Assembly: GCA_964016885.1 (NCBI GenBank)
Contig: OZ024742.1
Location: forward strand, 277,822,001-277,886,000
From: Eledone cirrhosa
Lineage: Eukaryota
Length of the DNA stretch: 64,000 nt
Direction of reading: 5' to 3'
In this document: positions 1 through 64,000 of the stretch, piece after piece
Layout of the letters: the number at the start of each line of letters is the position of its first letter
Numbering within the stretch: position 1 is the first letter of the stretch
Notes under the pieces: model-generated
What the model was told of the DNA's origin: nothing
The model's database searches: none
What the model saw: only the letters and a program-made list of their open reading frames with translations
Program-made: the position numbers and the translations under genes

Positions 1-14
1 CATTCTTGACAGTA

Positions 15-190
15 TATGCATGTGTGTATGTACGTACGTATGTATGTACGTATGCTTGTATGTATGTATGTATGTATGTATGTATGTATGTATGTATGTA
101 TGTATGTATGTGTGTATGTATATATGTATGTTTGATTGTATGTATGTATGTGTATAAGTATGTATGTATATATGTATATATGGGTGTATG
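15..190. repeat. (TATG)n microsatellite, degenerate
   Basis: Direct reading of tandem TATG units; produces the artefactual MYVC ORF. Confidence 0.95.
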
Positions 191-608
191 AGTCTTGGTC
201 ATAGTCGACTCAGAATGTCGAACAATAAAATCCCTGTGTGTGTATATCTGAGGGTGTCTGAGTTCATGTATGTATGAAGCTATATATGCATGCATGTATG
301 CGTATATGTATGGGTGTATGCAAAAGTGTATTCCTATGTACGCATATATGTGGATGTTCATATGTGTGAGCATTTGCATATGTGAATATATGTTTGTGTA
401 TTTGCGTTAGTATGTGTTTCTATTTGTATACGTATCTGTATGTTTGCACGTTTGTATGCTTACGTCCTGGTAAGTATTTGCATAGATGAGTATGCGTTTG
501 TGTAGGTTCATGCGTGTACGCGCGTATATATCTGTCTATTTATTTATGTAGTGTGCATGTGTGTATGCATGCTGATGTACACACAATTTCTCTCAAACAC
601 GCATACAT

Positions 609-609
<1 letters not shown>

Positions 610-698
<89 letters not shown>

Positions 699-718
699 TC
701 ACACTCACACTCACACAT
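610..718. repeat. (CA)n microsatellite
   Basis: Long CA run. Similar CA/TG tracts at ~1126-1212, 4190-4275, 16811-16895, 21720-21790, 22346-22424 and 42302-42420. Confidence 0.95.
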
Positions 719-1148
719 AGACATATTCACACATATATCTGAATAATATTTTAAATTATTCTCCATTTGTCTCGACTTTCTTCCTTTTGTACAGCGCATG
801 TGCAGAAGTTAAACTAGTTCCATCCAGGGACTGAAATCGGGTAATAAAATTCATATTATACTGGCATATAAAATATATTTCAATGTAATGTGACAGGAAA
901 AAAAAAAATAAATTGAAATTACACGGCTTACTCGATGTACAACTTTCTAAATTTCTTTCAACCAATCAAATCATTTACTACTATTTACTGCATACATGAG
1001 CGTAACGGTTCAATAAATTACAAGTATTGTTTGTGTTTGGTTTCTGCAATATACCTTTACAGATCTGGATCCTTTTGTAATTTCATTAGATACGTGTTTA
1101 CGTACAAGTGTGCGTGACTCTCTTTGTGTATGTGTGTGTGTGGTGTGT

Positions 1149-1216
<68 letters not shown>

Positions 1217-4186
1217 CTTCGAAACAAGACAATACTGTGATGTTTTGAGGCATCACAGATCACGTGATTACGGCTATTCTCTAGTCGCTTAATGATATCA
1301 GGATTTTTTTCCCTAAGTCATAGCGAACTCCTTAGATATAGGAAGGAAATGGTGATATATAAACAAAATCATGGGTTAATAACAATTAAAAGTTAATAAT
1401 ATCAGTAATTACTCAGATGACGTGGTTTCTATTTAGTGAATCTAATAATTGAAGATGCATTGCATGTGCACATTTTACAGTTAATTACAAAAGTGACCCT
1501 GGAGTCGATAAATATCCTCAGTGAGTTGTCCAATTTTCCAACTCAGGATAATTCGGCACCATGCCTCACAGATACCCACACCACTAATCGGTTGGTAGTA
1601 GCAGTGTGTGTGTCATCAGTGGCCTTATGTAGTAAGATATTAGATACATTACGGTGGGAATAAAGTGCACCAGAAGCACTCAACTAGAATATGTAAAGGC
1701 TTAGTTTCTAGGTGTAGAAATATAATAATGTTTTCGAAATCTGACGATACTGCAATGCCCCGGCACACCAAAGATCGTGTAGTTACAGTCACAGTCTACT
1801 CAGTGATAGAAACATTTTTCTGAATCAGAGCGAATTTTTGGATATGTACACCTCTCAAGAACAACAAATTTAGCCGATTAAATGCCAAATGTGAAAGGAA
1901 GAACATGCTGCAGACATTGTACACACCTTTCTTCAAACAGCTGTTGATCTATTACTAATTGATATCGAATGACATGTGAAAAGTTTCAAATATTTTCACA
2001 TATAGACAGTTCGTATAAAATGGCTAATAGAATTTTGCGACTTTATGGAAGTGTAATACAAAAAAGCTATTACTACATGGTAATACTTTATTTTTGTCAA
2101 TGCTGCTAGCACTTTAAATAAATCTTAATATTTTTGCTGTCTTGAAATCCTACTTTTGTTACCAAGAACACTGTCCAGGACTAATAAAACAATTTTTTAT
2201 TAAATGATCTTTGAACATTTTATTACATCGGCAATTAACGTCATCCTCCAGCTTCGCGTGAATAACAAGGCAAACATCAAACAACGCTTGAAAGCGCTTT
2301 ATGAAATTTAAATCTAAATTTAATTCCAAAGAGAAGAAACCAGAACATTTTTCTCCGAGAGTTCCTTATACTCTGAAGAAGGGAATTCTAAGTCCCGAAA
2401 TATTAGGACGAAAGAAACAACAGCAACAAAGAAAACAAAACAAAGATTACCAGGAAACTAACTTTTTGGTTAGCTTCATATTACCGTCCATTTTCCATTG
2501 TTTAGTCTTCCCACATTATATTTTATGGTTTGTAAATGGACAGCTTAACCTTTAGCGATTTTAACTAAGGGGAAGGGCAATTCCAACTGAGCAGACATTA
2601 AAATAGAGATGCAAAATCTGATTATAAATATAGAACAACGGAAAAACTGAAAAAAATAAACAACAAAAGGTAAAGAAAGAATTAAAAAGATTTTATGAAA
2701 GATGTCGTACATACTTAGTTCTTTGGAATGAGACTTTTGAATAGGCGGAAGACTTTGTGTAGACATATCTTGACTCAGTGTTGAGCAGCCACCAGTTAAG
2801 GTTTAGAAAGCAAGTAGTAACTATTGGTCAATTATTTGATGAGATTGTTATTGTAAAGAACATGTAATTAGGAAGAAAAATGATAAATTATTCGCTCAAT
2901 GCAAAGAAAAACACATATTAGTACAAAAAAAAATGCTTCCGCTCCAGTTGAACGGGTCCTTTCTATATTTAAAAAACTGTGTGGTCTGATGAGAAGAACA
3001 ATACGATAGAAACTACAGTCAGGGAGCTTCTGGTAACTAAAATAAACATTCTACTAAGCTACTCATAACTTTATGACAAAATTAAAAATGACAAGGAATT
3101 TCATCGTAAAGTAGTTTCGAGTGAAAAATATTAAAATACTGATGATTGAATAAAATATTACTTAGCAATAAAAACTTGTTTAGTTTAATTTATTTTTAAA
3201 TGTAACTGTTATTGACAATATTTTACATGCATATACTGTCATGTAAAGAATAGCTGCTTTGTACAATTTCTCTTTCTGTCCCTCAGTCCGGCTCTCAAGC
3301 TTCTAAGTGATAAAGACAAATTGTACTATTGTCAGCTCACACGTACTAAATCAGCACTTGCTAGGAACTGCTTTCATATGAGAAAACGTGTAATCATGTT
3401 AATATAATTGCAATAAATAATTCACAGACCCTCAGGCTGGTGGAGAGAGGAGATTTACTCTTCCTTAACACCCAGCCCACAACCCGCGTCTCTTCCAATT
3501 ATGGCATGCCTATACACACATACATACAAACATACACACATAGCATCCCGTTATATATATATATACACATACACACACACGCGCGTGCGTATATATATAT
3601 ATTTAATTGGCGGTATAGTCTTTTCTTTGCCGGTATGTTCTGAGTGAGATTCAATGATGAAATATTAACGAGTCTTGAAACAGCGATGTCTGACACTCTC
3701 AGAATATACTGGCAACTCTATGTTATATTCGTAGAGGAAAATAGAAAAACATTTTTTTTTTGTTTCGTTAGGGAAAAAACACTTTTCTCCGGCTGCGAAG
3801 CCACCCATATTTTTATTGCATATAAATGTATTATATATGTTTCCATATACACTTCTTATATAATGAAAATAGAAAAAGAAACTTATTTTTGACAACAGAA
3901 AATAGTCTTAAAGGGCATATGAATACCATAACGGAAAGAAATGCGTAATAATACGCGTATTAATGCTCTTTTCCTCCGTTATGGGGTTAATATATTCTGT
4001 TATTTGACTACTTTCTGTAGTCAAAATACGGTGAAAGGTTTTAATTCTATTTTCAAAATGTTCAATCACCGTATTATAAATCACACGTGCTTACACCCCC
4101 ACACACATATATATACACACACGAACAAATAAATGTTGAAACATATCTAAACACATATATATGCCTAAACATACACACATACATAG

Positions 4187-4222
<36 letters not shown>

Positions 4223-4466
4223 ACACAGAGACACACACACACACACACACACAGACACACACACACACACACACATACATATATATAGTAGTATTTGATA
4301 GGTAAAAATATTCAAGGTATAGAGCGCCTCAAGACCGTAGGGCGAGTTTGAATATAATTATTAAGGCCAGTTACTATAACGGTACCATACCAGGTACGTA
4401 CGTTTCGTTAGCCCTGAGGACCAGCTTGTTCAACCTTTGCCGATGAATAGGAACTGGAAAAATATG

Positions 4467-4501
<35 letters not shown>

Positions 4502-4529
4502 GTATATATTTATTTATATATATGCGAAA

Positions 4530-4808
4530 GCGCATGGCTTAGTGGTTAGGGTATTCAGCTCAAGATCGTAGGGTGACACTTTAGTTAACGTTTCTCTAAT
4601 CCACTAAGCTGCCAAAAAAGAGTTGTATCTGTAATTCGAAGGAGAAGGTGGCTTTGTTATATTATGTGTCATTCTAAATCTCTCCTGAGAACAAAGCTAC
4701 ACGTGTCTGTGGAAGACTCAGCTATTTGCTTGTTAATTTCACGTGCAGGTAGTTCTGTTGATCATATGTACTGGAACACTCGTCGTCGTAACCGACGGAG
4801 TGCCAGTT

Positions 4809-4809
<1 letters not shown>
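4530..4809 (+). mobile_element. tRNA-derived SINE, degenerate (second SINE family)
   Basis: A-box-like head GCGCATGGCTTAGTGGTTAGGG, body, then a (TATG)n tail. The B-box region appears deleted. Confidence 0.55.
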
Positions 4810-4840
<31 letters not shown>

Positions 4841-4873
4841 TGTATGTATGTATGTATGTATGTATGTATGTAT

Positions 4874-5623
4874 GACCCCTTAGCCTTTGTCAAGGCAGAA
4901 TTCTAGGAGAAGGAAAACTCTGATATAACACCTGCAACCCTGATGGTATCCAATGATGTTGACTTGTTCTTCTTTTTGGTAAATATCTTCTTGGTTAAGA
5001 GAGTGGGACTGGCTTTGTGCAGTGCCTTTGCTCACTATAAATGCTTCACGGCACAGGCATTGCTTTATATCTGGAGATCTCTCTGCACTAGTCGTCACAT
5101 GGTACCATGGGCCCAGCACTATGTGTCAATAATTGTCACAGGTGTAGTGTTTGTACCAGAGTTTTCAAGTCGCTGGCTGGACTAAAAAGTCACACTCATT
5201 CAGCGCATCGGTAGGGGTTCTCCTACATGGATATAAAGTAGTGGCCGTACTCGAAAACGAGTTGGCAGCCACCAATGTATGTATGTATGTATGTATGTAT
5301 GTATGTATGTATGTATGTATGTATGTATGTATGTATGCATATGTATGTAGAGTGGGACTGGCTTTGTGCCGTGCCTTTGCTCACTATAAAAGCTTCACAG
5401 CACAGGCATTGCTTTATATCTGGAGATCTCTCTGCTCTTGTCGTCACATGGTACCATGGGCCCAGCACTATGTGTCAATAATTGTCACAAGTGTAGTGTT
5501 TGCACCAGAGTTTTCAAGTCGCTGGCTGGACTAAAAAGTCACACTTGTTCAGCGCATCGGTAGGGGTTCTCCTACATGGATATAAAGTAGTGGTCGTACT
5601 CGAAAACGAGTTGGCAGCCACCA
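4874..5623. repeat. Unclassified repeat fragment in a (TATG)n tract, with a 275-bp direct duplication (5000-5274 / 5349-5623)
   Basis: Two near-identical copies AGAGTGGGACTGG...GGCAGCCACCA, separated and flanked by (TATG)n. Confidence 0.85.
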
Positions 5624-6084
5624 TATGTATGTACGTATGTATGTATGAGGTTATACAGAGTATATATATATATACATATATATATATTTGAGTGTTCATA
5701 TTATTCGTTAACTATTTCCAGCTTCAGTTGATACATGTGTGTGTGCGTATGTCTGTATGTGTGTGCGTGTGTGTACAAATAAACATACATTCCTACCCAC
5801 ACGCAGGAATATACACACATATATATAACAGACGTATATATGGGAATAAATAGATACCCAGAAAAAATGTATATTTCCGATGTCAAACTTTCACCTTGGA
5901 GATAATTTATAAATTTCCACCGCCACACCGGCAACACACATGCATACACACATATACACATACATATACACCCGCGCGCGCAAACAGAGACAAATGCAAA
6001 CATTCACAGATACACATAAACATAATAAAAACACGCTTATACACATGGGCACATACATATTCATAAACACACACACATGTGTGT

Positions 6085-7490
<1,406 letters not shown>

Positions 7491-8198
7491 TTAAAGACAC
7501 AAATATAGACACGCACAAACAGACAAACACACACGGATACACATTCGCATACACACACAGACACATGCGTATAGACATGGTCACGTACATACTCACTCAC
7601 ACACAGGCACGTACACACACACATATAGACACACTGTCAGACACATACATACTATCCCAGCCACAACCAACCCACTCTTCGTGTCACCCCCATCTTATCA
7701 TCACACCAAATTATACCATCACTTACCTAAATTACATTATCGCTCCATGTGTTAAGATATGTTCCGTTAATCACCCACTCCTCACTCGCACTCGCCTGTT
7801 CATTATTTATTAGGGTTAAAGCCCTTCTCATACCCATCATCATCATCATCAACATCCATATCATCACCATCATCATCATCATCATCATCATTCTTCTTCG
7901 CCGTCATCGTCAGAATCGCCATATAAACACGTATGCTCACACATATATATGTATATGTAAAATGATATATAAATATATATAAATTTACACACACACACAC
8001 ACGTGTGTGTGTATGTGTGTGTTCTGTATATATGTGTGTGTATGTGTATGTGCGCGTATGTATATGTGTATTTGACTCTCTCTGTGGGTACGATTTACTT
8101 TTAATGCTGTATTGTATTGTATTGTTCTTAATTCTATTGTATTGCTTGCCAACACTTCTGTTGTCACTTTTTACCATTCTAGTGAATAAAAGTATTGC

Positions 8199-8199
<1 letters not shown>

Positions 8200-8250
<51 letters not shown>

Positions 8251-8253
8251 TAA
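8200..8253. repeat. (AAT)n microsatellite
   Basis: Direct reading. Confidence 0.95.
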
Positions 8254-10639
8254 ATGTTGTATTTTCCTCAATACTTATTACTATATTCACCCCCTTTGTT
8301 CTTTCCTTGTACTGACATTTTTTTTCTCAATTATATATTATTAATCAATTTTGTTTTTTACATTTTCTTCAAAATCTTTAACACACAACCAAAGAATAAT
8401 CGTGATGGTAGAAACGGCGCTTAAAATGGTTTTATTTCATTGTTGTAAGTCATAAGAGAAAGTTATGTGGCCATGACCTTTTGCACGGGCTCCTAGAATG
8501 GTAAAGATAGCAGAGTAGGGAAGAGGAAACTTCGAATCAATCATTGGTTATCCTTCGACTAGAGAGCTGTAGTTTATATTAATGCCTATTCCTATACATT
8601 TCCACTGACTTCGGTTATTGAACAATATCCATGGTGGGCACCAATTTCAAAGGTTTAGTCGGTTACATCTGTCGGTATCAGTACATAATTTATTAGCTGC
8701 GACATATTTAACGAACCCGGGAGGATAAAAAACAAATGGGCTTTGTCTTGATTTGAACTCAGATAGTAACGACAGAAATGTCATTGATTGCAAAAATAAT
8801 AACAAATAGATATATATTTGTACATGAATGTTTTTAGGTGAAGATTCATTAGAGCGTAGGACAAAATGTCTTGTGGTATACCACCGTACTTTATTTTATC
8901 GGACCTAGGAAAGATGAAAAGCGTCGATAGAATAAAGTACCAGTCTCAAGGTGGTGGGATAGCAGAATTGTTAGAGTCGGACAAGATTTCTTGTAGTAGT
9001 TGCCTCCGGCTCTTTGCATTCAAATTCAGTTCAAATTATACCGAGTCTTTCTTGGGTGGTAGACTTAATCCATCACTTGGTTTAACACCACAACCTGTTC
9101 CTCGATGCCTTCAACGCACTCCATTCTTTTGTAAGATTTCGGATCAGGTGTTCTGTTTGAGGGTAGTTTCTTATTCCTTCTCATCAGTCTCAGAGACCCT
9201 GAAAAGGGTCTTAGGTAATGCTCTCTACTCTGCCGGACTAAACAATAAACAAATTGCACAGTAGAGCGATGTTTATCTTTTCTTGAAATATCAGAAGCAC
9301 TAATAGAAATGATACTTGTTGTATATCATGCTCTTTACTATTTGCACTTGGAGTTCAATATACAATGAACAGTTGATTGGAAGAGCGCAGTCTTTCTCGG
9401 CTGTGAGCATTTTCGGTAAAAAAATTAACTTTGATTGGACATTCTTTGAGAGGAGCAAATATACCGTTGGGTACTTTTTATAAATAAGAAAATAACATAT
9501 AAAAACACCCAGCAAACAAAAACAGCGACAAAAATAAAACAAACAAAGCTGAAAATTTATTTTTTAGTGTTGTAGGAGTTTTGCGAACGAGATATCTCAC
9601 AAGTTAATGATGATCAAATCTGGTGGTTCACAGTTCTTGTTTTACTTGCGGTGCACTTTAGGAAAATATGAATATTTAGTGCACTTTTTAGATAAAGTCG
9701 AAAAATATATTTAAAAAATACGTGTTTATATATACTAGCTTATTTGGACTCATTCTTTATTAAATAAATGAGGCATAGTTATGCGGATTTCATATTTAGA
9801 ATTTCAGTTTGTATTTTCCACATTTAAATGTTATCATTTTATCATTATTTTATGGTACGGCTATTTGTACACAAGAGTGCTGTAGCATACGGTTTAGAAA
9901 CACCGACTTAGTTGAACTGGGGAAACCCGAATGGTGGCCAATAGTGAGAGGGGGTTGGCTAGTATTGAGCCACAACATACTTGACATTGCTTAAATGTTT
10001 AAATATCTCAGAGGAGTTATAGTTAAAATGAATATTTTATTTTAAAGTTAACTACATTTTTTGTGGTATGAAAATATTTTAATATTGTGAAGTACACACC
10101 AGATGACAATCGAAGACTACACTGGAAGATGAGGGCAATAGTTTGCAAAATTATCTTCGTATCTTTTACGTTGAAAACTTTCCCTTATAGAAACAGAAGA
10201 GGACAACGATAAAATACCATGAGATGAGATGAAATAATGCGATGAAGATATATGAAAAAACAAAAAACAAACAAAACAAATAAAAAACAAAACAAAAAAA
10301 AAAACAAGCTGCAAAAGAACAACTTTGCTCGACTGATTCTTGAAATCAGCAATACTGCGATGTGCAACACTCAACTGGTACTTTCATGGATGGTAGAATT
10401 TATCAAGGAATAACTTCTGTTAGCAAAGTGGGTGCTAACATAATGTTGTGAACGAAGATACTTTTTATGAATTGACATTAACCCTTAGTGAGGAGATATG
10501 TCCTCAGCATAATTATTAATTTGGTCTAATAGAAGATGACGCCTGGTCTTTGGTCAAGACTAACCAAGAGCTTGCACCTGGAAAGTTTCTTGCACCTGGC
10601 AAGTTGATTTGTGGAAGGCAAGTAGCAGATGTTCAATAG

Positions 10640-10822
10640 GGAAAGGCTGATATAGCTTAGCACCAGTGTCATTGCAACAAAATTCTTCTAGCTGGGCGAA
10701 GAATAACAACAGGAAATACAGTGTCTTGCTCAAAGAAACGATATACCACCCGGCCCAGGAATCGAACTCATTACCTTACAATCGCTGTTTTTCAACACGC
10801 TAATCACAAAGTCACCCGCCTT
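10640..10822 (-). mobile_element. tRNA-derived SINE, degenerate
   Basis: Minus strand shows a B-box-like GAGTTCGATTCCTGGGCCGGG followed by TTGAGCAAGACACT. Confidence 0.55.
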
Positions 10823-11267
10823 TAGTCTAGCAAGACCAAAATATATACCGAGTTGTCACTACTTGTGAAGACCAAGCTCACTAGCAACTGCATTTCCTCA
10901 TTAAATTCCATTAATTTTAATTAATTTTAATTGGAGGTTTGTTTCCCTTGTATTTCTCGACCAGAATTAATCATTCAGCTGAGTTTTATTTTTCTCTACA
11001 CTATTTTAATTGTAATTGATTAACAGTTGTTTCTTCACATTAAACTAAACTAGCACGAACTTAACTATTTACGTTCAGTGATATTGTGATCAGTGATAGG
11101 CTGGTTGTAAAGGCATTGTGATGATAGGCAGGGTGGTAGTGTCGGAAGCAGTGATTGGTTAGTGATAATTGAGTGGTGCTGATTGGTTGGTAGTGATTGG
11201 GTAGTAATGTGTTTTGGTAGTAATGGGTGTAATAGTGTTAGTGGAGATAGTGGTGGTGATAGTGATT

Positions 11268-11740
11268 CTGGTGGTGATGGTGGTGATGGTGGTGATGGTG
11301 GTGATGGTGGTGATGGTGGTGATGGTGGTGATGGTGGTGATGGTGGTGATGGTGGTGATGGTGGTGATGGTGGTGATGGTGGTGATGGTGATGGTGGTGA
11401 TGGTGATTCTGGTGGTGATGGTGGTGATGGTGGTGATGGTAGTGATGGTGGTGATGGTGGTGATGGTGGTGATGGTGGTGATGGTGGTGATGGTGGTGAT
11501 GGTGATTCTGGTGGTGATGGTGGTGATGGTGGTGATGGTGGTGATGGTGGTGATGGTGATTCTGGTGGTGATGGTGGTGATGGTGGTGATGGTGATTCTG
11601 GTGGTGATGGTGGTGATGGGGATGGCGGTCATGGTGGTGTTGATGGTGGTGATGGTGATTCTGGTGGTGATGGTGGTGATGGGGTTGGCTGCCGGGATGG
11701 TGGTGATGGGGATGGCGGTCGTGATGGTAGTGATGGTGGT
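11268..11740. repeat. (GGTGGTGAT)n 9-mer minisatellite with interspersed GGTGATTCT variants
   Basis: Direct reading; open in several frames (GDG / VVM / ITT). Confidence 0.93.
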
Positions 11741-12234
11741 GTTGGGAACAGTAGCGGGTAGCGTTGTGGTGGTGGTAGTGGTAGCAATGGAAGTTGAGGT
11801 GGTGGTGATGGTAGTTTTAACTGGAGTGAAGTGATGGTGTTAATGGTGGCAGTGGTGAAGCGAAGGTGTTGGTGGTGATGAAGATAACAGACGTGGTTGA
11901 TAGTATGTTGGTGGCGGAGGTGGGAAAATGACGCGGGTGGTGATGCTGGTGAAGCAATGGTGTTGGTGTATGTGCATCAGCGTATGTGCTTATGCGTGGG
12001 GGAATTTGTGTATATATGTGTGTATATGTGTCCGTGGGCCATTTATGTATACGTGTTTATGGGTGTGTTTATATGTGTGTATGTGTGTGTGTGCAAAAAT
12101 TGTGTATGCGCATGTATGGGTATGTATATATGGATATATGGAAACAGATGTGTATTTGTGTGTATATGTGTATGTGTGTGTAAATGTGTGTATACATATA
12201 CGTATATGTATGTATACCAATATTAGAATGCATG

Positions 12235-12426
12235 GGGCGGTGAATTAGCAGTATCGGTAGAGGGTTGGACGCCATGCTTTCTAGCATAGTTACGTCCCTT
12301 TACAGTCCCAGTTCAAATCCCGCCAAGGTTAACTTTGCCTTTCATCCTTACGGGGTCGATAAAATAAAGTACCAGTAATGTACTGGGTAAATGCTGGCCT
12401 TGTGCCTAAAGTAGAAACAAATATTA
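12235..12426 (+). mobile_element. tRNA-derived SINE (main family in the window; resembles octopus OR-type SINEs)
   Basis: GGCGGTGAATTAGCAG head, B-box GTTCAAATCC, conserved core CTTTGCCTTTCATCCTTACGGGGTCGATAAAATAAAGTACCAG, tail GGCCTTGTGCCTAAAGTAGAAAC. Confidence 0.8.
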
Positions 12427-12927
12427 GAATGCATGACTATGTATGGATATCGGCACGATGTGAGTGTGTGAGTGTCTGTATGAGAGCGCGTCTATGTGGG
12501 GAGGAGAGGAAGAAGAGGAGTAGAAAAGGAGAGAGTAAGAGATAGAGATAAATAAATAGAGAGAAAAAGCGACATAGATAGAGAGATGGAGATATAGCTG
12601 CACTAGTCTTACTTGAAATGCCATAATATATTTTATTTAACTTAATTTCCCAGATCAACATTCGAGTTTCATTTGAAAGCGCCAGGCATCCTGTGAAGCA
12701 ACCGAGCGAAAATATCAGTTCTCCCCCCTGCCAATGTCTCTCACTTCAACAACAAGCAAACGATTCTTTTTGCATGTACCTTCTCTAGCACATCTCATTG
12801 TCTTCCTAATCTGGTCGCGTTGCTGTTGTTCCCTTTGTCTCACCTCTCACCATCTATCTATTTTTAAAGTTCTATCCTTCAAACATAATGTATACATATA
12901 TGTATATATATGTAGGTATGTATAGGT

Positions 12928-13338
12928 ACATACATATATGTATACAGACGTACAGTAGCTTGTATATACATACATACATACATACATACATACATACATA
13001 CATACATGCACACATATATATATGTACGTATGGGTTTACCGAACATTTATTATAATGCTCGGTTTGTTTGTAAACAAACAGCCCGAATTATTAGCCGTAC
13101 AGTGTTCAGCAACCATCGGTGCCCTATTTGTTCTACACTGATCAAGGAACGATGAACTAGTTTCTAGTTTATTAGCTGTCATCAGCACCGTATATCTTCC
13201 TGTCAGTTGATTGAACGTTTGAAAGTATATACTTTCCTTATGCATATTAAAATGAAAATGTTTTCCATCTAACGTTTTCGGTACGCCCGGCCGACTAACT
13301 CACTCGATATGCAAATTAGGCTGCTCAGCCGTTAATAT
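12928..13338. repeat. Copy 1 of a ~370-400 bp non-coding duplicated element (other copy 21907-22275); last ~80 bp inverted
   Basis: Clear alignment from CATATATGTATACAGACGTACAGTAG to CCTTATGCATATTA; 13258-13338 is the reverse complement of 22194-22275. Confidence 0.85.
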
Positions 13339-14393
13339 GTACAAGGTGTGGATACTGCGACTGTTGGTGTTACCACCACTGCTGCCGCTACTTTAGTTGT
13401 CTGTGGCCTTGGTATGTGTGAAACGGACGTTTCCCTCCTACTCCCCATGGAAGGGTCTTCTGCCTCTGTTGCCTGCCCTGCTCTTGGTAGCAGCGGATCA
13501 GGTGTCGGAAGGAGGGGGGCCCTCTTCTTGACTGACTTCTGCGGGCAGAAGGCCTTGAGGTGACCCTTCTGCCCACAGAGATAGCACTTTGGGCGCCTTC
13601 CTTCCACACTTACAGGGAGTTGGAGCCCTTCTTCGAGGTCTATGATGTCTAGGATGGCCTCGATGCACTCCTGGTCAGTCTGTTTTAGCATTTGCATACC
13701 TATTCCTGACCAGTTCTCTCTTCCCATTCTCTGTATTTGCAGTATGGTGGTCTTCTCCTCAATTCTAGCCAGTACAGACACGGCCAGCCAAGGCATGGGC
13801 ATGTCGGGCGGGACCTTGGTCACTTTAACCTTCACAATTTTCTGCCCGCAGTAGGAGGGCACCAAGATTATCTCCTCACTCTTTAGGGTTTCAAAAGTGT
13901 GAGACTTCGCCTCTTGGATGGTGGCGAAAAGTACGTCTACTGTGGCGTACTTTTTGCCTCGGATGATGCGGGTTTTGCGCGTCCAGACGCACCCCAAGGC
14001 CTTTTGGATTTGAACCTCCGTGGGTCTCTCCATTCGATGTGACATTTTGCGGTAAGTCACCGTGCGCAGCTGCTGGTCTTTGAAGAAATCGGGTGGAGGT
14101 TTCAGGGAAACTCTATTGTCGTATTTCGACACCATGGCTCTTGCTATTGCCATCTCCTCCCCCGTAAGAAGCACTGTCTGTATATTTCGGGCCACACCTG
14201 CGAAAGAAGTGGCCCCTTTTTCGGCGGCACCATTATTGCTGCCGCTACTGCTGCTACTGGTCTTGTTATTGGTGCTGTTGCTGTTGCTATTGCTACAAAC
14301 GGTGTTGTTGGTGTTGTTGCTGTTATCACTGTTGTAGTTGGTTAACTCGACCATAGGGGAGTTTGGGACAATATAATAATGAAATACACACAT
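13332..14393 (-). mobile_element. Tx1-like LINE ORF1 fragment (gag-like zinc knuckle), no ORF2
   Basis: 353-aa frame with N/S-rich N-terminus, SFA motif and VEGRRPK-CYLCGQKGHLKAFC (CX2CX4HX4C); homologous to ORF1 at 57436 and 53420-55050. Confidence 0.88.
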
Positions 14394-14984
14394 TTATACA
14401 TATTCATATGTGTGTGTGTGTGGCGTCCGCCTTAACAAGTTTTGCTCGGTGACCGAAAGAGTTAAAATAAACAAAATAATTAAAATAACTCAATAACCAG
14501 AACTATTTATCAAATTAAAAATACGAGGAAATAATAGACAAAAATATGCCTATTTTTTCTTCAAAGTCCCAACTGCAGTTTCGCCGAATATATATTCTTT
14601 GTATGGGCATGATAAGTTGTTTCAATAAACTGTCAATCTTTCACAAGGGAAATATTTCTTTATTAGAGATGTCCAGTTTGTTCGAATAGGAATAACTACT
14701 TTTATACAATAATTCTAACATTGAGTTCTTTCTTACTTGCAGGCCTCTACGATACACGTTTCCTCGGTAACACAGAAACGACCTTTAAATTCGAACAAAA
14801 AATTATTTTAAAAAGTATTGTATTCTGAATATCATTTGAATTATAGCAGTTGAAACTGATTAATTTTCTGTAATACCAATTCTCCTCTAACTGCTTACAT
14901 TTCCACAAAGCATCAAACACTTCACAAATGTCCCTGATTGTAGGAAATTTACGTGAAAAGGAAAGGAAGGGGCCAAATTCGTTT

Positions 14985-15296
14985 ATGACTGGTCATGCCT
15001 CTGATTGACCATGTGTTTGTCTCCTTCTCCGAAGCATCGGTCTGGGGACGTTGATTTGTAAGAGACAAGCAGTAGTTCATGCATGCAAGTTTGCCATCAC
15101 CACGGCATCAATGTTATCCAAGGGAAATTGAAAAACAAAAGCTGATACAACTTTGTACCAGTGTCGTCGCAAGTCATTCTTTCCAGTTGAATGCATCGGG
15201 AAATAACGTGTGGCTCAAGGCAAAAATGCATCGCCCGGTTGAGGAATTGAATTCACGGCCTTACGATCGTAAGCAATCTAACTACTAAGCCAGGCG
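14985..15296 (-). mobile_element. tRNA-derived SINE, degenerate
   Basis: Minus-strand head CCTGGCTTAGTAGTTAG...GTGAATTCAATTCC; same family as 10640-10822. Confidence 0.5.
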
Positions 15297-15614
15297 GGAA
15301 ATACCATCGATAACAAAGTATCTGTAGCTGGTTAAAGTTCAACAATCTGGTTATTAAGGTCAGTATGGTTACTTTGAGAATATCTGGTCAGGGAGTCAAT
15401 GACTGGTTTGCACTTTCTGACAGATTTTTCTTGCAATTTGGCACGCTTTCACTTTGCAGGATCACTTTACTTCGCCAAATTTTCATATTTACTCATCATA
15501 ATGCATTCAAACCGACCCGTATCAATAAACAGTACTCTTTCCTATTAAATGATCTCAACTCACAAATAAATAAGTGTAAGGTTTTATTTTATCACTACAC
15601 TAAATTACTCAACT

Positions 15615-15735
15615 AGGCGGTGAGTGAAGAAAACCGTAAGAGCGTCATATTAAAATGCTTTGTGGTATTTGTTTAGGATTTCTACGCTCTGAGTTCAAAT
15701 CTTGCCGAGGTCAACTTTGCCTTTCATCTTTTTTG
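15615..15735 (+). mobile_element. SINE 5' half (main family)
   Basis: GGCGGTGAG head, GAGTTCAAATC, GAGGTCAACTTTGCCTTTCATC. Confidence 0.7.
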
Positions 15736-16402
15736 GTCAGAGTTTATAAAAGTTGCAGTTGAGAATGGCGGACTTGTATGGCTGGCGAAATTGTTAAAAC
15801 GTTGCACACGAGGCCTTGCGGTATCTCTTTAGTCACCGGTATCAAGTTGTATCTGAGTTTGCTTTTGGAAAGGGGAGACTTCCACAAAGCATTTTGCCTA
15901 GGCATTCACGTTGAAGAGGATCTTTTCAAGTGCAAACATCAGACCAGTCAACTCTCCTCGTCCGACGGGAAGATGTTCTACCCACTTTGGTGTGGATGAG
16001 AGATGTCTTCTCTTGAGAAAATGGGTATAGCTTTCATTATGTAAAATGTCTCAAATTTGCCTGATTTCTCCCCGTTTTGGGGCACTTTTTTCCATGGTAC
16101 GCTCCGTTTGTGCTTTTAGAGGTTGGCAGGTCTGAAACATGTGGTCAACATTGACTGGAAGGGTTCTTAGACATTACTCAACTAAATATCATCCAATGGC
16201 TGACAAATTAATCTTATTTAACTATAGGTGCAACAATGTCTATGTTAAAAAAAATTCAGCTACCACCTCAATTCAATCTCATACACCTTCATACGCTCAC
16301 ATGGACAAACACCTAAAAATAAACCATTCTCCAATCTCGACCAAAATTCCACACACAAACACACATTCTTTCACTCACACACATATAAATGATTTATACA
16401 GG

Positions 16403-16455
<53 letters not shown>

Positions 16456-16460
<5 letters not shown>

Positions 16461-16806
16461 CTCCTGGTCATTCTTCCCTACATGTTTCAGTCCTGGGTGT
16501 CCTTTTACATCGTGGATCAGAGGCCTGGCGCACCACGACTGAACAAAGTCTGATTCACCGCCTTGGGTCCTATTCCCCTCTTGGACTCAACACCTCTCCC
16601 CAATTTCTCTAATACCCCGTCCATTATCACACCCCTAGATTCCTATCGCTTTCTCTTGATCGTTAGCAGCTTCTCTTACAACTAACACATGCCGAGACAC
16701 ACCCTTATTTTAACATACTTTTGCTCATAGCTTCGTACTTACATGCACACACACTCTTTTACTCACATATACACACACATTTCTTCTTAGCTTCGTACGG
16801 ACCTAT

Positions 16807-16896
<90 letters not shown>

Positions 16897-17247
16897 CACA
16901 TGCTTACAGACGTGCTCAAGTATAGCCCTTTTTACAAAACATTTTTTTTCCCATTTCAGGTAGACGCGCTCCATCATCCACTTTTCTAAAAAATAAATCA
17001 TACACAAAACGCCAGCTCCAACAGTTTTCCAAGAGATGTCAACATGAATGAACCTGTTATTTTTATCAAAAGACATTTTTTCCAATTCCATCCCGCCCGT
17101 CCCCCCAATCTATTTTATTTCTCATTCTTTCTTCTGATGAAGGACTAGCGTCCGAAACGTTAAGACCCTCTTCCTGCTATATCAAGCGTTAACTTAATAT
17201 ATGCCTTCCATATACTGTACCGATTGTGTTGTTATTTCTGTTTACCT

Positions 17248-17252
<5 letters not shown>
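16456..17252 (+). mobile_element. 5'-truncated Penelope-like element: GIY-YIG endonuclease C-terminus, 3' region and hammerhead-bearing pseudo-LTR
   Basis: 16456-16612 encodes SPGHSSLHVSVLGVLLHRGSEAWRTTTEQSLIHRLGSYSPLGLN, matching the PLE GIY-YIG end (H..S..GL....R...E..LI..LG...P.GLN). Hammerhead at 17130-17165. Flanked by (TA)n and (ATAC)n. Confidence 0.8.
17130..17165 (+). ncRNA. Minimal type I hammerhead ribozyme
   Basis: TCTT-CTGATGA-a-GGAC-tagc-GTCC-GAAA-CG-TT-AAGA: intact core, 4-bp stem II, stem I TCTT/AAGA, palindromic ACGT in place of stem III. Confidence 0.78.
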
Positions 17253-17279
<27 letters not shown>

Positions 17280-17298
17280 CATACATACATACATACAT

Positions 17299-17350
<52 letters not shown>

Positions 17351-17351
<1 letters not shown>

Positions 17352-17624
17352 AAAAGAGATGAAATCGAAAATGAAACTGGAGTCTTATTTTTAAAAAAAA
17401 TATATATATTTATTTGGTTCCTTTACCGGTTTCGCAGTTCTTCTGCTTTTCAAAAGTAGAGTTGAGATGGAGGGTCTGTGGTTTTTAGAAAAAACACAGA
17501 CCCTCCATCTCAACTCTACTTTTGAAAAGCAGAAGAACTGCGAAACCGGTAAAGGAACCAAATAAATATATATATTTAAAAAAAAAATAAGACTCCAGTT
17601 GCATTTTCGATTTCATCTCTTTTT
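17351..17624. repeat. ~274-bp near-perfect inverted repeat (arms ~130 bp, spacer ~14 nt)
   Basis: 17351-17480 is the reverse complement of 17495-17624, apart from one substitution and homopolymer differences. Confidence 0.93.
17518..17555 (+). ncRNA. Hammerhead-like motif with U3-A8 core variant (mirror copy on the minus strand at 17420-17457)
   Basis: CTT-TTGAAAA-GCAG-aagaa-CTGC-GAAA-CCGG-TA-AAG: perfect stem II, palindromic ACCGGT stem III, GUA cleavage triplet, 3-bp stem I. Confidence 0.55.
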
Positions 17625-17686
17625 CTTTATACTTTCACTCGTGTAGGACACCTCGGTTATTTTTCAATTTAAAAAAAAAACCTCAC

Positions 17687-17739
<53 letters not shown>

Positions 17740-17899
17740 GGTGTGGGTGCGTCGTGTGAATGTATATATGTATATGTGTATAAAAGAGAGGTATATGGAG
17801 AGGCATCTATGGTGTGTATGTATCAGAAACATGCATTAGTCTCACTATGAAAATAGTAAGCTGTGTTCATGTCCCAGCTCTCAGTTGCCATGAAAGGAT

Positions 17900-17941
17900 G
17901 CTAGACACGTGTTTCTAGATTTTTATCCGTCATCAGTGACG
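17900..17941 (-). ncRNA. Degenerate minimal hammerhead
   Basis: Minus strand: CTGATGA-cggataaaaatcta-GAAA-CACGTG-TC. Core and palindromic stem III present; stem I and the stem II closing pair are mismatched. Confidence 0.5.
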
Positions 17942-18574
17942 TTTACCTACTCCATACTAAGTCAAGAATAAGCTATATGTATATATGCCTTTGTCCGCAA
18001 GCAACATTGGCTAAAGATGTTCATTTACATATCGTGCAAATAAAACATGGGTTACTGAGTGACTTCATTACAGCTTAAAATATTCATAGCAAATTAGCAT
18101 CTCTACATGATGTTTTATTTAAACTATATGCATTTGTGCTAAATGCATATGCATTGATATTTACCTCTATTATATACAACACTATGTTAGTGCCACTCTC
18201 AAGTACTCACACACACACACATATATATATATATATACACGCATACATACATACATGCATAGACACATACATTCCTACATACATATATAGATATATATTT
18301 ATATTTATATAGATATATTTATATATAGATACATATACATACATATAGGCATACACGTATATAAATAATAATAACTCCGGCTACTCTAGTATCTTGAATA
18401 TAAATTTGATTGGAAACACGAAACAAACAAATAAATCTGCAATCTATTTCCAGCAAGTTGTGTACAGATACAACTCACTCACACACAGTGCCCACACCTT
18501 CATATGTACACACGCACACACATATAATATATATAAACTCTCCTTCTCACCGCCTCTCCCTCTCATTCCCCCTC

Positions 18575-18614
<40 letters not shown>

Positions 18615-18638
18615 CATATATGTTATATATGATATATG

Positions 18639-18707
<69 letters not shown>

Positions 18708-18729
18708 GAAAGAGGGAGAGTGGGGAGTG

Positions 18730-18892
18730 GTGTAGACATTTCGGTGCTTTAGGCTGGAGTTTTGCATGAACTTTTGCAATCCTCTTCCTCTTTCGCAGAC
18801 GGCGAGACTATGTCTCGTTTCACGTTCGGTTCTAATCGTATTAGAATTATGGACTTAATGCATGCCTGTATATACATACATACATACATACA

Positions 18893-18928
<36 letters not shown>

Positions 18929-19014
18929 TACACATACAAATATACATACATTCATCCATACATATATTGCATGCGTAGATATACATACATACAAGCATAC
19001 ATACAGACATTCGA

Positions 19015-19056
<42 letters not shown>

Positions 19057-19646
19057 TATATATACACAAAGATACGCATATCTATGTATATATCCATACA
19101 TCCCTATATACTATATGAATTATCCGTTAGATCAGCAAACTCTGATACGAGTCAACTAAGATAGATATAACATAATAAATACGACTTTGCTATATATACC
19201 ACCAGAAAAATGTTTCTTGTTAGTTTTATTCTTTTAAATCTACAACCCAACAAAAAACATCTCCCCCCTCTCTCTCTTTATATATATATACTCACACGCG
19301 CGCGCGCGCATACGCACGCGTACAAGTATACCACTTTATACAAAACGTTTTTTTTTTCTATTTCATATAGACGCGCTCTATCATCCACGTTTTAAAAAAA
19401 GTATATCATACACAGAACGTCAGCATCAACAGTTTTCCAAGAGATGGCAACATGTATGGACCTGCTATTTTTCTCTAAAAACGTTTTTCCAATTCCACCC
19501 CGCCCGTCCCTTCATACTTTCTAATTTATCATTCATTCCTAGCTTCCGAAAGGTTAAGACCCTCTTCTTGCTATTTCAAGCATTAACGTAATATATTCCT
19601 TCCATATACTGTACCGATTGTGTTGTTATTTCTGTTTACCATTTAC
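18730..19646 (+). mobile_element. Second, more decayed Penelope-like remnant
   Basis: 19340-19646 aligns with 16930-17252 but lacks the CTGATGA core. 18730-18860 has frameshifted traces of the GIY-YIG end (DISVL..GVLH..RRRR..FGS..YGLN). Confidence 0.55.
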
Positions 19647-19678
19647 ACCCACACACCTACACAAATATTTATATGCAT

Positions 19679-19709
<31 letters not shown>

Positions 19710-20919
19710 ATGAGTATTACACCGGAGTTGCAGCTGCACTGTAGCAGATTTCAATCGAATTATAAGAGGTTGTCACGAAGCACTCAATGAGTGAGGAATT
19801 GATATATTTCGAGCCAGAATGAACACGAAAAGTTAAGGAAATGTGACACCAAGAATAAAGCGACCAGTAGCATGTTGACACGATAATATAACATCGATAT
19901 ATATAAACAGGTCATACGAATTAAGTTGTGTGGTTACAATGAAAATATCATTAAAAAACACGCGGGAGAAATATATGAAACAGGAAACGCCGAAGAGACA
20001 AGCACATGGACAATGGACAATTCTCGCTCATCAGCCATCTTTCTGGGAATCATTATAGGTTCGGATACTTTATGAGACTGGACTATTCACCACCAGTGTA
20101 TCAATAGAAACTACAGAGTTATACATGGATAGCTATACAGGATGAAAACACAACAGACGTTGTAAAAGAAAACCTCGCACAAAACAAAACAAGAAGAAAT
20201 AACAATATACCGCTATGGAACAGGAAAACTGCTACAATCAAAAGCAATACAAATAAAGGCTAGGTAACCGTAGTAGAAATGAAGGCATGAATTAGATTAA
20301 CGCTAGTTCGAGTAGTAAGCCCTAGAACTAATATTAATAGGAGAATGGTGAATATGTCTGGCCAGTTCGGTGTCAAATCCCCCCAAACTGGGACAAAGCC
20401 ATTGAAGAGTAGGGCAATAATTAAGGACTGAGGGAGAGGGGGTAAAAGATAGGTAGATGGATACAAAGGGAAAAATAGTGATAGAAGGACAAAACGGGGT
20501 TTCACATTAAGGTTATTATTGAGATGAGATTCTTGTTTTGCTGGATTAAAATCTCTCATGAGTTGACTGGGACTGGAGTCGGGTCTATAACATGAATATG
20601 GATCCTGAGCCACCAATCTGTGAAACGTTTATAATTGAGCCTAATCAATAAAAACCTCAATGTGAAACCTCGTTTTGTTCTTCTCGGTATATACACTCTA
20701 CTGTAGCATAGAGTGTTAATATTGTTACCTTCCTCAGTAAACCACAAATCTACTGAATAACCTAACACACACAGACCCCCACCCACACACACACACATAC
20801 ACACACGCATATGTATATATACTTTCGGACGGATGGAGGAGATAAAAAGTGTAGCAGCTAACAGAATGTACGTTGGTTCGTATTGTCTCATCAATATTAC
20901 ATGTGTGTGTTAAAGTGTT

Positions 20920-21120
20920 GGATTGGCACAATTTGTAGAGTGTTAAATAAAATGCCATTGTGGTATTTGTTCTGCTTCTTTTCATTTTGAGTTCAAATCC
21001 CACCGAGATCAACTTTGCCTTTCCGGAATGGATAAAATAATGTACCAATCATGTACTGATGTTGATTTAATCAACTTTGCCCATCCCCCAAATTGGTGGC
21101 CTTGTGCCTAAATTAGAAAT
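20920..21120 (+). mobile_element. SINE (main family), degenerate
   Basis: GAGTTCAAATCCCACCGAGATCAACTTTGCC...GGCCTTGTGCCTAAATTAGAAA. Confidence 0.72.
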
Positions 21121-21272
21121 TTCCATTATGTATGTATATATGTGTACATATATATATATATATAATATACTTAGGTTAAATCTATAAATACATAATGTAT
21201 ATCAATTAAGTTACTCAACGTTTCTCAACTAGATATAAGAATGCAGTTTCGGTGTGCAGCTAATATATATAT

Positions 21273-21321
<49 letters not shown>

Positions 21322-21709
21322 TGACAAATGGAACGGGAACAAAACGGAGGCAGTAGGAACAAAGGTTCAAAAGTGTTGTTGTCTGTGTGTGTGTCCTCAT
21401 TTTTGCAAAGTCTATACAATTCCACACATCTACCCCGATTGACTTCAAACTTGCATTTATATATTCCTTGCGGTCTAGGGATATTTTTCAATTTTCTGTT
21501 GTTAAAGGGGTGTTAGGCGCCGGTCATCGATCTTCGTCGAGCCCTTATAATATCTGTCTGTATGTCTGGTTGTCTGCATAACGACATTCTGACGAACACG
21601 TCATTGCTGACGTATTATCTTCGCTACATTCACACACACACATATATATACATATATACTTATATACACACACACACATATATATATATACACATATATA
21701 CATATACAC

Positions 21710-22434
<725 letters not shown>

Positions 22435-22462
22435 CATATATATAAATATACACATAAAAATA

Positions 22463-22552
22463 TGCGTCCTCAACGCCAAGAGATTGACCACTGTCGATGG
22501 GGGCAAGCCCCATTCCTTCGATTCTGGTCAATCTCTTGCCGCTGAGGACGCA
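22463..22552. other. 90-nt imperfect GC-rich hairpin
   Basis: TGCGTCCTCA...CAAGAGATTGACCA pairs with TGGTCAATCTCTTG...TGAGGACGCA; apical TGGGGC-AA-GCCCCA stem. Confidence 0.8.
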
Positions 22553-22721
22553 CAGGCCTATAATTCGTCACAATTCGATGGCCTTTCGCGCTAACTGAAA
22601 CGTGGGATTTTACAATATTTCTGTGTCTACTCTGCACTAAACATGTATTGAGTTCTATACTTATTCATTGTCTTTCTGGTCTTGAACTGTTCCACGCATC
22701 GTATCGTATCTATCTATCTAT

Positions 22722-25156
22722 CTTTCAGCGGCACTTTGCTCAGCTGTTCGAGCAGGGCGGCGCGCCGTGAGTGGCTATGGATTTCAGTCCATACCTCGAC
22801 GGCCTACCGCGACTCTCCGACAGCGAGGCCAAGTCCTGCGAAAGGCCCATTTCAGCCGCTGAGATAGGGGACGCGCTGAGCCAATGCGGCAAACGCAAAT
22901 CTCCACGTCACGAAGGTCTACCCCACGGATTTTACGTAGCAATGCCGGACTTGTTCTCCGGTCTCCTGGAAGCGGTCTACTGCAACTGGCAGCATAACGG
23001 GAGAATTTCCAGTTCTGTGAGCAGGGGCGTAGTAACACTAGTCAGGAAGGACTTGAATAAGGGGGATGACATATGTACCTTCCGGCCCATAACTCTGCTA
23101 AACACAGAGTTAAAGATTTTGGCCAAGGAGTTGGCAAAGAGGCTGGCGTTTGTCGTAAAAAACCTGGTGGGAGAAGCGCAGACATGCGCAATCTCGACCA
23201 GGTCCATACACGACAACCTCCACGTCATGCGATACACTATAGAGAGGGTAGGGTGTAAACCCGGCTTCGGTTGGGACCTGATCAACTTGGATCAGTCTAA
23301 GACATTCGATAGCGTTGACCATCGTTACCTGGATGAGGTGCTCGAGGCAACAGGCTTCGGACCCGTGCTCAGGGGCTGGATTGCTGCAATGCACAACAGC
23401 AACATCTGCTCAAGTGTCAAGGTGAACGGCTACCTCTCGGAGCCGTTCCATATCACGCGATCCATTCGACAGGGATGCCCTCTCTCCTCCCTTCTGAACG
23501 TACTGACTCTCGAGCCACTACTGCGGAAGTTGGAGCTATTACAGGGCATCCTTCTGGAACTGGGACTGCGGAAAGTGGCGTCGGCATACGCTGACGACGT
23601 GACAGTAATACGAAAGGTTCACAGGAGCGAAGCTGAACCGGGACAAGTCCATCGGTTTTCAACTCGGATTGTGGAGAGGCAAACCGATGCCTTCCGATGG
23701 CGTCGTCGGTCGTTGGACGGAAGGACCGGTAAAGTGCTCGGGGTCTGGTTTGGTCCGGACCTCCAGGTGGAGAAGAACTGGAACGAGGTGACGGACAAGG
23801 TGTTTGCATTCACCCAGAAGTGGGCCGAGTGCAAACTATCCTTGAAAGGTCGAGCGGAGGTGGCGAACACTTTTATAGCGTACGTCATCTACTACCGATT
23901 GACTGTCGTGCCTTGTCTTGCCAAAATGCTCACCAAAATGGAGCGCGAGCTCTTCCAATTCCTTTGGAAGAAGCGGGCTCCTTTGGTGAGAAGATCCATC
24001 TGCTGCCACCACCCTTCCAACGGAGGGCTGGGGATGCCGTGGCTGACGATGCGCAAACACGCGCTCAGGCTGCGGCATCTCTACGTATTCCTCACCGGAC
24101 AACCGGTGTGAGCCCCGTTCGTGAGGCGAGCCTTCTCACGACTCGTCTCGCTGACCGAGCTACAGTCCTGGGTCAAGTAAAGACCGAGGAAAATGGGCGA
24201 CTGGCACATCGAATGTGCTCAGGAGCTCACAGCCCTCTGGCAGGCGGACCCGGCGATCAGTGGAGACTCCAATTCGTCATTCTATAGAGGGTTGATCCGC
24301 AGCAAGTGCGACCACGCGCTCGGAGAAGCTCTAGGCGTAGAGGAAGACGAACTGGCCAGTCTGTTCGGTAGGACCTTTCGCCCGGGACCGATGGACAACT
24401 TCCAAAAGTCCCTGGCCTGGCAGTTTTACCGAGGAGCTCTACCAGTTCGAGACAAGCTCTACAGACATGGTCGCCCGGGAAGGGACCCTTCGAAAAAGAT
24501 CTGTCCGAGATGCGTGTGAGACGAAGAAACCGTCGGGCACGCATTCATACACTGCCCGGGCGTTACCGACTTGTGGGGCTATGTAGAACGACTATTTTCG
24601 CAGGTGAGACCAATCCCGTTGACCACCGAGTCCATTCTCATGATCAAACCGCCACCCACCTTCAAAAACGAAGGAGAGGCGGTTTTCCTTTGTGTGATAG
24701 CTATGGCGAAAGAGGTTGTATGCTGGACAAGGTTAAAATGGCTGAGGTCAGACACCTTTCTCTCCGGCCAACAACTGATTCTTTTTTTCAAATACCACTT
24801 TGGAAGAAGAATCAGGATGGAGAGAGAGGTGCTGTACCCCAACAAGTTTTATGAAAGGTGGGTGAAAGTGGCGAGAATGGCCCGAGTGAATGGGCCTTCT
24901 CTCTATATCAGCCTGTTGGTTGAGGAAAAAGAGGAAGAGAGGAAAGGGGTACAAACTCTTCGTACTCCTGGAGATGAGGTTTGCACATTTTTTCGGGGGT
25001 ATTTGTTACCCATATGAAATGTCTCCCCCTATTGGGGAAAATCGATTAACTTTTAAATTGAATTTGTGATAATATTTTACTCGTTTTTATTGTATGTAAA
25101 CTTCCCCCTTTGTATTTGTCCTCTTCTTTTGTGGCCCTGTGGCTTATAAAGAAACA
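22722..25156 (+). mobile_element. Tx1-like (L1 clade) LINE copy A: 5'-truncated, RT + C-terminal CCHC, degenerate
   Basis: FRPITLLN, RQGCPLS, AYADDV, GGLG, CPRC..ETV.HAF.HC; stops and frameshifts; 3' end GCCCTGTGGCTTATAAAGAAA; (ATCT)n on both sides. Confidence 0.92.

Positions 25157-25245
<89 letters not shown>
25157..25245. repeat. (TATC)n spacer between Tx1 copies A and B
   Basis: About 22 perfect TATC units. Confidence 0.97.
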
Positions 25246-28200
25246 CGGAGAATATAGACGTGATTTTGTTTCGCTCCTGCATTTTGTCGGAATTTATTAC
25301 GAGAAGCGGTAGGTCTGTTTAAGTAATTCGTTATTTGTTGTGTTTAACCGCTCGCCTGGGCCTGCAGACGTTGGGTAAAATAAATTTCGCCCCTTTCTGG
25401 GGCGAAATTTAATAGTTAGAAGTTGTCGATAAAAAAACGTTTGGTGACAATGGACGCCATTAATACGACGCATGCCACGCCCCCCAAGGAAAGTGATAGA
25501 GAGAAGGTAACAGCACAACGCTGTAAGCCTTCCCTCCTCAGTCCCGCAAAGGACACCACGGAATCAAAAGAAAAAATTGTGGAAATGGGTGAAAACCCCA
25601 AAAGTAACAATTTACACAAATAAGAACAACAATGACAATAACAATACAACCAACAACAGCAATAATGACAACACCAACAAAGGAAAAAAGCAGGCCAACA
25701 CGAATAACAACAACAACAATGATAACAACACGAAAGAAAACGGACCCACAGCTGCAGTCTCCTTCGCACAAGCGGTCCGAGAAACGCAGACATACAAGGC
25801 ACTGGACATCTTGAATGCCAAGAAATTGCTGAAAGAAGCAAGGAATTGTGTTACTTTCGGGGAAGGTGGGGAATTCACAATTACCTCCCCCGAAGAAATC
25901 AGAAGGGACACGGTCGGTCCTCAGGACTGTAATTTTTAGGACAGTTTCGAACACGACTAGGAAACCGGCTCATTTGTCCCAAAGCGAAATTGAGCTGGTC
26001 CTAAGTAGTGCCTGGAAGGATATCGCTTTCATACAGAAAGGGAAACTGTATGGAAGCATATCTGTTTTAATGCAAGATGAATTGGCGCCACGGAAATATT
26101 CTGTGTCGCCAATTGTATCCAAAGCATACACCTTTTTCCTCACATATTTGGGGAAAAGAACTCAAAAGATAAGAATCTCGGGCATCAAGCCAAATGCGAG
26201 CACTTGGGTGCTAACGGGATTCTTAGAAGATAAGGACACAATACTTTCGATAGGCGAATCCACCGGGGCCGTATTCGGCGGCAATAACCTTGAAGTTCTG
26301 GTCAAAATGAGACCAGAACGGATAGCAAGAATACCGCAGCGTGTGTCCCTGGATGGAGTCGCCTTCATAAACATTTCTGTTGAGGGCAGGCGGCCTTCAT
26401 GCTACCACTGCTCAAGAAGTGGTGACCTGAGGGCTTCCTGTCCTCTTTTAAATGCCACGCTCCCCAAAAGATGCTTCCGCCCACCCCACACAGAAAAACA
26501 CAACCACCACCACCACCATCACCACCACCACAACAACACCACAACAACAACAACACAAGACACTGTCTCACCCAACCCCTCCCCACCTAAAACAAATACA
26601 AAAGTAACCACAACAAAAACACCAATATACCCCTCCCCAACAACACCTACGAGGACCCCTTATCAACGTCAGCCAGTGACGACGAGGGAGAACCCTTTCA
26701 GCCTGTAAAAAGAAAGAAAAGAAGGCACCACATTAACAAAAATGCAACAAACACACAACCACCAGCACAAACAGAACAAACATCGCAAACAAAAATACCC
26801 ACGCCTCCCGAAAACATAACACATACTACAAAACGCAAACACAAACAAGAACAACAAACAAAAACAAACACAACACAACAAAAACAGTATACATACACCA
26901 ACACAAACAACAAAACACTTGTGCAAACAATAGACAAAGACCCTTCGGTGGAAACCGAAGGGAATATGTTAACCAACGCGGCGACTAAACCGCATTTAAA
27001 AATGGTTAGGGTCCCAAGGGACACCTACGCAATGCTCAAACAGAACTTTCCCGAGGACGTGGGGAACCCCTGTACTAGACCTACCAACCGCGTCCTCTTG
27101 AAATGTTTTTGAAATAGATTTTCTGACTGTGCTACTGTGGACGTGGACTAATCATAGCGGAACATCTAGGTTGTACCTAGATAGGTTCCTAGTTAGAAAT
27201 AAGGATAGGGACATATTAAGCTGTCCACGAATGTTCATGGTTGACTATTCGGATCACAAGTTGGTGACCGGAATGATCAACCTTGATAGAATCCATAGAC
27301 AAGGACCTGGTTACTGGAAGCTAAACTTGTCCTTACCGACAAACAAAGCTTACAGTAAGCGGATTAGCACTCTAGTTAAGCAGCGGTTGACGGGGGCAAT
27401 TGTCAACAGCAGGTGGAGGGGCTCTCTCAAGAGAGAAATTAGAATAGAATTGATAGGTTTTAATCAGGAATTAGCATAATATAGGACTAGAACTGAAAGG
27501 CAATTGATAGATAGAGTAGAAGAGGCGATTAGGATGGGAAACGTGGCCGGCGTGCTGGCGTCAAGAACGGCCCTAGACCAGTTCTTTGATGCGAAGCACG
27601 AGGGCTGTGTTGTCAGGAGTAAAATACGTGCTCTGGGTAACGAGAGAGTCAAAGCTGTTAGCTGGGCCCGAGTGACAGAGGCAAAAAGTGGAAACAAGTC
27701 CAAGATTCGGTCTTTGAAGGACCAGGATGGACACGTGATCCTTAGACCTGAGCGGATGTGCGATGCCTTTCAACGGCGCTTTGCACGACTGTTCGGGAGG
27801 AGCAGCGGGCCCGGTGAGGCCATGGATTTCGGTCCATACCTCGACGGTCTGCCGCGGCTCTCGAACGGGGAGGCTAAGTCCTGCGAAAGGCCGATTTCAG
27901 CCGCTGAAATAGGGGAAGCGCTGAGCCTATGCGGCAAACGCAAATCTCCCGGTCTCGATGGTCTACCATACCAACTTTATGTAGCGATGCCGGACTTGTT
28001 CTCCCATATCCTCGAGGCGGTCTACTGCAACTGGCAACAGAACGGAAGAATTGCCAGTTCTGTGACCAAGGGCATAGTCACGCTGGTGAGGAAGGACGAG
28101 AACAAGGGGGATGACATAGATAACTTCAGGCCCATAACACTGCTAAACACAGAGTTAAAGATTTTGGCCAAGGTGTTAGCAAAGAGGTTGGCGCTTGTCG

Positions 28201-30210
28201 TCGGGAACCTGGTGGGAAAAGCGCAGACATGCGCAATCCCGTCCAGGTCCATACACGACAACCTCCACCTCGTGCGATACATCGTAGAGAGGGTAGGGAA
28301 CGAACCCGGCTTTGGTGGGGCCCTGATCAACTTGGATCAATCTAAGGCGTTCGATAGGGTTGACCATCGGTAGCTGGATGCGGTGCTCGCAGCGGCAGGC
28401 TTTGGACCCGTTTTCAGGGGCTGGATTGCTGCAATGCACAGCAGCAACACCTGCTCGAGGGTCAAGGTGAACGGCTACCTCTCGGAGCCGTTCCAAATCG
28501 CGCGATCCATCAGACAGGGATGCCCTCTCTCCTCCCTTCCTTCTGTATGTGCTGGCTCTCAAGCCACTACTGCGGAAGTTGGAGCTGTTGCAGGGAATCC
28601 CTTTGGAACCAGGATTTCGGAAAGCGGTGTCAGACTAAGCCGATGACGTGACAGTAATGGTGTCATGCGCCTCGGAAATCGAGCAGGTCGGCACCTTACT
28701 GGAGGAATACGAAAGGTTTACAGGAGCCAAGCTGAACCGGGACAAGTCCGTCGGTTTGCAACTCGGAACGCGGAAAGGAAAACCGATTCCCTCCGACGGC
28801 GTCGTCGGACACTGGACGGAGGGACCGGTGAAGCTGCTCGGAGTCTGGTTCGGACCGGACCTCCAGGTGGAGAAGAACTGGGATGAGGTAACGGACAGAG
28901 TGTTTGCACTCACCCAGAAGTGGGCCGAGTGCAAACTATCCCTGAAAGGTCAAGCGGACGTGGCGAATACTTATATAGCGTCCGTCATCTACTACCGCTT
29001 GACCGTCGTGCCTTGCCCAGCGAAAACGCTCGCCAAAATGGAGCGCGCGCTCTTCCGATTCCTTTGGAAGTAGCGGGCCCCTCTGGTGAGGAGTTCCATC
29101 TGCTATCGAACCCTTCGAACGGAGGGCTGGGGATGCGTAGATACGCATTAAGGCTACGGCACCTCCAGGTATTCCTCACCGGTAGAGCCGGTGTGGGCCC
29201 CTTTGGTGAGGCGAGCCTTTCCGAGACTCGTCTCACTCACCGAGCTGCAATCCTGGGTCAAGCAAAGACCGAGAAAAGTGGGCGACTGGCACATTGAATG
29301 TGCCCAGGTGCTCACGGCCCTCTGGAAAGCGGATCCGGCAATCAGTGGAGACTCAACCTCAACATTCTATAGAGGGTTGGTGCGCAGCAAGTGCGACGAC
29401 GCTCTCGGAGAGGCTCTGGGCATGGAGGAAAACGAGCTAGCCAGTCTGTTCGGAAGGACGTTTGGCCCGGGACCGATGGACAACTTCCAAAATTCCCTGG
29501 CTTGGCAGTGCTACCGAGGAGCTCTACCCGTTCGGGACAAGCTCTACAGACACGGGCGCCAGGGTAGGGACCCTTCGAAGAAGATCTGTCAGAGATGCGT
29601 GTGTGACGAGGAAACAGTCGCGCACGCATTCCCACACTGCCCGGGCGTTGCTGACATGTGGGGCTGTGTGGAACGACTACTGTCGTGGGTGGGACCAATC
29701 CGGTTGACCACCGAGTACATTGTCACGATGAAACCGCCTCCCCCCTTCAAAAACGAAGGAGAGGCTGTTTTCCTCTGTGTGATAGCTATGTCGAAAGAGG
29801 TTGTATGCTGGACGACGTTGAAAGGGCTGAGGTCAGACACCTTTCTCTCCGGCCAACAACTGGTCCTTTTTTTCAAGTATCATTTTAGAAGAAGGATCAG
29901 AATGGAGGGTCAGGTGCTCTACCCCAGCAAGTTTTATGAAAGGTGGGTGAAAGTGGCGAGAATGGCCCGAGTGAATGGGTCTTCTCTCTATATCAGCCTG
30001 TAGGTGAGAGAGGAGAAGGGACACTCGCTTTTTGTGCTCCTGAGGAGGAGGGTTGCGACCCACCCCAACGCCCCCTCCCTATTGAGGACTTCGATTGTTG
30101 AATTTGATTTGTTATATATTTTTACACGTCCCTTGAAATGTATGTAAACTCCCCTCTTGTATTTTTCCCAATCTTTGATGCCCTGGTGGCAAATAAATAG
30201 AAAGTTATAA
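25246..30210 (+). mobile_element. Tx1-like LINE copy B: 5'UTR + ORF1 + ORF2 with most of the APE domain deleted, degenerate
   Basis: ORF1 pieces 25450-27110 (N-rich, SFA, CYHCSRSGDLRASC); abrupt join to late APE (WTWTN..SRLYLDRF..SDH..YWKLN); RT KSPGLDG, DQSKAFDRVDH; CQRC..HC; followed by (ATCT)n. Confidence 0.92.
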
Positions 30211-30269
30211 ATCTATCTATCTATCTATCTGTCTATCTATTATTTATCTAGCTATCTATCTCTCATTAT

Positions 30270-30453
30270 ATGGATTGGCAGTATAGGTAGAAGGTCGGAC
30301 GTCATGCTTTGACGCATAGAGTTACGGCCCTTGCCATTCTGTGTTCAAATCCCACCGAGGTTAAATTTGCCTTTCATCCTTACGGGGTCGATAAAATAAA
30401 GTACCAGTAATGTACTGGTTAATTGCTGGCCTTGTGCCAAAAGTAGAAACAAT
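30270..30453 (+). mobile_element. SINE (main family)
   Basis: Same head, core and tail as 12235-12426. Confidence 0.8.
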
Positions 30454-30472
30454 TATATATATATATATATAT

Positions 30473-33400
30473 CATCATCATCATCATCGTTTAACGTCTA
30501 TCTTCCACGTTAGCATGGGTTTAGACGGGAATTGTCCCACTAGAGGCAAGATTGGCTGTTTTGCTCGTATAGGACTGTATGGCAGGTTTTCTACGGCTGG
30601 ATACCTTTCCTAACACCAACCACGTTTACAGTGTTGACTGGGAGGTTTTTACCGTGTTACCTACACGGCCATATTACGGCGTGGACGGTGTGTTTTTTTG
30701 TCGTGACACCTACACGACCTCATTCATTTAGGACTGGATGTTGTGGTACCAACATAACTTTACAGAGAAAGGGGTGGTGTAGATGGGGGTGGGGTAGGGG
30801 TAGAGGGATGGGGGTGAATTTTTGGTTACGAGGTGCCTACTGACTGTAGGTTTCGCTTTGTACTTAGACAAGGTGAGTCTTCTGTATTACTGCGTAGCGC
30901 CAAAGATCTCGGTCCAGTGACATTGTCTTGGAGAGGTGTAAGTGTGTAAGGTCGGAATTTATCAAATCGTCCCAGGTTTTTCTGGGTCTGCCTACTCCGT
31001 AGCTTCCACCAATTTTGATCGCCCTGCACTTTTTTATACAGCTGTCGTCTTTCATGCGCATCATGTGACCATACCAACGTAGTCTTCTCTCGAGTAAACA
31101 TCACCTGATCCCTCTTATTCCTAATTTCTCACTTAGTTCATTTATGCTTTGCCGTTTGCGTATATTACTATTACACATCCAATGGAGCATGGAAGCTTCG
31201 TTCCTCTCCAGTCTGTGAAGATCCTCTGCACACAATGCCCATGTATCACTGCTATGTAACATTGCTGTTCGTGTGCAGGCATCATACAGTCTGCCTTTCA
31301 TTTTTAGAGAGAAACCTTTAGCGACTAATAGTAGTATAAGCTCTCTGAACTTTTTCTATCCCGTTCTGGCTCTGGCTACTGTACTTTCAGAGCACCCTCC
31401 ACCACTGCTGATTTTGTCACCCAGGTAACGGAAGGTCTCCACTATTTCTATAGAACCATCTGGGCTATGGAAGGAGCTAGTATCCTGTGGGCACTTGCTA
31501 CTACTTATTGCACCTGAGCACCGGCCACATATAAAATCTATGTTCTTAGTTAGCTTACCTGTGATCCCACTACATATTTTATGCACCCATACTTTGCATT
31601 TGGGACATAAAATGGAATTTCTGCCTACTCCTTTCCTACACACTGAGCATGGCCATTTCCCAGTGCCCTATTTTCCTTCCTACATACTAGAACTTCAGTC
31701 TTAGACTAGCTAATTTTAAGGCCTTTTGATTCTAGGCCATGCTTCCATATTTGGAATTTCTTCTCTAGTTCAGCCATTGATTCAGCTATGAGCGTTAGAT
31801 CACCTGCATATAGAAGTTCCCATGGGCAGCCGGTCTTGAACTCCTCTGTTATAGCCTGAAGGGCAATAATAAATAGGAGGGGGCTAAGGACAGAGCCCTA
31901 ATGAACACCAACTTTTACGCTAAATTCTTCACTATATTCGTTGTTAATTCTAACCTTGCTGACTATTTCTTTATACATGACTTGTAGAGCTCTCACAAGC
32001 CATTCATCAACACCTAGTTTTCTAAGAGCCCACCAGATAATGGAGCGGGGGACTCTTTCAAAGGCTTTCTCCAAGTCAACAAAAGCTAAGTATAGGGGTT
32101 TACTTTTAGCTATGTACTTCTGTAGTTGTACAAGGAAAAGAGCGTCTGTGGTACCTTTTACCTGACACAAACCCAAACTGCATTTCATCTAGATCAATTC
32201 GCACTCTGATTAGTTGCGCTATAACTCTTTCTGTGACCTTCATGACCTGGTCAATTAATTTAATGCCTCTATAGTTTCCCCTATCTAGGGCATCTCCTTT
32301 ACCCTTGTAGCAGTTAATGATGATGTTGCTACGCCAGTGATTTGGTATGACCCCATTCTGTATGACTTGGCTTACTATCCGGGTGACCATAGTGTGTCCC
32401 ACCGATCCAGATGCTTTCAGCATTTCAGCAACTATCTTCGAAGGCCCAGCTGCTTTGCCTGACTTCATGTCTTTGATTGCCTTACTTATTATACTACCTT
32501 CAACTTGCACTGCTGGTCCCTCTATTGGATCGATTTGGGGCAGACTATCTTTTTCCGACTTATTCACCTCATTTAGTAGCCTCTCGTAGTGACACTTCCA
32601 AGCTACCTTCTTATCAGTATCAGTGATGGCAAGTATACCATCATCATTACGGACACACTTTTCCCCGACAATATCACGGTTTTCCTTGACACATTGTCTA
32701 GCAATCCTGAACACCTCACATTTTTGGTCCTCGCGTTGTAGAACATGCTTGAACTTTCTTTCCTCTGCTTACCTTCTTGCAAAGTACACTTGTATCCTAG
32801 CTTCCCTCCTGGCCACTTGATAGTGTTCTCTACTTCCCCCATCCCACCATACTTTCCAAGCTTGCTTTTTGGCCTTAATTAACTCCTCCACCTTACTGTT
32901 CCACCACCATGTTACTCTCTTCCTGCCTATAGGTCTGTTCCAGCCACAGATTTCATCTGTCGCTCGCCTTAAGCAGGTTAACTTACAGGAATTCCCACTG
33001 TTCCTCTATACTGTACGTCTCTAATTGCTCTTCCTTACTGTCAAAAGCATCAAGTAATATGCTTTTAAATTTGTTACTGGTTGTGGGGTCCTTTAACTTC
33101 CATATTATTCTTCTCAGGGTAGTCCTCCTCTGTTGTCGAGTACGTCTCGTACTGACTATGGGGTCACTAACTATAAGTCTATGTTGGGAGGTGCATTCTT
33201 CACGGGGAGGGATTTAGTGTTTACAACAGACTTTGTCTCGTCTTCTGGTAAGGATATAATCTATCTGACTGGTGTGTTCCCCTGATCTATAGGTGATCAA
33301 GTGATTGTCTCGTTTTTTGAAGTTTGTGTTACAGATAGTTAGGTTATTAGCGTCACAGAATTCCAGGATTCTGAAGCCTTCCTCATTTCTGGTACCAAAC

Positions 33401-33965
33401 CCGTAGCCTCCATGGATTCCGTCATAGCCGTCAGTGTTGTCCAACGTGACCATTTAGGTCGCCAGCAATAATTATGCAGTCACTGTCAGTTATTTGGGAG
33501 ATAGTGAGCATTAGCGACTCATAGAATCTGTCTTTTATAACGCCAGGTAGGCCAGATTGGGGTGCATAAGCGGATATTATTGTCACAGTAGTTCTATTTA
33601 GGACTAGTCTTATTTTGATTATTCTGTCGTTCACTCTATTTACGACAATTACCTTATCTACCCATTTTTCTGCTAATATAATTCCTACTACACCCAGCCC
33701 ATTTACATTTCCCACCCAGAAAAGTTTATAGCATCGTTTTTTACCCACAATGAATCTAGCAGACCCTCCACCTAGTCTGTTGGACGCAACAAGCATCAAC
33801 TTCCTTACGTTCAAGCATTTCTACAACCTCATTAGAGCGACCTTTTAAAGTGTCTACATTCATGGTACCAACTCTGAAGTTTTGGATTTCGTTTGGTGGG
33901 TGGAAGGGATGGGTTGGTGGTGCAGACAGGGGTGAGGGAGATGGGTTATGTTAGCCATCCGCGTC
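30473..33965 (-). mobile_element. RTE-clade LINE, near full-length APE + RT, degenerate
   Basis: Minus strand: RVGTMNV..DACCVQ, AYAPQ, GDLNGHVG, SQIDYIL, NYRGIKL, FVDLEKAF, PWELLYAGD (decayed YADD), FRYLG, GRPRKTW; 3' tail GACGTTAAAC(GAT)n. The 5'UTR may extend to the (TA)n at ~34304. Confidence 0.9.
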
Positions 33966-34300
33966 TGAAATAAAGAGGAATCGTTACATTTTCGTCCGGC
34001 AACATGAGTGAATTTCTCTTTATCTTTGACATTGTCATTTGAGTGTCCAGATTCTTCATACTCTCCAGAATTCTATAGTTCATCTAGCATATCAAAGGCA
34101 ACCAGGTTTAGACTTAAGGAGTGATAGCCGAAGCGGTGGTTTTGTGAAAGAGATTGGTAAGAGAAACATATAAGCCGCTGAATTATGATTGGACCATATA
34201 ATAATGGTGGCGAGTGGGTCTGGGGGAGGGATATAGGGAAGTTAACGAGAAGGTTATTAAACGAACGTATAACAATAATCAGAGTTTAAATACGAGAAGA

Positions 34301-34343
<43 letters not shown>

Positions 34344-35679
34344 GAGAGAGAGAAAGATGTATATATATATTTATAGAGAGAGAGAGGAGAGAGAGAGATA
34401 TTGTTTATTGTAAATATTACCCAACTCCCTAACTTTTAAAGTTGGCAAACGTAATTATTCCTTAATTCCTTCCAGATTCATCAACAAATCTTTTTATTTT
34501 TACTTTAGCTTAAATGGAGATATCTGATTGGATAATTGAACTAAACATATAGAACGGATTTCCTCTTATAGCCTCACGGTGGTTTCTTTTTTTCAATCCT
34601 TGGGTGAATTTCCTTGATAGTGTTATTAATTAAAGTTCTATAGAATGCAGTACAACTTCATTAGAACTTATTGAGCTTTAAGATAAATAAACAGAAGATT
34701 ACATTCGACCACAAAACAGGTATAAAATGAATAAAAAAATGTCTCGAACATAGAGGAAATTTCTAGAAGTACTATGGCAAATATTGTGTGACAATGAAAA
34801 CCAAAGACAAGTGTGTTTCTGTAGAGAGTTTATTATGAAATAATAATAAAACAGTATAAAAACGATCACAAATTTTTGGTAGTCAGAAAACGTCATATGT
34901 CGTATTTCCCGCCAAAGTCACGATCTCGCCATAGAAATTAAATTAGTTCGTTGCTTATTTGTTTGTTTGGAGTCTGTTGGAATAATTTTGGAATTAATTT
35001 TATTGTTTTCAATTAAATTTCTTGACGGAGACTTTGAATAATGGAATTGAATATTTTTCGATAACAATCTAATTTGTCTTTAGGTTTATTGATAAAGCAA
35101 AAGATGAATCTGATTTTAAAAAAAAATTCTGATTTTTCCTTTGTGTAGCCGTAGGTAAATTATTAAAAATAAAGAAAATGAACAAAAGAGATACAAATAG
35201 CATAATGCCTTTATAAACAATGATTAATATTTTCCAAGATAATAATAATGGGAACAATTCCAATATCATTTTCCTTTGCCAACTTTTGCAAGCGCGCGAA
35301 TCTGCATCTCGTCTTATCTGATCTCATCTGATATATACGCTCGGATGATAGTAGCAGTATTTGATATATTTGATATTCAGAAAACTTTGTTCAAATGTAA
35401 TCGTTTAATCATTTCGTTTAACAACACTCTCCCACTTACTTTCTCTCTCTCACTTACTCTCTATCCCTCTCCCCCTCTCGCTCTCACACACACTCTCTCA
35501 TACTCTGACTAACTCTCTCTCTCTTTCCTGAAGATATTAAGATATTTTGGCAAAGTCGTAGATTAAAATTGCGCGCCTCACTGGTGACATTGTTCTGATC
35601 GGCTGACTTCTAATGCAGTTTTAGTTTCATTTATGTGTATGCATATATATGTGTGTACATACATACATAAACCCATATG

Positions 35680-35744
<65 letters not shown>

Positions 35745-35776
35745 CCATAAATATCTCTCTCTTTATATATATACAC

Positions 35777-35810
<34 letters not shown>

Positions 35811-35878
35811 GTGGTGCCTCCGCATAGGCGCAGTCTACTGCAATAGAATAATAGAATAAGAGGATAGATGTATATACA

Positions 35879-35980
<102 letters not shown>

Positions 35981-36020
35981 TTCCTGATGATTTCTAAAGA
36001 ATGAAACAGTTCTAGTCCTG
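35981..36020 (+). ncRNA. Decayed hammerhead-like motif
   Basis: CTGATGA-tttctaaagaat-GAAAC-agttcta; core spacing is right but stems are mismatched. Confidence 0.3.
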
Positions 36021-36040
36021 TAGAATCTCATCTATATTAA

Positions 36041-36087
<47 letters not shown>

Positions 36088-36609
36088 TATGTACATACAC
36101 TGATACATATATACACCATTCTCCTGCTGGTAAACTTAAACGTATTGTTTCTTAAAATACATTCTAATTTTTCTATTAGATTTAAAAGCATGGAATAAGT
36201 TAAGCGTGTAACGTCATTCATGCCTTTCTCAATTGTATCGAACTGAGGCAATTTAGAATAATATACTCTGATAAATATCGCAAATATCGAAAAAAACAAT
36301 TAACGCTTTCGGTATATTTGATACCGTGACCTATGAGTAAGTAAACCAATACTTTAGTCACCATCTTATCTCACACATAATTCGAAATAGTCTACGAGCC
36401 GACAAGGGGCATCCTTGTTATCAAGAGATTAGTTAGAAATAGCAGCCAATTCCCTTAAATTAGAATACTACCGCTTTAAAAATCGACACAATGGATAATG
36501 AAGTCAAATATTCATTGCTTTAAAGCTGGTGTATATTTCGTGTAGAACGGTCAATAACGCTGGGAAGAAGTGGATGGTAAGTGTGTGTGTGTATATGTGT
36601 GTGTGTTGT

Positions 36610-36677
<68 letters not shown>

Positions 36678-36777
36678 GAGAAAGAGAGTGAAGGTGGTGA
36701 TTTTGTAATCTCACGTTGTAATAAGTCTTTATGAAAGAATCTGAACGAGTGCTTTTTAAAACCAAGGATGTTTATAT

Positions 36778-36834
<57 letters not shown>

Positions 36835-36835
36835 A

Positions 36836-37012
36836 TATCTATATATCTAAAACAGAGAATGTCTTTCTGGCTGTCTGTCTGTCCGATCACTAAAACTCGA
36901 GAACCACCCAACCGATTGTTTGCAAACTTTACACATGTAATGCTTATGGTCCTGTGAGTGTTTTGAGCAAAAGCAATTTCAAATTTTCAATGCTCTAGGG
37001 ACCGCATTAGGC

Positions 37013-37077
<65 letters not shown>

Positions 37078-37270
37078 TCTCTCTCTCTCTTAGTCTTTCT
37101 CTTTTTAGATAGATATATAGATATAACGTCTAATAGCACTTTTTTATTTATTTATTTGGGACCTAAGCAACACGAAAAAAGTGATTACAAGCCAAGAACA
37201 GAGAAACATTTTTTTTTGTTACACGGTGTAATTACCTTACTCGAGTGGCATCGGTAAGGTATTATTAGCC
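36836..37270 (+). mobile_element. Non-autonomous Helitron-like element, degenerate
   Basis: 5' TCTATATATCTAAAA...(CTGT)n...CAACCGAT...AAACTTTACAC organisation typical of such elements; 3' end poorly conserved. Confidence 0.45.
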
Positions 37271-37290
37271 ATTAAAAAGAAACACACACA

Positions 37291-37325
<35 letters not shown>

Positions 37326-37330
<5 letters not shown>

Positions 37331-38560
37331 TAAAATGTTTCTTCCCATATGGATTAGGACAATGGGATTGATGAGTTAATATCTGTATACAACAACTACA
37401 GCGGTACGCGATGGGGCCCACCCACAGCCCCGGCGGACAGAATGGAGAAGGCCTTTCCCCGGAGGACGGCAAGGGAGACGCGCTGGAAAAGCCACTCCAA
37501 CTCGCGGGGCTCACACCTGCGGCTGGCCAGCTCAGCGCCTATGGTGGTGAGTAAGGAGGTAGCCTTGGGGCCGAGGACACCAGAGATCTCCAATGCCAGG
37601 GGTACGACCGCAAACCTGTCGGAGAGCGACCGGTATTTGAGGAGTTTATCCCCCTCAGCCGGACGTGCAGCAGAACCTGGGTCAGTCGCAGACTGCACCA
37701 GGTTGCGGCTGCAGAAAGTGTCGGTGCAAGTGGCATCCCAGACGAGGGGTTTGCCACCGCGGAACGGGAAGATGGTCATGTCATCTGGCCTTTTACCGTC
37801 CCCTCGATCCAGCCCCACCGACTCGAGCTGGGAAGGGAAGCCTGCAGCATCCAAGCCCTGCTTAATGACTTCGTTGAGGGCAGTATGGCGTGGAATGCGG
37901 CCGGCACTGTGGCGACATGAAAGCGGGTGGAGGCCGAAAGAGTCGACGGTGGAACCGCAGCGACATTGGTGTGGTTGGCAGATCCGGAGGCTGAGCCTCA
38001 GGGAAACGCCAATTCGCAGGCTATGGATGTCTAGCTGCGTGCCAGTGGAGAAGGAGGGCAGGTCATGGATCCAGGCACCACTGTGGGGTTTGGAGGCCGC
38101 ACGAAAACAAAGCAAGGCGGTGCTGGTCGAGCTGGCGCGTGAGCCTGTCTGAGGCCAGGCTACACTGGATGGCATCCCAATTGCGTTCGGGGACTTGACG
38201 TCAACAGGAGGAGGAGGAGGGACGTCTACTGGGCTAAGTCCCAGCCGGTCCCACGTCTCACAGGCGGCCTCATGTTCTCTGAACACAGAGGGTTCTGTTG
38301 TGTTTTGAAGAACCCCGCTGATGAGGATGCCGCACGAGGTTACCGACGAAAGATACGCCGGCAAAGCTAGTAAGATCGGGGACCGGAGGCCAAGGCCGCC
38401 ATTCCTGACAGGTAAAGTGGCCTGTTGCCACCCTATGCCGTCAAACTTCACGTTGCATACCCCCTCGGCTGGTGCTCGGATACAAGTATCGAGGTCAGCG
38501 AGGAGAGATGTCTGGGTGTAGCACGGAGCGCTGCGGAGTGTATAGAGGAGCTTCGGCATA
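37326..38560 (-). mobile_element. CRE-like non-LTR retrotransposon, 5'-truncated (RT thumb + zinc finger + PD-(D/E)xK-type endonuclease)
   Basis: PKLLYTLRSAP, QATLPVRNGGLG, SGAW, CRCG...HPLSC...PRH, KRPD..IFP..GK.LVWDATC, QRVSLAVLRG; short 3'UTR ending in (TA)n. Confidence 0.85.
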
Positions 38561-38720
38561 TAAAACGGAAGATGTCTGTCTGTGTGTGTGTATGATTTTT
38601 ATGCATTTCTACATTTTTCCATCCGATTTCGATGGGTTTTTTCCAATGTGCTCTAAATTTACCAACGATGGTCAACGCGTAATAACTTTTGCCAAACATT
38701 TCCTGCTTCTATGAAAAAAA
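38556..38720 (+). mobile_element. Helitron-like 5' fragment directly adjoining the CRE-like element
   Basis: ATATAAAACGGAAGATGTCTGTCTGTGTGTG...CATCCGATTTCGATG, resembling the start at 36836. Confidence 0.4.
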
Positions 38721-39529
38721 TCGATAAAACTAAATACATGCTGTAAGCCTCTTTCTTACACGCTTATTCACTCTGTCTACTACCATCAACAATCTATGAA
38801 ACTACATACATGTTGCAACACTCTCTCTATGTATATATCACACACATACATATACATCTAAAGAGAGAAAGGGAGATGTAGAGAGAAAGAGTGAGATAGG
38901 TCGTTATACAGAGAGAGGTACAAGATAATCAGATAGATAGATAGATAGATAGATAGAGAATGGCGACGAACGCTGGTTCACACACACACACACACAAACA
39001 CATATATATATAAAGACAGAGAGAGAGAGAGAGAGAGATCTGCGCGTTCTCCGTTCTGTAGAGGAAGAGAGAGAAAGAGGGGGTATGAGTGAGAGAGAGA
39101 GAGAGAAAGAGAGACAGAGAGGGTATGAGAAAAAAAGGAGAGGGGTTGAGAAAGAAAGGGGTTGAGAAAGAGGGGTTGAGAAAGAAAGAAAGTTTCAACA
39201 TTAACGGGATCTTCTGAAACTAAAAAATTCAATCTGTGAACGCAGAATTAAATATTTTGAGAAACGTTGCAACAGGAAACGTTGAAAACAGGAAGACGAC
39301 ATTTTGGTTCGGGAAGACGTTCCCTGGTAATGAACGGAACAAAAGCGAGGATAATACGTCGTTATGTGGACCGGGAAGAATAATTTCATGCAAAGACAAG
39401 ACCAAGTTTATGGTGTAAATAGAGTCGTTAGACTAATATTCTATTTAAAATAACCGAATGATTTCCAGCCCCGGAATTTAAGAATAATGTAAATAAAATT
39501 GTAAACGAAAATGACAGAGGTTATTAAAA

Positions 39530-39640
39530 TAGTTGTTTCTACTTTTGGCACAAGGCCAGCAATTATCCAGTACATTACTGGTACATTATTTTACCGATCC
39601 CGTAAGGATGAAAGCAAAGTTAACCTCGATGGGATTTTAA
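39530..39640 (-). mobile_element. SINE 3' half (main family)
   Basis: Reverse complement of the core and tail. Confidence 0.7.
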
Positions 39641-39759
39641 ATTTGCCTTAAAATAGTAAAAGTAAATAGTGAAGATTTAGGCCAGTACATACGTATGCGC
39701 CGACGGATATACACATACATATACATACGCACACACAAATACATACACACACACACACG

Positions 39760-40367
39760 CACGCGCGCGCGCGCGTGCGTGTGTGTAAACCTTATGCATT
39801 TTTACAGTATTTTCACCAAACTTAAGACATAAGTTACTTATGTACTCCGGATGGTCATAGGCACTTTCATTTTTCCAGATATTGATTATAGGGCCTCCCG
39901 GCAGATAACCCCCTTTAACCACTTCCTTGGAGTCGACTGAAGCACTGCAGTGCAATGCAACAAAACGTCATAGCTTCTGGGGTTCGCAACCGATTTTCAC
40001 AAAACTTGACACATGGGCTACGTTTGTTCTACAGATGAATGTGAACACTCAGAATTGGCACATATTGAGTAGGGGACACCTGGGGGCAGGAACCCCCTTT
40101 TGGAAAAAGCCGATCATTTTGTAAAAGTATAGTTTTCGAAGCAGCACTGAAGTATTGACATAAATGGTATACATAACTGCTATTTAATACCCGAACAACC
40201 GTACCTCTGCTAGTAATTATATATTCGTGTGCAGATATTTTTGCATACACAATAACAAAATATAAACAAACGTATTTATTTCACAAGGCTCGATAAGGAT
40301 AAATATGTATCAAATATATAAAAACCTTAGAGCAAATCCCGAGCAACGCCGGGCCATTCTGCTAGTA
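39760..40367 (+). mobile_element. Helitron-like fragments with 3' termini
   Basis: CCCGAGCAACGCCGGG hairpin followed by CTGCTAG|T at 40338-40366; a second CTGCTAG|T at ~40214; internal CAACCGATTTTCACAAAACTTG. Confidence 0.55.
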
Positions 40368-40666
40368 TTTATATATAAAATTAGGAAAATTAACAAAGAG
40401 AAAACAATGAACGAAAATAGTGCAGAACGAAAGACAAACATTTTTAATGGGGGATCCTGAAAAGCAATTGTTTTTGAAAATATAAACGCAAACAAAAGAC
40501 TCAGAACTTGAAGGACTTTGGCAATTTAGACCTTTACTGTGGGTACTGCTGGTCCACCCGGGTCTCAGCGCCTGACACAAGCCAGAGCGTTGTCAGTGGA
40601 GTAAATAAAATGTCACATTGATGTTTAAGGCTTGATTGTTGTTCTAATTAAACCGTGGTCAGCCAG

Positions 40667-41536
40667 TAATAATAATTGTTTCTACTTTTGGCACAAGGCC
40701 ATCAAATATCCAGTACATTACTGGTACTTTATTTTATCGACCCCGTAAGGATGAAAGGCAAAGTTGACCTCGGCGAGATTTGAACTCAGAATGGAAAGGG
40801 CCGTAACTCTATGCGTCAGAACATGACGTCCGACCCTCTACCGATACTGCCAATTCACAGCCAGTATTAATAATTGTTTCTACTTTTGGCACAAGGCCAG
40901 CAATTATCACAGTGTATTACTGGTACTTTATTTTATCGACCCTGTAAGGATGAAAGGCAAAGTTAACCTCGGCGGCATTTGAACTCAGATCATAAAGGGA
41001 GGTAACCCTATGCTTCAAAGCATGGCGTCCGACCCTCTACCGATACTGCCAATCCATGGTTTCTGATATAGACACAAGGCCAGTAATTTTGGGAGGAAAG
41101 GAAAGTCGATAAATCGACCCTAGTGCGTAACTGGTACTTTATTTTATCGACCCCGTAAGGATGAGAGGCAAAGATAACCTCGGCTTGATTTAAAATCAGA
41201 ACGTAAAGAGCCGTAACTCTATGCCGCGAGCATGTATTTTGACGCTCTTCCAATTCTGCCAATCCAGGTCAAACTTCGAACAACATTCATCATAGATCTG
41301 CTCAATGAAGTTTTGACGTGGGGATAACCCCCCCCCCCCCAAAAAAAAACCATCACAACAAAATAATTGTTTCTACTTTTCGCGCAAGACCAGCAATTAT
41401 CTCAGTGAATCACTGGTACTTTATTTTATCGACTTCGTAAGGATGAAAGGCAAAGTAAACCTCTGCGGGATTTGAACTCAGTTCATAAAGGGCCGTTGCA
41501 AATCATGGCGTCCGACCCTCTACTGATACTGCCAAT
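40667..41536 (-). mobile_element. Cluster of four same-orientation SINEs (~40667-40862, 40866-41057, 41060-41265, 41362-41536)
   Basis: Four repeats of CTGGTACTTTATTTTATCGAC...GGATGAAAGGCAAAG...TGCCAAT. Confidence 0.88.
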
Positions 41537-41730
41537 AAAATAATAACATGTTTCTTGACTGTATTCATTTTATTACATACACTACGCCTACCTAAAAGAC
41601 GTGCATTGAACAATAAAGCTTAGTTGTGAAGACAAATCTTAAACCACACATTCACGACTAAGCACACATCACGTCATGATAAAATAAAGCGAAGTGATCA
41701 TAGGCTGTTCAATTAGAGCTTACCTGTGGC

Positions 41731-41731
<1 letters not shown>

Positions 41732-41762
<31 letters not shown>

Positions 41763-41805
41763 GACGACGACGACGACAGCAACAGCAGCAGCAGCAGCAG
41801 CAGCA
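41732..41805. repeat. Compound (CAA)n(CGA)n(CAG)n trinucleotide tract
   Basis: Direct reading. Confidence 0.9.
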
Positions 41806-41877
41806 ATGACAAATAGTGATTTTGTGCCAATGCTACAAAACTATTATCAGTCTATTTATAGCTTTGTTCTATATATT

Positions 41878-41890
41878 TATATATGTATAC

Positions 41891-41965
<75 letters not shown>

Positions 41966-41974
41966 TATATATGT

Positions 41975-42021
<47 letters not shown>

Positions 42022-42062
42022 GTTATATACATATATATATATATACATATATATATATATGT

Positions 42063-42130
<68 letters not shown>
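41878..42130. repeat. (TA)n-rich tract; further tracts at 42786-42902 and 43066-43166
   Basis: Direct reading. Confidence 0.93.
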
Positions 42131-42132
<2 letters not shown>

Positions 42133-42298
42133 ATTCTGTATATCTATATTTATTGTATAAACTCACAGACACCCATCCACCTACACACAACAGACACACA
42201 CATACACACACCCACTCACACGAACACATATTGTCTGTGTGTGCATATGTGTATGTCAATGTGTGTGTATGCGTATGTGTGATTCAGTGTATGTTAGG

Positions 42299-42423
<125 letters not shown>

Positions 42424-42783
42424 GCGCGTGCGTATGTGTGTATAAGCGTGTAGTAGTGTGTATAATTGCCGTTGTGGTTGCTAGAAATTGATTTAAAGTC
42501 AAAGCCATAAAATCGTGATTCTATTTTAACAAGCAATAAATAAACACAACGGGTATTAATTTAGAAATATCGATAAAATATTTAATTGAACAGTTTCTAA
42601 TATGAGATTAATGATTTCATTTGATATGAAAAAAACAAATATCAAATAAATATAAAATAAAAAAAGAAAATAAACATTGATAATAAAAATACCATATAAT
42701 ACAAAATGAGTGACAATAATACATGGCAACATTTTTGTTTTATTCACTCGCTGCCAAAGGTGAATGTTGACGTTATATACCCG

Positions 42784-42905
<122 letters not shown>

Positions 42906-43061
42906 TTAATATCATTTATATGAAGCATTGTGAGATAACTCGTTTTGGTTGTTTTCAAAAAGACTGTACAATGGAAATCAGAAATACAAGAAAACAAAAG
43001 CAAGAAAAACAACAAAACAGAGCAGTGTACACTTCCCCCTTATATTTCATGTTATCTCAAC

Positions 43062-43155
<94 letters not shown>

Positions 43156-43377
43156 ATATATATATAAGCAAAACGGATATTCAATTTGTTGGTAATTCAA
43201 CAAATATAAATGTTTATAGCTGATTCAGAGCACTCGACAGCTTTTCTGGAGTATAATATTCAATGATATTAAATAAATGGAAACTATATTTATAAAACCA
43301 TCTCAATGAGTTGTTTTAAATATTCCTTATTTTTAGGTAAGGGTACATCTTTTAGAGAAGAAGAGATCCTAAAGAAT

Positions 43378-45829
43378 CCCATGGTGGAGGCGCGACGTGG
43401 CAACAAGTCCACAATTCGGTCTTTGTTCTGATCAAAACGGGCGCATGTGGCTCGAACCCGAGCAGATGTTTGCGGCTTTTCAACAGCACTTTGCTCAATT
43501 GTTCGGGAGCGGCGGCGGGCCGGATCGGAGTATGGACTTCGGTGCATACATCGACGGACTGTAAATCGCCAGGTTTGGATGGTCTGCCCTACGAGCTTTA
43601 TGCGTATATGCCAGACATGTTCGGTGACCTCTTGGCAGATGTCTACTGCAATTGGCAGCAGAGGGGAGCATTCCCAGTTTTGTGAGCCGGGGAGCGGTGG
43701 CGCTGCTGAGAAAAGACCCGAACAAGGGGGACGTTATAGACAACTTCAGGCCCATAACTCTGCTAAACGCAGAGTTTAAGATTTTGGCCAAGGTGTTAGC
43801 AAAGATTTGGCGCTTGTCGTCGGTGATCTGGTGGGAGAGGCGCAGATATGCACCATTCCGGATTGATCCATCCACGACAACCTCCATCTCATGCGATACA
43901 TCATAGAGAGGGTGGTTAAGGAACCTGGCTCAGGTGGGGCCCTGATCAACTTGGATCAATCTAAAGCATTTGATAGGGTCGACCATCGGTACCTGGCTGC
44001 GGTCCTCGAGGCGGCCGGCTTCGGGCCCGTTTTTAGGGGCTGGATCGCTGCGATGCACAGCGGCATCTGCTCGATTGTGAGGGTAAATGGTCACCTGTGG
44101 CAGCCGTTCAGCATCATGCGCTTGTTCCGACAGGGTTGCTCCCTCTCATCCCTCTTGTATGTACTGGCCCTCGAGCCGTTACTGCACAAATTGGAGAAGA
44201 TGCGGGGGTCCCACGCGAACTGGGATGCGGAAGATCCGTGTCAGCTTACGCCAACCACGTCACCGTGGTGGTGTCGAGCACCAAACACGTCCAGATGCTC
44301 GGCACCGCTCTCAAGGAATACGAAGCGGTGACAGGAGCAAAGATAAACCAGGAAAAGTCGGTAGGCTTGCAGCTCGGCACCTGGAGAGGAAAGTCCATGC
44401 GGTCCGACAGCGTCGTGGCGCGCTGGACGAAAGGACCAGTTAAATTACTCGGGGTCTGGTTGGGTCCGGACCTCCAGATGGAGAACAACTGGAGCGAGGT
44501 CACGAGCAGGGTAGCCTCTCTCACCCAGAAATGGGCCGAGAGCAGGATGTTTCTGAAAGGTCGGGCGGAGGTAGTGAATGCGTACATAGCGTCCGTCATC
44601 TGCTACCGCCTGACCGTCGTACCTTGCCCCCGCCCAACTCTGACCAAAATCGCTTTTTGTGGAAGGGACGGGCTCCCATGGTCAGACTATCCATTTGCTG
44701 TCAACACCCGTTGCGTGGAGGACTAGGCATGCCGTGGCTGATGATGCGCAAACAAGCGCTGAGGCTACGATATCTCTGGTGCTTCCTTGACGGAGAACAG
44801 GTGTGGTCGCGGTTTGCCAGACGCGCGTTTTCCCAGCTCGTCTCCTTGACGGAGCTGCAGTCCTGGATCAGGAAGAGACCGAGAGATAGCGCTTGGAAGC
44901 TGGAATGTCTCCAAGCGCTCACCACCCTCTACCAGCTGGGCACTACTATCGGTGGGACATGCACCTCGGCGTTCTATAGAGGGCTAGTGGAGGGAAAGAG
45001 CGACGACGTTCTCGGGGAGACTCTGGGCGTCGAAGATTCCAGCTGTTCGCTCTCTTTAAGAGAACTTTGAGACCGGGACCTATGGACAACTTCCAGAATC
45101 CCTGGCCTGGCAGTGCTACCGGGGAGCGTTGCCGGTTCTGGATAAGTTCTACAGGCAAGGAGGTGCTGTCAGCCAAGCCTGTCCGAGATGCGCGCAGGGT
45201 GACGAAACCGTCCTGCACGCACTCGTTCAGTGCCCGAGGATTGCTGACTTGTGGAGCTATGTCGAACAGCTGCTGTCGCGTGTAGGACGGATCCGGTTAT
45301 CGACTGAGTCCATTGCGCAGATAGCCCCGCCCGCTTCCTTTAAAGTGGAGGAAGGGCAGGCAGTTTTCATCTGTCTGGTGGCCATGGCGAAAGAGATTGT
45401 GTGGTGGACAAGGTTGAAAGGGTTGAAGACACTTTCCTCTTCGGCCAATCCCAGATTAACTTATTCAAGTTCATTTGAAGAGGAAAATCAGGGTGGTGAG
45501 GCAAGTGTTGTCTTCTAGTAAGTTTGTTGAAAGGTGGGTGAAAGTGGCGAGTCTGGTCCGAGTGAACGGGCCCGCTCTGAGTAGACTGAGGAGTGGGAAA
45601 AGTGAGAGAGGGCGCTTGCCCTGGTAGTCAGGGCGGCCGTGGAAATTGTGTGACCCTCGGAGGTTTCCCCCTTTTTTGTGAATTTTTGTTGTTTGAATTT
45701 TTTGGGGATTTCTAGCCCAATTTTGTTATAACCTGTTTACACGGCCAAAACCCACTTTGTATCGTCCTGTACCGTCCTGTGCCGTCTGTAATGTTTTTCT
45801 TGATGTCAGCCCTTGTGGCCGATAAAGAA

Positions 45830-45830
<1 letters not shown>
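43378..45830 (+). mobile_element. Tx1-like LINE copy C: 5'-truncated, degenerate RT + CCHC
   Basis: KSPGLDGLPYE, NFRPITLLN, DQSKAFDRVDH, CPRCAQGDETVLHALVQC; 3' end GCCCTTGTGGCCGATAAAGAAA then (TTA)n at 45831-45865. Confidence 0.92.
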
Positions 45831-45865
<35 letters not shown>

Positions 45866-48492
45866 GTTCTTTGAGTCTCAGTCATTGATGTTAGTTAACT
45901 GGAAAGTTTGTTGATATGAATATCAAGCCACTACCTGCAGCCTCAGATATTCAGGACGTATCGGAGGGTTCTTGCTGTTCCCAGCAAGCATGCCTTTTGA
46001 AGTGTTCCAAAAAGCGGGGCGAGACCAATTTTCTTTAACCATCCCTGGAAACTCTTTGAGATAGTACCTAGTGCGCCTATGACAATCGGGACCACTTTGA
46101 CCCCATGGCAGTTCCAAATCCTTTTCACCTCCCACCTTTAAGTCCTGGTATCGGTTAATTTTCTCCATCTCCTTCTCTTGCACTCTCGTGTCGAATGGGC
46201 AGGCTACATCCACAATCAGGCACGATCTTTTTCACTTGTCCAAAACTACCAGGTCAGGTCTATTGTGTTCCAGTTTCTTGTCCGTCTGTATCCTAAAATC
46301 CCACAGCACCTTCACCTGATCGTTTTCCATTGCCGACTCTGGCTTATGCTCATACCACTTTTCAAAATGTGGTAAATTGTTTACTTTTCATAGGTGCCAG
46401 TGGATCACCCTGCCCATCACATCATGTCTCCAGCCCTTATAGTGAGTCTGGCTAGGTGTTTACACTCGGATACAATGTGAGCCACAGTCTCCTCTCTCTC
46501 TCTCCACAGATCCTGCACAGTGGGCTAGCCTCCTCCTTGTAAATATGGTGTTTCAGCCACTTCGTTTTGAGGGCCTGCTCTTGCGCAGCCATTAGCATTC
46601 CTTCTGTAGCCTTTTTAAGGTCTCCTCTATTCAACCAGTTCCATGTCTGTGGATATCTAAATTCAGTTTTCTCAAAGAAGGTACTATGAAGGGATTTTTC
46701 ATGAAGGTTGCTCATTCTCCTTGATATTTCTTCCTTGGACATCTGCTGGTCTATTGTCCTCTCCTTCAGTAAAATTCTGAGCATTGGCTCCTTACTATCA
46801 GTCACGTATTTGTGTAGGTTGTTTTTCGCCATCTGAACACAGTCCTCTATGCTGATAAGACCTCTTCCACCTCCAGATCTCCTTAAGTAGAGTCTATCGA
46901 CATCACTCCTCTCGTGGAACATGTTGTAGATAGTCAATAGCTTCCTAGTCTTCCTATCCATTTCTTTTTGTTCAGCAACATTGCATCTAAGAATTCCCGC
47001 ACTGTACCTAATAATAGACACAGCTCGGGAATTTACTGCACTTATGGCATTCCTACTGTTCAGATGTGACTTTAATACGCTCCTTACTCTCCGAATGTAT
47101 TCAGATCTTATCAATTCCTTCATTTTTTTGTTCTTGATGTCATCAGCCTCCAGAACACCTAAATATTTGTATCCTTCTTCAGTATCAATTTCCTTTATCA
47201 TCTCACCTGTTGGTACCTGGATTCCGTTGCTTCTGCTCAATTTACCCCTCTTCATCACAAGGACTCCACACTTACTAATACCAAATTGCATACATATATC
47301 ATTGCTGAAAATACGGACAGTGTCAACAAGCACATCCAACTCCTTCTCACTCTTCCCAAAGAGTTTAAGATCGTCCATGAAGAGGAGGTGGTTGATGGTA
47401 AGCTCTCCCTTTCCCAACTTGTATCCTGCTCTCACTTTTCGCAGTATAATGGTCAGGGGATCAGGGCAAGGACAAACAACAGAAGGGACAAACTATTTCC
47501 CTGGAAGATACCTCTCTTGATCCTCACGCAACCCAAGAATCATCCGCCCGATGTTAACTCTGTTTTCCAGGACTTCATACTTTTGCTCAACAACTGTCTG
47601 ATGTTATCTGCCACCCTGAAGATCTCTAGGCTTTTGGTTATCCAAGAATGAGGTACCATGTCGAATGCCTTTTTGTAGTCTATCCATCCCATGGCAAGAC
47701 CAGTGTGTCTCCTCCTGCAATTCCTCATTACCATCTTATCAATAAGTAACTGGTCCTTTGTACCACGGGACTTCTTTCGGCATCCTTTCTGTTCGTCCGG
47801 TAACAAGTTGTTTATGTGGAGGTGATAGTAGATTTCCTAAGGCACAATGCTTGTTAACAGTTTCCACATTACGGACAGACATGTGATAGATCTATAGTTG
47901 GTAACATCATAACCCTTGGTTCGGTCTTTCATTACCAGAACTGTGGTACCTTTTGTCAACCACTCTGGTACCTCACCTGACATCAAGCAGTCATTGAACA
48001 TGTTTGTCAGTTTCGGGTTGAGGGATCTTATATTTTTAATCCAATACCCCTGCACACCATCTGGGCCTGGTGATTTCCAGTTGGTTAGTTTTCTGGCCTG
48101 CCCCTGAAGAGTTTCAATTGTGATACTCAAATCAGTTTGTTGGTGAGCCTGTTCACTAATCTCCTTTTGTACTGTCTCAATCCACACTGCCTGATAATTA
48201 TGTTTAACATTCTGCTCCCATATTCCTCTCCAGAATGTCTGAGTTTGTTCCGCCTCAGGGATAAAGTCGTTGCCTCTTTCTTTCCCTTCAAGCTGTCCAA
48301 ACAACATCTTCTGGTTGTTGTCAAACATGCGGTTCTGTCTATACTGACTGACTCTGTTCTCGTATCGCCTGATTTTTGCACTCTTTGCTACAATGCGTTG
48401 CTTCAGTTCCTCTATGATAATATTTAGCTTTTTCCTCCCAGTTTTGTACTTTATTTCCAGTCTATTTTTAGTGTCTATGTTTTGTAGTGTCC

Positions 48493-48493
<1 letters not shown>
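45866..48493 (-). mobile_element. R4/Dong-like REL-endonuclease retrotransposon, 5'-truncated, degenerate
   Basis: [109 protein letters not shown]; (TAA)n on both sides. Confidence 0.9.
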
Positions 48494-48532
<39 letters not shown>

Positions 48533-51500
48533 GAGTCTGAACGGACGTCTTTTTGCTCGCTCTCGTAAGTTTATTTATTTACCTGTCAAAACTTATTTAT
48601 TGAATTTTGTTGTTGTTGTGTAAGGCATACAAGCCCTTGGACTTTGCCCTGTGAAGGGGAAAGTATAATATTTGGGCCTTTTGGCCCAAATATTTGAACT
48701 TTTATACATTTAAAAGAATTATCGAGAAAAAAAAATAAAAAAAAACATGGCTGAGCCCCCCCCCCCCCCCCCTCCGCGATATGTCTGCTGTCGGGCGACA
48801 ACGACGTAGAAGTTGAGAGAAGCGCTACTACGGCGAAATTAACAGAAATTGATACAACAAACACCACCACAAACAACGTGAACAAAGACAGAAATGATAA
48901 CAACACTGAGAACTCTAATTTTGAATAAAATGACAGTAACAGCGACAACCAAAATACAGATAACAGAAAAAATGACAACAAATGCAACAACAATATCAAC
49001 GCCACTAACATGGAAACAAATAGCGACAACAGCAACAATACCAACTGCACCGACAACAACGGCGGCACCAAAGAAAACAATGATAACAGCAACAACACCA
49101 ACAAGAACAACAACAACAACAACACCACCAACAAGAAGAACACTTTCGCTAAGGCAGCAGCCAAAAAGGGGCCATGCTTCAACATGGACCTCTCAAATAA
49201 AGATGAAAAGTTGTCCCAGGCCTGGAAGCTCATCAAGCAAGAGCAAACCTGGGCCAACTTAACTGTCCCGGTAGAAGCTATTGAGGCAGTGGAGCGCAGA
49301 ACGGTACATTATAGATGCATCTCAGCACAAACCAAAAGGGCAGCTTTAATTCCACAAACAGATGTCAAAGTCGCGCTGAGGTGCATCAGAGATGACACCG
49401 ACTACATAGCGAGGGGCAGACAATACGGCACCATTTCGGTGTTGTTTAAGTCAGAAGCCCCTGCTATGAAACACGCTATGACACCTTGCACAACCAGCAA
49501 GGTATAAATTACCCCTCCCACATGGGAAAAAAAACGGCCCCTCTCCGCATTCCCAGAATCCCAACAGGACTTGACATGTGGTGGCTTCTGGGATGTGTGA
49601 TAGTGGAGGTGATGGATACCGTCCCGATAGAAGTGACAAGAACTGCCAGAGAGGACTGGTCCAGGGTGGACTTGGAGATACTTCTCCAGATCAGGCCGGT
49701 GAATGTGAAGACAATCCCGGACCACATCCGCCTTCAGAATGGGACGGTCATTCATATTATGACCGAGGACAAAAGGCTGCATTGTTTTGTTTGTGGGGAA
49801 AAAACCCATTTGCGAGCCTTCTGCCCTCAACGTTTGAAGGATGTAAGAGGTCGAAGGGCTCCACTGCTGCCGACGCCGGGGCGAGGACTGCAACCAACAC
49901 CAGCACCGGAGATACGAGACAGCTTTCCTCGGGACGTGGGAACCCCGAACGTAAAACCCACTTCAAGACTTTTAAAGGGTTTCCCAAAAGAAACCCCACC
50001 AACTATGGAGGTCGAACCACCCGACCTTCACAAGAGCCCGGAAGGTAAGTAAACCTTTCCTCTCTCTGTTTTAGCCTGCCAACATGGCCGTATTAAGAGT
50101 AGAAAGTTTAAATGTTCGAGGCCTGGGATCGTCCTGGAAGCAGGGTCACCTGCTCAACGACCTCAGGTCTCTAGAGATGGATGTAATTGCCGCCAGCGAG
50201 ACCAGGATTTCCGACACGCGCGTACTAGCCCCCATTTTCGACGACTATCAGATCTTTGCATCTGTTAGTCGGCCAGGAATGGGAGGTGGGGTGGCAGTGC
50301 TGTTTAGAAAAGGCCTGGATATCGAGGTAAGGTCGATCTTCCGGGACCCGGACGGGAAGTTGGTGGTCCTGGACGTGAACAATAACGAAGGTGGTGCCTT
50401 TAGACTGGTGGCCGTCTACGCCCTTACCGGGGAAGGACGGCCGGACTTCTTTAGACGCCTGGATGCCTTTCTTGGTACGTCTCGCCCTTTACTGTTAGCG
50501 TGGGACTGGAACGGCATCTTAGACGCACGCTGGGACTGTGTGGGAGTATCCGATAGGAGCGGGGGGTGCAAAAGCCTCAAGTACCTGATCAACCAGTTCC
50601 AACTGTCTGACAGGTACCGACTAGATTTCCCCAATGCACCAGTGTGGACTTAGACTAACTGCATAGGGTCATCTAGATCGTATATAGACAGGATATTCAT
50701 TAGGAAAATAGACAGAAATAGTGTAAGCTGTCCACGTTTTAAAACGGTCGTCTATTCAGATCACAAGTTTGTGATCTGTATGGTCGACCTAGATAAGACG
50801 CGTAGGTTAGGACCTGGTTACTGGAAGCTGAACATGTCATTTCCGGCACGTAAGGCTTACAGGGAGCAGGTCAACAATTTAGTTAAGAAAACGTTGACAG
50901 GGGTTGTCGTCAACAATAGATGGTGGGGGCCTCTCAAAAGAGAGATTAGAGTAATGTCGATAGAGTTTAGTAAAGAAGTAGCGTTAGAGAAAAATAGAAA
51001 GGAGGGGGAGTTGGTAGATAAGTTAGACGAGGCTATTTGTAGTGGCATTGCAACTAATGTGCTAGCGGCGAGAATGGCATTAGACCATTTCTTCAATGCG
51101 AAACACGAAGGTTGCATTGTCAGAGCTAAGGCGCGTGCTCTGAGAAACGAGGAAACCAAAGCTGTTCGATGGGCCCGCGTGGAAGAGGCGCAGCGTGGTA
51201 ATAAAACCACGATTAGGTCTTTGACGGATCGAGATGGACACGAGCTGAACGATTCCAAACGGATGTGTGAGGCCTTTCGCCAACATTTTGTTCGGTTATT
51301 CGGGGGAAGTGGCGGGTCAGAGACGGTGGCGGAATTCAGTCCCTACCTCGATGGCTTGCCGCAACTCTCGACGGCCGACGCTGGGCGCTGCGAAAGTCCG
51401 ATTACTTCAGCCGAGATTCAGGATGCCCTTGTCGGCCGCATGAGGCGCAAGTCACCTGGTTTGGATGGTCTGCCCTACGAGCTTTACGTAAATATGCCAG

Positions 51501-52020
51501 ACTTGTTCTCCAATCTCCAAGAAGCGCTCTACTGCAACTGGCAGCAGAACGGGAGTATTCCCAGTTCTGTGAGCCGGGGTGTAGTGACGCTGATAAGGAA
51601 AGACGAGATCAAGAGGGACACATTAGACAATTTCAGGCACATAACTCTGCTCAACACAGAGTTTAAGATTTTGGCCAGGGTGTTAGCGAAGAGGTTGGCG
51701 CTTGTCGTCGGGGATTTGGTTGGGGAGGCGCAAACTTGCGCAATCCCAACCAGGTCCATATACGACAACCTCCGTCTGATGCGATACGTCATAGAGATGG
51801 TAGGGTGTAAACCTGGCTTCGGTGGCGCTCTGATCAATTTAGATCAATCGAAAGCATTCGATAGGGTCGACCATCGGTACCTGGAGGCTGTCCTCAAGGC
51901 GGCTGGCTTCTACCCCGTATTCTGAAGCTGGATCGCTGCAATGCACTGCGGCACCTGCTCGGTGGTCAAAATTAATGGCCACCTCACGTAACCGTTTCAG
52001 GTCTCCCGACCGGTCCATCA
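48533..52020 (+). mobile_element. Tx1-like LINE copy D: 5'UTR + ORF1 + APE + first half of RT, 3'-truncated
   Basis: Begins right after (ATT)n 48494-48532; ORF1 CFVCGEKTHLRAFC; ORF2 from 50084 SLNVRGL, ASET, AVYA, DWN, SDH, YWKLN, KSPGLDG; breaks at the QG motif. Confidence 0.92.
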
Positions 52021-55000
52021 AGGACCGTCCAAACCAGGCGATTTACCCCTCGTGCAATTAGCCATCGCTTCCCGTATTTCACCGGCTGTTATTGGCTTTT
52101 CCCAACACTGTGCTGCGGTCGTCGAGAGCCGAGGCAGTCCGTCGAGGTATGCACTGAAGTCCATACCCGATCCGGCCCGCCGCTGCTCCCGAACAGTTCA
52201 GCAAATAGCTGCTGAAAAGCATCACACATCTGCTCGAGTTCGAGTAACACGCGCCCGTTTTGGTCAGATAAAGACCGAATTGTGGCTTTGTTGCCACGTC
52301 GCGCCTCTGCCACCCGGGCCCATTGGACGGCTTTTGTCCCCTCGTGTTTCAGAGCACGCGCTCTAGCTCTGACAACGCAGCCTCGTGTTTTCCGTTGAAG
52401 AATTGGTCGAGTGCCAATCTCGCCGCAAGCACGTCGGTTGCGATGCCTGTCCTAAACGCCTCTTCTAGCTTTCTGACTAGCTCTCCCTCTACTCTATTTC
52501 CCTCTATCACTAGTCCTTTGCTAAACCTAATCGACTCTACTTTAATTGCCCTTTTCAAGGGGAACCACCACCTATTGTTGACGACCGCTCCGTCAACGCC
52601 CGCTTAACTAATACGCTAATCCGGTCTCTGTAGGTTTTGAGCGCTGGGAAAGACGCGTTCAGCTTCCAGTAACCGGGTCCTTGTCTATGAAGTCTGTCTA
52701 TGTCGATCTCAAAGATCACAAATTTGTGGTCTGTGTAGTCGACTATTTTAAATTGTGGACAACTTATACTAGCCTTATCTAGTTCTCTGCAGAATACCCT
52801 ATCGAGATACGATCTGGATGACCCCATGCGGTTTGTCCATGTCCACATTGGCACATTCGGGTGATCCAGTCGATACCTGTCAGACAGTTCAAAACGTCTG
52901 AGCAGGTTGGTGAGGCTCTTGCACCCTCCTCCCCTATCCACTAGCCACACACATCCCAGCGTGCGTCCAAGATATCGTTCCAGTCGCCCACTAACACTAA
53001 AGAGCGGGACATTCCAAGAAAGGTCTCTAGACGTCTGAAGAAATCTGGCCGTCCTGTCCCTGTCGGGGCATAGACGGCTACTAGCCTGAAAGCGTTGCCT
53101 TCGGTGCCGCTTACGTCCAGCACCACCGACTTACCTTCTGGGTCCAGGAAGATGGTCCGTATGGCGAGACCCAAACCTTTCCGAAACAACACGGACGGCT
53201 CAGAGATGCGTACACCTCGTAACCGTCGAAGATCGGTGCGAAAGCTTGTGTTTCGGAGATTCTCGTCTCGCTGGTGGCCACCACATCCATGTTTAGTGAC
53301 CTGATGTCGTTAAACAAGTGAGCCTGCTTCCAAACCGAGCTCAAGCCACACACGTTTACACTTCCGATCCTGAATACGGCCATGTTGGGAGAGGAACGGG
53401 GCAAGTGAGAAAGGATCACTTACCTTGATCGTCTGGTGAAGGGACCGTTGAATCGTCCCTTTGGCTGGTCGTCGGCTCTTCTGTGAGTATATCCGAGTAT
53501 ACTCTCCGGTTGAGTGTCCCTCCTAGGTCTCTGAAATCACCAACTGCGTTGAGGAAATTCATTTTAATGTTTGTATATTGTTTCTGTGATATTTTTACCA
53601 GTCTTATGTTCGTTCGTGTTTTGATTGGTGCTGGTATTATGTAGTCGTGCTGTGAAATATGTTTTCAATTATTTAAGTCATTAGTTTCTTATTGTGTGTA
53701 TTTATTGCTGAGTATTTCTTTTTCTGGGGGTGATGTGGGGTTCTGCTATTTTCTTGTCGTTGTTGCTGGGTGTGTTGTTTTATTGTTGTGTTTGCGATGT
53801 TGGTGCTTGTGCTGGTGTTGTTGAAAAGTTGTCGTTGTTGGCGGTGGGGTTGCCGCCGGCGGTGATGGTAGTGCTAGTGTGGATGGTGATGGTGTTGGTG
53901 GTGTTGCTGCTGTAAGTCTCTTTGCAGTAGCCTTCACCCTTTTTTCATTTCTTCCCTCCCTTTTCGAAGGCGACGATGCGCTGCTTCTGCGTTTGTGCCT
54001 TCTTGCGACCTTTTGCCATCCCTCTCCCACCTCACACTCCATGTCCGATTCTGTGAGGTCGGGGAGGGGTACCAGCCCCACTTTTTCACTTGTTCTTGTT
54101 GGTGATGGTTGCAGTGGAGTCTCTGTTGCAGATGCAGTTGGTATTACTGTTGTTGTTGTTAATACTTCCACTGCTGCTGCTGTTCTTGATTTCCGTGGTG
54201 TGGGTATGGGTGCCACGGACCTATTCTTCCTGCTTGCCGCCTGTCCTGTTCCTGGTAGCAGTGGAGCCGGTTTCGGAAGGAGGGGGTCCTCCTTTCTCGG
54301 GGTCTTCTCATTGCAGAAGGCCCTGGGGTGAGTCTTCGACCCACAGCGATCTTTTCAGGCGTTTGCCATCAACACTTATGGGAAGTTGAGTGCCGTTATC
54401 GAAGTCTATCACATCCGAGATAGCTTCGATGCACTCCTGGTTGGTTTGAATTAACATCTCAATGGAGGCGCCGACCCAATCTTCTCGTACTTTTTTCTGT
54501 ACTTGCAGTACGGTTGTTTTGTCCTCGAATCCAACGAGGACAGACGCGGCCAGCCAAGAAGGGGCCATCCCGGGTGCTGGGAGGTGTGACTTGGGTCAGT
54601 TTGACCCTCACAATTTTTTGCCTTCAGTCGGAGGGCACCAACGCCATTTCCTCGTGCCTTAGGGTTACTAAGGATTGAGCCTTCGCCTTCTGGGGTGTAG
54701 AAAAAAGCACGTACACGGTGGCATATTTCTTGCCTCGGGTGATATGCTTTTTCCGCTGCCACACCGACCCTAAGGCTTTTTGTATTTGAGCCTCTGTGGC
54801 TCTTTCAACCCTACGTGATTTTGTGCTTACTGTACGGTACGTGACCGTACAGTGCTGTTGGGTTTCGAAAAATTCTTCGGCTGCCTTGCAGTTGCTCGTT
54901 GTCCGGTTTTCGTCACCATCTTCCTTGCTTCCTGTAATTCCTCATTTGTTATAAGGATGGTTTCCAGCTTCTTTGCGATACCTGCAAACGCGATTGGTTT

Positions 55001-55050
55001 TTCTTTCTTGTTGTTGTTATCATCAGAGTCAATAGGTACAGAAGGGAGGA
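52021..55050 (-). mobile_element. Tx1-like segment E (inverted): ORF1 + APE + pre-RT linker up to KSPGLDG
   Basis: Minus-strand ORF1 pieces (AFAGIAKK, RTVTYR, LPISVDG); ORF2 start MAVFRIGSVNV at 53383; AVYAP, GDWN, TDH, YWKLN. Confidence 0.9.
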
Positions 55051-57190
55051 GAGATTTCATGATTTTTGCCAAGGTGTTAGCAACGAGATTGGCGCGTGTC
55101 TTCAAGGGTCTGGTGGGAGAGGCGCAGACATGCGACATTCCGGACAGATCCATACACGACAACCTCCACCTCATGCGATATATGATAGAGAGGGTTGTTA
55201 AGGAACCTGGCACGGGTGGGGCCTTGATCAACTTGGATCAATCCAAACCATTCTATAGGGTCGACCATCGGTACCTGGCGGCGGTCCTCGAGGTAGCCGG
55301 TTTCGGGCCCGTTTTCAGGGGTTGGATTGCTGAGATGTACAGCGACATCTGCTCAGTTGTGAGGGTGAACGGTCACCTGTCGCAGCCGTTCAGCATCATG
55401 CGTTCGGTCCGCCAGGGTTGTCCCCTCTCGTCCCTCTTGTACGTATTGGCTCTCGAGCCGTTACAGCACAAACTGGGGGCGACGAGAGGCGTCCCACGCG
55501 AACTAGGATGCGGGAAATCCGAGTCGGCTTACGCCGACGACGTCACCGTGGTGGTATCAGACACGTCCAGAAGCTCAGAACCGCTCTCAAGGAATACGAA
55601 GCGGTGACAGGAGCAAAAATAAACCAGGAAAAGTCGGTGGGCTTGCAGCTCGGCACCTGGATAGGCAAGTCCATGCCGTCTGACAGCGTCATGGGGCGTT
55701 GGAGGGACGCAACGGTTAAATTGCTCAGGGTCTGGTTCGGACCGGACCTCCAGATGGACAAAAACTGGAGCGAAGTGACGATCAAGGTGGCCTACCTCAC
55801 CCAGAAATGGGCCGAGAGGAAGCTGTCCCTGAGAGGCCGGGCGGAGATGGCGAATGCGTAAATCGCATCCCTCATCTGCTACCGCCTCACTGTCGTCTCT
55901 TGCCCCGGCTCAACTGTCACTAAAATGGAGCATCTCTTCTTCCGCTTTTTGTGGAAGGGACGCGCTCCCATGGTCAGATAATCCCTCTGCTGTCAACACC
56001 CGTTGGGTGGAGGACTGGGCATGCCATGTCTGATGATGCGCAAACATGCGTTGGGGCTGCGACATCTCTGGTGCTACCTTGATGGTGAACAGGTCTGGTC
56101 GCCGTTCGCCAGGCACCTTTTCCCACAGCTCGTCTCCTTGACGGAGCTGCATTCCTGGGTCAGGAAAAGACCGAGAGATAGCGCTTGGAAACTGGAATTC
56201 TCCAGGCGCTCACTGCTCTCTGCCAGCTGGGCACCAGTATCGGTGGAACATCCAGCTCGGCATTCTATAGAGGACTAGTGGAGGGGAAGAGCGACGACGT
56301 TCTCGGAGAGATCCTGGGCGTCGAAGAAGATCAGCTGTTTGCTCTCTTCAGGAGAACTTTCAGCCCAGGGCCTATGGATAACTTCCAAAAATCCCTGGCC
56401 TGGTAGTGCTACCGGGGAGCTCTGCCGGTTCGAGATAAGCTCTACAGGCATGAAGTGCCGTCAGCCGAGCCTGTCCGAGATGCGCGCAGGGCGACGAAAC
56501 CGTCGTGCACGCACTCGTTCAGTGCTCGAGCATTGCTGACTTGTGGAGCTATGTCGAACAGTTGCTGTCGCGTGTAGGACTGATCCGGTTATCGACTGAG
56601 TCCATTGTGCAGATGCTCTCGCCGTTGTCCTTCGAGGAGGAAGGGCAGGAGGTTTTCATCTGCCTGGTGGCCATGGCGAAAGAGATTGTGTGGTGGACAA
56701 GATTGAAAGGGTTAAAGACAGACACTTTCCTCTTCAGCGAATCCCTAATTAACTTTTTCAAGTTTCACTTGAAGAGGAAAATCAGGGTGGAGAGGGAAGT
56801 GCTGCCTTCTAGCAAGTTTGTTGAAATGTAGGTGAATGTAGCGAGAATGGTCCAAGTGAACGGGACCGCTCTGAATATGTCTGTAGTTTGAGAAATGGAA
56901 AAGTTGAGAGAGGGCGCTTGCCCTGGTGGTCAGGGTGGCGGTGGTCTTTTGTGTGGTTTTCGCCACGAGTAACCCTCGGAGGCCCCCCCCCCCCATATTG
57001 GGGAATTTTTCATTGTTTCAATTTTCATTTTTATTGTTTATATATATATATGTTTCTATGTCTTCTTTTTCTTTCTTATATAAATAATAAAAATCTTTAC
57101 ACGCACAAAACCAACATCGTACCGTCCTGTACGGTCCTGTGCCACCTGTAATGTTTTTCTTGAAATCAGCCCTTGTGGCCAATAAAGAAA
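55051..57190 (+). mobile_element. Tx1-like segment F: RT + CCHC + 3'UTR
   Basis: IFAKVLA.RL, RQGCPLS, AYADDV; 3' end GCCCTTGTGGCCAATAAAGAAA then (ATT)n at 57193-57222. Confidence 0.92.
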
Positions 57191-57222
57191 TCATTATTAT
57201 CATTATTATTATTATTATTATT

Positions 57223-60200
57223 GGCGACCTACGTAGGAAATCGTATTATCGTGAGCTCCGCAAAGGTTTGTTATTTTCAGTTGTTTCAAATTGCCATTTA
57301 TGGAAAATTTTTGTTGTTAAGTGTTTATAAGTTCACATATATTGCTTTCGGAAAGGACACTCAAAAAGATTGGGGCCTTGAGCCCAAAATTTAAACTTTT
57401 ATAAATATCAAACAAAAAATTTCTTTGAAAAAATCATGGACGACTCACAGCCACACCAGGCTGACAGCCTTCCTCACAAACTAACACCTCACGCGAACAC
57501 CACCATTGTAAATATTACTACGTTTGCCAACACTAAAAATATAAGCAGTAGCAATAATTTAAATTTGTCTCATGCAGACATTCATTTCCCGCCATTACCA
57601 AAAACTGCAGGTGTTAAAGCCGCTCCCCCCACCACCACAGCGACAACAGAAACAAAAGAAAAAAATAAATTATTATCTCGTGACATCGAAATGGATTCAC
57701 CCAGAATCGACTCTTCCACACCGAACACCACTGACGCCACCACCACCACAACTGAAACTAAAAATAACAATAACAAAAATAACAATAACAACAACAGCAA
57801 TAACAACAATGAGAATAACAACAAAAACACCAACACCACCGCAAATGTGTCGTTTGCCAAAGCAGCCAAGAAATGTGAAACAATCGAGGTAACTCAGGAG
57901 GAATTAAATGAAGCCAAGAGAATGGTAAAGATAGATGGGTACAGGGTCAGCCTCACCCCCCACCTATGCACCGTGTCTTATCGGACGATTAACACAAAAT
58001 CGCACCCAGTGGAACGGGTATCCGAGTCCCAAATCCCAAAAGCTTTGGGACATGTGTGGGCGAAAAAAACCTACATCAGACGTGGGCAGAAATATGGAAC
58101 CGTGGACGTGTTCTTTGGAACACCACAAGAGGCCAGAGAGCACCCCATGTCTCCATTAAGAAGCGACGACTTCACACTCGTCCCAAGCTATTGTGGCCAG
58201 AGACTCATGAAGATCAGGGTGACCCACGTTCCACTGGCCATCGAAATTCTCTGGCTAATGGCGGCCGTCCTCGCCGGCATCGAGGCCAACACCAAAATAA
58301 TTGAAAAATCAAAAGAAAAGCAGGAGAACTGGTCCGGATCTGGGATGGAGCTCCTGATCCAAGCGGACCAAAAAAGCATTGAGGAAATCCCAGAGGTAAT
58401 AGACCTCACTGACGGCAGCCACCTCACAGTAATCGTCGAGGGCAGAAGTCCTAGGTGTGTCGTTTGTGATGAAGGAACCCACCTAAAGGCTTTCTGCCCT
58501 CAGGCTAAAAGGTTGAGGCCACCTCTCTTACCCACCCCAGTGACTCAACCATCAACACCACCAGCAGCAGAAATGGCAGCAACAACTGTAGCAGCAACAA
58601 CAGAAGCAACTGTAGCAGCAACAACCCCAGCAACAGTAGGAAAATCAACACCACCACCACCCACCGCGCCAGAACTAGCACCAGCACCTCCACCATCCAC
58701 CACACCACAAACCAAAGCCTGTGGAGGATTTTCCACTCCCCGACCTATCGCAACTGGAGACAGATCGTGACGACGAGGAGTGGGAAACTGTATCAGGGAA
58801 AAAGAAAAAAAGAAAAAGAAGACAAAAAAGAAAAACATTCTCTTCCTTCCCCCTCCAAAAACAAAATACAGAGGGAAACAAATAAACTATCAAACAACAA
58901 AGTTTGGACAGCTATGCCACCATCCCCACCAGCATCACCAACCCCATCACCACAAACACCAACACCATCACCATCATTAACCCCAACACTACCATCACCA
59001 ATACCACAAAAGTCACCAAAAAGCGAAACAGAAACAAACCCACAACAAACGCAAACAAAACAAAACAACCAAAACGATACACACTACACGGCATTAAATT
59101 TGAACAACAAGCAATTATTACATTACATCCAACACAACACCAGCATCACAGAAAAAGACTACACAACACCCAAAAGTTCACACCACCTCCACACATACAA
59201 ATCACTCGCATCACAAAGAAAACGTACACGACACTAAAACAAAAATTCCCCAAAGACATCGGAGACTTCCGACAAGCATTCTCCAGGCGGATTTATAAGG
59301 ACATCATTCCGGAGGAGGCCACAAGCAGTGAAAAGGATGGAGAAACCATCTTTCGTCTACGAGAAGTAAGGTAAGTGGTCTTTCCCATCTTTTCCACTCC
59401 TTTTCAACATGACCTCACTCAGAATAGACAGCATAAATGCGCATGGCTTGGGGTCGTCATGGAAGCAGGGCCACCTGCTCAACGACATCAGGTCACTAAA
59501 CATAGATGTAGTGGCCATCAGCGAGACCAGAATCTCTGAAGCACGGGCCTTCGTACCGATCTTCGGCGGCTACGTTGTGTACGCATCTCCCAGCCGTCCT
59601 GGATCGGGGGAGGAGTTGCTGTGCTTTTTCGGAGAAGTTTGGATCTCGCCATACGGGCCATCTTCCTGGACCCAGAAGGTAAGTTGGTGGTGCTGGACGT
59701 GACCAGCGGAGACGGGCAAGCTTTCAGGCTAGTGGCCATCTATGCCCCGACAGGAGCAGGGCGGCCTGATTTCTTCCGGCGTCTAGAGACCTTTTTTGGA
59801 ACGTCCCTCTCTTTAGTGTTAGTGGGTGACTGGAACGGGATCTAAGATGCACGCTAGGACTGTGTGGAATTAGCGGATAGAGGAGGAGGGTGCAAGAGCC
59901 TCACCAACCTGCTCAGGCGTTTTGAACTGTCTGACAGGTACTGATTGGATTTCCCGAATGTGCCAATGTGGACTTGGACAAACAGTATCGGGTCATCCAG
60001 ATCATATCTAGATAGAGTATTTTGTAGGGAAATAGATAGGTCTAGCATAGGCTGTCCACAATTCAAGATAGTCAGCTACACGGACCACTAATTCGTGATC
60101 TGTGTGGTTGACTTAGATAGGCTTCATAGACAAGGACCCGGCTACTGGAAGTTAAACGCGTCCTTACCAGCGCGCAAGACCTACAGAGACCGGATTAGCG

Positions 60201-62006
60201 AACTAGTTAAGCGGGCGTTGACGGGGGCCATCGTCAACAACAAGTGGTGGTTTGCTCTGAAAAGGGCGATTAGAATAGAGTCCATTAGGTTTAGTAAGGC
60301 TTTAGCCATAGAGAAAAATAGAGCAGAGGGAGAACTAGTTAGAAAATTAGACGAGGCGTTTAGCAAAGGCATCGCGACCGACGTACTTGCGGCGAAATTG
60401 GCCCTTGACCAATTCTTCAATGCAAAGCACGAAGGCTGCGTTGTCAGAGCTAGGGTGGGTGCTCTCAGACACGAGGGGACGAAAGCCGTTGAATGAGCCC
60501 GAGTGGCGGAGGCGCGTCGTGGCAACAAAGCCGCGGTCCGGTCTTTGGTGGACCACGACGGGCGCATGCTACTCAATCCCGGGAAAATGTGTGAAGATTT
60601 TCAGCGACACTTCGCTCAGCTGTTCGGGGGCAGCGGCGGGCCGGATCGAGGGATGGACTTTAGTATCTACCTTGACGGACTGCTGCGGCTCTCGGCCACT
60701 GCGGCGGAGTGTTGCGAAAAGCCGATAACAGCCGTTGAAGTACGGGAGGCTATGACTGGCTGCACAAGCGGTAAATCGCCTGGTTTGGATGGTCTGACCT
60801 TTGAACGTTATGTGCAGACGTCAGACTTGTTGGGAGGCCTCTTGGCGGACGTCTACTGCAACTGGCAACAGAACGGGAGAATTTCCCAGCTCTGTGAGCT
60901 GAGGAGCGGTGGCGCTGCTGAGAAAGGATCCGAACAAAGGGGATAACATAGATAAATTCAGGCCCATAACTCTGCTAAACAAGGAGTTCAAGATTTTGGC
61001 CAAGGTGCTAGCAAAGAGGTTGGCGCTTGTCGTTGGTGATTTGGTGGGAGAGTGGCAGACATGCGCCATTCCCGACAGATCCATCCACGACAACCTGCAC
61101 CTTATGCGATACATCGTGGAGAGGGTAGCTAGGGAACCTGGCACGAGTGGGTCCTAGATCAATTTAGATCAGTCGAAAGCTTTGGATAGGGTCGACCATC
61201 GTTACCTAGCGGCACTCCTGAGGGCGGCTGGCTTTGGGCCCGTCTTCAGAGGCTGGATCGCTGCCATGCACAGCGACATCTGCTCTGTGGCGAGAGTGAA
61301 CGGTCACCTTTCGGAACCGTTCAACATCATGCGCTCGGTCTGCCAAGGATGTCCCCTCTCGTCCCTCTTGTACGTATTGACTCTCGAACCATTACTGCAC
61401 AAACTGGAGACGTTGAGGGGGGTCCTGCCCGAACTAGGATGAAGAAGATCCGTGTCAGCATATGCGGACGATGTCACCGTAGTCGTGTCGAACGCCAAAC
61501 GCATCGAGGCGATCGGCACTACACTAAGAGAATACGAAGCGGTGACAGAAGCAATGATCAACCAGGAAAAGTCAGTGGGCCTGCAGCTCGGCACCTGGAG
61601 AGACAGGTCCATGCCGTCCAACAGCGTCGTCGGACGCTGGACGGACGGACCGGTTAAATTGCTAGGGGTCTGGTTCGGATCAGACCTCCAGACGGACAAA
61701 AACTGGTACGAGGTGACGAGCTGGGTGGCTTCTCTCAGCCAGAAATGGGCGGAGAGGAAGCTATCCCTGAAAGGTCGAGCGGAGGTGGCGAACGCGTACA
61801 TCGCGTCCGTCATCTACTACCGCCTGACCGTCGTACCTTGTCCTAAGCCTCGCCTGACTGCGCTGGAGCGTTTGCTCTTTCGCTTTTTGTGAAAGAGACG
61901 CGTTCCAATGGTCAGGCGGTCCATCTGCTGTCAACACCCACTACGTTGAGGGCTGGGCATGCCGTGGCTGATGATGCGCAGACACGCGCTCAGGCTACGA
62001 CATCTC
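57223..62006 (+). mobile_element. Tx1-like LINE copy G: 5'UTR, ORF1, APE, RT; 3'-truncated, degenerate
   Basis: ORF1 57436-59374 (one frameshift; CVVCDEGTHLKAFC); ORF2 from 59409 with APE and RT motifs (AYADDV); ends abruptly after HALRLRHL. Confidence 0.92.
57436..58770 (+). pseudogene. Tx1-like ORF1, longest open piece (444 aa)
   Basis: Poly-Asn, SFA motif, folded middle region, CX2CX4HX4C knuckle, Pro/Thr-rich tail; continues in another frame to 59374. Confidence 0.85.
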
Positions 62007-62591
62007 ATGACAGACTAGGGAAAGAATCAAGTACATCTTGTAGTTGAGAAACAAAAAATGACCGACCAATTCCTCTTTGAATTACTCTCCGTCGAGACCT
62101 CTGGCGTCCTTGGTCTCTGCACAGCTGATTTCCTTTGTTTTTTCTCTTGGGGTGCGGCTAAAGCACCGTACAAACTGGGGTGTAATAATTGTCTCTACTC
62201 CCTTTTACCACCGCTTGATACTTCTTTCTTTTCCCCCTTTCATTTTCTTTTTTCTTCTCCCTTTTCTGTTCCCTTTAGTTGTGTGTTTGGTTTTTAGATA
62301 TACAGAGATAGGTGAATATAAACATAGAAATAAAACAAAACGTTATATAGGGAAGGCCAACGGGGGGTAAATAAACACATAAAAGGATAACGAAAAAATG
62401 GAAAGCAAGGGAAGCTGTAAAGCAGCTAGAAGGTTCAGTCGTTGAATCTCTTCGTAACTCCAATGTATTAAACTATTTTGTTTATAGTTGACAGATCTTT
62501 GTCAATATATTGTATCTCCAATCTTGGTACTTTCTTAATGATTGGCTTCGAGATGTTCACTCTCTCAGACAGATAGGATAGTGTATATATA

Positions 62592-63486
62592 CGAGGTGTG
62601 TCAGAAAAGTTCCAGGACTGATGTCACAAAAGATTTATTTCAAACCCAAACTTCACACTAAGAGTGTTCTCCTTCAAAGTAATCCCCCTGGAGTCTAATG
62701 CACTTTTCCATCATTTTCTGCCACGCTTGCATGCACGCCTGGAAGGATTCTTCCGGGATCCTCCGCAGTTCCGTCGTCACGGCCTTTTTGATGTCGTCCA
62801 CGTCTTCAAAACGGGTCCCCTCCGGGTCGTACTCGAAGATCCATGACTCATCACCGGTGACGACTGTCCCTAGCAAGTCAGGTTCAGTTTCAAGACGCTC
62901 GAGGATGTCCTGGCACACTTGCATGCGTCGACCCTTCTGGTCATCGTTCAGCAGTTTTGGCACCATCTTCGTGCAGACTTTCCGCATGTCCACATCTTCA
63001 GTGAGAATCTTCCAGACGCTGTCCCGAATCATGCCCAGCTCATTTGCCATCAGTCGAACAGTCAGCCGACGATCGCTACGCACCATCTGCCTGACGCGCT
63101 CAACGTTGACCTCAACGTTGACCTCAGGTTGTTGAGAGCCTTCCGCTCCCGGGGGTCATCTTGCACCACTCAAAAAACACATGAGCGTGACATCGTCTCA
63201 TCTCCATACACTTGCTGCAGCAATCCCAGTTCCTCTGACAGATTTTTCCCCAACCGTACCAGAAACTTCAAGTATGTTCGTTGCTCTGTGCTCATTGCTT
63301 GACGACCTGAAACAGAGGACATGTATATAAAATTATGAAGAAAAAAGTTTGATCGCTGCAGAGAGCTAAGATTACAGTTACATACTTCAGGGAGATTACT
63401 TTGAAGGAGAAAACTCTTAGTGTGAAGTTTGGGTTTGAAATAAATCTTTTGTGACATCAGTCCTGGAACTTTTCTGACATACCTCG
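62592..63486 (-). mobile_element. Mariner DNA transposon, internally deleted, ~98-bp TIRs, TA target duplication
   Basis: TA|CGAGGTGTGTCAGAAAAGTTCC...GGAACTTTTCTGACATACCTCG|TA; transposase EQR..LKFLV.LGK, DRRLTVR, VPKLL, VTGDESWIFEYDPE joined directly to GTRFEDVDDIK...GDYFE (second and third catalytic Asp missing). Confidence 0.93.
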
Positions 63487-63489
63487 TAT

Positions 63490-63537
63490 ATATGTGTTGT
63501 CCCCTTTTCTTGTGCGCCCTTGTGGCAAATAAAGAAA
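63490..63537 (+). mobile_element. ~45-bp Tx1-like 3' terminus in (TA)n
   Basis: TGTCCCCTTTTCTTGTGCGCCCTTGTGGCAAATAAAGAAA matches the 3' ends of copies A, B, C and F. Confidence 0.65.
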
Positions 63538-63608
63538 TATATATATATATATTATTCGTTTATTTATTTATTCATTTATTTATGTATACATGTATGCACA
63601 TATATACA

Positions 63609-63648
<40 letters not shown>

Positions 63649-63784
63649 TGTATGCGTGCATGCGGGCATGTGTGCTAACGCATTCAATATATATATATAT
63701 ATATACATATCTACTTATATCCATATTTATAAATAAATAAATAAATATATATATGTATATATGTATATCTATCTATCTATCTAT

Positions 63785-63858
<74 letters not shown>

Positions 63859-64000
63859 CGGCGATAAATTTGTTTTGCGAGGTTTTTGATATAAAATCTT
63901 GTGTCGAAACAGATATTGTTATACTTGGGGAGGGTCATATTGTTGTAATAATATTGCCAGAAATAATAACAGAACACACTCACTGTTCGGTTGGTTTCGC

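Follow-up and report, generated by a model that had tools for sequence, protein, structure and literature searches.

A head-to-head pair of pseudo-LTR copies carrying a U3-A8 hammerhead motif in Eledone cirrhosa

What kind of element leaves a palindrome with mirror copies of a hammerhead ribozyme motif, and does a U3-A8 core in place of C3-G8 mark a compensated or a decayed ribozyme? These questions are raised by a locus in a 64,000-nucleotide stretch of the Eledone cirrhosa genome (contig OZ024742.1, positions 277,822,001 to 277,886,000; hereafter the window). The palindrome originally predicted at 17351-17624 is real, with 129 of 137 positions pairing within these limits and the two arms mismatched at the other 8. 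The inverted repeat consists of arms of 143 nucleotides each (17344-17486 and 17489-17631), which are 94% complementary and meet head-to-head at 17487-17488. The insertion extends beyond these limits, since the right arm reaches 17693 through a one-sided tail of 62 nucleotides (17632-17693, plus strand). This right arm (17489-17693, plus strand) is a 5′-truncated pseudo-LTR (pLTR) copy with a long 3′ end and shares 94-95% identity with both pLTRs of a full-length copy of the element (L229). The left arm (17344-17486, minus strand) is an inverted, 5′-truncated pLTR copy with a short 3′ end (..TTTATA) and no tail, and is 92% identical to the pLTRs of L229. The tail sequence is the 5′ UTR stretch found directly before the ORF1 ATG in full-length copies (e.g., L088). 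By sequence, the insertion is bounded by (TA)n on the left (17340-17351, the target microsatellite overlapping the arm end) and on the right (17694-17732).

Both arms carry UUGAAAA-GCAG(AAGAA)CUGC-GAAA-CCGG-UA, as predicted, at 17522-17551 on the plus strand and, by sequence scan, in mirror orientation at 17424-17453 on the minus strand. The plus-strand copy is a type I hammerhead motif with predicted cleavage, as judged from sequence, descriptor scans and folding. Its core U3-U4-G5-A6-A7-A8-A9 (17522-17528) is followed by a 4-bp stem II with a G10.1-C11.1 closing pair (17529-17532/17538-17541), then GAAA, and then the palindrome ACCGGU where helix III would be (17545-17550). A17 comes next and forms the GUA cleavage triplet, with the predicted cut site at 17551/17552, and stem I is of 3 bp (CUU/AAG; 17519-17521/17552-17554), all on the plus strand. 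The motif thus has a Watson-Crick 3-8 pair, U4 G5 A6, A9, G12 A13 A14, A15.1-U16.1 and H17, as tested for a hammerhead core. The extra base between positions 9 and 10.1, called conserved in minimal hammerheads by Cervera and De la Pena (PMC4209133), is absent from the window motif; it is also absent from 3 of the 15 motifs matched in related elements (L123, L128 and L131), and is therefore not universal. Over 16500-18500, Rfam returned no hammerhead match at E≤10, and the models that it did list were of miRNA hairpins and fell short of their gathering thresholds; the standard models thus miss this motif.

In the 3.0-Gb genome, a motif pattern that left positions 7 and 8 free has 11,820 exact matches, compared with 0 for the reversed pattern used as control, and the motif is therefore not a product of chance. 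Among the first 100 matches, 99 read TGAAAA and one reads TGAGAA in the core. The original prediction suggested that UUGAAAA was the norm of a family rather than a product of decay, and that a family consensus of CUGAAGA would speak against it. All 62 family arms, which were taken from position-ordered loci and located by stem II rather than by the core, read TTGAAAA, and CTGANGA on the same stem II has no match genome-wide. The expectation that CUGANGA searches would miss such a family holds as well, and extends to the Rfam hammerhead models. The 3-bp stem I is correct for the locus and does not describe the family: 4 bp (CCUU/AAGG) are found in 44 of the 62 arms and the 3-bp variant of the window in 12. 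Contigs from the deepest of four runs (6,730 contigs; possibly the source sample, and hence not counted as evidence) that cover the right arm show no alternative letter at a frequency of at least 5% at 17522-17528. Sister families combining a canonical core with a CCGG loop were sought in the same genome with two patterns, which gave 0 matches, and 6 compared with 144 in the control, respectively; a close canonical sister family was thus not found by pattern search. An apparent rule distinguishing the arms near the centre (AAAAAAC versus AAAAACC) was rejected as an artefact of query ranking, as AAAACC is found in all 30 of the position-ordered copies.

As uniformity among young copies is evidence of no more than common descent, relatives were examined. 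The scan covered 503,524 bases from 119 loci of related elements, with any base allowed at positions 3 and 8, giving 16 possible pairs. Fifteen descriptor matches were found, all on the coding strand, of which 11 (10 distinct) have C3-G8, 4 (3 distinct) have U3-A8 and none has any other pair. In ten block-shuffled sets there were 0.4 matches per set, and neither C-G nor U-A was among them. On a small tree of 14 rows, comprising the family of the window and 13 distant relatives at 26-48% identity (L147 was dropped since its motif is that of L146, and L164 was counted once), U3-A8 requires four changes, all forced by well-supported branches. The sister row of the window's family has C3-G8; a step from C3-G8 to U3-A8 in the window's lineage may be inferred from this sister at 48% identity, the relatives with DNA being at most about 52% identical in protein. 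Because the cores are never mismatched and U3-A8 has four separate origins, the change looks compensatory, as had been proposed from the window alone, with positions 3 and 8 covarying across related families. This repeated, never mismatched swap provides modest comparative evidence for selection on the core. In a neighbouring family with a canonical core, aberrant copies are single changes (U3-G8 in 2 of 12 and A8 in 2 of 100). Thirty-nine PLE-type RT loci (L189-L227) lie within records filed as bacterial genome assemblies; these are likely contamination from animal hosts, of a kind against which PMC8557442 warns.

The core is not the novelty for which it had been taken. As described by Cervera and De la Pena (2014, PMC4209133), U3-A8 replaces C3-G8 in the minimal hammerheads of the Cercyon Penelope-like elements (PLEs) of Schistosoma mansoni, with about 1,300 matches, and Perreault et al. 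(2011, PMC3088659) present other natural U3-A8 hammerheads and cite activity in vitro. In its available text, the Octopus vulgaris repeat annotation PMC13282606 has no mention of hammerhead, ribozyme or palindrom-.

The arm sequence is part of a larger coding element. At two loci (L024/L031 and L021/L032) it is continuous into an RT + GIY-YIG frame, with GIY-YIG at E = 4e-7 in L031. ORF2 of L229 (771 aa) contains GIY-YIG at E = 3e-6 and RVT_1 at E = 1.8e-6 (28.3 bits, slightly short of the cut-off at 29.6). In both L229 ORF2 and L031, the RT and then a C-terminal GIY-YIG share one reading frame, as expected of EN+ PLEs, and a CX4CX2C linker followed by CxxC..H..H, as well as DKG and GLKF motifs, are visible in the translation. 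Among named homologues, Octopus bimaculoides ranks first with 75% over 62% of the query, ahead of Argonauta at 60-61% and then bivalves. The 5′ coding part of the ORF has 447 candidate sites, and the 40 of these that were scored are 99-100% identical. A sense motif lies upstream of this part in 9 of 25 copies, 8 of which were fetched for full-length analysis. In 7 of the 8, direct pLTRs flank the coding region, with two direct motifs 4,672-4,689 bp apart (about 4.68 kb), and the window arm matches both pLTRs of L229. ORF2 is unbroken in 4 of the 8, and a 400-aa ORF1 starting about 198 nucleotides after U3 is found in all 8. These sequence features indicate that the parent is a young C-terminal-EN Penelope-like retrotransposon, of Neptune/Nematis type by the feature definitions in PMC8557442. 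The original prediction had allowed for a PLE or a retrozyme-like family; the arm is the pLTR of an RT + GIY-YIG element, which upholds the former, and the absence of tandem arrays among the first 100 matches leaves the latter unsupported.

ORF1 (L229:1020-2222; 400 aa) is rich in Q, N and R in its second half and has no Pfam match at E≤1. The first 162 codons of ORF2 contain no Met, and ORF2 lies in the −1 frame relative to ORF1, with which it overlaps (L229:2132-2222, and at the same place in L228-L235 and L031). A U UUU UUA heptamer is present at the overlap in 9 of 9 copies, and an in-frame UUUUUUA behind 132-549 open codons is found in 10 of the 43 related loci for which sufficient upstream sequence was available. 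A conserved −1 ribosomal frameshift between ORF1 and ORF2 is likely from these patterns; an ORF1-RT frameshift with a pseudoknot is given for PLEs in the legend to Fig. 1 of Craig et al. (2021, PMC8557442). Two PLE-like GIY-YIG frames of other families (L031:1051-2163 and 8185-8637, both minus strand), recognized from their translation, adjoin the U3-A8 element in L031; neither has a Pfam match.

The arrangement of the window is common in the family. Among the first 100 matches, all on one chromosome, 24 head-to-head neighbour pairs within 5 kb (48 of the 100 motifs) were found, with motif-to-motif spacings of 51-3,542 bp. Within the same distance there are only one tail-to-tail and one same-strand pair of neighbours, both of which are separate insertions. 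With the window included, exactly one arm is long-tailed in 23 of 25 pairs and both arms are long in 2; the partner of the long-tailed arm has the short end in 17 of the 23 and is otherwise cut in 6. Palindrome centres differ between loci, the tail can be on either side, and the two arms of one locus mostly share subfamily variants. The 5′ ends of 31 arms, some of the longest being bounded by the length of the locus, lie 32-43 nucleotides upstream of U3 in 17 cases (a 12-nucleotide interval), at 0-31 in 2, at 44-100 in 2 and beyond in 10. The arms in the window start 33 and 35 nucleotides upstream of U3, inside this hot spot. Such a pile-up would be explicable by a transcription start or by a hot spot for folding back. 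At one junction (L045/L046; G000:C1 near 3,005,050), the sequence is as expected from fold-back priming on a 5-nucleotide TCTCA/TGAGA complementarity. Elsewhere, two sense motifs 289 bp apart (L091/L232:524 and 813) lie upstream of a full-length copy, beside an inverted one, and are a candidate for a natural short-range dimer. The 5′ copy in L032 was considered as a direct pLTR and ruled out, since the alignment shows it in inverted orientation. Arkhipova et al. (2013, PMC3846280) described inverted pLTRs that meet head-to-head, with palindromes at the junction and an optional tail of 31 bp, and saw self-priming as the likely cause, and Craig et al. (2021, PMC8557442) gave the tail of PLE insertions as 30-40 bp. 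Given the head-to-head pairs and this published inverted-pLTR form, the palindrome is, by its sequence layout, the usual form of a PLE insertion.

These results suggest that the palindrome is very probably a head-to-head pair of 5′-truncated pLTR copies in which U3-A8 is normal for the family, the motif likely cutting RNA only as a dimer in transcripts of full-length elements and being predicted to be silenced by self-pairing in those of the stub. Two steps in its origin are almost certain: the arm derives from the direct pLTR that flanks ORF1 and the RT + GIY-YIG ORF2, and copying usually ends 32-43 nucleotides upstream of the motif. Following the PLE literature, the element endonuclease would nick (TA)n and the RT would copy the RNA from its 3′ end. 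The product would then fold back and prime an inverted second copy, with resolution leaving the tail on one arm, and we regard inversion by such self-priming as probable.

Folding of a single arm gives stem II with P = 0.79, helix III with P = 1e-4, and stem I with P = 0.28 for 4 bp and P = 0.005 for the 3 bp of the window, and the self-duplex of ACCGGU is predicted at −8.3 kcal/mol. This predicted behavior fits the dimer model for PLE minimal hammerheads, for which cleavage in vitro was reported to be weak, dimers included (Cervera and De la Pena, PMC4209133). Such a dimer requires two copies on the same strand, as are present in the full-length element. Its two sense motifs could pair via ACCGGU in the element RNA, build helix III and cut after GUA, with U3-A8 replacing the C3-G8 tertiary pair and dimer cleavage releasing unit-length RNA. 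We put the chance of real cleavage in full-length element RNA at somewhat better than even. The motifs of the stub lie on opposite strands, so that its transcript is predicted to be a hairpin of about 135 bp with no hammerhead fold; a 350-nucleotide transcript across the palindrome folds into a single hairpin of −212.8 kcal/mol, in which the hammerhead pairs (stem II) have P about 0. The double-stranded RNA originally expected from read-through is therefore supported by folding prediction. A catalytic meaning of the mirror arrangement is not: the two motifs pair with each other, and the arrangement is predicted to silence the motif and not to build a hammerhead. The weak stem I, the lack of the extra base after position 9, a tail longer than the 30-40 bp in print and the 2 of 25 pairs with two long arms count against this explanation. 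As the 3-bp stem I occurs in 12 of the 62 arms, efficient cleavage is perhaps unnecessary for spread.

The last point bears on a less favored reading that nevertheless has a real chance, namely that the motif of this same element is a catalytically dead or near-dead relic, with U3-A8 fixed by descent from one master. Invariance among young copies such as the 40 scored ORF copies shows descent and not selection, and the 3-bp subfamily has spread despite its weak stem I. Naiad PLEs, moreover, spread without canonical hammerheads, and hammerhead function in EN+ PLEs is called unclear in PMC8557442. However, U3-A8 was reached by four separate families, with no mismatch in the relatives' 15 matches, and the motif retains stem II, G10.1-C11.1, GAAA, the palindromic helix III and the GUA site. 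U3-A8 ribozymes are also reported to be active in vitro (PMC3088659).

It is very unlikely that the palindrome is itself a self-propagating unit, either a retrozyme or a MITE-like fold-back element. It is short, non-coding and high in copy number, with inverted ends in TA repeats, and some junction sequences recur (L010, L017, L022 and L029; L065 and L071). The motif spacing and the side of the tail nevertheless vary, subfamily variants are mostly common to both arms of a locus, and the arm is continuous with the 3′ region of an autonomous element. The direct tandem arrays of short hammerhead units that define animal retrozymes (bioRxiv 10.64898/2026.07.22.740005) are absent among the first 100 matches, where a single same-strand neighbour lies within 5 kb. 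Nor are there the symmetric TIRs and fixed interior of a MITE, as the ends differ by 62 nucleotides and the centres vary. PLE inverted structures are known to trouble assemblies (PMC8557442), but an assembly or chimeric-read artefact that mirrored one real arm is extremely improbable here: the arms differ from each other and only one is tailed, the mirroring stops at the element ends with two unrelated flanks, and 23 of the 25 pairs show this asymmetry.

A more elaborate version of the preferred head-to-head pLTR reading appears rather doubtful to us. It combines an active, selected dimeric ribozyme with a 5′-end pile-up that would mark the start of a pLTR RNA of ~215 nucleotides, copied whole and folded back, and places the ribozyme inside a 5′-UTR intron. 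A donor-like GTGAG coincides with the place where the 5′ ends pile up, and the motif is followed by a pyrimidine tract with TAG at its end (L229:783-790 and 925-950; window 17610-17647); these could bound a hammerhead-containing 5′-UTR intron. If so, the spliced mRNA would lose the ribozyme and the unspliced template would keep it. On this view the perfect hairpin stubs, which number several thousand, might also give rise to much dsRNA. On the antisense strand, the majority stem I variant reads AAG|GTGAGT, a consensus splice donor.

The window contains other elements as well. A canonical minimal hammerhead of another family lies at 17134-17163 (plus strand), 180 bp to the left of the palindrome. 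It has CUGAUGA, an extra A, a 4-bp stem II, GAAA-CG-UU and a 4-bp stem I, and is found inside a decayed direct repeat (16942-17315 / 19349-19709), the second motif copy of which, near 19540, no longer has the 5′ half of its core. Rfam also missed this motif at E≤10; a descriptor requiring a 2-bp helix III misses it and a relaxed descriptor finds it. The family has 3,916 matches in the genome, with 2 of 12 loci beside a GIY-YIG-like frame. Unlike the U3-A8 family, it shows no head-to-head pairs among its first 100 matches. RT fragments of other retrotransposons (RVT_1, zf-RVT) are located at 22771-24111, 27480-30003, 46452-47492, 50654-51925 and 54819-55607, and none of them matches ORF2 of the U3-A8 family at E≤1e-4.

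The U3-A8 core and the head-to-head palindrome have thus both been published already for Penelope-like elements, and the locus is one of thousands of insertion scars that requires no special explanation. For annotation, the consequence is that about 11,800 motifs of the Eledone cirrhosa genome escape ribozyme screens that rely on CUGANGA or Rfam, and that repeat pipelines may take the stubs for MITEs or miRNA hairpins. Being young, with unbroken ORFs and two direct motifs in full-length copies, the family is well suited to tests of PLE hammerhead cleavage in vivo, and would make the role of PLE hammerheads directly testable.

Among known systems, the Cercyon hammerheads (PMC4209133) resemble the present ones in their U3-A8 core, their location in PLE pLTRs, their type I topology and predicted dimer, in a core covariation that the CUGANGA descriptor misses, and in pairs lying 100-700 bp apart on opposite strands. 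The family here has about 11,800 near-identical motifs, whereas Cercyon has about 1,300 heterogeneous ones. It also differs from Cercyon in its 4-bp stem II, in the lack of an extra base after A9, and in the CCGG palindromic loop, a feature shared with the variants from Drosophila, rotifers and shrimp. Animal non-LTR retrozymes (bioRxiv 10.64898/2026.07.22.740005) are likewise non-coding, PLE-derived and equipped with a type I hammerhead, but they form direct tandem arrays, whereas the short copies here are inverted pairs or singles. The EN+ PLE insertions described in PMC3846280 and PMC8557442 agree in their head-to-head 5′-truncated copies, the tail at one end, the (TA)n target, and a direct pLTR that precedes the ORF when the copy is full-length. 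In contrast to what those papers describe, the tail here is 62 nucleotides long and not 30-40 bp, the ends of 17 of the 31 arms fall within a 12-nucleotide interval just upstream of the motif, and no TSD is readable inside the TA microsatellite. With the Neptune and Nematis clades as characterized in PMC8557442, the element shares the RT, a CX2-5CxxC linker, GIY-YIG with CCHH, the pLTR hammerhead and the (TA)n bias, as well as an ORF1 set off by a frameshift, as given for PLEs in the legend to Fig. 1 of that paper.

What the first reader, a model, noticed from the sequence alone, without database searches (positions are those of the whole stretch)
43378..62006. Second Tx1 array associated with (ATT)n: possible target switch between sister families
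Seen: C and F end in (ATT)n, and D and G start immediately after (ATT)n. A/B use (ATCT)n and a 45-bp stub at 63490 sits in (TA)n. All share the GCCCTTGTGGC-AATAAAGAAA type end. Inference: a radiation of related families partitioning different microsatellites, which would be a natural system for mapping APE target-specificity determinants. Caveat: the 5' end of C is not in a repeat.
Basis: partly seen in the sequence, partly recalled or inferred. Interest (0 to 1): 0.74.

Follow-up and report, generated by a model that had tools for sequence, protein, structure and literature searches.

The report
Microsatellite-targeting LINE pile-up in an octopod
Two sister groups of jumping genes (LINEs), in what is probably an octopus-type genome, each sit inside their own simple repeat, ATT for one group and TATC for the other; fish and crocodile relatives are already known to do this, so it is a clean new example rather than a new kind of thing.

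Summary
Window 43378-62006 is a stack of independent LINE insertions joined through (ATT)n. It holds C, E, a 5'-inverted F, and G, which are L1/Tx1-type elements on the + strand. D is not one of them: it is a 5'-truncated R2-like (Dong-like) element with a restriction-like endonuclease, on the minus strand, flanked by (AAT)n.

In samples of 30 genomic copies per query (window copy included):
- Full-length G-type and E-type 5' ends are preceded by (ATT)n in 30/30 each.
- B-type 5' ends are preceded by (TATC)n in 28-29/30.
- 3' ends carry the same repeat in 26-28/30 (18-27/30 for A-type, depending on the count); the other group's repeat turns up in 0-1/30.
- Background is about 2% for ATT and 0.1-0.2% for TATC.

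Upstream flanks are unrelated to each other and the junction register is fixed, so these are true microsatellite-specific insertions.

A DNA tree puts the three TATC lineages (A, B, stub-type) and the three ATT lineages (C/F, G, E) on opposite sides of one branch with 100% support. That fits a single target switch.

The (TA)n reading of the stub is not supported: its lineage ends in (TATC)n elsewhere.

This is a known kind (Kibi, Koshi, crocodilian Tx1; Dong for TAA). The host and repeat units are new. Whether the endonuclease or the RNA tail picks the repeat stays open. Two earlier notes of this scan reported the same thing elsewhere in this genome.

The parts
22724..25150 (+). A: 5'-truncated LINE of the (TATC)n group (A lineage). 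It has a short (ATCT)n at 22702-22723 upstream and (TATC)22 at 25157-25245 downstream.
   Evidence: RVT_1 in ORF 22771-24111. 27/30 A-type genomic 3' ends carry at least 2 TATC units.
25247..30205 (+). B: near full-length LINE of the (TATC)n group. It is about 0.7 kb shorter than the 5.7 kb genomic copies. Its 5' end is GGAGAATATAGACG. It is followed by (ATCT)n at 30211-30261 and then a tRNA-type SINE at 30270-30456.
   Evidence: RVT_1 and zf-RVT. Genomic B-type 5' ends are preceded by (TATC)n in 28-29/30 and 3' ends followed by it in 27-28/30.
43378..45830 (+). C: 5'-truncated LINE of the (ATT)n group (C/F lineage), covering about position 3295 of a G-type copy to the 3' end. Its 5' junction is in unique DNA.
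   Evidence: RVT_1 and zf-RVT ORFs.
45830..45865 (.). (ATT)12 shared by the 3' end of C and, read as (AAT)n on the other strand, the 3' end of D.
45866..48493 (-). D: 5'-truncated (2.6 of about 3.9 kb) RLE-type LINE, R2-like/Dong-like. It has an RT, a CCHC motif and a PD..D..EK nuclease motif. On its own strand it is flanked on both sides by (AAT)n.
48494..48532 (.). (ATT)13 between the 5' end of D and the 5' end of E.
48533..52022 (+). E: LINE of the (ATT)n group (E lineage). Its 5' end GAGTCTGAACGG is intact. It holds ORF1, APE and the start of the RT, and lacks the last 1.4 kb or so.
   Evidence: 30/30 genomic E-type 5' ends are preceded by (ATT)n.
52023..55060 (-). Inverted 5' part of F, covering about position 3585 back to 590 of a G-type copy (ORF1, APE and linker).
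55061..57192 (+). F: 3' part (about position 3704 to the end) of a C/F-lineage LINE. Together with 52023-55060 it has the geometry of a twin-priming 5' inversion.
57193..57222 (.). (ATT)10 between the 3' end of F and the 5' end of G.
57223..62006 (+). G: LINE of the (ATT)n group (G lineage). Its 5' end GGCGACCTACG is intact and ORF1 carries a CCHC knuckle. It is cut off at about position 4437 of roughly 5450. The rest is not found in the next 11 kb.
   Evidence: 30/30 genomic G-type 5' ends are preceded by (ATT)n.
63497..63538 (+). Stub: the last 42 nt or so of a third (TATC)n-group lineage (S), here followed by (TA)7.

Best explanation
The region is a pile-up of independent LINE insertions in (ATT)n microsatellites. 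The elements are L1/Tx1-type, with apurinic-type endonuclease (APE), RT and C-terminal zinc-finger domains. They belong to two sister groups: genome-wide, one lies inside (ATT)n and the other inside (TATC)n.

Likely mechanism, inferred:
- The endonuclease would nick the repeat strand complementary to the element's tail.
- The freed 3' end would pair with the (AUU)n or (UAUC)n at the end of the RNA, beside a conserved small hairpin and AAUAAAGAAA box, and prime reverse transcription.
- A second cut in a fixed register of the repeat would give the exact 5' junctions seen.
- Each new copy brings its own repeat tail and so renews the target. Later copies of the same or sister lineages, a SINE with a similar tail, and a Dong-like RLE element in the opposite orientation then land next to it and build head-to-tail arrays.

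Shown here: both flanks are the repeat, the register is fixed, lineage and repeat are linked, and the array members are different lineages.

Inferred: which protein or RNA part reads the repeat, and the order of events.
For: Each census set is the 30 best of 40 scored hits and includes the window's own copy.

5' flanks of full-length copies:
- G-type has at least 2 ATT units next to the junction in 30/30, median run 11.5 units.
- E-type has 30/30, median 8.
- B-type has TATC in 28/30 (perfect units) or 29/30 (run count), median 6.
- DNA further upstream is unrelated between copies. It is another LINE tail in 6-9/30, a SINE tail in 2-6/30, and other DNA in 17-22/30 (by rough pattern).

Junction register:
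- ...ATT|GG in 29/30 G-type copies.
- ...ATT|G in 28/30 E-type copies.
- ...ATCTATCTC|GGAG in 22/30 B-type copies; most of the rest are one letter off.

3' ends:
- C/F-type carries ATT in 26-27/30 and TATC in 0/30.
- B-type carries TATC in 27-28/30.
- A-type carries TATC in 18/30 by the strict count and 27/30 by the run count.

Other evidence:
- Background is 1.7-2.7% for ATT and 0.07-0.2% for TATC.
- 5'-truncated copies cannot carry their own 5' end, yet 5 of 8 truncated B-type copies have (TATC)n at or within about 30 nt of the break. A in the window also does.
- Array members are 71-87% identical and belong to different lineages, so they are separate insertions.
- The tree splits {A, B, S} from {C/F, G, E} with support 100.
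- Domains found are Exo_endo_phos, RVT_1 and zf-RVT. The best solved relative is human L1 ORF2p at E 4.5e-29, against 1e-12 for R2.
- A 3-4 bp hairpin sits before AATAAAGAAA, with changes on both sides in 3 of 4 pairs; 0/500 shuffles reach its covariation score.
Against: - The samples are the best-scoring hits, meaning young copies most like the window's, not random copies. Candidate counts were 581-2175 per LINE query.
- 3 of 8 truncated B-type copies, and C in the window, have no repeat at the 5' junction.
- A few copies join other repeats: B-type L059 joins (TC)n, and A-type L067 and L083 join (GATA)n in the opposite orientation.
- One window SINE copy with an ATT tail sits at a plain ATTA site with a 13-bp target duplication, so a long repeat is not strictly needed.
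- No copy with an intact ORF2 was seen among the 8 full-length loci read.
- APE identity between the groups (57-63%) is only a little below that between ATT lineages E and G (65-71%). Nothing points specifically to the endonuclease.
- Clade membership (Tx1 versus L1 proper) was not tested against labelled references.
Confidence: 0.85

Rival explanations
1. Tail-pairing only. The endonuclease is not repeat-specific. The target is chosen because only nicked DNA ends that can base-pair with the RNA's terminal (AUU)n or (UAUC)n get extended. Under this reading, the switch between the two groups needed only a change of the tail unit.
For: - Tail unit and target unit always agree.
- APE is not clearly more diverged than the RT or C-terminus between the groups.
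- A-type and stub ends join (TA)n where their own ...ATAT... tail letters could pair.
- One window SINE with a similar tail used a site with a single ATTA.
Against: - The 5' junction keeps one register in lineages whose 5' ends differ (GGCGACC versus GAGTCTG). That is easier to explain by a sequence-specific second-strand cut.
- Published work on related target-specific LINEs credits the endonuclease. This rests on passages of PMC4494074 and PMC3812793, not on a test here.
Confidence: 0.25
2. Non-specific LINEs with self-made repeat tails. The repeats are only 3' tails added by the reverse transcriptase. Copies insert anywhere, and arrays arise by chance or by tail expansion.
For: - 3' tails vary from 0-1 to more than 20 units.
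- Some copies have only one or two units followed by unique DNA.
Against: - The repeat also lies directly upstream of 28-30 of 30 full-length 5' ends in three lineages, with unrelated DNA beyond it, and upstream of 5 of 8 truncated copies.
- Background is about 2% or less.
Confidence: 0.03
3. The array was made by tandem or segmental duplication, or by recombination between repeats, not by repeated insertion.
For: The members C, E, F and G are head-to-tail in one orientation.
Against: - Members belong to different lineages at 71-87% identity, with different 5' and 3' untranslated ends.
- D is an unrelated family on the other strand.
- The same kinds of junction recur at many unlinked loci.
Confidence: 0.03

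Closest known systems
Kibi and Koshi (Tx1 clade, teleost fish) and crocodilian Tx1 families
   Same: They are APE-type LINEs of the L1/Tx1 group inserted specifically into microsatellites, with closely related families using different repeat units: (TC)n, (TTC)n, and (TTCC)n/(TTTC)n. This rests on passages of PMC4494074 and PMC3812793.
   Different: - Here the host is probably an octopod; the best protein hits are Argonauta and Acanthosepion.
- The units are (ATT)n and (TATC)n, which those passages do not list for this clade.
- Each target group has at least three lineages.
- Placement inside the Tx1 clade was not tested against references.
Dong (R4 clade; Bombyx, Anopheles, the snail Biomphalaria)
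   Same: Element D and its family match Dong in several ways. They are RLE-type LINEs with (TAA)n/(AAT)n on both sides. Dong elements are reported to target TAA microsatellites, including in a mollusc (passage of PMC3812793). 'Dong-R4' is an abundant class in octopus repeat annotation (passages of PMC13282606 and PMC8967140).
   Different: - No phylogeny with Dong/R4 references was made.
- Here the family is often tail-to-tail with the APE-type ATT lineages (10/30) or with SINE tails (4/30), sharing one microsatellite on opposite strands.
Waldo and Mino (R1 clade, insects)
   Same: They are APE-type LINEs found in or targeting microsatellites (CA-type for Waldo; passage of PMC3812793).
   Different: They belong to a different clade (R1). 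The elements here are closest to L1 ORF2p among solved structures and carry zf-RVT.
Stringent-type LINE/SINE pairs with a shared 3' stem-loop and repeat tail (eel UnaL2/UnaSINE1; recalled, not read here)
   Same: A small conserved hairpin sits before the terminal repeat, and a tRNA-type SINE carries a look-alike 3' end, GGCCTTGTGCC..AGTAGAAACA(ATT)n.
   Different: - UnaL2 is in the L2 clade and is not known to me as microsatellite-specific.
- The pairing of this SINE with these LINEs is inferred from sequence likeness only.

Membership tests
L1 group / Tx1 clade of non-LTR retrotransposons | ORF2 with an N-terminal apurinic-type endonuclease, a reverse transcriptase and a C-terminal zinc-binding (CCHC-type) domain | tested here: met
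   - Exo_endo_phos was found in E, RVT_1 in A, B, C, E and F, and zf-RVT in B and C.
- Intact relatives of about 1150 aa carry all three domains.
L1 group / Tx1 clade of non-LTR retrotransposons | RT closer to L1-group RTs than to other LINE groups | tested here: met
   The best solved relatives of the A-copy RT are human L1 ORF2p (E 4.5e-29). R2 proteins score 1e-12.
L1 group / Tx1 clade of non-LTR retrotransposons | RT phylogeny places the element with Tx1, Keno, Kibi and Koshi references rather than with L1 proper | not testable with these tools
   - No labelled Tx1 reference sequence could be obtained. Hits carried no such names.
- Indirect support: L1-Tx1 is the only L1-group class listed for Octopus vulgaris (table passage of PMC13282606).
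Microsatellite-specific LINE (Kibi/Koshi-like behaviour) | The same microsatellite on both sides of the insertion, in one orientation, in a large share of copies (the criterion quoted in PMC4494074 is more than 20% of flanks) | tested here: met
   - 5' flanks carry the repeat in 28-30 of 30 copies in three lineages.
- 3' flanks carry it in 26-28 of 30 for C/F and B, and in 18-27 of 30 for A depending on the count.
- The other group's unit appears in 0-1 of 30.
- Background is about 2% or less.
R2-like RLE LINEs / Dong-R4 (for element D) | A CCHC motif and a PD-(D/E)xK restriction-like endonuclease C-terminal to the RT, and no APE | tested here: met
   - A natural D-type ORF (L162, 528 aa) shows CRICGEREETVAHIVSEC, then RPD...IVGV...EK (IVDV in five of the other D-type copies).
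- It aligns to the RT and RLE parts of solved R2 proteins at E 1.3e-11.
R2-like RLE LINEs / Dong-R4 (for element D) | Insertion in (TAA)n | tested here: met
   - 29/30 genomic 3' ends are followed by at least 2 AAT units.
- 4 of 5 copies examined also have (AAT)n-type repeat at the 5' end.
R2-like RLE LINEs / Dong-R4 (for element D) | RT phylogeny with Dong/R4 references | not tested
   No labelled references were at hand. The name rests on the target, the domain type and the repeat classes reported for octopus.
Twin-priming 5' inversion (for F) | An inverted 5' segment placed directly upstream of a collinear 3' segment. The inner ends are the far-5' position and the breakpoint, with a small gap or overlap at the breakpoint. 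| tested here: met
   - 52023-55060 on the minus strand covers reference positions 3585 back to about 590.
- 55061-57192 on the plus strand covers 3704 to the end, leaving a gap of about 120 nt.
- Target duplications cannot be read. The concept is recalled, not read here.

The most novel reading that the evidence does not exclude
The repeat is read mainly by the RNA tail, not by the endonuclease. On this reading, a change of the terminal unit from AUU to UAUC moved a whole clade to a new genomic niche. ATT/AAT microsatellites then work as a shared, self-renewing landing pad. It is used strand for strand by an APE-type LINE clade, an RLE-type Dong-like LINE and a SINE, which together seed and lengthen the microsatellites of this very repeat-rich genome.
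Probability: 0.25. Interest if true: 0.6.

Novelty: new member of a known kind. Interest (0 to 1): 0.4.

Why it matters
Microsatellite-specific LINEs are known, but how they read a repeat is not settled. A review passage says the mechanisms 'are not well understood' (PMC3812793).

This genome offers a useful natural comparison:
- Two sister clades, each with at least three lineages, have different target units and hundreds to thousands of candidate copies.
- An unrelated RLE-type LINE uses the complementary strand of the same repeat.

That makes domain-swap and tail-swap experiments, and comparative mapping of specificity residues, practical.

It also bears on why octopod genomes are so rich in SINEs and simple repeats. 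For genome annotation, it explains head-to-tail LINE/SINE stacks joined by ATT or TATC repeats.

Tried and rejected
- Naming the clade: two searches of the large protein collection and one atlas look-up gave cephalopod and other relatives but no 'Tx1' label. The clade name therefore stays inferred.
- Intact copies: among 8 full-length loci (4 B-type, 4 G-type) none had an unbroken ORF2.
- APE signal: per-domain identity was computed on columns of an intact relative (P0122). Between a TATC lineage (B) and the ATT lineages it was APE 57-63%, RT 67-73% and C-terminus 50-51%. Between ATT lineages E and G it was APE 65-71% and RT 68-72%. The excess APE divergence is small and the copies are frameshifted, so I do not claim an APE-specific signal.
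- First attempt at 5' junctions of C/F-type copies: one search was too noisy because of divergence. Only L002 gave a clear (ATT)n junction. The cleaner B-type family was used instead.
- (TA)n as a third target: rejected, because the stub's lineage ends in (TATC)n elsewhere.
- The rest of G: not found in the remaining window or in the 9 kb beyond it.
- Literature: searches, with passages read, found no description of microsatellite-targeting L1/Tx1 elements in cephalopods. Subscription papers are not covered, including Kojima and Fujiwara 2004, which I know only through citations. Repbase entries and supplements were not checked.
Full report
**Observation.**
- C (43378-45830) and F (55061-57192) end in ...GCCCTTGTGGCC(G/A)ATAAAGAAA and run into (ATT)12 and (ATT)10.
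- G begins at 57223 directly after the latter array.
- E, which the finding's text does not name, begins at 48533 directly after (ATT)13.
- D (45866-48493) fills the space between two (ATT)n arrays.
- A (22724-25150) and B (25247-30205) are bounded by (ATCT)n/(TATC)n.
- A terminal stub of about 42 nt at 63497-63538 is followed by (TA)7.
- The window is very rich in simple repeats (240 rows). Even so, two or more ATT units within 21 nt occur at only 1.7-2.7% of background positions, and TATC at 0.07-0.2%.

**Anatomy of the array.** A self-comparison and mapping onto a natural G-type copy (L158:110-5560) give this layout:
- C covers reference position 3295 to the 3' end. It is 5'-truncated, with its 5' junction in unique DNA.
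- E covers positions 1-4060. Its 5' end is intact and its 3' part is missing.
- 52023-55060 on the minus strand covers 3585 back to about 590.
- F on the plus strand covers 3704 to the end.
- G covers positions 1-4437. It is 92% identical to genomic G-type copies.

The inverted block plus F has the geometry of a twin-priming 5' inversion. That concept is recalled, not read here. Its left end abuts E inside the RT region. I read this, by inference, as F's insertion at the (ATT)n before G having removed the last 1.4 kb or so of E. The rest of G is not found in the remaining window or in the 9 kb beyond it. The members are 71-87% identical and carry different untranslated ends, so they are separate insertions, not duplicates.

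**What the elements are.**
- ORFs carry Exo_endo_phos, RVT_1 and zf-RVT.
- G's ORF1 has a CCHC knuckle.
- Intact relatives of about 1150 aa carry all three ORF2 domains.
- The nearest named proteins are from Argonauta hians and Acanthosepion pharaonis, so the host is probably a cephalopod, likely an octopod.
- Among solved structures the RT is closest to human L1 ORF2p (E 4.5e-29) and far from R2 (1e-12).

This places the family in the L1 group. 'Tx1 clade' is likely for two reasons. L1-Tx1 is the only L1-group class listed in an Octopus vulgaris repeat table (passage, PMC13282606; also PMC8967140). Target-specific insertion is also typical of that clade (passages, PMC4494074 and PMC4640811). 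I could not test the name against labelled references.

**D is a different thing.** It is encoded on the minus strand. Natural copies of its family show an RT, a CCHC motif and an RPD...D...EK nuclease motif. They align to the RT and RLE domains of solved R2 proteins at E 1.3e-11.
- Its genomic 3' ends are followed by (AAT)n in 29/30 copies, median 9 units.
- 4 of 5 copies examined, including two truncated ones and one of about 3.9 kb, also have (AAT)n-type repeat at the 5' end.
- In 10/30 copies the (AAT)n runs straight into the reverse complement of an L1/Tx1-type 3' end, and in 4/30 into that of a SINE tail.

D is therefore a 5'-truncated, Dong-like, (TAA)n-specific RLE element. It sits in the tail shared by C and E, on the opposite strand. 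Dong elements targeting TAA repeats, including in a snail, are on record (passage, PMC3812793).

**Genome census.** Each query returned 40 scored hits out of 581-2175 first-look candidates for the LINE queries and 78 for D. The 30 best, window copy included, were read with flanks.

3' ends:
- C/F-type: at least 2 ATT units in 26/30 (perfect units, within 24 nt) or 27/30 (run count, median 5, up to 16). TATC 0/30.
- B-type: TATC in 27/30 or 28/30, median 5, up to 24.
- A-type: TATC in 18/30 by the strict count, whose window started 8 nt before the repeat, and 27/30 by the run count.

5' ends of full-length copies:
- G-type: (ATT)n in 30/30, median 11.5 units. One case, L108, is marginal.
- E-type: (ATT)n in 30/30, median 8.
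- B-type: (TATC)n in 28/30 or 29/30, median 6.

Beyond the repeat the upstream DNA differs from copy to copy. The register is fixed: ATT|GG in 29/30 G-type copies, ATT|G in 28/30 E-type copies, and ATCTATCTC|GGAG in 22/30 B-type copies with most others one letter off. Of 8 B-type copies truncated within the loci, 5 have (TATC)n at or near the break and 3 do not.

**Target switch.** An ML tree was built on about 1.8 kb of unaltered DNA (RT to C-terminus) from 12 natural copies. It separates {A, B, stub-type S} from {C/F, G, E} by one branch with support 100. Identity is 76-87% within groups and 70-75% between them. The tree is unrooted, so the direction of the switch is unknown.

The stub belongs to lineage S. 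Its 3' end is followed by (TATC)n in L025, L035, L131, L145, L221 and L222. The (TA)n at 63539 is therefore not a third specificity. It may be a case of priming on the ATAT part of the tail, and three A-type copies (L062, L082, L088) look similar.

**Mechanism.**
- Shown: both flanks are the repeat, the orientation is fixed, the register is fixed, and the tail unit equals the target unit.
- Inferred: target-primed reverse transcription in which the nicked repeat strand pairs with the RNA's terminal repeats, followed by a sequence-specific second-strand cut.
- For the endonuclease: the fixed 5' register in lineages with different 5' ends argues for a sequence-specific enzyme.
- Not for it: the per-domain comparison shows no clear excess of APE divergence. 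A few off-target junctions and one window SINE at a plain ATTA site with a 13-bp duplication fit a role for tail pairing.
- I put about 0.25 on tail pairing being the main determinant.
- A small hairpin (GCC-loop-GGC; GGC...GCC in the SINE; ACC...GGT in a G-type copy) lies just before AATAAAGAAA. It shows changes on both sides in 3 of 4 pairs, and 0/500 shuffles reach its covariation score. With 13 sequences from 7 lineages this is modest support for a shared recognition element.

**Comparison and novelty.** The behaviour matches Kibi (TC)n, Koshi (TTC)n and crocodilian Tx1 families on (TTCC)n/(TTTC)n, where related families also differ in repeat unit. D matches Dong. New here are the probable host, the units (ATT)n and (TATC)n for this type of LINE, the depth of each group, and the strand-for-strand sharing of one microsatellite by an APE-type and an RLE-type LINE. 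My literature searches found no description of this in cephalopods. They do not cover subscription journals, Repbase or supplements. Two earlier notes of this scan (e1-9541347, e1-9574888) reported the same phenomenon at other places in this genome. This report adds the both-flank census, the tree, the identity of D and the inversion. Verdict: a real, well-supported feature and a new member of a known kind, of moderate interest.

Noticed in passing
window 12241-12426(+), 30270-30456(+), 39527-39640(-), 40670-40857(-), 40868-41056(-), 41362-41536(-): These are copies of a tRNA-type SINE. Its 3' end, GGCCTTGTGCC(A/T)AAAGTAGAAACA(ATT)1-3, resembles the LINE 3' box and tail.
- One copy (12241) has a 13-bp target duplication starting ATTA.
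- Two copies are stacked head-to-tail (reported as a 199-bp tandem repeat).
- SINE tails precede 2-6 of 30 LINE 5' ends, and SINEs follow at least 8 of 30 C/F-type tails.
- The SINE is likely mobilised by the ATT lineages. That is an inference.
   Followed up: partly
window 13332-14393(-); L158:5660-7001: This is another LINE lineage, with a zf-CCHC in ORF1.
- In L158 its 5' end (GGTGAAGCCACGC) begins directly after an (ATT)n that follows a G-type 3' end and a 30-nt SINE stub.
- The window copy is 84% identical to it.
- It may be a fourth ATT lineage.
   Followed up: partly
L162, L163 (C2:324.01-324.03 Mb); L168, L169 (C4:222.06-222.09 Mb): These are pairs of D-type copies 10-25 kb apart, each tail-to-tail with an L1/Tx1-type 3' end. 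L162 and L163 have identical 528-aa ORFs. This suggests local duplication of such composite blocks.
   Followed up: no
window 6086-7491: A very long (TA)n tract of about 706 units, 86% matches.
   Followed up: no
window 11251-11745: A minisatellite of 55 copies of the 9-bp unit TGGTGGTGA, strongly G-skewed.
   Followed up: no
window 37358-38598: Overlapping open frames of 264 aa (+) and 400 aa (-) with no Pfam match. Their nature was not examined.
   Followed up: no
window 48727-48772: The 5' untranslated region of E holds an A-rich run, then ATGGCTGAG, then a C16 run. G has a comparable 'ttggggccttgagcccaaaatttaaac' palindrome-like stretch. These may be conserved 5' UTR features of the ATT lineages.
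   Followed up: no
window 5000-5701: A direct duplication of about 350 bp at 91% identity.
   Followed up: no

Follow-up and report, generated by a model that had tools for sequence, protein, structure and literature searches.

Evidence that a Dong-like RLE-type retrotransposon and Tx1-type LINEs share an (ATT)n target in Eledone cirrhosa

Introduction

In a 64,000-nucleotide stretch of the Eledone cirrhosa genome (contig OZ024742.1; hereafter the window), an element of the RLE endonuclease class lies between two Tx1-type LINEs of the APE class, on the opposite strand and with an ATT tract at each of its ends. The locus raises the question of whether two endonuclease classes use one trinucleotide repeat as their target, and whether their proximity calls for anything beyond that repeat. 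We consider it likely that the Dong-like RLE elements and the Tx1 APE elements each insert independently in (ATT/AAT)n by target-primed reverse transcription on opposite strands, and that their adjacency is a by-product of a shared, self-renewing target.

Results and discussion

Layout of the locus

The original prediction placed an RLE-type element on the minus strand between two Tx1 copies and two ATT tracts. This layout, which reads Tx1 C (+), (ATT)12, RLE-type element (−), (ATT)13 and Tx1 D (+), was borne out by coordinates, motifs and domains (Table 1). Tx1 C retains ORF2 from the RT to the C-terminal zinc finger together with the 3' UTR, its 5' half being missing, and its predicted stem-loop immediately precedes an AATAAA-like signal. 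The (ATT)12 tract is common to the tail of Tx1 C and the (AAT)n tail of the RLE element, and (ATT)13 separates the 5' junction of the RLE element from the 5' end of Tx1 D, whose first base is 48533. Tx1 D has a full 5' end, a broken ORF1, an APE domain from about 50075 and the start of the RT (matches to Exo_endo_phos at E 2e-8 and to RVT_1); its 3' half is missing and it ends at 52024 without a tail. The two tracts are among only four in the window with at least four units. Since tracts of at least three units occupy 0.35% of 1 Mb of random genome, the flanking tracts are not due to chance.

Table 1 Features of the locus, with positions in the window unless a locus is named
Feature	Position	Strand	Basis
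Tx1 C, APE-type (Tx1-like) LINE represented by its 3' part	43381..45829	+	tblastn with P0223/P0224, zf-RVT, junction, divergence
Predicted 3'-terminal stem-loop in Tx1 C, 3-bp stem, 5-nt loop	45809..45819	+	stem and loop conservation
(ATT)12 tract, 100% perfect	45830..45865	.	tail-to-tail junction
RLE-type non-LTR retrotransposon (Dong-like), 5'-truncated, broken	45866..48493	-	motifs, Pfam-type domains, tblastn to P0001
(ATT)13 tract, 100% perfect	48494..48532	.	head-to-head junction
Tx1 D	48533..52024	+	domains, tblastn, junction; 5' end set by 29 relatives and 68 exact heads
Tx1 E/F, single element	52023..57192	.	9 nearest relatives of E continue into F-like sequence
(ATT)10 tract, 92% perfect	57193..57222	.	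Tx1 F tail to Tx1 G head, RLE element absent
Tx1 G, full 5' end, broken off in ORF2 without tail	57223..62006	+	sequence comparison
SINE copies	40660-41536; 12236-12426; 30271-30456; also L164 9555-9738		

The RLE-type element and its target

The RLE copy in the window is 2,628 bp long. Aligned with the intact relative P0001, it covers residues 310-1158 at 60-72% identity and is broken into four frame pieces, with three frameshifts and five in-frame stops. The RT lies at about 46500-48490 and the CCHC finger and RLE at about 45946-46560, with an 80-bp 3' UTR; the motifs recognized were those of the RT, the CCHC finger, the RHD and PD..D..K (broken). Because full-length members of the family measure about 4.35 kb, the window copy is 5'-truncated. 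Its 5' join lands on an AAT of the element itself, which gives a 3-nt microhomology with the tract, and in two relatives (L002 and L094) an AAT is found just upstream of the equivalent point.

The family has a single ORF of about 1,130-1,160 aa. The CCHC finger, RHD and PD..D..K motifs were present in 46/46 intact aligned relatives and an N-terminal zinc finger in none of the 46, the corresponding part being missing from the window copy. RVT_1 was the only domain that Atlas returned for the family, and R2 proteins ranked first when the family profile was compared with the PDB, with the RLE domain aligned. On its motifs, the window element is to be regarded as an RLE-type (R2 group) non-LTR retrotransposon. 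The R4/Dong clade is characterized by a diverged N-terminal Myb/SANT domain, and a 5' HDV-like ribozyme has been demonstrated for Bombyx Dong. Rfam gave 23 weak matches to L104, L107 and L164 (two full-length 5' ends), none of them to a ribozyme family, in a search that can miss diverged ribozymes. With R4/Dong the family has in common the absence of an N-terminal zinc finger and a (TAA)n target in sense orientation at both ends, and the element appears Dong-like by architecture and target.

In the 3.0 Gb of genome searched, 37 other copies were collected among the 39 closest matches; of the ten RLE matches without loci, eight were retrieved. At least three AAT units were present at 34/37 of the 3' ends. 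At least two AAT units lay directly upstream at 26 of the 34 readable 5' junctions and none at the remaining 8 (L029, L103 and L109 were unreadable), and most of the AAT-joined copies are truncated at different points. The expectation that other copies of the family would be flanked by (TAA)n was thus upheld, and these ends point to (AAT)n as the target of the family, as in Dong. Insertion of Dong-type R4-clade elements in TAA repeats is known (PMC7998251, PMC1635306, PMC3774820), and the RLE copies here are alike.

Another RLE family (L207 4867-7900, L204, L149, L150 and L147), whose identity to P0001 is about 40%, has the same (AAT)n tail and polarity. At the RLE copy L101 (L025) the 5' flank is an inverted copy of the 3' flank, and two C1 loci have both flanks alike (L095/L110); these may be duplications or assembly oddities.

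The Tx1-type lineage and its target

The Tx1-type elements have two ORFs, with APE, RT and a C-terminal zinc finger in ORF2, and gave Exo_endo_phos, RVT_1 and zf-RVT domains; L1-EN structures match the APE weakly (E 0.009). This architecture agrees with Tx1 and does not separate it from other L1-group clades, and the label Tx1, taken over from the original prediction, is assumed here from known features of the clade and the architecture.

For the C and D families, 20 of 40 matches were extended. All 29 C-family 3' ends run into ATT. On the 5' side, at least three ATT units precede 27/29 D-family heads, 61/68 exact Tx1 D heads genome-wide directly follow ATTATT, and every intact head in the 20 C-family loci (10/10) and in the 20 D-RT loci (15/15) is likewise preceded by ATT. 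In a sister Tx1 lineage, 19/19 heads are placed behind (ATCT)n. The fractions 61/68, 27/29 and 19/19 lie above the 20% of flanks that marks target specificity in PMC4494074. The Tx1 lineage would thus target (ATT)n, read from the reverse side relative to the RLE element. Most broken 5' ends that were not located via a tract (about 7 of 8 examined) are without ATT, as is the 5' break of Tx1 C in the window, and these may be later breaks.

The tail type (ATT or ATCT) splits a 71-row tree once (100/100; several rows are long and the root is a midpoint root). The hairpin loop of the endonuclease, which we take to be the stretch located by the motif W/F-T ... S-Y-I/L-D, reads I-G-S in the majority of the roughly 45 copies of the ATT lineage and S-G-T/Q in the 5/5 ATCT-lineage copies read, a correlation of loop and target that is weak because it is a single contrast on one split of the tree.

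A pair of the sister lineage stands head to tail in the window at 22717-30261, in the order A, (TATC)22, B, (ATCT)13. A 353-aa frame at 13335-14393 (minus) with a weak zinc knuckle is 70% like the Tx1 E ORF1 region and represents a further Tx1 fragment. On C1, Tx1 tail motifs recur about 6.05 kb apart, up to five in succession, at 55.42-55.45, 56.17-56.18 and 63.97-63.99 Mb, which suggests head-to-tail arrays of full-length Tx1 copies.

Probable insertion from opposite strands

In target-primed reverse transcription the nicked strand has to pair with the RNA tail, and Tx1 would therefore use the AAT strand and the RLE element the ATT strand. The RLE element would prime from the (ATT)n strand, pairing with its own (AAU)n RNA tail, and Tx1 from the (AAT)n strand, pairing with its own (AUU)n tail. 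Every insertion would leave tract on both sides, turning one tract into two, so that nests could grow, and longer tails would be hit more often. A target-site duplication is unreadable within pure repeat. That APE and RLE endonucleases land on one trinucleotide repeat, as had been proposed for this locus, is supported by the flanks and by the opposite strands. Opposite orientation was found in 19/19 loci holding both element types, comprising 12/12 RLE loci that have Tx1 sequence no more than 1.5 kb away (one of which relies on low-complexity matches) and 7/7 Tx1 loci with RLE sequence.

A less probable alternative is that the RNA tail, and not the endonuclease, selects the site, nicking of AT-rich DNA by both enzymes being loose and only tail-paired primers leading to insertion; this would alter the step and not the outcome. 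The tail matches the target in each lineage, and nicking in vitro is looser than integration, with RNA-target pairing as a possible further filter (PMC1950540). However, the endonuclease hairpin loop affects L1 specificity (PMC1950540) and differs between the ATT and ATCT lineages, an argument that counts for little on one tree split.

Adjacency of Tx1 and RLE elements against the background

The background consisted of 100 random 10-kb stretches from 16 contigs, which hold 89 tracts of at least four units; the focal RLE and Tx1 sets are closest matches, not random draws. On their left, these 89 tracts adjoin 22 SINE tails, 10 Tx1 tails, 9 CR1-like tails and 8 RLE heads, and on their right 19 SINE heads, 12 RLE tails and 7 Tx1 heads; 49/89 carry a retroelement end. 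The original prediction that Tx1 and RLE elements adjoin more often than by chance held far beyond a random-position null (5/36, p 9e-10), but the frequency is not clearly above the proportion of ATT tracts that a Tx1 tail provides. A Tx1 tail stands behind the RLE tail in 6/32 copies against 10/89 background tracts (p 0.36), the 37 copies being reduced to 32 by dropping L110, whose flanks equal those of L008, and four copies with fewer than four tail units. From the Tx1 side an RLE neighbour is found in 7/29 against 12/89 (p 0.24), and at RLE heads a Tx1 neighbour in 3/26 against 7/89 (p 0.69). The sampled odds ratios are all above 1 (1.5-2.0), with wide intervals (0.5-6.4).

Exact junctions were also counted genome-wide with spacers of 2-5 units, a short-spacer range that favours SINEs, which gave 63 Tx1-RLE and 167 SINE-RLE junctions. 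Per tail of at least three units (6,755 Tx1 and 36,959 SINE), RLE ends follow Tx1 with an odds ratio of 2.07 relative to SINE (63/6755 vs 167/36959, p 4e-6), whereas the ratio falls to 0.54 per tail of at least six units (4,347 Tx1 and 6,322 SINE), a length reached by 64% of Tx1 tails and 17% of SINE tails. Because the ratio depends on the tail base in this way, tail length may account for the excess relative to SINEs. A special Tx1-RLE partnership was tested five ways and is unsupported, as the sampled rates are in line with the tract share and the excess reverses for long tails. The two element types share a target, and their adjacency is about as frequent as a shared landing repeat gives. 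It is thus the likely by-product of a target that is shared and renews itself.

It is unlikely that, among ATT tracts, the RLE element prefers those formed by Tx1 tails or lying in Tx1-rich regions. The sampled ratios above 1 and the genome-wide value of 2.07 make a slight preference, or clustering by region, conceivable, and besides the window two further Tx1-RLE-Tx1 sandwiches (L028/L102 and L013) occur among 36 RLE copies. However, the ratio of 0.54 for long tails runs the other way, no sampled test is significant, and the single rates by themselves predict about 0.7 sandwiches.

The idea that each insertion frees tract for the next one fits two findings, though a regional bias would match them as well: ATT tracts cluster (mean 0.89 and variance 1.9 per 10 kb, p 4e-10), and an element on one side of a tract makes a second on the far side commoner (27/49 vs 11/40, p 0.01). 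Two observations are not expected from plain sharing of tracts. Tx1 follows Tx1 more often than the background would give (9/29, p 0.004; 9/15, p 9e-5), and no RLE head preceded a Tx1 head in the focal sets (0/29 and 0/15) against 8/89 in the background.

Tx1 might lack target specificity and merely produce (ATT)n tails that Dong-like elements use later, a reading that would agree with ATT at every Tx1 tail read and with the many broken 5' ends without ATT. It is nevertheless very improbable and largely refuted, since 61/68 exact heads are behind ATTATT, the tracts ahead of Tx1 heads have 3 to 27 units, and the sequence ahead of the tract is a SINE tail or unique DNA for most heads; truncated copies also begin right behind tracts (L037, L038, L040, L102, L147 and L214, all but L214 found via the tract). 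An assembly artefact or a composite unit duplicated as a block is hardly credible, for although simple repeats border every part, L008/L110 share flanks and the L025/L101 flanks are inverted, the three parts differ in age and the 63 exact Tx1-RLE junctions are spread over many contigs with varying spacer lengths and Tx1 subfamilies.

Insertion order and the 19-kb block

Median non-CpG divergence, over 16, 20 and 18 loci respectively, was 0.078 for Tx1 C, 0.042 for Tx1 D and 0.035 for the RLE copy; the best RT-region or 3' matches were 93%, 97% and 97%, respectively. The higher divergence of Tx1 C makes it the oldest of the three, so that it was inserted first. Divergence does not place Tx1 D before or after the RLE copy, as their medians overlap and their relatives were selected by different routes. 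Dating the copies by divergence, which had been proposed together with the layout, thus succeeded for Tx1 C and gave D and the RLE copy no order. For the same reason the description of the RLE element as sitting in the spacer between two Tx1 copies stands for its flanks and fails for the order that it implies, Tx1 D and the RLE copy being of like age. The likely history is that C arrived first and that its tail tract then received the RLE copy and D, whichever of the two came earlier.

The block at 43.4-62.0 kb represents five insertions, E and F being one element. In most of the nine relatives of E, the sequence that follows is nearer to F than it is to either C or G. The 5' part of Tx1 E/F is inverted (52023-55050, minus) and the 3' part is forward (55052-57192), with about 187 bp absent between them, presumably the layout left by twin priming. 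Neither inner junction of Tx1 E/F has ATT, and it joins the Tx1 D RT region without a tract. ATT tracts are present at 3/7 block junctions, with none at the C 5' end, D/E, E/F and the G 3' end. With 4/7 junctions lacking ATT, the shared target was rejected as an explanation of the entire block; the suggestion that it explains about 19 kb of continuous retroelement sequence is right for the nest, which comes from the shared target, and wrong for the remainder, which comes from deletion or inversion.

Relation to known systems

Dong (Bombyx mori), DongAg, DongBg and Rex6 belong to the (TAA)n-targeting R4/Dong clade (PMC7998251, PMC3774820, PMC1635306, PMC3812793), Dong being mislabelled as APE-type in PMC3812793, and Dong-R4 elements are abundant in Octopus vulgaris (PMC13282606). 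The RLE element here resembles them in its single RT and RLE ORF as well as in its lack of an N-terminal zinc finger and its sense-orientation target, and is nothing new. Related Tx1 lineages have different microsatellite targets, (TC)n for Kibi, (TTC)n for Koshi and (TTCC)n/(TTTC)n for crocodilian Tx1 families (PMC4494074); all are Tx1-clade APE LINEs in microsatellites, whereas the lineages here use (ATT)n and (ATCT)n, neither of which is named in the consulted sections of that paper. The consulted sections of PMC9115989, PMC4824008 and PMC3747384 name no target for Tx1 elements of octopus. A Tx1 family directed to (ATT)n was not found in the consulted sections of the literature searched; Repbase, Kojima and Fujiwara 2004 and the figure of targets in PMC4494074 may hold one.

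An APE and an RLE element on one multicopy target are likewise known from Keno (Tx1 clade) and Utopia in U2 snRNA genes (PMC4640811), and from R1 and R2 in 28S rDNA. The U2 and 28S targets are genes with fixed sites, whereas the target here is a repeat that is read on opposite strands and would be renewed by each insertion. The new part is thus the repeat target of a Tx1-type element and not a partnership, Dong on TAA and microsatellite Tx1 being already known. With it (ATT)n and (ATCT)n join the target list of Tx1-type LINEs, and a close pair of Tx1 lineages with different repeats, together with an unrelated enzyme on the opposite strand, makes selection by enzyme or by tail testable. The shared target explains why about half of the sampled ATT tracts (49/89) carry retroelement ends, and bears on microsatellite markers and repeat annotation. 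The Tx1-RLE junction in the window is an ordinary outcome of a shared-target system, and a host function is not indicated.

SINEs and other users of the tract

A highly abundant SINE, with 36,959 exact tails genome-wide, is ATT-tailed like Tx1. Its head is tRNA-like (A and B boxes by eye), and its middle presumably resembles a Meta domain. The 5-nt loop of the 3' stem-loop is kept in 64/68 Tx1 ends and 141/145 SINE ends, and the three stem pairs are kept in 91-94% of ends, with two-sided changes between SINE and Tx1 and within Tx1. From the common 3' stem-loop and ATT tail we infer a putative Tx1-SINE partnership. In crocodilians, SINEU shares the target of Tx1-Mar and is thought to be mobilised by it (PMC4494074); the SINE here differs in having a tRNA-like head and a 3' stem-loop and ATT tail in common with Tx1.

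A wider reading, for and against which we are evenly balanced, is that Tx1 converged on the repeat of Dong from the opposite strand, switched between (ATT)n and (ATCT)n as its endonuclease hairpin loop changed, and drives the SINE through the 3' stem-loop. Tx1, the SINE and the two RLE families would then be a self-seeding guild that lands mainly in the tails of its own members, giving multi-kb nests of fixed polarity.

A LINE 3' end with an (ATT)n tail, assumed from its motifs to be CR1-like, lies in L153 (minus) at about 7270-8168, and a CR1-like tail was seen at 9/89 sampled tracts. Elsewhere in the window, open frames of 400 and 220 aa (37399-38598 and 32109-32768, minus) have no Pfam match at E 0.01. 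The window further contains a 350-bp tandem duplication (5000-5701), a (TA)706 repeat (6086-7491), a (TGGTGGTGA)55 repeat (11251-11745) and a 288-bp near-palindrome of 93% (17344-17631).

Follow-up and report, generated by a model that had tools for sequence, protein, structure and literature searches.

A conserved 5' splice-site motif at the ORF1 end of Tx1-type LINEs in Eledone cirrhosa: a predicted stem that would hide it and hybrid lineages joined at it

Several copies of two-ORF LINEs, lettered here together with the families they belong to, lie in a 64,000-nucleotide stretch of the 3.0-Gb genome of Eledone cirrhosa (contig OZ024742.1, positions 277,822,001 to 277,886,000; hereafter the window, numbered from its first letter). 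Their ORF2 carries an AP-type endonuclease (PF03372) and a reverse transcriptase (RT; PF00078), both recognized in copy D, and a zinc domain (PF13966) recognized in copy C, and its best relatives among solved structures are L1 ORF2p. In D, G and B, three of the window copies, a separate ORF1 bears a CCHC knuckle (CX2CX4HX4C). Microsatellites are the preferred targets, as (ATT)n or (TATC)n lies 5' of 34 of the 54 copies examined and is also seen at 3' ends. This is an L1/Tx1-type organization; the Tx1 label itself rests on architecture and on the naming in the initial annotation. Protein relatives stand at 37-39%, no relative was found among the viral contigs searched, and a metagenome scan returned two loci, one a 28%-identity fragment with no AG/GTRRGT in the available 227 nt upstream of its ATG (the slash here and below marks the exon end), the other a weak match. 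Among known elements, Kibi and Koshi are Tx1-clade non-LTR retrotransposons that target microsatellites (PMC4494074), and L1-Tx1 elements have been described in Octopus vulgaris (PMC13282606). As far as the accessible parts of these accounts go, they share with the present elements two ORFs, a CCHC motif in ORF1, the endonuclease, RT and zinc domains of ORF2 and microsatellite insertion, whereas the present elements insert into (ATT)n and (TATC)n. The same parts describe no donor, stem or splice-born family, and 'splic' occurs 0 times in the main text of the octopus account as available. Elsewhere in the window, long CAT/CAC-type simple repeats (11000-11900 and 5900-7800) give rise to spurious long ORFs, and RT-like fragments of other, more distant elements occupy 32214-32549 and 46452-47492, both on the minus strand.

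The feature of concern lies at the boundary between the two ORFs, where the initial annotation had noted a donor-like motif in copies D, E and G. All three positions are confirmed: AAGGTAAGT stands at 50042 on the plus strand in copy D (GT at 50045, ORF2 ATG at 50084), at 53426 on the minus strand in copy E (GT 53423, ATG 53383) and at 59368 on the plus strand in copy G (GT 59371, ATG 59409). The GT-to-ATG distances are 39, 40 and 38 nt, so that the spacing of 38-40 nt claimed earlier is accurate for these window copies and too narrow for the nine families sampled, in which it ranges over 28-47 nt. AAG/GTAAGT is the consensus U1-binding 5' splice site. In copies D (50042..50050, +) and E (53418..53426, -) the motif is read in phase 1 as G/GT AAG TRA, and ORF1 ends E-G-K-stop in D, with its TAA at 50050-50052, and Q-G-K-stop in E; in copy G (59368..59376, +) it is read in phase 2 as AG/G TAA, and ORF1 ends V-R-stop with TAA at 59372-59374. 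The corresponding region is missing from copy C, where a deletion of about 750 nt near 27108, not located at splice sites, has removed the end of ORF1, the spacer and the start of ORF2.

Beyond the window, AG/GTRRGT was found at the ORF1 end in nine of nine sampled subfamilies, which between them read it in two frames and use three stop codons. It is intact in 26 of 30 D copies, 27 of 30 E copies and 29 of 30 G copies (window copies counted). Families C, B and A were fetched without the motif in the query, and I, J and H by means of exon-end patterns. Family C carries CAG/GTAGGT in 20 of 29 copies (the junction is retained in 27), family B AAG/GTAAGT in 15 of 16 junction-bearing loci (20 fetched) and family A GAG/GTGAGT in 9 of 12 (20 fetched; one junction is C-type). 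The young family K is the exception, reading ACG/GTAAGT in 27 of 30 copies, with its own donor weakened at -2. All changes in the motif between families remain inside the U1 consensus, and the nine-family AG/GTRRGT forms duplexes of -10.8 to -13.7 kcal with the complement of the 11-nt consensus; in its match to U1, the motif has the form of a U2-type 5' splice site.

Comparison between families indicates that the letters themselves are held. Six of the eight motif positions are invariant; for fourfold-degenerate sites the figure is 21 of 84 and for third positions 97 of 430, among elements whose ORF2 diverges by up to ~31% in the well-sampled families and by up to 55% at fourfold sites. Two donor look-alikes produced by codons within ORF2 are absent from three and six of the nine families, respectively. 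A second perfect AAG/GTAAGT within ORF2, made by DPEGK codons, occurs at window positions 53137 (-) and 59676 (+) and is confined to B, E and G. A rough count from the motif invariance rates, allowing for protein and stop constraints, yields ~0.006. The selected signal proposed in the initial annotation is accordingly upheld as a nucleotide-level 5' splice site. Of the outcomes that it had named as fatal, an explanation by the terminal codons of ORF1 fails, because two reading frames run through the motif and the stop can be TAA, TAG or TGA; nor is the motif missing from most subfamilies, all nine of those sampled carrying it. The nine families share one ancestor, and the conservation therefore represents one origin. 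As to why the donor is kept, a selected function as a U1 gate may be proposed by analogy, tentatively and at slightly less than even weight.

Three hybrid lineages bear on whether the donor has been used. In each, the ORF1 of the 5' family ends exactly at the donor and the sequence of the 3' family begins just after a CAG. Aligned to copy E, 12 contigs in each of two DNA runs (one sample) break at 53424, the last exon base, and then continue as G-type sequence. These are family K, for which base 53424 (-) is the exact point of departure from E-type sequence. Upstream of the join K is 91% to E with almost no G matches, and its ORF2 is 96% to G and 82% to E. The G-type part starts after a CAG within ORF1 (59326..59328, + in copy G), 42 nt before G's donor; the homologue of this acceptor in copy E is the CAG at 53465..53467 (-), 41 nt before its donor. 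One added G restores the reading frame of family G in all 48 K-type segments counted. Matches to the K junction pattern number up to 2,485 (all K among the first 100 listed), and K thereby outnumbers its 5' parent (454, B and E together). In family H (18 matches), an I-like exon end is joined to a 23-nt piece; the check for an AG at this junction in the parent was set out before the parent, H0 (877 matches), was examined, and the CAG proved to be present in 97 of its first 100 listed. The third lineage (3 copies) joins an A-like exon end, belonging to a different ORF1, to H after CCCGCCAG; its 5' parent is outside the sampled families. Because of the hybrid join, ORF1 of H (L161-L188) reads through the donor and overlaps the start of ORF2 by 13 nt. 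The idea that H proves the donor to be maintained independently of the stop was considered and abandoned, since H is a hybrid and its parent H0 stops at the donor.

Four control anchors at non-donor AGs gave 1, 2, 2 and 4 matches, all point or indel mutants, so that hybrids came from two of four donor anchor sets (A/C/I/J and B/E) versus none of four controls, a small sample; the D and G/K donor anchors yielded no hybrid lineage in the pattern screen. At the level of DNA, all three lineages fit GT-AG joins. Replacement of the 5'UTR and ORF1 in LINEs is usually attributed to template switching, and several observations are compatible with such a route. The acceptor in G has no pyrimidine tract, the AG at every hybrid junction doubles as a 2-nt microhomology, and K could alternatively have arisen by a switch at a 5-nt microhomology combined with a 5-nt slip, slips of this kind being seen at L396, L406 and L407. 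In-register recombination also occurs among these families; L276, with an E-type junction and a B-type 3' end, is a likely case. In H and the third lineage, the partners share only the AG at the junction. That three lineages are joined exactly at the donor is likely due to the splicing together of neighbouring copies, and on this genomic evidence the donor has likely been used by the spliceosome.

Head-to-tail tandems would supply the RNA for such joins. Sixteen of 54 copies begin immediately after the tail of another element, and K forms 6.05-kb head-to-tail arrays. In one of these (L408-L409, G000:C1:55,423,000-55,443,000), three K elements are separated by (ATT)n only, and the 6.05-kb spacing recurs at many of the listed K places. 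The window itself holds an E-type 3' fragment, F, whose AATAAA and (ATT)n tail (57181..57223, +) is followed directly on the same strand by element G, starting at 57223. An E-type-to-G tandem of this order would be the substrate for family K. Two further observations concern the surroundings of these families. Junctions of family I cluster at 150-220 Mb and 290 Mb of G000:C1 among the first 100 listed, and at L411-L419 (minus strand) an antisense donor-like GAG/GTAAGT is seen in K ORF2, some 800-870 nt from the far end of the loci.

The C/T-rich spacer between the donor and the ORF2 ATG has a predicted partner at the other end of ORF2. In our model, it is the 5' arm of a stem of 37-54 bp with the ORF2 stop and 3'UTR, which would cover both donor and AUG and loop out ORF2 over a range of ~3.4 kb. 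In the window, the spacer with the ATG spans 50051..50086 in copy D (+, including CAAC), 53381..53417 in copy E (-) and 59377..59411 in copy G (+). For D and G, the 5' arm is predicted from other copies of the same family; copy D has no 3' end of its own in the window, and its partner arm is the ORF2 stop and 3'UTR of other D copies. Candidate 3' arms within the window are the ORF2 stop (~56884-56886) and purine tract of fragment F (56881..56945, +, counted by eye) and, in copy C, the ORF2 stop (30001-30003) with the start of the arm (29998..30030, +). The stem was evaluated from 94 long stretches, 71 with both ends; two copies with a 1-nt donor deletion were dropped, and one recombinant as well from the analyses of pair covariation and of acceptors at the ORF2 end. 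With the spacer alone, the best pairing window was the ORF2 stop in 14 of 26 copies, and with the donor and 10 exon bases added, in 14 of 17 (~350 windows each). The register is common to the families: the AUG region faces CTG-stop, the pyrimidines are set against the purine tract, and the ORF1 end and donor meet the 3'UTR bases that follow. Between 37 and 54 pairs form in 10 of 10 subfamily strand pairs, and whole 3.9-kb folds contain the stem in both copies folded. Cognate family arms pair better than crossed ones (25 of 362,880 permutations); cognate pairing ranks first of 120 in each of three five-group subsets, and ten control windows ranked 2-117 of 120 over 20 tests, one test ranking 2. 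The pairing predicted is thus family-specific beyond composition, and we regard a conserved long-range stem as very likely real.

The predicted consequences of the stem are more consistent for the start codon than for the donor. The cost of opening the AUG rises with the stem or 3'UTR in nine of nine families; that of opening the donor rises in eight of nine, by no more than 0.5 kcal in A, B and H, and falls in I. In B and E, the donor is already hidden by a predicted local hairpin, formed in copy E by the same spacer. Pair covariation over 469 cells gave 10 two-sided changes that kept pairing and 9 that broke it, and 35 kept to 60 broken for one-sided changes, counts that are hampered by the sliding of stem registers in low-complexity tracts. 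The paired neighbours of the donor vary across families while the donor itself is constant. A local hairpin is also predicted in the 3'UTR just past the purine tract in all families (e.g., L297, L295), and in most of them its loop could pair with the ORF1 end or the donor; it might compete with the long stem as another fold or provide a toehold for it.

Splicing within a single element was sought through its retrocopies, using donor anchor sets for A/C/I/J, B/E, D and G/K, with intact junctions screened alongside: 716 for A/C/I/J, 489 exact-anchor copies for D and 454 for B/E. Each donor-less pattern requires an exact anchor and sees ~56% of arbitrary junctions. For A/C/I/J, patterns for short introns, for an AG at the ORF2 stop and for arbitrary joins returned zero spliced copies; for D, they returned 2 and 4 matches, only small deletions; for B/E, a join to the ORF2 stop appeared in 0 of 39 matches; and for G/K, none of 13 and 9 matches fell at an AG. 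Seven matches after the E anchor belong to an unrelated repeat, L250 and L369 were set aside as spliced junctions for want of an AG, and L367 has an AG and is equally a simple deletion in K. The families share no universal acceptor, and an intron within one element finds neither a conserved acceptor nor spliced copies among the screened junctions. The earlier judgement that simple splicing to ORF2 is unlikely to be general agrees with this absence of fused retrocopies. The AG that would give D a 30-nt micro-intron is indeed present in the window copy; it occurs in only 4 of 30 D copies, a change at the level of single copies, and was discarded as a general feature. The further suggestion that U1 protects ORF2 from premature polyadenylation finds little support because ORF2 holds 0-0.9 AATAAA per copy; poly(A) signals lie mostly upstream, in ORF1.

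These observations can be arranged into a mechanism that we favour with moderate confidence, in which the 5' splice site at the ORF1 end would be held largely silent by the predicted stem and would have been spliced, in tandem read-through RNA, to the CAG of the next element, producing hybrids. U1 would bind the donor while the 3' arm is still unmade and would be competed off once the full RNA folds into the stem. The finished RNA, its donor masked, would be polyadenylated and exported unspliced, and ribosomes finishing ORF1 would open the stem and so permit translation of ORF2. In head-to-tail read-through RNA, the donor would be spliced to the CAG in the ORF1 of the next element; such joins between copies would arise rarely, as a side product, and would transfer the 5'UTR-ORF1 module to a different ORF2. 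We model the gate, its U1 binding and the coupling by analogy on foamy virus, MLV, EVD, the retention of RNAs with unused donors and SART1/L1. In foamy virus and MLV, folding of the RNA at the major splice donor sets U1 access and controls splicing or polyadenylation (PMC3694450, PMC2794156); these are, in the available portions of the sources, local leader structures, unlike the predicted 3.4-kb-range stem closing a whole ORF. The plant Ty1/Copia element EVD has a conserved U1-type donor after its Gag ORF, with a proven short intron and a subgenomic RNA, and U1 at this donor also blocks premature termination of the unspliced RNA (PMC5580714). The position of a conserved U1-type donor after a structural-protein ORF is the likeness to our elements; EVD is, from what the source offers in part, an LTR element with a spliced RNA, whereas here there is no universal acceptor and splicing is proposed from genomic junctions. 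Unused donors are described as leading to nuclear retention (PMC4380460, in part). The SART1/L1 bicistronic RNA employs termination-reinitiation, its ORF1 stop lying close to the AUG of ORF2 and RNA structure playing a part, in an account (PMC5972666) whose accessible portion mentions no donor and no 3'UTR pairing. Going further, one may tentatively regard the stem-hidden donor together with tail targeting as a built-in exon-shuffling device whose promoter/ORF1 swaps found new autonomous families, a reading toward which we are a little more sceptical than inclined.

Other explanations of the conserved donor deserve to be weighed against the gate. The initial annotation had raised a spliced ORF1-only mRNA, and such a reading still stands, if an unlikely one: the donor would be kept so that the whole of ORF2 can be removed by splicing to an AG located at its stop or within the 3'UTR, providing excess ORF1 protein, much as the same strategy supplies Gag in Ty1/Copia. 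By a simple score, a YAG at stop-4/stop+3 ranks 2-11 of ~250-270 AGs in eight of nine families, in which the join would rebuild the ORF1 stop within 1-3 codons, and G, which has no such YAG, has a 3'UTR CAG ranked 2 of 267. That AG, however, was chosen after the fact from one or two candidates, it sits inside the predicted stem with the exon paired to the intron, and the pairing already explains the letters after the stop. An RNA devoid of ORF2 would retrotranspose poorly, which could hide the product; the product would nevertheless keep the 3' tail, with its junction close to the 3' end, and no retrocopy is seen beside the 716, 489 and 454 intact junctions, nor in G. Far less probable still, in our view, is an in-frame fusion of ORF1 to ORF2 through a short intron, or the formation of an ORF2 circle when the inverted arms promote back-splicing. 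Families A and I do have a branch-like TTTAAC and a TTCAG that would give an in-frame 31-39-nt intron, and G has an in-frame CAG at ORF2 codon 5, but sister families C, J and H carry CAC where A and I have CAG, in E the two ORFs would be joined out of frame, and a fused RNA, which would retrotranspose in cis, left no copy in the screens. For back-splicing, A, C, D, H and I offer a GT behind the ORF2 stop, which is absent from B, E and G.

It is also conceivable, and improbable in our estimation, that only the stem and the stop are selected, for translational coupling of ORF2 to ORF1, with the donor's appearance accidental and the hybrids mere template switches. The stem pairs part of the motif, the phase 2 stop occupies +2 to +4, and a frameshift alone shifts the stop without a change of letters; masking of the AUG is the most consistent predicted effect, and coupling through RNA structure has been described for SART1 (PMC5972666, in the part available). 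K has moreover lost -2, and recombination is common. Weighing on the other side are the constancy of the donor amid paired neighbours that differ between families, the rough count, which remains small after adjustment for constraint, and the hybrids H and the third lineage, which have just the AG in common with their partners at a kind of junction that the controls never yielded.

The splice-born lineages, if such they are, have partial precedents. Human L1 SpIREs arise by splicing inside a single element and are for the most part dead ends (PMC5860796), and mRNA/L1 chimeras are formed by cis- or trans-splicing with host exons (bioRxiv 10.1101/2025.02.02.635956). As far as the available text of both reports extends, they resemble the present case in that spliced RNA is written back, with a donor on one side and a LINE acceptor on the other; they differ in that the present joins link LINE to LINE and start at a donor conserved within the elements themselves, and that one product, K, is more numerous than its 5' parent. 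The hybrids are not SpIREs, mostly inactive retrocopies of a splice within one element, because their joins link two families and K has amplified strongly. Our search of the literature, in which subscription journals and Repbase reports were thinly covered, found no LINE-to-LINE splice founding an abundant family and no start-to-stop stem around ORF2. Spliced retrocopies and donor-to-L1 chimeras are already known. If splicing between copies is true, it would be a route for LINEs to swap their ORF1. With three GT-AG-like junction lineages in hand, one of them abundant, spliceosome-driven module swapping is therefore testable in any genome with tandem LINEs, and a predicted stem that places the start and stop codons of ORF2 across from each other may offer a handle on unspliced export and ORF2 translation.
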